From Mobula hypostoma (lineage: Eukaryota): a stretch of DNA of 64,000 nt. A program made the translations under genes and the position numbers. The notes beneath the pieces were generated by a model. The model saw nothing but the letters and a program-made list of their open reading frames with translations, made no database searches and was not told the DNA's origin. Positions 1 to 64,000 of the stretch are shown one piece after another (the first letter of the stretch is position 1; each line of letters opens with the position of its first letter). The stretch is from contig NC_086097.1 of assembly GCF_963921235.1 (NCBI RefSeq), positions 5,580,001 to 5,644,000 of the forward strand. The letters run 5' to 3'.

Positions 1-1978
1 CCTGCCCATATTGTGAGGTGTCTGGCCGTTTAGTGAGTTCTTTGACATTATTGTGAGGTCTCTGGCCGTATTGAGGTCTTTGGTCGTATTGTGAGATCTC
101 TGACTGTATTGTGAGATCTCTGGCCGTATTGTGAGATCTGTGGCCGTATTGTGATGTCCCTGCCGGTACTGTGAGATCTCTGAAGGTACTGTGAGGTCTC
201 TGGCCGTATTGAGGTCTTTGGCCGTATTGTGAGATACCTGCCCATATTGTGAGGTGTCTGGCCATTTAGTGAGGTCTTTGAAACTATTGTGAGGTCTCTG
301 ACCTTATTGCAAGATCTCTGGCCGTATTGCGAGATCTCTGGGCATATCTCAGAATATTGCGAGTTACCTGTTCATATTGTGAGATGCCTTGCCATTTTGT
401 GAGGTCTTTGACTATACTGTGAGGTCTCTGGCCATACTGTGAGTTGTCTGACCGTATTGTGAGATCTCTGACCATATTGCAATGTCTCCGATCTTACTGT
501 GAATTCTCTGGCCGTACTGTGAGTGGTCAGGCCATTTTGTGGGGTCTCAGACCATATGCTGAAGTCCCTGGACGTATTGAGAGATCCCTGGCCATAGTGT
601 GATGAACCTGCCAGTATTGTGAGATCTCTGAAGGTACTGTGAGATTGCTGGCCATATTGTGAGGTCTCTGGCCATATTGCGAGATACCTGTCCATAGTGT
701 GAGGTCTCTGGCCATATTGCGAGATACCTGTCCATAGTGTGAGGTGTCTGGCCATTTAGTGAGGTCATTGACACTATTGTGAGGGCTCTGAACTACCTGT
801 AAGATCTCTGGCCCTATTGTGAGGTCTCTGGCCGTATTGTGAGGTCTCTGGCCATATTGCAACGTATCTGTCTGTATTGTGAGCTATCTGGCCGTTTCAT
901 GAGGTCTTTGACTGTGCTGTGAGGTCTCGGGCCATATTGTGATTTCCCTGACCGTATTGTGAGATCTTTGGCCATATTTTGAGATCTCTAACCATACTGT
1001 GATGTCTCCGATCTTGTTGTAAGTTTTCTGAACGTATTGTGACTTGTCAGGCCATTTTGCGGGGTCTCAGACCGTATGCTGAAGTCTCTGGAAGTATTAA
1101 GCGATCCCTGGCCATGCTGTGATGTCCTTGCCGGTATTGTGAGATCTCTGAAGGTACTGTGAGGTCTCTGGCCATATTGTGAGGTCTCTGGCCATATTGT
1201 GGGGTCTCTGGCCGTATTGTGATGTCCCTGCCAGTATTGTGAGATCGCTGGCCATATTGCGAGATACCTGTCCGTATTGTGAGGTGGCTGGCCGTTTAGT
1301 GAGGTCTTTGACACTATTGGGAGGTCTCTGAACTACCTGTAAGATCTCTGGCTGTATTGTGATGTCTCTGGCTGTATTTTAAGGTCTCTGGCCGTATTGT
1401 GCGGTCTCTGGCTGTTTTGTGAGGTCTGTGACCATATTGTGACATCTCTGAAGTTACTGCGAAATCAGTGGACGTATTGTAAGGTCTCTGGCCGTATTCT
1501 AAGGTCTGTGGCCATATTGCAAGGTCTGTGACTGTATTGTGAGGTCTCCAGCCATATTGCAATGTATCTGTCTGTATTGTGAGGTATCTGGCCATTTCGT
1601 GAGCTCTTTGACTGTACTGTGAGGTCTCAGGCCATATTGTGATTTCTCTGACCATATTGTGAGATCTCTGGCCATATTTTGAGATATCTGACCGTACTGC
1701 GATGTCTCCGATCTTGTTGTAAGTTTTCTGAACGTATTGTGACTTGTCAGGCCATTTTGTGGGGTCTCAGACCGTATGCTGAAGTCTCTGGAAGTATTAA
1801 GAGATCCCTGGCCATGCTGTGATGTCTCTGCCGGTATTGTGAGGTCTCTGGCCATATTGTGAAGTTTCTGGCCGTATTGTGAGATCTCTGAAGGTACTGT
1901 GAGATCACTGGCCACATTGCGAGATACCTGTCCATATTGTGAGGTGTCTGGCCACTTAGTGAGGTCATTGACACTATT
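1..1978. repeat. Satellite/minisatellite, 20-bp unit (consensus ~GCCRTATTGTGAGRTCTCTG) with higher-order blocks
   Basis: Roughly 100 diverged 20-mers in tandem. The same diagnostic variant block recurs at 531, 1051 and 1751. The array runs off the window start. Confidence 0.95.
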
Positions 1979-2060
1979 AAGTCATGTCTTCTCGTACTAG
2001 ACTTCCCCATCATGGGAAACAACTTTGCCACATCCAGTCTGTCAATCTGCCTTTCAACAT

Positions 2061-4560
2061 TCAAAATGTTTCTCTGAGGCCTCCCCTCATTCTTCTAAAC
2101 TCCAAGGAATACAGTCCAAGAGCGGACAAACGTTCCTCATATGCTAACCCTCTCATTCCCAGAATCATTCTAGTGAATCTTCTCTGTACCCTCTCCAATG
2201 TCAGCACATCCTTTCTTAAATAAGGAGACCAAAACTGCCCACGGTACCCCAAGTGAGGTCTCACCAGCGCCTTATAGAGCCTCAACATCACATCCCTGCT
2301 CCTATACTCTATTCCTCTAGAAATGAATGCCAACATCGCATTCGTCTTCTTCACTACTGACTCAACCTGGAGGTTAACCTGAAGGGTGTCCCAAGTCCCG
2401 TTGCATCTCAGAACTTTGAATTCTTTCCCCATTTATATAATAGTCTGCCCGCTTATTTCTTCTGCCAAAGTGCATAACCATACACTTTCTAACATTGTAT
2501 TTCATTTGCCACTTCTCTGCCCATTCTTCTAATCTATCCAAGCCTCTCTGCAGACTCTCCGTTTCCTCAGCACTACCGGTCCCTCCACCTATCTTTGTAT
2601 CGTCAGCAAACTTCGGCACAAAGCGATCTATTCCATAATCCAAATCGTTGATGTACAATTTAAAAAGAAGCGGCCCCAACATGGACCACTGTGGAACACC
2701 ACTGGTAACCGGCAGCCAAACAGAATAGGATCCCTTTATTCCCACTCTCTGATTCCTGCCAATCAGCCAATGCTCTATCCACGTATGTAACTTTCCCGTA
2801 ATTCCATGGGCTCTTATCTTGTTAAGTAGCCTCACGTGTGGCACCTTGTCAAAGGCCTTCTGAAAATCCAAATATACAACATCCACTACATCTCCCTTGT
2901 CTAGACTACTGGTAATTTCCTCAAAAAATTGCAATAGATTTGTCAGGCAGGATTTTACTTTAAGGAATCCATGCTGAGTTCTGCCTATCTTGTCATATGC
3001 CTCCAGGTACTCCGTAACCTCATCTTTGCCAATTGACTTCAAAAAATTCCCAACCACCGATGTCAAGCTAACAGGTCTATAATTTCCTTTTTGCTTCCTT
3101 GCCCCCTTCTTAAACAACGGAGTAACATTTGCAATCTTCCAGTCCTCCGGAACCATGCCAGAATCTATCGACCCTTGAAAGATCATCGCCAATTCCTCCG
3201 CAATCTCCACAGCTACTTCTTTCAGAACACGAGGGTGCATTCCATCTGGTCCAAGAGATTTATCTACCTTTAGACTATTCAGCTTCCTGAGTACTTTCTC
3301 TGTCATAATTGTGACTGCGCACACTTCTCTTCCCTGCCACCCTTGAGTGTCCGGTATACTGCTGATGTCTTCCTCAGTGAAGACTGATGCAAAATACTTG
3401 TTCAGTTCCTCCGCCATTTCCTTATCTCCCATTACAAATTCTCCAGCATCATTTTCTATCAGTCCTATATCTACTCTCACCTGTCTTTTACTCTTTATAT
3501 ACTTGTAAAAGCTTTTAGTATCCTCTTTGATATTATTTGCTAGCTTCCTTTCATAGTTAATCTTTTCCCTCTTAATGACCTTCTTCGTTTCCTTTTGTAA
3601 GCTTTTAAAAACTTCCCAATCCTCTGTCTTCCCACTAATTTTTGCTTCCTTGTATGCCCTCTCCTTTGCTTTAATTTTGGCTTTGACTTCTCTTGTCAGC
3701 CTCGGTTGCATCCTTTTTCCATTCGAAAATTTCTTCTTTTTTTTTTGGAATATACCTGTCTTGCACCTTCCTCACTTCTCGCATAAACTCCAGCCACTGC
3801 TGCTCTGCCGTCTTTCCCACCAGTGTCCCTTTCCAGTCAACTTTGGCCATTTCCTCTCTCATGCCACTGTAATTTCCTTTACTCCACTGAAATACCGACA
3901 CATCAGATTCTGGCTTCTCTTTTTCAAATTTCACAGTGAACGCAATCATGTTAAGATCACTGTCTCCTAAGGTTTCCTTCACCTCAATCTCTCTAATCAC
4001 CTCCAGTTCATTACACAATACCCAATCCAGTACAGCCGATCCCCTAGTGGGCTCAACAACAAGCTGTTCTAAAAAGCCATCTCGCAGACATTCTACAAAT
4101 TCTCTCTCTTGAGATCCAGTGCCAACCTGATTTTCCCAATCCACTCGCATGTTAAAATCCCCCACAATTATCATAACACTGCCCTTCTGACAAGCCTTTT
4201 CTATTTCCTGTTGTAATTTGTAGTCCACAACCCTGCAGGTGTTTGGAGGCCCATAAATAACTGCCATCAGGGTCCTTTTACCCCTGCTATTCCTTAGCTC
4301 AACCCATAAAGATTCTGCACCTTCTGATCCTATATCACCTCTTTCTAATGATTTAATATCATTTCTTACCAATAAAGCCACGCCTCCCCCTCTGCCTACC
4401 TTCCTATCCTTCCGATACACCGTGTATCCTTAGATGTTCAGCTCTCGGAGACATGCATCCTTTAGCCACATCTCAGTGATGGCCACAATATCATATCTGC
4501 CAATCTGTAGCTGTACGACAAGATCATCCACCTTATTCCTTATGCTGCGTGCATTTAAGT
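2061..4560 (-). pseudogene. CR1 ORF2 (AP endonuclease + reverse transcriptase), frameshifted
   Basis: ORFs 3671..4420 (APE), 2374..3711 (RT) and 2061..2432 (C-terminus). Breaks at the poly-T near 3737-3747 and near 2390. Confidence 0.92.
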
Positions 4561-4743
4561 ACAACACATTAACCAGCATTTGGTACTTTTCGTTTTGATT
4601 TCACTGCAACTCATCCCAATGGCTACAAATTTGCCCCATCACCTGCCTGTCTTTCCTGACATTATTACTGCTCACTATCTTAGATTTATTTCTGTTTTCC
4701 CCTTCCTCCGCTCTGTCATTCCAGTTTCCATCCCCCTGCCAAA

Positions 4744-5692
4744 TTAGTTTAAACCCTCCCTAACAGCTCTATTAAACTTTCCCACCGGGACATTAGTCCC
4801 CTTCGTGTTCAGGTGTAACCTGTCCTTTTTGAACAGGTCATACTTCCCCCAGAAGAGATCCCAATTATCCAAGAATCTGAAGCCCTGCCCCCTGCACCAG
4901 TCTCTCAGCCACGCATTCATCTGCCTGATCCTACTATTCTTGCCCTTGCTAGCACGTGGCACAGGTAGCAATCCCGAGATTACTACCCTGGAGGTCCTGC
5001 TTCTCAGCTTCCTTCCTAACTCCTGGAAATCTCTCTTCAGGACTTCCTCCTTTGTCCTATCTATGTCATTGGTACCAACATGTACCAAGACAACTGGCTG
5101 CTCACCCTCCCCCTTCAGAATATTCAGGATCCGATCCGAGACATTCCGTACCCTGGCACTTGGGAGGCAACACCATGCGGGTATCTCTATCAGTCTCACA
5201 GAATCTCCTGTCCGTTCCCCTGACTATGAAATCCCCCACGACTACCGCATTTCTCTTCTCCCTCCTTCTCTCCGGCACAACAGTGCCAGGCTCAGTGCCA
5301 GAGACCCGGTCACCGTGGGCGTCCCCTGTCAGGTCATCCCCCTCAACAGCATCCAGAACAAGATATTTATTGCTGAGGGGGACAGCCACGGGTGTGCTCC
5401 CCACTATCCGGGCACTTCCCTTCCCTCTCTTGACAGTCACCCAGTTTTCTGACCCTTGTAGCCTAGGGATGATTACCTCCCTGTAGCTCCTATCTATACC
5501 CTCTTCACTTTCCCTGATAAGCAGTAGGTCATCAAGCTGCAGCTCCAGATCCCTAACACGGTCTCTGAGGAGCTGCATCTCGGTGCACCTGGGGCAGATG
5601 TGGCCATCAGGGAGGCTGGAGGTCTCCCAGGATTCCCACATCTGACACCCTGAACAAAGGACTAACCCTGTAGGCATGCTATCTAATTCCAC
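4744..5692 (-). pseudogene. CR1 ORF1 (zinc finger/coiled coil + SGNH/GDSL esterase), one frameshift near 5170
   Basis: ORFs 5102..5692 and 4744..5199 carry 'CSGCQMW..CPRC', 'VVGDFIVRG', 'VHVGTND' and 'DRLHLN'. Confidence 0.9.
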
Positions 5693-5950
5693 TGGAATGA
5701 AACATGAAAAAAAAGTCTACTCACCCACTTACCTCACCAAACAGATGAACTTTTTAAACTGTTAGCTCATACCGTTAGCTGTGAGAGCCCTGCTGTTCCT
5801 GTTTGTCCAGGCCGATTCGCAAAAGGTGGGGGGAGAAAAAAAGGGTTGGTGCTTCGCTCTCGCCTCTTCCCATTTACCGCCGAAGCCCGTTGAAGCCAAA
5901 GCCCAACACTCTGCTACTGCTTACTCCGCTGCCCGCTGTATAGGGTGGTC

Positions 5951-6257
5951 TCCTTTTTAAACTCTCCGAGCTGTCCTGTTGACATCACGCGCCTGCTGCA
6001 GTCTCGTCCTTCTTGCACTCGAAGAAGTTTTTAATAAAACTGCCTTCCTTCAGAATTCAGCTCCCACGACGCTCTGTAGTCCCGATCCAAAAGACAACCA
6101 TTGGTAGCAACCTTCCTTTTTAAACTCTCCACGCTGTCCTGTTGACATCACACACCTGCGCAGTCTCGTCCTTCTTGCACTTGAAGAAGTTTGTTAAAAA
6201 ACTGCCTTCCTTCAGAATTCAGCTCCCACGATGCTCTGTAGTCCCGATCCAAAAGAC
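5951..6257 (-). repeat. Two tandem ~160-bp monomers at the CR1 5' end
   Basis: 5951-6095 and 6114-6257 both run tcctttttaaactctcc...gtagtcccgatccaaaagac. Confidence 0.9.
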
Positions 6258-7310
6258 CTAAGGCCTCAGTGCTTTATAAAGTCTCAACATTACTTACTTG
6301 CTTTTATATTCTAGTCCTCTTGAAATGAATGCTAACATTGCACTTGCCTTCCTCACCACAGACTCACCCTGCAAGTCCCACCCTACACAAGAACTCCCGA
6401 AACCCTCAGGTTTTTGTATTTTCTTGCCTTTTAGAAAATAGTCTAAGCTTCCAATTCTTCTATCAAAGTGCTCGACCATACACTTCCCAACACTATATTC
6501 CATCTGCCACTTTTTTGCCCATTCTCCTAATCTGTCTAAATCCATCTGCAGCCTCTCTACTTCCTCGAAACTACTTGCCCCTCCACTTGTCTTCATATCG
6601 TCTGCAAACTTTGCAACAAAGCCAGCAATTCCATCATCCAAATCAAGAAATAATGGAAAAAGAATCAGTCTCAACACAAACCCCTGCAGAACACCGCTAA
6701 TCACCAGCAGCCAACCTGAAAAAGTTCCTTTTATTCCCATTCTTTACCTTCTGCCAATCAGCCACTGTTTTATCCATGTTAGAATCTTTCCTGTAATACC
6801 ATAGGCTCTTAGCTTGTGAAGCCACCTCATGTGTGGCACCTTGTCAAGTGCCTTCTGAACATCCAAGTACACAACATCAACTGATTCTCCTTTGTCTATC
6901 CTGCTTGTTATTTTTTCAAAGAATTCTAACAGATTTGTCAGGCAGAATTTTCTGTTGAGGAAATCATCTTACAAATGCCCATTTTATCATGTGCCTCTAA
7001 GTACTGTGAAACCACAGCCTTAACAACCAATTCCAACAGCTTCCCAACCACTGAGGTCAGACTAACCGGCCCATAATTTTCTTTTTCTGCCTCTCACCCT
7101 TCTTGAAATATGGAGTGACATTTGCAATTTTCCAGTCCTCCAGAATCTAGTGATTCTTGAAAGAATATCACTAATGCCTCCACAATTTCTTCAGCCACCT
7201 CACGAGGAACTCAGGGGTGTACTCTGTCTGGTCCAGGTGACCTATCTACACTTAGAGCTTTCAGTTCTCAAGAACCTTCATCCTAGTAATGGTCACTTCA
7301 ACACTACGTG
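6258..7310 (-). mobile_element. Older CR1 RT fragment, interrupted by the 1979-6257 element
   Basis: ORF 6294..6740 has 'KFADD' and 'MLAFISRGLEYKS'. Degenerate RT continues to ~7300. Confidence 0.88.
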
Positions 7311-7539
7311 ACCATGCCAGTTCAATCCACTTTGTTATCCTTTTTATACACGTTCCAGTATTGTTTGGAGCAGGTACTATGGGTGGGTACATCCTGTGGG
7401 TTAGACCAGAAAAAAAAACACCCCAAAGGAGTTTCAACTCCAGTCTTTAACTAATGGGTAAGCATGTCAATCAACACAGAGCTACCATATGGTAACAATT
7501 ATTCTTGTCTAATAACTAGTTGATTTTGTGTGTGCTGTG

Positions 7540-7785
7540 TAACAGGCCCTTCTGGCCTAATGAGCCGCATCACCCAGCAACCCACCTCTTTAACCCTAGG
7601 CTAATCACAGGATAATTTATAATGACCAATTAACCTACTAACCAGTACACCTTTGGACTGTGGGAGGAAACCGGAGAATAACCCAGGCATTCCACAGGGA
7701 AGGCGTACAGACTCCTTACAGATGACATCAGAATTGAACTCCAAACTCCAATGACCCGAGCTTAATAGTTTCACACTATGCGCTA
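7540..7785 (-). mobile_element. HE1/V-SINE-like tRNA-derived SINE
   Basis: 'ctttggactgtgggaggaaaccggag' is V-domain-like. CR1-like 3' tail 'aacaggcccttctggcc'. B-box-like 'gagttcaattc' on the minus strand. Confidence 0.75.
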
Positions 7786-8299
7786 TATAGATAGTCAGGA
7801 GAAGATCACTTTTTCTAAAACATAGATACCATTTCCTAGCTTGACTCTATTAGAATTGCATGATTTATGAAGCATAATCAACATTTTAATTAAGGAATAT
7901 GGTCTCGCATAGACAGGATACCAGTGGAGGAAAGAGAGGAGAGAGTGTTCTGCATCTGATTACTGAGGAGATACCACAGTGGAAGAACAAAGACTGCCAG
8001 GCTATGTCACAGCTTCTGACCCCAGGGAGTGAGACTTCTGAACAGTCTGCTGCCTCCCAGTACACATTCATAACCAGGAGACCAGCAGCATTATACTGGT
8101 GTATATTGAACAAATTATGTGCACTTTATGTCATCTACAGACTATTTATTTATCTTTTAATAAAACTGCATTAATATTACTTTATGTGCTGTATTTGATA
8201 TACTGTCTATACTGTGTTTTGCATCTTGGTCCTTGAGGAGATTTGTTTTGCTTACCTGTATACGTATGTACGCTTGAATGACAAAGTTGAACTTGAAAA

Positions 8300-9845
8300 T
8301 CATGGCAGCAGTCTGAGGTGAAATGTCTGAGGGATCATCCAGTGAGGCATTCTGGGTGCGGCTGAGAAATAAGAAAATGACGGCCACTTCATCGAGATTG
8401 TACTTTTGGAGCTCTTGGATTCCAAATGTTTTAGATCCAAGGGTTATTGGGGCTTTGATCAAGAAAAAGAAGTCCATTGGGATCAAATGGATCTCAGGAG
8501 AAGTATAGGAAATGCTGGAGTATGTTTAAGAAAGCTCAGAAGGGGAAGGAAGTCAGGAAAGGAGGCATAAAACTTGTTGCTTCATGATCATTCTATTAAG
8601 CATTAATTGAACAAAGAATTGGAAATGGAGAGTAGCAGGAATCTAGTAGCTAAGAACAAAGAACAAAAAAAAAGAATAAAGATGGCAGGGCAACATGTTC
8701 AGCTCTTCTTAAACCCCAGAGATTAGAAACATACAAGTTAAATTTATAGATGAGAGTTAACCAATCAGATAGCTCCTATTCAAATAATGCAACTCCAGAG
8801 AAACTTCCAGCATCATGCAAAGAACTGTGACCACTAGAGGACAGACTGAACAATTGCATAGACATACTGTGGCCACTGAGAAACGTACTAAACAGTCACA
8901 TGTATATAGGTAATTATATAAAATACAAGCACACATGAATGGTTAAACTGAACAGAATATAACAATTGCAGTTTATTTCTACTGACTGCTGGTATTCAAT
9001 AGGAATTAGAGGAACTGAAGAAAGTTACAAGAATAATAAGGTTGCTCTTGTGGGCAATTTTAACTTTGAATATAGATTAGAACTGCCGTTGTGCTAAGGG
9101 CTTAGAAAGGGTGGAATTTGTTAAATGTGCTCAGGAAGGTTTCATCAGACATTATATAGAAGGCCATACAGAGCAGAGGGCAGAACCCGACCTGTAATTG
9201 GGATAGAGCCAATTGAGTTATTGAGGTATCTGTGATAAAGCACTTTGGGAGCCAGTGATTGTGGTTCTATTAATTAAGAAAGGAATGGGTCTGGTGCACA
9301 GTTAAAGCTCTAAATTGGGGTAAGGCAAATTTTGATGGTATTAAATAGGAACTTGCAAATGTTGACTGTTGTGTGTGTTTTTTGCGAGTGAAGTGTTGGC
9401 CAGTATTTTAAAAAAGAGATAGTGAGGGTTGAAAGTCTCACATGCTCCTCCCTACCATGGATCCCTTGGGGTTCATAGCACAGGGAGTTCAAGATTGGGA
9501 GCCCCTGTGCTAAAATGAAGGAAAAGATTAGCAAATTAGGCGATCCTCAATAATGCGGGTTATTGGGGCTTTGATCAAGAAAAAGAAGTCCATTGGGATC
9601 AAGTGGATCTCAGGAGAAGTATAGGAAATGCTGCAGTATGTTTAAGAAAGCTCAGAAGGGCAAAAAAAGGGGCCATGATATAGGTTTTTCAGAAAAGATT
9701 AAGGGGAATCTATATAGATTTTTTGTCTTGGTATAGTTTACATTGCAGCAGAAGAGGTATTGGATGTCTTAAACTCTGGGGCCTGACAAAGTGTATCCAA
9801 GAATATTGTGGGATGCTCGAAGAGAAATTACAGGAGCTGCAGCGA
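8300..9845 (+). mobile_element. Highly decayed CR1 ORF2 fragments with internal insertions
   Basis: 'EAFWVRLRNKK' APE remnant; 'gggcaatttaacttt' (GDFN-like); 'gggcctgacaaagtgtatccaaga' (PGPD-YPR). Confidence 0.7.
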
Positions 9846-9989
9846 ACTGATTGGAATGAGGGGAAGATATTCTACAGGAAAAATTAGTGTGGAAAGGAAT
9901 TATCTTGTGATTCAGCATAGACTTGATCAGTCATATGATCTATTTCTAGCATAAAAATATGAAATGCAATGATTATCAATACTTCCATA

Positions 9990-10165
9990 GTATCAAGGAC
10001 ATCTTCAAAAGGTAATACCTCAAAAAGGTGGCATCCATTATTAAGGACCCCCACCAGCCAGGCTGTGTTCTCTTCTCATTTCTACTATCAGGGAGGAGAC
10101 ATGAAAGCCTGTCAACACACACGCAGCATTTTAAGATCAGCTTCTTCCTCTCTGCCATTAGACGT
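9990..10165 (+). mobile_element. Rex1/Babar-type LINE 3' fragment
   Basis: 'gcatccattattaaggacccccacc...tcagggaggaga...agcttcttcctctctgccattaga' is a remnant of the DPxHP..LPSGRR..SFFP.AIR motif. Confidence 0.65.
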
Positions 10166-10325
10166 TAAACCAGATTTTGATTGTGAATCTGACATTTAAA
10201 ACAGTTAAAAAAAAAATTTGAAATTTATTTCAACTCTACAGTAGAGAATAGCCAATAACCAATATTACGATAATTTTGACTCTCTAGTGAAGTTCGTTTA
10301 TTGTCATTTTAACTGTGTACACATA

Positions 10326-10393
10326 CGGTACCGTGCAGAAGTCTTGGGCACTATATATACAGCTAGGATGTCTAAGATTCTAGCATAGTAGTA
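10326..10393. mobile_element. Tiny Tc1-like MITE remnant
   Basis: Imperfect ~26-bp inverted arms (cggtaccgtgcagaagtcttgggcac / atgtctaagattctagcatagtagta) resembling CAGTACTGTGCAAAAGT Tc1 ends. Confidence 0.55.
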
Positions 10394-10607
10394 TTTTATG
10401 CATTGCGCTGTACTGCCGACACAAGAAAAATCAAATCTCCTGACATGTGAGTGATGATAAACCTGATTCTGATATGGGCCCCTATTGTGGACTGAGAGTG
10501 GAAGGGGAGAGGAGAATCATGGTTGGGTAATGGGGAAGGAAGTGGGGAGGGAGCAAAAAGCGCCAGGGAGACATTCTGTAATGATCAATAAATCAATTGT
10601 TTAGAAT

Positions 10608-11450
10608 AGATAGATAGATAGATAGATAGATACACTTTATTAATCCCGAAGGAAATTTGGTTTCGTTACAGCCGCACCAACCAAGAATAGAGCGTAAATT
10701 TAGCAATACAAAAAATCCCAACAATTAAACACCAAAATGCAAACTATGCCAGATGGAAAATAAGTCCAGGGCCAGTCTATTGGCTCAGGGTGTCTGACCC
10801 TCCACGGGAGGAGCTGCACGTTCGATGGCCACAGGCAGGAACGACCTCCCGTGCCACCAAGTGTTGTATCACGGTGGAATGTGGCTGAAGTCCAACAGTA
10901 AAAAGTTCAATATTCAGTCTGCAAACACGTTCCTCGATCGTAATACGCCCCGGATTGCACCATCCATTGTTAGCCAGAACAGTAAGCACCGAACACCTTT
11001 ATGCTTACCGCTGTCAGTGCACTTCCAGTCAGTCGGAACGGTATTACCCACCAAACTCCTCTTCTCCAAAAGTCTCTGTTGTCTCGACCCGGTCCTCTTC
11101 CCTCGGCTTTGTGATCCCCCTCTCCATCCTCTGTGTGTTTTCCTCTGGATTTCAGCAGGGGTGTCCGCCGCTCTGTTAGCTAAGCCGGCCGGTCTTTGCT
11201 GGTCCGTGAAATACACAATGCGACCCTGCTTCTGTCCCGCGTGTCGGGATGTAACCATTTCCAGCGCTAAAGAAAACCCAAATAAAACTCTTTCTACCAG
11301 CTTGTTAGAGAGGGTGCAGCTTCGACAGACATTTTACCGTGAGAGAAAAAAAATACAAAAAATAACGTAAATTAAAAAGTAAGAAGAAGAAAGTAAGAAT
11401 AGATGGGAATGGCAGTACCAGGCTGTGTGCACGACCGGCGCATGCGCACT
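10608..11450 (-). mobile_element. Internally deleted (5'+3') Rex1/Babar-type non-autonomous retroelement with (TATC)n tail
   Basis: Intact-looking 5' end, N-terminal ORF 10914..11258, APE remnant 'NNGWCNPGRITIEERVC', then a jump to the 3' end and (GATA)n at 10607-10632. Possible 'aat' TSD. Confidence 0.75.
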
Positions 11451-11569
11451 AATCAAATGACCTTGATTAGTGTTTTAAGGCTGGGTGTGTCTGCACCCAT
11501 GCTAACACCCCCCCCCCCCACACCCCGGCTCTCCTTCTCTACCACCCGTCACACAACCCTTCCAGACAA

Positions 11570-12340
11570 ACTGTAAATACTGAAAGGAAGAAATAATAAC
11601 AATAAATAAATACGCAATAAACATCATAAAAATGAGATGAAGAGTCCTTGAAAGTAAGTCTATAGGTTGAGGGAACAGTTCAGCGGTGGGGTGAGTGAAG
11701 ATGAGTGAAATTATCCCCACCGGTTCAGGAGCCTGATGGCTGACGTGTAATAACTATTCCTGAAATTGGTGGTGGGGATCCTGAGGTTCCTGTACCTTCT
11801 TTTTGATGGCAGCAGTAAACAGAGAGCGTGTCCTGGATCGTGGTGGTCCCTTATGATGGAAGCTGGTTTCCTGCAGCAATGCTTCATGTAGATGTGGTTA
11901 ATAGTGGGGATAGCTTTGTCCGTGATGAATTGGGTCGTACACACTATTTTTTGTGGGGTCTACCATTCAAGTGCATAAGTGTTTCCAGTAATGCAGCCAG
12001 TCAATATATTCGCCACCTCATATCTACAGCAGTTTGTCAAAGTCTTAAATGTCATACTGAATCACTGCAAATGTCTAAGGAAGTAGAGGCAATGCCGTGC
12101 TTTCTTCGCAATTGCACTGAAGTGCTGGGTCCAGGATAAGTCTTCTGAAATAATAACACTGAGGAAGATCGAGTTGCTGATCCCCTCCACCTCTGATCCT
12201 CCAATGAGGACTGGCTCATGGACATCTAGTTTCCTTCTTCCGAAGTCAATAATCAGCTCCTTAGACTTGCTGACATTGAATATGGGGCTGTTATGGCATC
12301 ACTTGTCCAGATTTTCATTTTCCCTCCTATATGCTGCACT
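11570..12340 (-). mobile_element. Rex1/Babar-type LINE 3' fragment
   Basis: ORF 11711..11944 reads 'IIRDHHDPGHALCLLLPSKRRYRNL..NSYYTSAIRLLN'. Confidence 0.8.
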
Positions 12341-12704
12341 TGAACCATTAGATCTATTTTATTCATGAAAAGACTTTACTTATATTGGTCGTGAATCACC
12401 TTCATTCCTGACGTATACAATAAATCTGGTAATGGGCTTTAACTATACTCTACCCATTATTTTTCTAGAGATGAGAGATTGCATAGCCCGTTAATAATTG
12501 AAACAAATCTATTAATATTCGTCATTATGCCTTCATCTAGGGTAATGCCATAACTCTGTTAGGTCTTATTCCAATGGCTCTTTTTGCACTACTTATTTAA
12601 TGTCCATATTTATATATACTTACTGTAATTTATAACTTTTATTATGTATTGCAATGTACTGCGGCCACAAAGCAACAAATTTTATGACATTTGCCAGTGA
12701 GACC

Positions 12705-13900
12705 TGATGTAGATTGGGGAACCACTTTGTCAGTCACCTTCGCTCCATTGACAAAAAAATCGGATTTCCTGGTGGCCAACTCTTTTAATTCCAATCCCCA
12801 TTCCCATTCCAACAGGTCACTCCATGGCCTCCTCTTCTGCCAGGATCAGACCACTATCAGATTGCAGGAGCAACACCTCAAATTCCAATTTGGTAGCCTC
12901 AAGGCTGAATACATAAACATTGATTTCTCCAGCTTCCAATAATTTATTTCCCCCTCTCCCTTCAAACTTCTTTAATTCCCCATGCTGGCCCACTTCTTAC
13001 CTCTTCACACTCACCTACCATCTCCCCTGGTGCCCCTCCTCCTTCCCTTTCACGCATGGTCCACAATCCTCTCAAATTCCTCTTTAGATAAGATTAGATT
13101 ATGAGGACACTCAGTCCTCGTTTATTGTCATTTAGAAATACATGCATTAAAAATGATACAACATTCCTCCAGAATGATATCACAAGAAAACACAGGATAA
13201 ACAAAGACTAAGACTGACAAAACCACATAATTATAACATATAGTTACAACAGTGCAAAGCAATACCATAATTTGATAAAGAGCAGACCATGGGCACGGTA
13301 AAACAAAAGTCTCAAAGTCCTGATAGACTCATCATCTCACGCAGGCAGCAGAAGGGAGGAACTCTCCCTGCCATGAACCTCCAAGCGCCGCCAACTTGCC
13401 GATGCAGCGCCACTGGAAGCACCTGACTGCAGCGAACTCTGAGTCTGTCCGAAAACTTCGAGCCTCCGACTAGCCCCTCCGTCCTCTATGGAGAATTCCG
13501 ATCCCGCCCCAGCCGCCGAGCAACAAGCAAAGCCGAGGACTCGGGGTCTTCTCCTCCGGAGATTCTGGACCACACAGTAGCAGCAGCAGCGAAGCAGGCA
13601 TTTCAGAAGTTTCACCAGATGTTCCTCCGTGCTCTCCCGTCTGTCTCATTGCGAGCTGCGTTGTGTCACCATCTTCTCTTTCTACAACCTTTTACCTTTT
13701 CCATCTATCACCTCACAGTTTCTTATTTCATTTACCCACCCCCACCTACCTGGCTTCACCTATCACCTTCTAACACCCTTCTTCTGCTCCCCACCTTGTC
13801 CAGTCTTAATGAAGAGTCTCAACCCTAAACATCAATTGTTTATTTATTTCCATAAATGCTGTCTGATCTGCTGAGTTCCTCCAGTATTTTGTGTGTGTTG
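12705..13900 (+). mobile_element. Penelope-like element 3' part (GIY-YIG C-terminus + terminal region), split by the 13086-13675 insert
   Basis: ORF 12691..12942 ends 'RLQEQHLKFQFGSLKAEYINIDFSSF'. A pyrimidine-rich 3' region follows, with a degenerate hammerhead-like core at 13805-13830. Confidence 0.8.
13086..13675 (-). mobile_element. YY1-headed non-autonomous retroposon, copy 1 (internal deletion near the 5' end)
   Basis: Homologous to 17206-17856 and 20842-21466. TSD ctcttt (13080-13085 / 13676-13681). 3' stem GAGGAC-tgagt-GTCCTC plus an (ATCTA)-like tail. Confidence 0.85.
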
Positions 13901-14473
13901 CCTGTCATATTAAACCTGATTCTGATTGTGATTCCGATTTTTTTCACCCTTTTGTTGTCCACTTAAATACTAATGAAAAATACTATTTGCTACACATAGG
14001 ACCCTAATATCCAATTGATTAATTTGCAAGAGATTTTTATTAGCTTACACTTCAACGTGAAATATGCTTTTAGCATATTATATCCCACTTTGTTTTCTTT
14101 TGAGAATTTAACTAATTTTAGTGTCAAAATCGAGTTCAGCATTCCTTTGTTACTCCAGTTATCTAAAGCTGTGGATGAATGTAATCTTGCATTCACCTCA
14201 GCCTTTGACAATGGGTATCTATATTTGCATAAATTTAGGTGTAATCTTAAAGACAGAAAATAAAACACTGTAAAAAGGAAACATTCAATGCCCAATCTTC
14301 TAGTTTAAACAATTAATGATGACACTTCAGATATCATACAAAGTTATCAAAGCAAATAGAATTTTAAATCTTGATTTGCATGTAAGCCTTTAATCAAGTA
14401 TAATATCTGGATGACTGGTAATGTGTATTTAACATGCACATCTCAGACTTATTTGTATGCGTATTTGTTGAAT

Positions 14474-15013
14474 GAATGGTTCCTTAAGGTTGTTTTAGCT
14501 GGGGGAGGTAGTGGGGATAACCTCTCACTATCTATTAAATGCTCCCAATGGTGTACATCTCAAATAGCCTCTGACAACTAAGTCCACCTCTGGCCTTCAC
14601 GTGTAGCTTATCTACTGAGCCTGGTGGAACCATTTCTACTGACAGAAGAGGGGCAAAGACAGGTTACTAGCACATTAAAAGCAGTCGCTTCAGGCAGATG
14701 GGGCTCATCGGCTGTGGTTGGCAGCTCATCAGAAGGAGAACACTAATCTCAAACCTCCGCTGTCTTGAGGCTCTACCCACTCATGGAGAAGGATTCCGGA
14801 GTAATCCAAGGGAAAAATCTGGAGCTGGAGTGCCTAAGGCAGTCTTACGTTGAGTTCAATGCTGCTGATGCTAAACCGTAAGGGTCTCTGCCATCCCTTT
14901 GGATTCACTAGCTGCGTGGAGAGGGGGAGCCAGCTACATGTGCAGCAGCTTAATGTCTATATTGTGCAGCTGGGTGCAACAGTCCTGATCTATCCCGACC
15001 AACAGAAGGCCTC
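14474..15013 (+). mobile_element. RTE-related non-autonomous retroelement, copy 1
   Basis: TSD atttgttgaat (14463-14473 / 15014-15024). Homologous to 43811-45493. No ORF. Confidence 0.7.
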
Positions 15014-15339
15014 ATTTGTTGAATCACCTGCCAGTTTAAAATAAAACACTTCAGCCGTACTGGTTAAAGATATTGCAAATCAACATATCGTGAACCTGCT
15101 GAAGAATACAAACACTTCCATAGTGTTTAATTCTTTCAGATTCATAAACACATGCAGGTGTGATTATACCAATTTGTATATGTAGATCTTCATACTTTTG
15201 TAAATTTATACAGATTTGTTTTGGTATTTTTCTTTATGTACAGACAATGGCCATTCAGCCCATCAAGACCATGCCAATTCACAGAGCAATACCATTTCTT
15301 CCAAAGTTTTTTGCAATAATCTTTCCTTCCCACATACCC

Positions 15340-18300
15340 ATCAGCTCCTTCCAGGTGCAGCCTCCCTGATAACTACATCTGTATGAAGTGCATCTCCTTA
15401 GACAGTATATTAGGCAACCGGAACTGTGACCTGATGACCTCCAGCTTATATGGGAGAATGAAGAGGTGATAGACAGGAGCTACAAGGAGGTAGTCGCCCC
15501 CAAGTTGCACCAGGTAAGTACTGTCAGGAGAGGGAAAGGGAATAGACAGATAGAACACAGTACCCCTGTGGCCTTTCCCCTCAATAATAGGCATACCATT
15601 TTGGATACTGCTGGGGTGGGAGGGAGAAGCTGTGGGGAGTGCAGTGAGCAGGTGTCTGGCGCTGAGTCTGGCTCCGTGGCTCAGAAGGGAAAGTGGGAGA
15701 AGAAGAGAGCAGTAGTGATCGCAGACTCCATAGTTACAGGGGCAGACAGGAGATTCTATGGATGTGAAATAGACATCCAGATAGTAGGTTGCCACCCACA
15801 TGCCAGGGTTGTTTCAGAATTCTAAAGGGGAAGGGTGAGCAGCCTGAAGTCGAGGTACATATTGTCACAAAAGAAACCATAGGTAGAAAATGGAAGTCCT
15901 GAAGAGAGAATTGAAGGACTTTAGTAGAAAGCTGAAAGCAGGAATTCAGGGTAGTAATCACCGGACTGCTCCTGTGCCACACACCTGTGAGGGTAAGAAT
16001 AGGTTGACTAGGCAGATGAATGTGTACCTCAGGAATTAGTGCAGGGGATAAGTTTCAGGTTTCTGGATCATTGGGATGTCTTTTGGGGGAGGGATGAACT
16101 GTACAAGAAAAAAGGATGGGTTGCACCTGAACCTGAGGGGGACTAATGTCCTTGTGGACAGGTTTGCTAGAACTGTTGGAGGGTTTAAACTAATCTAGCG
16201 GGAGGATGGCAACAGGAGTGAGAGGACTGAAGATGAGGCAGGTGTTATACAAGCAGATGCAGTGTGCAATGAGACTGTGAGGAAGGACAGACAGATGGCA
16301 GTCAGTGGGATGGGGTAAACTGCAACTGGGGACAAAAGTTAAAAAGTGTAATGAATACAGGAAATAAATTGTTGTATTTGAATGCATACAGTATATGGAA
16401 TAAGGTCTTGAATTGCAGTTAGAGGTTGGCAGGTATGGGCATCACTGAGTCGTGCCTGAAAGAAGATCATAAATACTTATACCAAAATGGCAGAAAGGTA
16501 TGCAGAGGAGTTGGGGTGACTCTGTTGCTAAAAAGTGAAATCAAATACTTAGAAAGAGGTGACATAGGATCCGAAGACATAGAATCCTCGGTGGTAGAGT
16601 TAAGAAATTGCAAAGATAAAAAGATCCTGATGGAAGTTAAATATAGGTATCCAAATAGTAGCTAGGATGTGGGATACCAATTACAATAGGAGAGAGAAAC
16701 ATCATGTAAAAAGAGCAATGCTATGATAGTTGTGGAGGATTTCAATATGCAGGTAGGTTGGGAAAATCAGGTTGGTGCTGGATTGCAAGAGAGGGAATTT
16801 GTAGAATGTCAACCAGATGGCTTCTTGGAGTGACTTGTGCTTGAGCCCACTAGGAAAAAGGCAAATCTAGAGTGTTGTGTAATAAACTGGATTTGATTCG
16901 GGAGCTTAAGGTCAAGGAATCCTTTGGAGGCAGTTATCATAATATGATTGAACTCACCCTGCATTTTGAGAGGGAGAAGATAAAGTTAGATGTATCATTG
17001 TTACAGTGGAGTGAAGGAGTTACAGAGGTATGAGAGAGGAGTTTGTCAAAGTTGTTTGGAAGAGAATAATAGCAGGGATGATAGCAGAACAGCAACGGTT
17101 GGAGTTTTGAAGAGCATTTGGGATTGCACAGGGTAGATACACCCCAAAGATAAAATAATTTTCTGAAGGAAAGATGAGGCAACCCTGGCTGACAAGGGAA
17201 GTCAAGGAGGGAGGAGAAGATGGCAGTGCAACGCAGCGCGCGCGGCTGTTCCGAATGAATATCAATATGTGTAACCTGGGGTGCCGTGCACAATCTGGAT
17301 TTGATGTGGACAGTCATGAAAATGCAGAGGAACATCTGGAGAAACTTCTGAAATGCCCGCTTCGCTGCCGCTGCTACTGTGCGATCAATAATCACCGGAG
17401 ACAAAGGCCCCAAATCCTCGGCTTTGCATATTGCCTATTGCCAGGGCCAGGGTCGAAATGCTTGGCAGAGGTGGTGTTCGGTGCTCGGTGTTGGACAGCT
17501 GGTCGGAGGCTCGGAGTTTTCGGACGGACTCGGGGTCGGACTGTGGTCGGATGCTTCCAGGATGCTGCATCAGCAAGTTGGCGGCGCTGGGGGTTTGCCA
17601 TCTGCGTGAGATGATGGGACTTTTGAGAGACTTTGAGACTTTTACTGTGCCATCGACTATTCTTATCAAATTACGGTATTGCTTTGCACTGTTGTAACTA
17701 TATGTTATAATTATGTGGTTTTTGTTCGTTTTTAAGTCGGTTTGTCATGTGTTTTTGTGATATCATTCTGGAGAAACAGTGTTATCATTTCTTAATGCAT
17801 GCATTACTAAATGAAAATAAAAGGGGACTGCGTGTCCTCATAATCATCATAACCATAAGTCAAAGACAGCATTAAAACAAAAGAAAGAGGATAAAGTATA
17901 GCATAAATTAATGGGAAGTTAGAGGAGTGGGAAACTTTGAAAAAAAAAACAACAGAAGACAACCAAAGAAAGCCATAAGGAGGGCAGATATGAAATAGGA
18001 AGGTAAGCTAGCCTATAATATAAAAGTTGCTTTAAATATATATAAAGTAAATGAGGCAAGAGTGGATATCAAACTGCTGGAAAATAATGCTAGAGATAGT
18101 ACCGAAGGAAAAGGAAATGGCAGAAAAAAAACAATAAGTAATTTGCATCAGTCTTCACTGTAGAAGACACTAGCAGTTTACGTTGTAAGTTCTAGAATGA
18201 CAGAGGACAGAAGTGAGTGTCATTGTTATTACTAAGAATGTGGTGCCCAGGAAACTGAAAGGTCTGAATGTATATAAGTTACCTGGTCCAGATAGAGTCC

Positions 18301-18642
18301 ATCCAGCGCTTTGAAAGAGATTGCGGAAGTCTGGGACCAGAGGACACAGCCTCAGAATAGGAGGATGCCCATTTAGAACAGGGATGAGAAGGAATTTCTT
18401 TAGCCAGTGTGTAGTAAATTGGTGGAATTCATTGCTATGACAGCTGTGGAGGCTAAGTTGTTGGGTGTATTTAAAAGGGAGGTCGATAGGTTCTTGATTA
18501 GTCAGTGGATCAAAGGTTATGGAGAGAAGTCAGGAGAATAGGGTTGAGAGGGATAATTAATCTGTCTTGATGGAATGGCGGTTCAGACCTGATGGACCAA
18601 ATGCCTAATTCTGCTCCTATGTCTTATGATTTTATGGTCTTA
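15340..18642 (+). mobile_element. Decayed CR1 LINE (ORF1, APE, linker; most of RT deleted; 3' tail present)
   Basis: 'VIADSIVTG', 'LERGDIGSED'. The sequence jumps near 18330 from the PGPD region to the 3' end, which has a (cttatg)-type tail. Confidence 0.85.
17206..17856 (+). mobile_element. YY1-headed non-autonomous retroposon, copy 2
   Basis: Starts ggagggaggagaagatggc and ends ggggactgcgtgtcctc + (ataatc)-like repeats. TSD aagtcaa (17199-17205 / 17857-17863) inside a CR1. Confidence 0.9.
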
Positions 18643-18699
18643 TTCTGTAAAGCACCTACTCACTAGGCCACGTAACCTAACAACATGCATATTTCTGAG

Positions 18700-19350
18700 A
18701 AAGTCCATACGACACTCTAAGCTGCTGTGCAGGTTGACTCTGTGGTTAAGAAGGCATACGGTGCATTGGCCTTCATCAATTGTGGGATTGAATTTAAGAG
18801 CAAAGAGGTAATGTTGCAGCTATATAGGACCCTGGTCAGACCCCACTTGGAGTACTGTGCTCAGTTCTGGTCACCTCACTACAGGAAGGATATGGAAACC
18901 ATAGAAAGGGTGCAGAGGAGGTTTACAAGGATGTTGCCTGGATTGGGGAGCATGCCTTATGAGAATAGGTTGAGTGAACTCGGCCTTTTCTCCTTCGAGT
19001 GATGGAGGATGAGAGGTGACCTTTCAGAGGTGTACAAAATAATGTGTGGATAGTCAGAAGCTTCTCCCCAGGGCTGAAATGGCTAGCACGAGAGGGCACA
19101 GTTTTAAGGTGCTTGTAAGAAGGTACGGAGATGTCAGGGGTAAGCTTTTTTTTTTAAAACGCAGAGTGGTGGGAGTGTGTGGAATGGGCTGTGGACGACA
19201 GTGGTGGAGGTGGAACCAATAGGGTCTTTTAAGAGACTCCTGGATGGATACATGGAGCTTAGAAAACTAGAGGGCTATGAGTAAGCCTAGGTAGTTTTAA
19301 GGCAGGAACATGTTCAGCACAGCTCTGTGGGCTGAAGGGCCTGTATTGTG
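18700..19350 (+). mobile_element. CR1 3' fragment
   Basis: ORF 18727..19002 reads 'LVRPHLEYCAQFWSPHY..ERVQRRFTRM'; 3' tail 'gggctgaagggcctgt'. Confidence 0.9.
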
Positions 19351-19575
19351 CTGTAGGTTTTCTGTTTCTAAAGAAGGATGACACCAGAGTGCCCAGGGAA
19401 AACCCAGGTAGTGACATTGAGAACACGAAAACTTCACAGAAACAACACAGAAATCAAGATGGGCCCATGTGGCTGGAAATGTGAGACAGCTATTTCTATC
19501 AGCTACAAATCCATTAGAACACAAGACACAGAAGCAGAATTAGGTCATTCAGCTCACAAGTCCGAAGACATAATA

Positions 19576-19947
19576 TTCATCATTATCAGTCATGTCGTAT
19601 GACGTGGGCAATCATGGTCTACCCATGATGATGATTGTTCTTGGCAAATTCTTCTACAGAAGTGGTTTGCCATTGCTTCTTGTGGGCAGTGACTTTACAA
19701 GACAGGTGACCTCAGCCATTATTAATACCCTTCAGAGATTGTCTGCCTGGTGTCAGTGGTCCCATAACCAGGACTTGTGATATGCATCAGTGGCTCATAC
19801 GACCATCTACCACCTGCTCCCATGGCTTCACGTAACCTTGATCGGGATAAGCAGGTTCTACACCTCACTGAAGAGTGACCGCAGGCTGGTGGAGGGAGAA
19901 AGAGTCTTACACCTCCTTTGGTATAGACGTATCTCCACCCTGCCACC
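19576..19947 (-). mobile_element. RTE-derived short non-autonomous element
   Basis: The minus strand has 'gcaatggcaaaccacttctgtagaagaatttgccaagaac', resembling RTE/Bov-A-type UTR motifs. (tga)n tail; approximate TSD 'cataata'. Confidence 0.6.
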
Positions 19948-20039
19948 AAGAGTCATAATACCTTTATGATAGAGAGGGAGGCAATTTGGCCGTTGAATCT
20001 ATAATAAAGAGCAAATTTGTAATTTATACTTATGACTCT

Positions 20040-20490
20040 GTGGTCAAGTACAACTCCAAGTTAAGTTTGCTGCCAACGCAATTGTTGGTTGAATCAAAGG
20101 TGGTGACAAATTGGCGTACGAAAGAGGAATTGAAAAGCTGGTTGAATGGTGCCACAACAGCAACCTCTCCGTCAACACCAGCAAACCACAGAGCTGACTG
20201 TTGACTACAGGAGGAATAAACCAGAGGTCCATTCCCTCATTAGGGGATCAGAGATAGAGGTTCGGTAACTTTAAATCACTTGGCATTATTATAGCAGAGG
20301 ACCTGTTGTGAGGCGACAAGCGAGTGCCATCACAAAGAATGCTCAGCAATGCCTCTACTGTTTTAGAAGCTTAAGCAGAATTGGCATGTTATCTTAAACT
20401 TTGGCAAACTTTTATTGATGCAAATTGGACAGTACCCTGACTGGTTGCATCATGGTCTGGTATGGAAACACCATAAACCAAAAAGAAAAT
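20040..20490 (+). mobile_element. Decayed Rex1/Babar-type RT fragment
   Basis: 'aagtttgctgcc' (KFADD remnant), 'ggtgccacaacagcaacctctccgtcaac', 'gctcagcaatgcctctac'. Confidence 0.65.
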
Positions 20491-20841
20491 CTGAGGATAA
20501 TATATCATGAGGTATATGTACTTCAATAAATTTACATTGAACTTTGATGGGCACTGGAGATAGCTGTTAAACCCTCTCTCACGTCTCCAGAACTTCATGT
20601 TCACTTAGGTCTCTTGCATGTACTGAGTGTTTCTAACTTCAGTGATTTATGGACCCTCTCTTCTAGATGGATGAATAATGTTTTTCCAAATTCCCTATAA
20701 TTCTCTTACCAAATCCTTTAAATCTATCTCCTCGAGATGTTGGTAACACTGTTAAAGGAAATGTTTTTCCTATTCATCCCACAGAGGCCTTTAATAAATC
20801 CATAAACCCCTCAATTAAATTACTTCTGCAATCCGAGTAAT

Positions 20842-21466
20842 GGAGGGAGGAGAAGATGGCGGCGCGATGCAGCACGCGCGGCTGTTCCGAATGAATATCG
20901 TACGTGTTAAGTAGGGGGCCATGCACAATCCAGATTTGATGGAGACAGCCGTGAGAAGCGCAGAGGAACATCTGGAGTAACTTCTGAAATGCCTGTTTCA
21001 CTGCCGCTGCTACTGTGCGATCGAGAATCTTCGGAGGGGAAGGCCCCAAATCCTCGGCTTTGCGTATCACCTGGTGCCGGGGCCGGGGTTGAAGTGCTCG
21101 GTGTCGAATAGGTGGTCGAAGGCTCGGAGTTTTTCGGATGGACTCAGAGTCGGACCGTGGTCGGATGTTTCCAGAATGCTGCAGCAGCAAGTTGGCGGTG
21201 CTGGAGGTTTACCGTCTGCGTGAGATGATGGGACTTTCGAGAGATTTTGAGACATTTACTGTGCCATGGTCTGTTCTTATCAAATTACAGTATTGCTTTG
21301 CAATATATATGTCATATGTCATAATTATGTGGTTTTTGTTAGTTTTTAAGTCGGTTTGTCATGTGTTTTTGTGATATCATTCTGGAAAACCATTTTATCA
21401 TTTCTTAATGTACGCATTACTAAATGGCAATAAAAGGGGACTGCGTGTCCTGATAATCATAAATCA
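20842..21466 (+). mobile_element. YY1-headed non-autonomous retroposon, copy 3
   Basis: Starts ggagggaggagaagatggcggc; same body and 3' stem-loop/tail as copy 2. Possible TSD taat. Confidence 0.9.
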
Positions 21467-21769
21467 TAATTCTTTAATCTTACATTGCTAGTCCTTTGTC
21501 ATAAAAATGACTTCCCATCCTTTGTCACCTTATTGTGTATTTCCTGTGTTCTCTGTTCATTGCTATCACATATATCCTATGGAGCAGAGACAGAACACTA
21601 CAGAATATTCCTTCTAGGACTGAATTAATGTTGGATAATTTTATTCCCTGTCCCCTGGCAAGTATGTAATTGGTCATGCGCTTTGGTAGACAAAATAAAA
21701 GGAGAGAACATCTAAAAATCTGAAGTGCTAAGGGACTTGGGAGTCCTTGTGCAGTCTATTACTAAAGTG

Positions 21770-22180
21770 CTTCTCTCTTCAGCTAAGGTGGCATGCAGAG
21801 GGTGAGAAACATTGTCCAGTATCTCCAGGATTTTTCACAGGATCCTTTGTTTTACCACAGCCTCCAGTGTGGCCAGTTTGACTCCTAAAACAGAGCCAGC
21901 CTTTCTAATCAGTTTATTGACCCTGTTGGCAGCACCCAAGTTGATTCCATTGCCCCAGCACACCACCGCACAGAAGATTGTACTGGCATCAACAGAGTGG
22001 TAGAACATGTGAGGAAGAGGCCTGCAAACTCCAAAGAACTTCAGAGTCCTCAGGAAGTCGAGGCGACTCTGGCCCTTCTTGTACACAGTCTCTGTGTTGA
22101 TGCTCCACTGAGGTCTGTCATCCCAGTGCACCTCCAGTACTTGTAGGTCCTCACCATCAAAAGTAACAGGGAGCAGAACC
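21770..22180 (-). mobile_element. Rex1/Babar-type RT C-terminal fragment
   Basis: ORF 21835..22230 reads 'KKGQSRLDFLRTLKFF..FCAVVCWG..NKLIRKAGSVLG'. Confidence 0.85.
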
Positions 22181-22182
22181 TG

Positions 22183-22310
22183 CTCCTGATGAGTCTTGGG
22201 CCAAAACATCGACTGTTCACTATTTTCCATAGATGCTGCCTGGCCTGCTAAGTTCCTTCAGCATTTTATGTTTGCTGCTTGGATTTCCAACATCTGCAGA
22301 CTTTCTGTTG
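22183..22310 (+). mobile_element. Penelope terminal fragment with hammerhead-like core
   Basis: 'cctgatgagtcttgggccaaaacatcgac...gatgctgcctggcctgctaagttcc', homologous to 13800-13900 and 49405-49505. Confidence 0.65.
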
Positions 22311-25300
22311 TTCGCGATTAAACAATCTTGATTGTTGACTCTTGAAATATCTGCTCCAGGTGGAACATAATACTTGTCAGGGCCTTAAAACAATCTTGAA
22401 TCTTGAGTTACCACAAACTGTTACACTGTCTGCAATTCTGTATTCAGTACCTCCCACAACAATTCCTGGCAACTCATTTTATACACTCCCTACAGGTGCT
22501 CCATAGGCAATTCCTTTGAAAGTTATACTTGTATTACATAGTACATTAGCAATTCTCATCTTCTGAGGTTTTATGTAGAATTTACCAGATGACTAGTTGT
22601 CTTATCTCTGGTCCCCCTCTACATATGTTCATTTATTTATTGTATCTGTGGTCTTTGATTAGTTTTTAATAAATAGTTTCCACATTGAGCTGCATACTGA
22701 TTGTGTCCATCTGGATGGCCTCAGGCTAGACTCAGAGCTTGGCCTCAGGAGAGAAAAATTACACCCTAGATGGGATAATTCAATGTATGCAACAATCCAC
22801 AGCATATCAGGAGATTTGCTACAGGCTATACCGTATAATTCTTCCAGAATTATTCAGGTTTTAAATCATTAGTTTAAGTATACCTATGTTTGGAGTGAAA
22901 TTGAGATATAGTGTGCATTTAAGACCATAAGACTAAGATATAGGAGCAGAAATAGGCCATTTGGCCCACTGAGTCTCCTCAGACATTTCATCATGGCTGA
23001 TCCAATTTTCTTTCAGTCCCACTCTCCTGCCTTTTCCCCGTATCCCTTCAGGCCCTGACCAATCTTAAATCTATCACCTCTGTCTCAGACTGATCAATTC
23101 CACAGATTTACCACTCACTGACTGAAGAAACTCCTTCTCATCTCTATTCAGAAATGACACCCCCTCTATTGTGAAACTGTGTCATGTGGTCCTAGATTCT
23201 CCCACCACAGGAAACCTTCTCCACATGCACTCTATCAAGGCCTTTTGCTATTCTATAGGTTTCAATTAGGTCACGTCTCATTCTCTCATTCTTCTGAGTT
23301 CCAGTGAATACAGGCCCAGAGCCATCAAATGTTCTTTATATGACAAACCATTCAATCCTGGAATCGTTTTCATGAACCTCCTTTCAATTCTCTCCAGTAT
23401 CAGCACAACGTTTCTAAGGGGCCCAAAACTGCTCACAATGCTCCAAGCGAGGGTTTATCAGTGCTTTATAAAGTCTCAGCATTGCATCCTTGCTTTTATA
23501 TTTCCCTCGGGATCAATGAAGTATGAGTATGACTATGACTACTATGCTAGTCGTCTTGAAATGAATGCTTACATCATATTTTCCTCTCTCACAACAGAGT
23601 CAACCTACCAATTAGCTTCCAGGGAAAATTGCACAAGGACCCCCAAGTCCCTTTATGACTCACATTTTTGTATTTTCTCTCCATTTAGCAAATAGTCAAC
23701 CCTTTCAATTCTTCTGTCAAAGTGCATGACCATACACTTCTCAGCACTATATCCCATCTGCCACTTCTTTGCACATTTACCTAATCTGTACAATTCCTTT
23801 TGTAGCCTTTCCACTTCCTCGAAATTACATGGCTCTCCGACCATCTTTGTATCACCACAAACTTTGCAACAAAGCCATTAATTCTGTCATCCAAGTCATT
23901 GCCATATAATCTAAAAAGAATTAGTCCAACACAGACCCTATGGAACACCACTAGTCACCAGTTGCCAACCAGAAAAGGCTCCATTTATTCCTTCTGTTTG
24001 CCTCCTGCCAATCAACCACAGTATTATTCATTCGAGATTCTTTCCTGTAATGCCATAGGCTCATAGTTTGTTAAGCAGCTTCATGTGTGGCACCTTTTCA
24101 AAGGCCTTCTGAAAATCCAAGGACACAACATTAACCAATTTTCCTTTGTCTATCCTGTTTGTTATTTCTTCAAAGAATTTCTACAGATTTGTCAGGCAAC
24201 ATTTTCCCTTGAGGAATCCATGCTGACTACGGCCTATTTTATCATGTGCCTCCAAGTACCCTGAAACCCTATCCTTAACAATTGATTCCAACATCTTCCC
24301 AGCCGCTGAGGTTAGACTAACTGGCCTATAATTTCCTTTCTTCTGCCTCTCTCCCTTCTTGAAGAGTGCGTGACATTTGCAATTTTCCATTCTTCTGGAA
24401 CTAATCCAGAATCCAGTGATTCTTGAAAGATCATTACCAATGCCTCCACAATCTCTTCATCCACATCCATCAGACCCTGGGGTTTACACCATCTGACTCA
24501 GGTGACTATCTACCTTCAGACCTTTCAGTTTCCCAAGAACCTTCTCTCTACTTATGGAAACTACACACACTTCATGACCCCTGACACCTGGAAACTCTAC
24601 CATACTGCTAGTGTCTTTCACAGTGAACACTGATGCAAAATACTTGTTCAGTTCATCTGCCATTTCCTTGTCCCCCATAAGCACCTCTCCAACATAGTTT
24701 TCCAGTGACCTGATATCCACTTTTGTCTCTTTTACTCAATATATCTGAAGAAACTTTTGTTATTTTTGTTAATACTATTGGCTCGCTTAATTTTGTATTC
24801 CATCTTTACCTTCTGAATAATATTTTAAGTTACCTTTTGTTAGTATTTAAAAGCTTCCAATCCTCTAACTTCCCACTAATCTGTGTTTTATTATGTGCTC
24901 TCACTTTGGCTATTATGCTGGCTTTGGCTTCTCTTGTTGACCACAGTTGTGCATCTTGCCTTTAGAATACTTTCTCATTGGGATGTATAGATCTTGTGCC
25001 TGCCAGGTTACTTCCAGAAATTCCAGCATAACTGCTCTGCCGTCATCCCTGCCAGAGTTCTTTTCCAATCAATTCTGGCCAACTCTTCTCTCATGATATC
25101 CACATCTGCCTCCATTTTACCCTTTATGTATCTGAGAAACTTTTTGCATCCTCTTTAATATTATTGGCCAACTTATTTTTCTATCTTGTTTTTACCTTCT
25201 CGATTTTTTTTTAAAGTTGCCTTCTATTGGTTTTTAAAAGCTTCCCAATCCTCTAACTTACCATTATTTTTTACTCTATTATATGTCCTCTTTGGCTTTT

Positions 25301-26204
25301 ATAATGGTTTGAGTTGACAATGTATCATCTTTCCTTTAGGATACTTCCTCCTCTTTGGGATGTATATATCCTGTGCCTTCCGAATTGCTTCCAGAGATTC
25401 CAGCTATTGCTGTGTTCTTTCCAATCAGTTCTACTTTTCCAAGTGTTATTTCCCAATCACGTTTGGCCAGCCCCTCTCCAGTGCCTCTGTAATTCCCTTT
25501 ATTCCACTGCATCTACCATCCACACCTCCCACATACTAACTGCTATCGCCCCGATCTTCACCTCTCCCAGCCTTCACCTTCCACCAACTCCCCAGTCATC
25601 ATGGACTCACCTTCACGGCTGAGCAGGTGAGAAGGGTTCTGGATAACTCAGACATGGCAAAGCATTAACTGGATGAAGTGAACCCCAAGATCCTGAAGTG
25701 GTGTGCTGAGCAGCTGTGTGCCGTTCTCCAGCAAAATTTCAATCTGAGATTCGGCATGGAAAGGGTCTCAACCGTGTGGAAAGCATAATGTGTGGTCCCA
25801 GTACCCAAGCAGTACCCAAAAGTCCTGAATGACTACCGTCCAGTGAGACTGACCTCACACATCATGAAGACTTGAGAGGCAGGTCCTGGCTCACCTCCGA
25901 CCCCTGGTCAGATCAACCATTGATCCCCTGCAGTTTGCCTACCAGGAGAACATTGGAGTCGATGATGCTGTCATCTATCTGCTGAACAGAGCCTGTTCCC
26001 ATTTGGATAAGCACTGTGAGGATTGTGATTTCTCAAGTGCCTTCAATACCACACAACTCTCATTGCCGAGGAAGCAGCTCTGGCAGACCACACTTTGTGC
26101 AGCTTCAGAGCTGTGTGTCAGATATGGCTATAAGCAGCACTGGGGCCCCACAGGGGACTGTGGTGGCTCCTTTCCTGTTTTCCCTGTATACTGCAGACCT
26201 TAGA

Positions 26205-26898
26205 AAGATAGATACATAGAAATCTACAGCACATTACAGGTCCTTCGGCCCACAAAGTTGTGCTGATCATGTAACCTACTCTGGAAGCAGGCTAGAATTT
26301 TCCTGCTGCATAGACCTCTATTTTTCTAATCTCCATGTACCTATCTAAGAGGCTCTTACACGACCCTATTGTATCTGCCTCTAGCACTATCGCTGGCAGA
26401 GCATTCCACGCACCCACCACTCTGAAAAGTTTACCTCTGACGTGCCGCTGATACCTCCTTCCAAGTGCCTTAAAATTAAGCCCCCTCATGTTAGCCATTT
26501 CAGCCCTGGGAAAAAGCCTTTGGCTAACCACTTGAACAATGCCATCTTATACACCTCGATCAGGCCACCTCTCATCCTTCGTCGCTCCAAAGAGAAAAAG
26601 CCGGGTTCACTCATAAGGCACGCTCTCCAATCCAGGCAACATCCTCGTAAATCTCTTCTGCATTCTCTCTGTAGTATCCACATCCTTCCTGTAATGAGGT
26701 GATCAGAACTAAGCAGTACTCCATGTGGGTTCTAACTCAAGTATTATATAGCTGTAACATTACCTCATGGCTCTTGAACTCAATCCAACAGTTGAGGAAG
26801 CCAACACAGCATACACCTTCTTAACACCACTGTCAACCTGTGTAGCAGCTTTGTGTGTCCTATGGACACAGACCCCAAGATCTTGCTGATCCTCCACT
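26205..26898 (-). mobile_element. CR1 3' fragment nested in the Rex1-type element
   Basis: 'QDLGVCVHRT', 'FSLERRRMRG', 'VVGAWNALP' and a CR1 tail. Confidence 0.85.
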
Positions 26899-27240
26899 TT
26901 AAATATAACTGAGTCATGTCTTCTGATGATATTCTTTGATGACTCAGCAATAGTTGGGTGCATACAGGGAGGAGCGGAGGATGAATACAGGGCCCAGGTG
27001 GACAAATTTGTCAAATGGTGCAAGCTGAATTGTCTGCAGCTCAACATCAGTAAGACAGAGGAGATGATGATGGACCTTAGGAAAACTAAGCCTGCACTGT
27101 TCCCTGTTAATATTGATGGTGAGGACATGGATGTGGAGAGGACCTACCAATACTGGAGGTACACATGGATGACAGACTTGAGTGGAATACCAACACAGAG
27201 GCTGTCCACAAGGGCCAGAGTTGCATCTACTTCCTGTGGT

Positions 27241-27541
27241 CATAGAAACATAGAAAATAGATGCAGGAGTAGGCCATTCGGCCCTTTGAGCCTGCACCGC
27301 CATTCAGTATGATCATGGCTGATCATCCAACTCAGAACCTTGTACCTGCCTTCCCTTCATACCCCCTGATCCCTTTAGCCACAAGGGCCATATCTAACTC
27401 CCTCTTAAATATAGCCAATGAACTGACCTCAACTGTTTCCTGTGGCAGAGAATTCCACAGATTCACCACTGTCTGTGTGAAGAAGTTTTTTCTAATCTCA
27501 GTTCTAAAAGGCTTCCCCTTTATCCTCAAACTGTGACCCCT
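27241..27541 (-). mobile_element. Short CR1 3' fragment nested in the Rex1-type element
   Basis: 'RGHSLRIKGKPFRTEIRKNFFTQ' and a (tttctatg)n tail; close to the 40249-43399 subfamily. Confidence 0.9.
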
Positions 27542-28920
27542 CGGTCCTTTGGAACAAGCATGCCTCTCCTTCACATGTTCTACCAGTCTGTTGTCACCAT
27601 TACAACCTTCTATGTGGTGGTGGGTGGTGTGCTGGGGCAATGTCATCAACACGGGTGATGCCAACAGGCTCAATAAACTGATTAGAAAGGCTACCTCTGT
27701 TACAGGAGTCAAACTGGACACATTGGAGACTGGTAGATCAAAGGACCCTACGGAAAATCCTGGCAATTCTGGACAATGTTTCTCACCCACTGCATAACAC
27801 CTTGGCTGAAGCGAGGAGCACTTTTAGTAATAAACTAAGACAACTGTACTGCTCCAAAGAGTGCTATGTGAAGTCATTCTTGGCCATTAGATTCTATAAT
27901 GAGTCTACCTATAGCTGGGGATGTGATGACCCTCCTTTTAGACTGCTTGAGGTAACATTTTTTCTTACTTACTTCTCTTCTAATACTTGTATATCCATGC
28001 ACTTGTAATGCTACTGTGACACTAACTTCCTCTGGGATCGATATATCTATCTATCTAAACCTGACATTTGACTTTAGCGTGTTCTCAAATTTTAGTGTGA
28101 ATTCCCTAAAATTTTAATTCCTTAAAATATTAAGATCACTCTCCACTAACAGTTTTCTTTTCTTAAGGTCACTAATCAATTCATGTTCATTGCACAACTC
28201 TCAGTACAGAATAGCTGGTCCTCTGGTGGGAACAGTGAGCTGCTCTAGAAAAGCCATCTCATATGCATTCTAGAAATTCCTCCTCTTGGGATCCAGAACC
28301 AACCAGATTTTTCCAAGCTGACTGCATTTTGAAAGCCCCATGATTATCGTAGCATTGCTCTTTTGGTATGCACTTTCTATCTCCCATTGTCACGGGTAGA
28401 CTACATCTCTACTACTATTTGGAGGTCTGTATATAACTCCCATCAGGGTCTTCTTACCCTTGCAGTTCCTTTGCTCTTTCCACAATGATTCAACATCCTC
28501 TGACCCTATGTCACCTCTTTCGAATGATTTGATTTCATTTTTACCAACTGAGCAACACCACCCCCTCTGCCTACCTTCCTCTCCTTTCGAAACAATGTGT
28601 TTCCTTAAGCTTCCAGCTATAATTTTCTTTCAGCAATGACTTAGTGATATTCCCTAAAACATCATATATGCCGATCGGTAACTGTGCTACAAGTTCATCT
28701 ACCTAATTCCATATAATGAACAGATTTAAATATACCACTTTCAGTCCTGTATTCACCTTTTACATTACAACTTATCCTGTTGACTGACTACAGAAGCTTT
28801 ACAACTGGTTATCAAATCTATTCATACTATCCTTTAGCCCTTTCAGTCACATACTTACAGATACTGCTTGCAGCATTTCAAACCATCTTCCTCCAGCACA
28901 AATTGGTCAAATGCCAAGTC

Positions 28921-30146
28921 TTTCTTCTCCTTTTTTGAGTTTTGACGGCAGTTGGCATCCACACTGTTGCATTACTGCCATCTACAGGATTTATTGTCCC
29001 TCATTGTCCATTTGCTTTAAAGTCGTCTTTCCAGTCCCGTCACCCTTAAAAAACTAAACAACCATTTCCTCCCCTGATCACTCTCCCCACATTCCAATAA
29101 ACCTTTAACGCTGTTCTCTACCAGTCCTATTTTGTGTAACTGTTGTAACATTTGTTGCCTTTCCTGTGCAAATTTCTGGCATAAAATAAGGATATGCTCT
29201 ACTGTTTCAGTCTCCTGACATAGATCGCAAAAACCTGTTGGATGCTTATTTATGATGGCCAGAGAACCATTAAGGTTGCTGTGCCCAATTCTCAGTCTAC
29301 TTATAATTACTTTCTCCTTCCGCTTTACTCCCCTACTTCTTCCTATATCTACTCTGCTCTGAATTGAATGTAAATGTCTTCCTTTTATTGCTCTATCCCA
29401 AAGCTACTGCCACTGTTGATTTATCCTTCTCCACGCTATGCTCTTCCCCTCTGATTTTGATAGTTTAATATTGACCTGTATAGATCCTTTTTTGACTGCT
29501 GCTTTTGCCAGCCTCTCTGCTGTCTCATTTCCCATAATATCCGAATGTACTGGAACCCACATAAATGTGATATTTTTGCCCTTGTCTAGCCAGTCTTGAA
29601 TTTACAAACTGGATTTCATAAAGCAGATCCTGGTGACCTCTAGCTGTAGCCGGCTTAATGCTTGCAAGGGCCGACACAGAATCGTTACATATCACAATAT
29701 TATTACAATCAAACTGCTCACTCCATTCTACTGTTAACAATATGGCAAACATTTCAACTGCATATACACTCAAGCAATCAGGTGTTCTCTTGCTAATTTC
29801 CTCTTGATAACTTGGCACAACAATTGCAGACCCTGTTGCACCTGTTTCTGGATCCTTTGATCCATCAGTAAAAATCTGTATGTCTTTATACTTACATTCC
29901 CTATAACTATGATATTCACTGAGTATATCAGCCAGCTTACTACTGTGTTTAATCTTAAGCAATTTCAAATCTACAGAGGGATTTTCTAATACCCAGAAAG
30001 GTCTGACAGGCCACACCACACTTGGACAAAACTCTTTATCGTATACACCCATATCTTTTGCTGTTTGCTCTCCTGTCCAGCCAAAACTTTCGTTTTGTGT
30101 CCTCTCCTTCTCCCAGCATGTCTGCAACACCCTTTTTTGTAGGATG
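28921..30146 (-). mobile_element. Nimb/I-clade LINE copy A (5'-truncated; RNase H + 3' tail)
   Basis: ORF 29525..30130 has 'IFTDGSK', 'SVYAVE', 'ICNDSVSAL'; a Cys/His zinc-knuckle remnant follows; tail GGCAGTAATGC..GGATGCCAACTGCC. Confidence 0.85.
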
Positions 30147-30160
30147 GAATGACAAGTCCT

Positions 30161-32408
30161 GTCTGTCTGTATCTTGTTTTACGGCGGTTGGCATCCAGCT
30201 TAATGGTACATTACCGCCACCCTCTGCTCCAGAATGTGCACTAGACATACATTCTAAATCCCTTCACACACACACCTACACTTCACCCTCCCATCTTTGA
30301 CCATCCTAGTATCCTATTCCTGTTTATTCGTCATATTCTATAAAAAACCCCTGTACCCCTTAAAAACGCTAAAAATACCCGGACTTGTGCTCTCTCACCC
30401 ATGCCCAGCAACCCTTTTAATGTGAATTCCTGCATCCCCAACTCCCTTAATTTATTTCTCATCATCTCTCTCTGTATCCCATACTTCCTGCAACTCAGAA
30501 CTACATGTTCTACTGACTCCTCTTCCTGACATTCCTCACACAATCCTGTCTGGTGTTTCCCTATCATTTTCAATGTTTTGTTTAATGCACAGTGCCCCAG
30601 CCTTAACCTAGTCCACACAATTTCCTCTCTTCTGTTTCCATTACCTACCCTAGTAACTGCAATACTCTTTTGTATTTGATATAAATGCCTCCCTTTCCCC
30701 TCCCTGTCTCATCTTTCTTGCCATATTCGGTTGACTTTTTCCCAGATTACACACTTAACCTCTGCTTTACTGATACTAATGTGCATTTCCACATTTTCTT
30801 TCTTTAACGCCCTCTTTGCCAACTCATCCACCCTCTCATTCCCCTTCACCCCTACATGTGCTGGAACCCATGGAAATTTTACCTGACCTCCCTGATTTGC
30901 AATTCTTATAACTAACTGAAGGACTTCATAAAGTACATCTTGCCAACTGTTTGTGTGAAAAGACCTTAAACTTGCTAGAACTGAGGATGAATCTGAACAT
31001 ATCAATGCTTTGGATGGTCTGGCTTTCTGCACCCATTGCAACGCAACCAACACTGCCAGCATCTCCACTGTAAACACCCCTAACTTATTAGATGTTCTTC
31101 TGCTGATTCCAATTTCTTTTGCTGGTATTACCACCCCAAACCCTGTCACTCCTGTTTCAGGTTCCTTCGCACCATCTGTATAAATGTGAGTATAATCACT
31201 ATACTTTTCCATCACATGACAGTTAAATGCATTTACCAAATCTGTTTTATATCTTTCTTTCCTTTTTACCTCTAACAAATGCCAGTCTATGTCAGGCCAT
31301 ACAAGCTTCCATGGAGCTACAACCGGATAAACTACTGAAGGACTTATCCTCAGATCAAACACTCCACATTCTTTCGTGATATCATTCCCTGCCCGACTAA
31401 AGGTATCCCTCTGAAACCTCCCATTTTCCCAGCACTCCTGCAACACTCCTTTAGTAGGGTGAAAATCATTGTGCCCCTGCAAGTTAGCCCAGTAGTTTGC
31501 CATCAGTTGCATCCTTCTTAGTTCCAAAGGCATTATTCCCATTTCTACCTGTAGGACTGACACTGGTGACATTTTAAAAGCCCCACTGCACACTCTCAAG
31601 GCCTGAGCCTGAATCACATCCAGTTTCCTTATAAGAGACCTAGCTGCTGATCCATATACTACATTTCCATAATCCAATACAGATCTTACTAAAGCCACAT
31701 ACATTCTCTTCAAAGCTGAACAACTTGCTCCCCATTCCCTACCAGTCAAACATCTCATCACATTTATTACTTTTTTACATTTCTCCTCAACTTTCCTGAT
31801 ATGGTCTGCCCATGTTAATCGTGAATCAAATATAACTCCCAGAAATTTAAATGATGCAACCCTTTCTAATTCAACCCCATACATCCTTAACTTCTTCCCT
31901 ACCTCAACCCTTTTCCTGGTAAAAAATACAGTTTGAGTTTTATCTACTGAAAATCTACATCCCCAATCATAACCGCAGTCCATCACTTCATCAATTGCTT
32001 CTTGTAGTTTCCTGATTATATAGTCCATGTTCCTGCCTCTTTTCCACAAGGCCCCATCATCCGCAAACAGTGACCTACCTATATCCACTGGTACCTTTGT
32101 GAAGACATCATTGATCATAATCATGAAAAGTAATTGGCTAATCACACTACCTTGAGGTGTGCCATTTTCCACTATGTACTGTTTTGATAATTCTGATCCA
32201 ATCCGAACTTGAATTTTTCTACCAAACAAAAAATCTTTAATCCAATTAAAAACTCTCCCACCAACCCCCATCTTGTGCAGTTTAATTAATAATCCTTCCT
32301 TGCACATCATATCATAGGCTTTTTCAATGTCAAAGAACACTGCCACTACTGACTCTCTATTTGCCTGGGCCTTCCTTATTTCAGTCTCTAACATAATCAC
32401 TGAGTCCA
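30161..32408 (-). mobile_element. Nimb/I-clade LINE copy B (5'-truncated)
   Basis: 13-bp TSD aatgacaagtcct (30148-30160 / 32409-32421); tail GGCGGTAATG..GGATGCCAACCGCC + (gaca)n. Confidence 0.92.
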
Positions 32409-32409
32409 A
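30331..32409 (-). pseudogene. Nimb ORF2: RT + RNase H + CCHC knuckle; 5'-truncated, one in-frame stop at 30709-30711
   Basis: 'FFDIEKAYD', 'GTPQGSVIS', 'LFADD', RNase H 'YTDGAK..E..SDS..WVPAHVGVKGNERVD', 'TRLRLGH..CEEC..ESVEHVVLSC'. Confidence 0.92.
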
Positions 32410-32560
32410 ATGACAAGTCCTCTTACAGAAACCTCTTATATACCTTCCTGAGTGAGCAGGGCAAGGGTGGGGTTTAATGCTTGACTCTGATTGGTTGGAT
32501 CTGAATCATCTAGTCCTGATTAGTTAATTGGAATTGGCTTGTTCTGTTTGGTCAATAAGG
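32409..32560 (-). promoter_or_regulatory. Predicted Pol II core promoter module (CCAAT-like boxes, CACCC, TATA, Inr), left arm
   Basis: Minus strand: CCAAT at 32494-32490 (~-80), CCCCACCC at 32472-32465, TATATAAG at 32442-32435, Inr-like TCATTT with A at 32411 (TATA at -31). Confidence 0.6.
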
Positions 32561-32744
32561 GGCCACATATTCCGAAAGAGAGATGGGATTAGGGAAGAAT
32601 GGCAGTTTGTGGCATTATCTAATGACAGCATTAAGCATTCATGAAGAATTGCAACTACAGGGTGATGCTAATAGAGAACTGCATGCTGAACTAGATTGTC
32701 TAAAGTAGACAACTCCAGGACATATTTGATTGGAACACCACAAG

Positions 32745-32800
32745 TCTAGCAGGTGGCAGTAATGCACTGAAAAACTGGTTGCCAACTGCCTTTAAAAAAA
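32745..32800 (+). mobile_element. Isolated Nimb-type 3' tail
   Basis: ggtggcagtaatgcac..ggttgccaactgcc + poly-A; same tail as copies A and B. Confidence 0.7.
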
Positions 32801-32819
32801 ATGGAGTGGGCTGGGCCTA

Positions 32820-32958
32820 AAATATTGACCAATCGGAACAAGGTCCATTCAAACTAATCAATATGGAATAGGCAATTGAGCCAGCCAGTCAGGATCAAGC
32901 TTTAAGCCCCACCCAAGCCCCGCTCACTTGTGGAGGTGTGTCTGAGGACTTGGCATTC
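32820..32958 (+). promoter_or_regulatory. Second, inverted copy of the promoter module (TATA segment deleted), right arm
   Basis: Aligns to the reverse complement of 32409-32560: tattgaccaa..gaacaag..aactaatca..tcaagc..ccccaccc..gctcact..gaggacttggcattc. Confidence 0.65.
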
Positions 32959-34058
32959 AGGTCAGATGGCTTCAGGAAAGGATGATATGTGCTATTATAT
33001 GTTTGAACATATGGGTGACAGCTCTCTTGAGATAATATTAAAATTTTTGAATAATATTTGGAGTTTAAGCCATCTTCCTTCCTCATGCAAAATGGCACTA
33101 GAAGTGCTTATTCTAAAACCTGGGATTCCCTGTTGGATCCTTTTAGTTACAGACCAATAACATTGCTGTCCTATTTGTGTAAAGTTATGGAGTGTATGGT
33201 AATAGAGTAGTTGAATCATATTTTGGAAAAGAGAGGTGAAATAGCATTTTATTGGAGTGGATTTTGGAAGGGTAGAATGAGATTGAATTCAGTTTTATGT
33301 TTGAGAGACAATATTAGCAAGGCACAGGTACCTAAAGAAGTAATAGCAGTAGTTTATGATATTGAAAAAGCATATGACATGTTATGTAGGGAAGGTCTTT
33401 TGACTAAATTATGGAAATTAGGAGTGAGAGGAAGGCTATATAATTTTTTCAGTGTTTTTTTTTATTTGGATGGTTTTGGCAGAGAGGGGTAGGTAAGGTA
33501 TAAGGCTTCTATGAGGTAGAGATGGGACCCCATAAAGCTGCGTTTGTAGGCCTTTATTATTTAATATTGATTAACAATCTTTTCTCTGAGACAGGTACTG
33601 GGGTGGGTAAATCACTTTTTTGCAGATGATGGAGCTTTATGGAATAGAGGTAGAAATTTTAATCTAATTGTACATAGGATGCAATTAGCTATTAATAAGG
33701 CCAAACAGTAGGCAAATAGATGGGATTTTGAGCTTTCAATAGCTAAAATGCAAGTTATGCATTTTAGAACTGTACTTAATTTGAAATTATCTGTTCAAAT
33801 TCTTGAAGAAGTGTCAATGGTAAGATTTCCCAGCATGTGGCTGGATAATAAGCTGACATGGAAGTAGCATATCAGTAAAATAATTGATAAATGTAAAATA
33901 GTATTAAATATCCTTGGGGAGCTACACAAAAATCTTTGTTGAGCATTTATATTTGTTTATTAGATCTGTTCTTTATTATGGCAGTGTGGCTTATGGATCA
34001 ACTTCATCTCTAAATTTAAAATGTTTGGATGTGATATAAGCACAGGCATTAAGATTGC
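32959..34058 (+). mobile_element. Nimb/I-clade LINE copy C (decayed RT), joined to the right promoter arm
   Basis: 'GKDDMCYYMFEH', 'YDIEKAYDML..GLL.KL.KLGV.GR', 'gcagatgatggagctttatgg' (ADDGALW). Confidence 0.85.
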
Positions 34059-34790
34059 ACCAGTTTCTCAGCCACACATTCATCTGTCAAATCATTCTAT
34101 ACTTATCCTAAATGGCCTGTGGCACAGGCAAGAATCCAGAGATTAATACCCTGGGCATCCTGTTTTTCTGCTTTCCACCTAGCTTCCTAAATTCTCTCTT
34201 CAGGACCTCCTCACCTTGTCTACCTATCTTATTGGTGTCTACCGAGACTTCTGGCTGCTCGCACTTGCCCTTGAGAGTGTCAGGGACCCGATATAAGATA
34301 TCCCTGACCTTAGCACCAGGGAGGCAACATACAGTCCAGGCATCTCTATCGTGCCCACAGAAACTCATCTTCATTCCTCTGACTATTAGTCTCCTATCAG
34401 CACTGCAGTTCTCCTCAGCGCTCTGCTTTTCTGAGCCACAGCACCAGACTTAGTGGCAAAACCTGGACACCTGGCTTCCTCCAGGTAGGTTGTTCCCCTC
34501 AGCAGTATCTAAAGTTATATACTTATTATTGAAGGGAACAGCCTCAGGTGTACTCTGCCCTGGCTGTGCATTTCCTCTCTTACTCCTGACAGTCACCCAG
34601 TTACCTGTCTCCTTCAACCTAGGGGTGACTACCTCCCTGTGGCTCCTGTCTATCACCTCCTCATTCTCCCGTATGGGTTGAAGATACTTAATACATTCTC
34701 TCAGGAGCTGCAGCTGAATGCACCTGGGGTAGATTTGTTTATCCTACATCCTACACGCAGTATAATACACTGCAGCTAAAGCCATTCTCA
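34059..34790 (-). mobile_element. CR1 ORF1 fragment
   Basis: 'IDRSHREVVTPRL', 'VCCLPGAKVRD', 'VLISGFLPVP'. Confidence 0.85.
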
Positions 34791-34899
34791 CTACACTACT
34801 ATGCCCTGACAAATGAGGAATGAACAAGTGAGAACAAAAAGAGAGCAGGTGATAATCCAGAAAACATCTGGAAAGTTAGACCTATGCAAATGTCTGGAG

Positions 34900-35370
34900 C
34901 GAAGAGGCCACTGCGCAGATCATAGAAAGCTGCATGAAGCTGCAGGCTCAAACAGCTCCACCATGGGGAGCACGGGGAGCTCCATCCCTCCCCAGGCATC
35001 GAGGGCATCATCAAAAGGCGATAGCTCAAAATGGCCGAATCTGTAATCACGGACCCCCTTCACTCAGAACATGTCCTCTTCTCATTGCTACCATCAAGGA
35101 TGAGGTACAAGAGCCTAAAGAAACAGTATTTCAATATTTCAGAAACAGCTTTTTCCCCTCTGCTATCAGATCTCTAAATAGACAATGAACCCATGACCAC
35201 TACGTCACTGTGTTTTGCTCTCTTTTTGCACTGCTTACTTAATTAAAACCATATATTTTTATTGTAACTTATAGTTTTTTTCTTATTATTATGTATTGCA
35301 ATGTATTGCTACCACAAAACAAATTTCAGGACATATGCTAGAGAAGTTAAACCTGATTCGGATTCTGTTA
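34900..35370 (+). mobile_element. Rex1/Babar-type 3' fragment
   Basis: 'FRNSFFPSAIRSLN' followed by a typical tail. Confidence 0.7.
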
Positions 35371-35929
35371 CAAATAATTAACAAAATAGATATAATATCT
35401 AAATTGTCTCCATGTCATAACAGAATGAATACCAGCTACCATGGCCATATCAATAATGCATTTCCTCCTCTGCTTACTGCCATAACTTATTAGCATGTCA
35501 TATCTGACATTATTCACAATTTTCCATTGACAATAATTTAATTGTTAGTGCATTTTGCAAGACAGTAATCTATTTACTGTCAAAATGACACTAATTATAT
35601 TCTTTCACTCTTGTTCTTGTATCTTAAAAATAATTATGCTATGACTCATTTCTTTTGTTTTAGTTCTAGCTTTGTTTCTTAGCTGAAGTAACAATCAAGA
35701 TAACCTGCTTTTGTGCTTGGAGAAATTATTGATTGATTAATTTTTTGAAAAGCTACACTTTTGCCAATCTGAGTGAAGGACAGATAAGACACTAAGACAA
35801 AGGAGCAGAATTAGGCTATTTGGCACATCGTTATTCCATCATGGTTTATTTATTCTCAAACCCATTCTCCCGCTTTTCCCTGTAACCTTTGACACTCTGA
35901 CTAAGCAAGAACCTATCAACCTCCATCCT

Positions 35930-62457: not shown

Positions 62458-62792
62458 AGTTATGGCAGAAAAATATGCAGTTAGAACAAAAATAATATTG
62501 AGAAAAGTAACAAGACTGCCCATAACTTGGACTGTATTATTACTTTTCTCAATAATATTTTTGACAATGACAGGAGACCTGTACGGGAAAGTTTTTAAAG
62601 TGCAAAAGTCATTGCACTGGGCAGTTCTGCTGTGCCTTTGGAACTGCATATCAGCACGTGGGAGATGGCTTTAACTAGTGTATTCACATTGCAGCGAGAG
62701 AGAGCGAGAACAATGTGCGTGGGTAGACAACAGATCAATATGTAGTGCTAAGGAGAGTCATTACTCTGAAAGAAATAGATCCATACATTACA
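62458..62792 (-). mobile_element. Gypsy 3' LTR
   Basis: Minus strand: polypurine tract AAAGGGAGGGAG (62804-62793) directly followed by TGTAATG; far end approximately CATAACT. Confidence 0.65.
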
Positions 62793-64000
62793 CTCCCTCC
62801 CTTTAAATTAATGTAATCTAAAACTATATTCAATTCTCTTTCATAAACCATATTCCAAATAAACATGCTTTCACAGTAACAGTCCAAAACTAACTTCGCA
62901 GTTCTAAAGGTTCAGTCTTTTGGGTAGCACTCTGTTTCTTTCAGGATAGTACTTTGGGACCTGTGGAGTGGCAACAGATTTGGAAGGTGCTTGTCAAAGA
63001 TAACGTTCTCGTGATGCCTTTAAACCTGCGGAGTAGCATCAAGTTTGTTAGGCGTCTTTTATAACAAATTCTCGGTTTCTGGTGTCATGTTGCTGCCAGT
63101 GACATCATCACTGAGAGGTAAGTCCGGTGACTGTAATGTGTCTGTTCTATTGGATACAATCGATGTAGGTGTGTACTTCAGATGAGCATCAGTATCTGGT
63201 CCACATGACGTCTCCATCTTTGATCTCCAACATCCACAATGTACATCAGTGGTCCAGTTCTTGTAGCTATCCTACCAGGTGTCCACTTGTTTTCTTGGTA
63301 AACACGCCCTGTCCAGCCTCAAAGCTCCTTGCTGCTTCACTTGGTAACTGGTTGGACTGTTTACTCTCCTCTTCTCTCCATAGATCTGATTTCAGGAGGT
63401 TGATGCGAGACCTCAGACTTCTGTTCATGAAGATCATTGCAGGTGTTTGATTTGTGATCGTATGAACAGAGTTCTGATACACAAATTGTTGTCCAGTAGA
63501 GGAATGTCTCCTTGTTCATTGCTTTAATGGATTTCTTGAACACTTGGATAAACTTTTCAGCTAACCCATTCATTGCTGGGTGGTGTGGAGTGGACTTGAA
63601 ATGTCTGATGCCATTTTTCTTCATGAATAGTCAGAATTTTTCTGATGTGTATTGTGATCCGTTATCACTCACAATCTGTTTCAGTAAGTCGTTTTTGCCA
63701 AAGATAGTCCTCCAGGCAGAGACAGTTTTACTGAAGTGGTTAACGTCATTGGTATAACCTCTGACCACTTTGAATGAGTATCTACAGCAAACAGAAACAT
63801 AGGGTCCACGAATGCACCAGCAAAGTCAATATGTACTCTTTGCTTTAGTGAAGATGGCACTCCCAAGGTGTGACAGTGCCTGTAGGGTGCATTTTGAAAC
63901 TTTTGGCATCTCGAACAGCTTTTGGCCAATTCTTCAATCTATTTATCAATTCCCTTCTCAATTAGCATTAAGTAGTTGTGCCAGTCTCTGGTTAGTGCTG
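62793..64000 (-). mobile_element. Gypsy LTR-retrotransposon integrase region, decayed
   Basis: 'CSRCQ', 'RVHIDFAG..AVDTHSKWSEV', 'GIRHFKSTPHHPAMNGLAEKFIQ'. Confidence 0.88.

What the first reader, a model, noticed from the sequence alone, without database searches (positions are those of the whole stretch)
28909..34058. Three Nimb/I-type LINEs at one short target site overlapping a predicted transcription start: possible site-specific LINE
Seen: the minus strand reads promoter module - site (32421-32409, AGGACTTGTCATT) - copy B - site (30160-30148, identical) - copy A - site (28920-28910, GACTTGGCATT) - flank. Two differently truncated, diverged LINEs therefore sit in tandem, bounded by three copies of one site. 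Copy C, on the plus strand and with a third truncation point, begins right after GAGGACTTGGCATTC (32944-32958) in a second copy of the module. The site contains an Inr-like TCATT 31 nt downstream of TATATAAG. Established: tandem arrays separated by a regenerated target are typical of sequence-specific non-LTR elements (R1, R2, Tx1 groups). I know of no such specificity for the Nimb/I clade, but cannot check the literature. Inference: this family targets either the sequence or the Pol II start site, which would place 5'-truncated copies in sense orientation under a borrowed promoter.
Basis: partly seen in the sequence, partly recalled or inferred. Interest (0 to 1): 0.88.

Follow-up and report, generated by a model that had tools for sequence, protein, structure and literature searches.

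The report
LINE copies reusing one 13-base site
Two or three decayed jumping genes of the RNase H-bearing LINE kind sit at four copies of one short DNA motif, which suggests that this motif steers where they insert, but a single locus cannot show that the whole family is site-specific or that it aims at a gene start.

Summary
The motif GACTTGKCATT is real. It occurs 4 times exactly against 0.14 expected, each time at a LINE junction. Copy B (30161-32408, minus) is young: it has a 598-codon open frame and is flanked by an identical 13-base repeat, the usual duplication length for Nimb LINEs. Copy A (28921-30147) is flanked by the motif at 10 of 11 bases. A contig from a second species joins a module-like sequence and a motif-like 13-mer to a LINE cut at a fourth point. 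Recurrent use of this site is therefore supported.

- Copy C has no 3' end. It covers residues 458-835 of the LINE protein and A covers 878-1254, on opposite strands between the two halves of one older repeat. A and C may be one LINE with an inverted 5' part.
- The TATA box is in only one of the two modules.
- B's lineage has thousands of dispersed copies while the module is low-copy, and a fourth LINE tail (D) lacks the motif. Strict specificity and targeting of a transcription start are not shown.

A rival reading, fusion by template jumping, fits the constant end of the module but not the position of B's repeat. No genome was available for the genome-wide test.

The parts
28127..28760 (.). 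Left half of an older host repeat that the whole block interrupts
   Evidence: 72-77% identical to copies at 3948-4543 and 16823-16492. Many contigs carry on as the repeat consensus at 28715 and 28761 (table 7).
28761..28909 (-). Flank X, which follows the last motif copy; origin unknown
   Evidence: Not significantly similar to the missing middle of the host repeat or to the modules: local alignment scores of 9-10 against shuffle means of 8.4-10.4. Its depth bin is low, 2,730.
28910..28920 (-). Motif copy after A's tail (GACTTGGCATT)
28921..30147 (-). LINE copy A: RNase H and C-terminal zinc-finger region, 3' stem-loop 28979-28947, tail 28946-28921
   Evidence: tblastn with P0001 covers residues 882-1254, with one frameshift and one stop. 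Pfam RNase_H E 9e-5, below the cut-off. The stem-loop folds with z -3.3. Two contigs of run X2 leave the window sequence at 30147.
30148..30160 (-). Motif copy between B and A (AGGACTTGTCATT); 3' copy of B's target-site duplication
   Evidence: Identical to 32409-32421.
30161..32408 (-). LINE copy B: 5'-truncated reverse transcriptase, RNase H and zinc finger; 3' stem-loop 30218-30183; tail ending in ACAG repeats
   Evidence: The open frame 30709-32505 is 598 codons. Pfam RVT_1 E 9e-22 and RNase_H E 1e-15. 63% identical to P0001 residues 555-1251 without gaps. 13 contigs of run X1 carry on as LINE beyond 32408.
32409..32421 (-). Motif copy at the end of module 1; 5' copy of B's duplication
32422..32588 (-). 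Module 1: CCAAT-like motifs, a CACCC box, and TATATAAG at 32442-32435
   Evidence: Rfam finds nothing here at E up to 1.
32589..32801 (+). D: 3' end of a third related LINE or SINE-like lineage (hairpin 32755-32790, then TTT and an A run). The 5' limit is uncertain, at or before 32613.
   Evidence: The hairpin aligns with those of A and B. A family member in run X5 aligns over 32613-32800 and then differs. Depth at 32661 and 32770 is about 13,000-15,000.
32802..32943 (+). Module 2, inverted relative to module 1; no TATA box
   Evidence: 75% identical to module 1 over 108 bases. The alignment shows a 12-base gap at the TATA region.
32944..32957 (+). Motif copy at the end of module 2 (GAGGACTTGGCATT)
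32958..34057 (+). LINE copy C: decayed N-terminal half of the reverse transcriptase, with no 3' end
   Evidence: tblastn with P0001 covers residues 458-835 with many stops and frame changes. Its last base, 34057, corresponds to 31591 in B.
34056..34737 (.). Right half of the host repeat
   Evidence: 67-79% identical to 4893-5602 and 16043-15448. 133-142 contigs per run (X1, X2, X5) carry on as the repeat consensus before 34056.

Best explanation
The 11-13 base motif (AG)GACTTGKCATT is a preferred integration site for at least two related lineages of an AP-endonuclease, reverse transcriptase and RNase H LINE.

Inferred mechanism: the element's endonuclease nicks the bottom strand just left of the motif and reverse transcription is primed there. 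The top strand is cut 11-13 bases further on, the stagger typical of Nimb LINEs. The motif is therefore duplicated, and its upstream copy stays available for the next insertion.

Inferred order of events at this locus:
(1) A low-copy module ending in the motif lay inside an old repeat.
(2) An old LINE integrated at it, leaving A with its tail and the motif on both sides. C, with module 2 and the end of D, is probably the inverted 5' part of the same event or a broken second insertion.
(3) Much later the abundant lineage of B integrated at the upstream motif copy, at the same nucleotide, and made an exact 13-base duplication.

This is a preference, not strict site specificity. Most copies of B's lineage cannot lie next to a module.
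For: Shown:
- 4 exact motif copies against 0.14 expected, all at LINE junctions.
- B is flanked by identical 13-mers and A by 10 of 11 matching bases.
- These lengths match the 10-15 base duplications, with a peak at 12-13, reported for zebrafish Nimb-2_DR (PMC4245944, passages read).
- The repeat flanks the LINE alone, with the module outside it.
- B and A are true 5' truncations. 13 contigs (run X1) and 2 contigs (run X2) carry on as LINE beyond 32408 and 30147.
- B is young: 697 codons aligned without gaps and with one stop. A and C are decayed.
- In the second species (run X5), a 336-base contig matches 32409-32704 with 12 differences, and its first 40 bases do not match B. This suggests that B is absent from the orthologous locus (table 8).
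- Another X5 contig joins a module-like sequence, 26 other bases (the same number as from the TATA box to the junction in module 1) and a LINE starting at 30546. The reverse complement of the last 13 of those bases matches the motif at 10 of 13 positions (tables 5 and 5c).
- In a third species (run X15), one contig's match begins at 28909, the outer edge of the motif after A's tail, and is preceded by 183 unrelated bases (table 7).

Inferred: the nicking geometry and the order of events.
Against: - Tail D, which has the same hairpin, is not followed by the motif.
- Two tandem junctions of B's lineage in other contigs carry only the first 5 bases of the motif or none of it in sense (table 5c).
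- B's lineage has summed depths of 64,000-214,000, against 850-14,000 in the bins that hold the modules. The module cannot be the usual target.
- C has no 3' end, so its junction may not be an independent event.
- All three 5' junctions are nearly clean joins, whereas 95% of truncated Nimb-2_DR inserts used microhomology or extra bases (PMC4245944).
- The absence of B from the other species rests on a single table row.
- Only three 3' ends and two modules can be read in the window.
Confidence: 0.4

Rival explanations
1. Fusion by template jumping. The motif is the common 3' end of the LINE RNAs and of a roughly 170-base module RNA. During reverse transcription the enzyme leaves a LINE RNA at a random point and carries on at the 3' end of a module RNA or of another LINE RNA. 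This gives module-motif-LINE and LINE-motif-LINE fusions. No targeting is needed.
For: - A constant partner ending at one nucleotide is fused to LINEs cut at 3-4 different points. This is the signature of the WEIRD-MGL and U6-L1 chimeras (PMC2104539, abstract read).
- Both modules start at about the same position. The start of module 2 directly abuts the A run of D, as in a second jump.
- The junctions are clean.
- The T/G variant of the motif pairs module 1 with B and module 2 with A.
- The X15 contig's match stops at the outer edge of the motif.
Against: - B's 13-base repeat flanks the LINE alone and not module plus LINE. In the published chimeras the repeats flank the whole fusion.
- The X5 contig suggests that module 1 and the motif were there before B.
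- Two of the three B-lineage tails seen lack the full motif.
- The module has no hairpin like the LINE tails, matches no Rfam family, and has low depth for an RNA that would need to be abundant.
- The length of the motif equals the clade's duplication length, which this model leaves to chance.
Confidence: 0.25
2. Module plus motif is the 5' leader of these LINE lineages or of internally deleted derivatives. The units module-motif-truncated LINE are then copied as wholes.
For: - Module 1 and module 2 differ about as much (75% identical) as B and C do (71.5% over 130 bases).
- Both modules start at about the same point.
- Read in the LINE frame, the module ends show similarity to LINE motifs in register: GF.K before B, L.E. 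before C.
- The depth of module 2 is compatible with that of C's lineage.
Against: - Four different fusion points would require four separate deletions that all start at one nucleotide.
- 13 contigs of B's lineage carry on into reverse transcriptase sequence, not into the module, beyond 32408.
- A TATA box upstream of a start site would not be carried in the RNA.
- This model does not explain the motif after the tails.
- No protein in the large database carries the peptide encoded by the module.
Confidence: 0.1
3. Chance plus rearrangement. One old complex insertion carried its motif copies with it, and B landed at the old junction by accident.
For: - The scan looks at very many windows, so rare coincidences will be picked up.
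- A and C can be explained as one event.
- LINE-rich DNA is full of nested insertions; the window holds at least 6 other fragments matching the LINE protein.
Against: - B's duplication is exactly the shared motif, at the same nucleotide as A's junction.
- A separate module-motif-LINE junction exists in another species.
- 4 exact 11-mers against 0.14 expected.
Confidence: 0.1

Closest known systems
Zebrafish Nimb-2_DR and other fish LINEs of the I group (AP endonuclease, reverse transcriptase, RNase H)
   Same: RVT_1 followed by RNase_H and a C-terminal zinc-finger region. The full-length relatives of about 1250 residues, mostly from teleost fish, also carry the endonuclease; the best is 63% identical. 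The flanking duplications of 11 and 13 bases fit the reported peak of 12-13 (PMC4245944).
   Different: The passages read describe Nimb-2_DR integrating at many places in chicken cells and in the zebrafish genome and mention no fixed target. Here one motif recurs. Clade membership (Nimb, I or R1) was not tested against named references.
Sequence-specific AP-endonuclease LINEs: R1 clade (R1Bm in 28S rDNA) and Tx1 clade (Keno, Mutsu; Tx1L inside the Tx1D transposon)
   Same: Repeated insertion at one nucleotide, a fixed short duplication, and head-to-tail arrays separated by the regenerated target. A target lying in another repeated element resembles Tx1L in Tx1D (recalled, not from a call). PMC4640811 (passages read) names the early-branched groups and the Tx1 and R1 clades as the known target-specific groups.
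   Different: Those families sit almost only in their target. Here B's lineage is dispersed and abundant, the module is low-copy, and one related tail is elsewhere. This element has RNase H; its absence from Tx1-clade elements is recalled.
Chimeric retroelements made by template switching (U6-L1 in mammals; WEIRD-MGL in Magnaporthe)
   Same: A constant 5' partner that ends at a fixed nucleotide is fused to variably truncated LINEs. The order D, module 2, C looks like a three-part fusion (PMC2104539, abstract).
   Different: Here the short direct repeat flanks the LINE alone, and the same motif also follows the LINE tails.
5' inversion of LINE insertions by twin priming (described for L1; one case noted for Nimb-2_DR in PMC4245944)
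   Same: C and A lie on opposite strands. Their break points are 127 bases apart in LINE coordinates. The inverted part lacks a 3' end and abuts the flank, where 2-4 bases are shared by the LINE and the flank.
   Different: The two parts are not joined directly. Two inverted modules, D and B lie between them.

Membership tests
I-group LINE (Nimb/I-like) | Reverse transcriptase followed by RNase H in one reading frame | tested here: met
   B: RVT_1 E 8.9e-22 and RNase_H E 1e-15 in a single 598-codon frame.
I-group LINE (Nimb/I-like) | N-terminal AP endonuclease | tested here: inconclusive
   All three window copies are truncated before it. The full-length relatives carry PF03372 and PF14529.
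I-group LINE (Nimb/I-like) | Placement inside the Nimb or I clade, and outside R1, in a reverse transcriptase tree with named references | not tested
   No named reference sequences were at hand. The trees hold only unnamed relatives.
I-group LINE (Nimb/I-like) | Target-site duplication of 10-15 bases | tested here: met
   13 of 13 for B and 10 of 11 for A, against PMC4245944.
Sequence-specific LINE (R1/Tx1 type) | Independent insertions at the same nucleotide of one target sequence | tested here: met
   B and A at module 1, and a junction in a paralogous module in run X5. C at module 2 may not be independent.
Sequence-specific LINE (R1/Tx1 type) | Nearly all copies of the family lie in the target | tested here: not met
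   Depth of B's lineage is 64,000-214,000, against 850-14,000 in the bins that hold the modules. D is not at the motif. Two B-lineage tails lack the full motif. Whether the bare 11-mer follows most tails could not be tested.
Sequence-specific LINE (R1/Tx1 type) | Empty copies of the target exist | tested here: inconclusive
   One X5 contig shows module 1 and the motif followed by 40 bases that are not B (table 8). Those bases were not shown.
Template-switch chimera | Constant 5' partner with a fixed 3' end fused to variably truncated LINEs | tested here: met
   Fusion points at P0001 residues of about 458, 563 and 878, and at window position 30546.
Template-switch chimera | Direct repeats flank the whole chimera | tested here: not met
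   B's exact 13-base repeat lies between module 1 and B and again after B. No matching repeat lies upstream of module 1.
Twin-priming 5' inversion (A plus C as one LINE) | Two parts of one LINE, non-overlapping and adjacent in LINE coordinates, on opposite strands, with the inverted part next to the flank | tested here: met
   C ends at B coordinate 31591 and A starts at 31463, a gap of 127 bases. The host repeat halves lie on the outer sides.
Twin-priming 5' inversion (A plus C as one LINE) | Both parts belong to one lineage | tested here: inconclusive
   A falls inside a 7-member clade with B (support 0.998). C, on a very long branch, falls outside it. The AU test does not reject C with A's clade (p 0.32 and 0.37).

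The most novel reading that the evidence does not exclude
Related lineages of a vertebrate I/Nimb-group LINE home to an 11-13 base motif at the end of a low-copy, promoter-like module. Each insertion regenerates the motif, so arrays can build up. Copies sitting behind a module are transcribed together with it and carry module and motif to new places. This would be sequence-directed integration outside the R1 and Tx1 clades, and a route by which truncated LINEs acquire a foreign 5' leader or promoter.
Probability: 0.25. Interest if true: 0.75.

Novelty: new variant of a known kind. Interest (0 to 1): 0.5.

Why it matters
The paper consulted (PMC4640811) reports target-specific AP-endonuclease LINEs only from the R1 and Tx1 clades. 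A vertebrate RNase H-bearing LINE with a sequence preference of about 12 bases would add a third origin of targeting. It would also give a natural endonuclease with a long recognition site to study. If the module proves to be a transcribed leader, the locus would show how truncated LINEs obtain new 5' ends, which is an open question. If the template-jump reading is right, it would extend chimera formation to a fish-type LINE and an unknown RNA. Either way the claim now rests on one locus and a few contigs.

Tried and rejected
- Metagenome scan with a 16-base tail pattern: 120 loci, of which 0 carry the full hairpin. All are chance matches.
- Viral contigs searched with B's protein: 2 pattern matches, neither a relative.
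- Protein database searched with the 40 residues that span module 1 and B: no candidate.
- Rfam over 28000-35000 at E up to 1: one match, far below its threshold (RsmY, 25.1 bits against 57), inside B. Nothing in the modules.
- Profile of the two modules against the window: only the two modules themselves score (E 2e-63 and 3e-49). The next best hits have E 0.67 or worse.
- Earlier findings of the scan: none for this genome or for these sequences. Two analogies from other genomes were not used as evidence.
- Flank X against the middle of the host repeat and against the modules: no significant similarity.
- Ranking 97 relatives by their scores against A and C did not separate lineages: Spearman 0.85 for A with C, and 0.93 and 0.87 for each with B.
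- The first script that assembled translations of A and C lost pieces and its trees were discarded. One search is the one used.
- A splice-leader reading was considered and dropped. The bases before B's fusion point in the lineage consensus are not AG.
- The parts of the stretch without listed contigs, and the RNA status of the locus, remain open. No listed run is on record as RNA.
Full report
**What is there.** The window is repeat-rich eukaryotic DNA and no genome is held for it. Read on the minus strand from 32588 down to 28910, the order is:
- module 1
- AGGACTTGTCATT
- LINE copy B
- the same 13-mer
- LINE copy A
- GACTTGGCATT
- flank X

On the plus strand, module 2 (32802-32943) ends in GAGGACTTGGCATT and is followed by LINE copy C. 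The 11-mer GACTTGKCATT has 4 exact matches against 0.14 expected, and 0 of 100 shuffles reach 4. With one mismatch there are 7 matches against 3.27 expected; the 3 extra ones have no LINE next to them.

**The LINE copies.**
- B has RVT_1 and RNase_H in a 598-codon open frame.
- Its best full-length relatives are proteins of about 1250 residues, mostly from teleost fish, with AP endonuclease, reverse transcriptase and RNase H. The best is 63% identical.
- A, B and a fourth fragment D (plus strand, ending at 32801) share a 3' stem-loop, with a compensatory change between A and B. These are the only three such tails in the window.

**The setting.** The whole block from about 28761 to 34056 interrupts one copy of an older repeat. 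The left and right halves of that repeat match contiguous copies at 3948-5514 and 16900-15400, and about 310 bases of it are missing here. The 149 bases of flank X are not demonstrably part of that repeat or of the modules.

**A and C.** Measured against the relative P0001:
- C covers residues 458-835.
- B covers residues 555-1251. The first 8 of these fall in module 1 and the motif, so the LINE part starts at about 563.
- A covers residues 882-1254.

In B coordinates C ends at 31591 and A starts at 31463, a gap of 127 bases. C has no tail and abuts the right half of the host repeat. A's tail points to the left half. The two lie on opposite strands. This is the layout of a LINE insertion with an inverted 5' part, except that two modules, D and B lie between the parts.

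Phylogeny does not settle it. A sits with B in a 7-member clade (0.998). C, on a very long branch, falls outside it. The AU test does not reject C with A's clade (p 0.32 and 0.37). C therefore cannot be counted as an independent, ordinary insertion.

**Evidence from other genomes.** Contigs of four runs were laid at 80% likeness: two runs of one sample of the window's probable species, and one run each of two other organisms. Single-copy contigs have depth of about 15-20 in the first species.

| Region | Summed depth (run X1) |
|---|---|
| B's lineage | 64,000-214,000 |
| A's lineage | 2,500-5,900 |
| C's lineage | 850-4,000 |
| D's lineage | about 13,000-15,000 at two listed places |
| Bins that hold the modules (shared with B, C or D) | 850-14,000 |

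B's lineage is thus a dispersed family of thousands of copies, and the module is far rarer.
- Contigs of B's lineage (13 in run X1) and of A's lineage (2 in run X2) leave the window sequence exactly at 32408 and 30147. Those of B's lineage carry on with sequence that codes for reverse transcriptase. Both copies are therefore true truncations that end at the motif.
- In the second species, one 336-base contig matches 32409-32704 with 12 differences, and its first 40 bases do not match B. Other contigs of that run match A's 3' junction (2 differences in 282 bases) and C (11 in 465). I read this as the orthologous locus without B, but it is one table row and the 40 bases were not shown.
- A further contig of that run joins module-like sequence (up to 32435), 26 other bases and a B-like LINE starting at 30546. 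Reverse-complemented, the last 13 of the 26 bases match the motif at 10 of 13 positions, at the same distance from the TATA region as in module 1.
- In a third organism, one contig's match begins at 28909, the outer edge of the motif after A's tail, and is preceded by 183 unrelated bases.
- Against a universal motif: two tandem LINE-LINE junctions of B's lineage carry only the first 5 bases of the motif, or none in sense orientation.

**Interpretation.** B's exact 13-base repeat flanks the LINE alone. Its length equals the duplication typical of Nimb-2_DR, which is 10-15 bases with a peak at 12-13 (PMC4245944). It lies at the nucleotide already used by A. B's youth and its probable absence from the sister species make it a later, separate event. 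This is most simply a target-site duplication at a preferred site. Published target-specific AP-endonuclease LINEs belong to the R1 and Tx1 clades (PMC4640811).

The main rival is fusion by template jumping onto RNAs that end in the motif, as in the WEIRD-MGL chimeras (PMC2104539, abstract).
- It explains the constant end of the module, the common start of the modules, the abutment of D's A run on module 2, and the clean joins.
- It does not explain the position of B's repeat or a later arrival of B.

The two readings could be linked. Donor copies sitting in motif sites could give read-through RNAs that end in the motif.

**The promoter idea.** The TATA box with an initiator-like TCATT 31 bases downstream exists only in module 1. 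Module 2 lacks 12 bases there. No RNA run holds the stretch. Both modules begin at about the same point, which fits an RNA 5' end at the start of the module at least as well as a start at the motif.

**Unexplained.** Read in the LINE frame, the sequence upstream of each junction shows similarity to conserved LINE motifs in register:
- GF.K before B. At base level 14 of 30 positions match the lineage consensus seen.
- L.E. before C.
- The H of a conserved HP motif, inside the motif copy before A.

This may be chance, microhomology that guided the truncation points, or a partial LINE origin of the module ends.

**Verdict.** Recurrent, nucleotide-precise reuse of one 11-13 base motif by related LINE lineages is supported. 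A site-specific family, three independent insertions and targeting of a transcription start are not. The genome-wide test remains to be done.

Noticed in passing
window 3948-5514 (+), 16900-15400 (-), 58370-57851 (-), and 28127-28760 with 34056-34737: At least four copies of one older repeat, 65-79% identical to each other. Depth in the read data is 20,000-40,000. Copy 1 lies next to a weak reverse transcriptase match at 3717-2389 on the minus strand (24% to P0001), so the repeat may be the 5' part of another LINE family.
   Followed up: partly
window 37062-38195 (+), 40482-43042 (+), 60063-60569 (+), 24333-23935 (-), 6935-6399 (-): Further LINE fragments only 22-31% identical to P0001, so other LINE clades. 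The one at 40482-43042 spans residues 5-874 and may be close to full length at its 5' side.
   Followed up: no
window 50001-54000: Strong strand asymmetry: GC skew 0.43-0.67, AT skew -0.39 to -0.59, GC up to 0.53. This suggests a long simple or low-complexity repeat.
   Followed up: no
window 32409-32440, 32944-32980, 30148-30172: In the LINE reading frame, the bases upstream of all three 5' junctions resemble conserved LINE motifs in register (GF.K; L.E.; H of HP).
   Followed up: partly
tables 5 and 5c (contigs of runs X1, X2, X5): Head-to-tail LINE-LINE junctions of B's lineage with only 7-16 bases between the tail of one copy and the truncated start of the next. They look more frequent than random nesting would give and suggest end-to-end template jumps or insertion next to existing copies.
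   Followed up: partly
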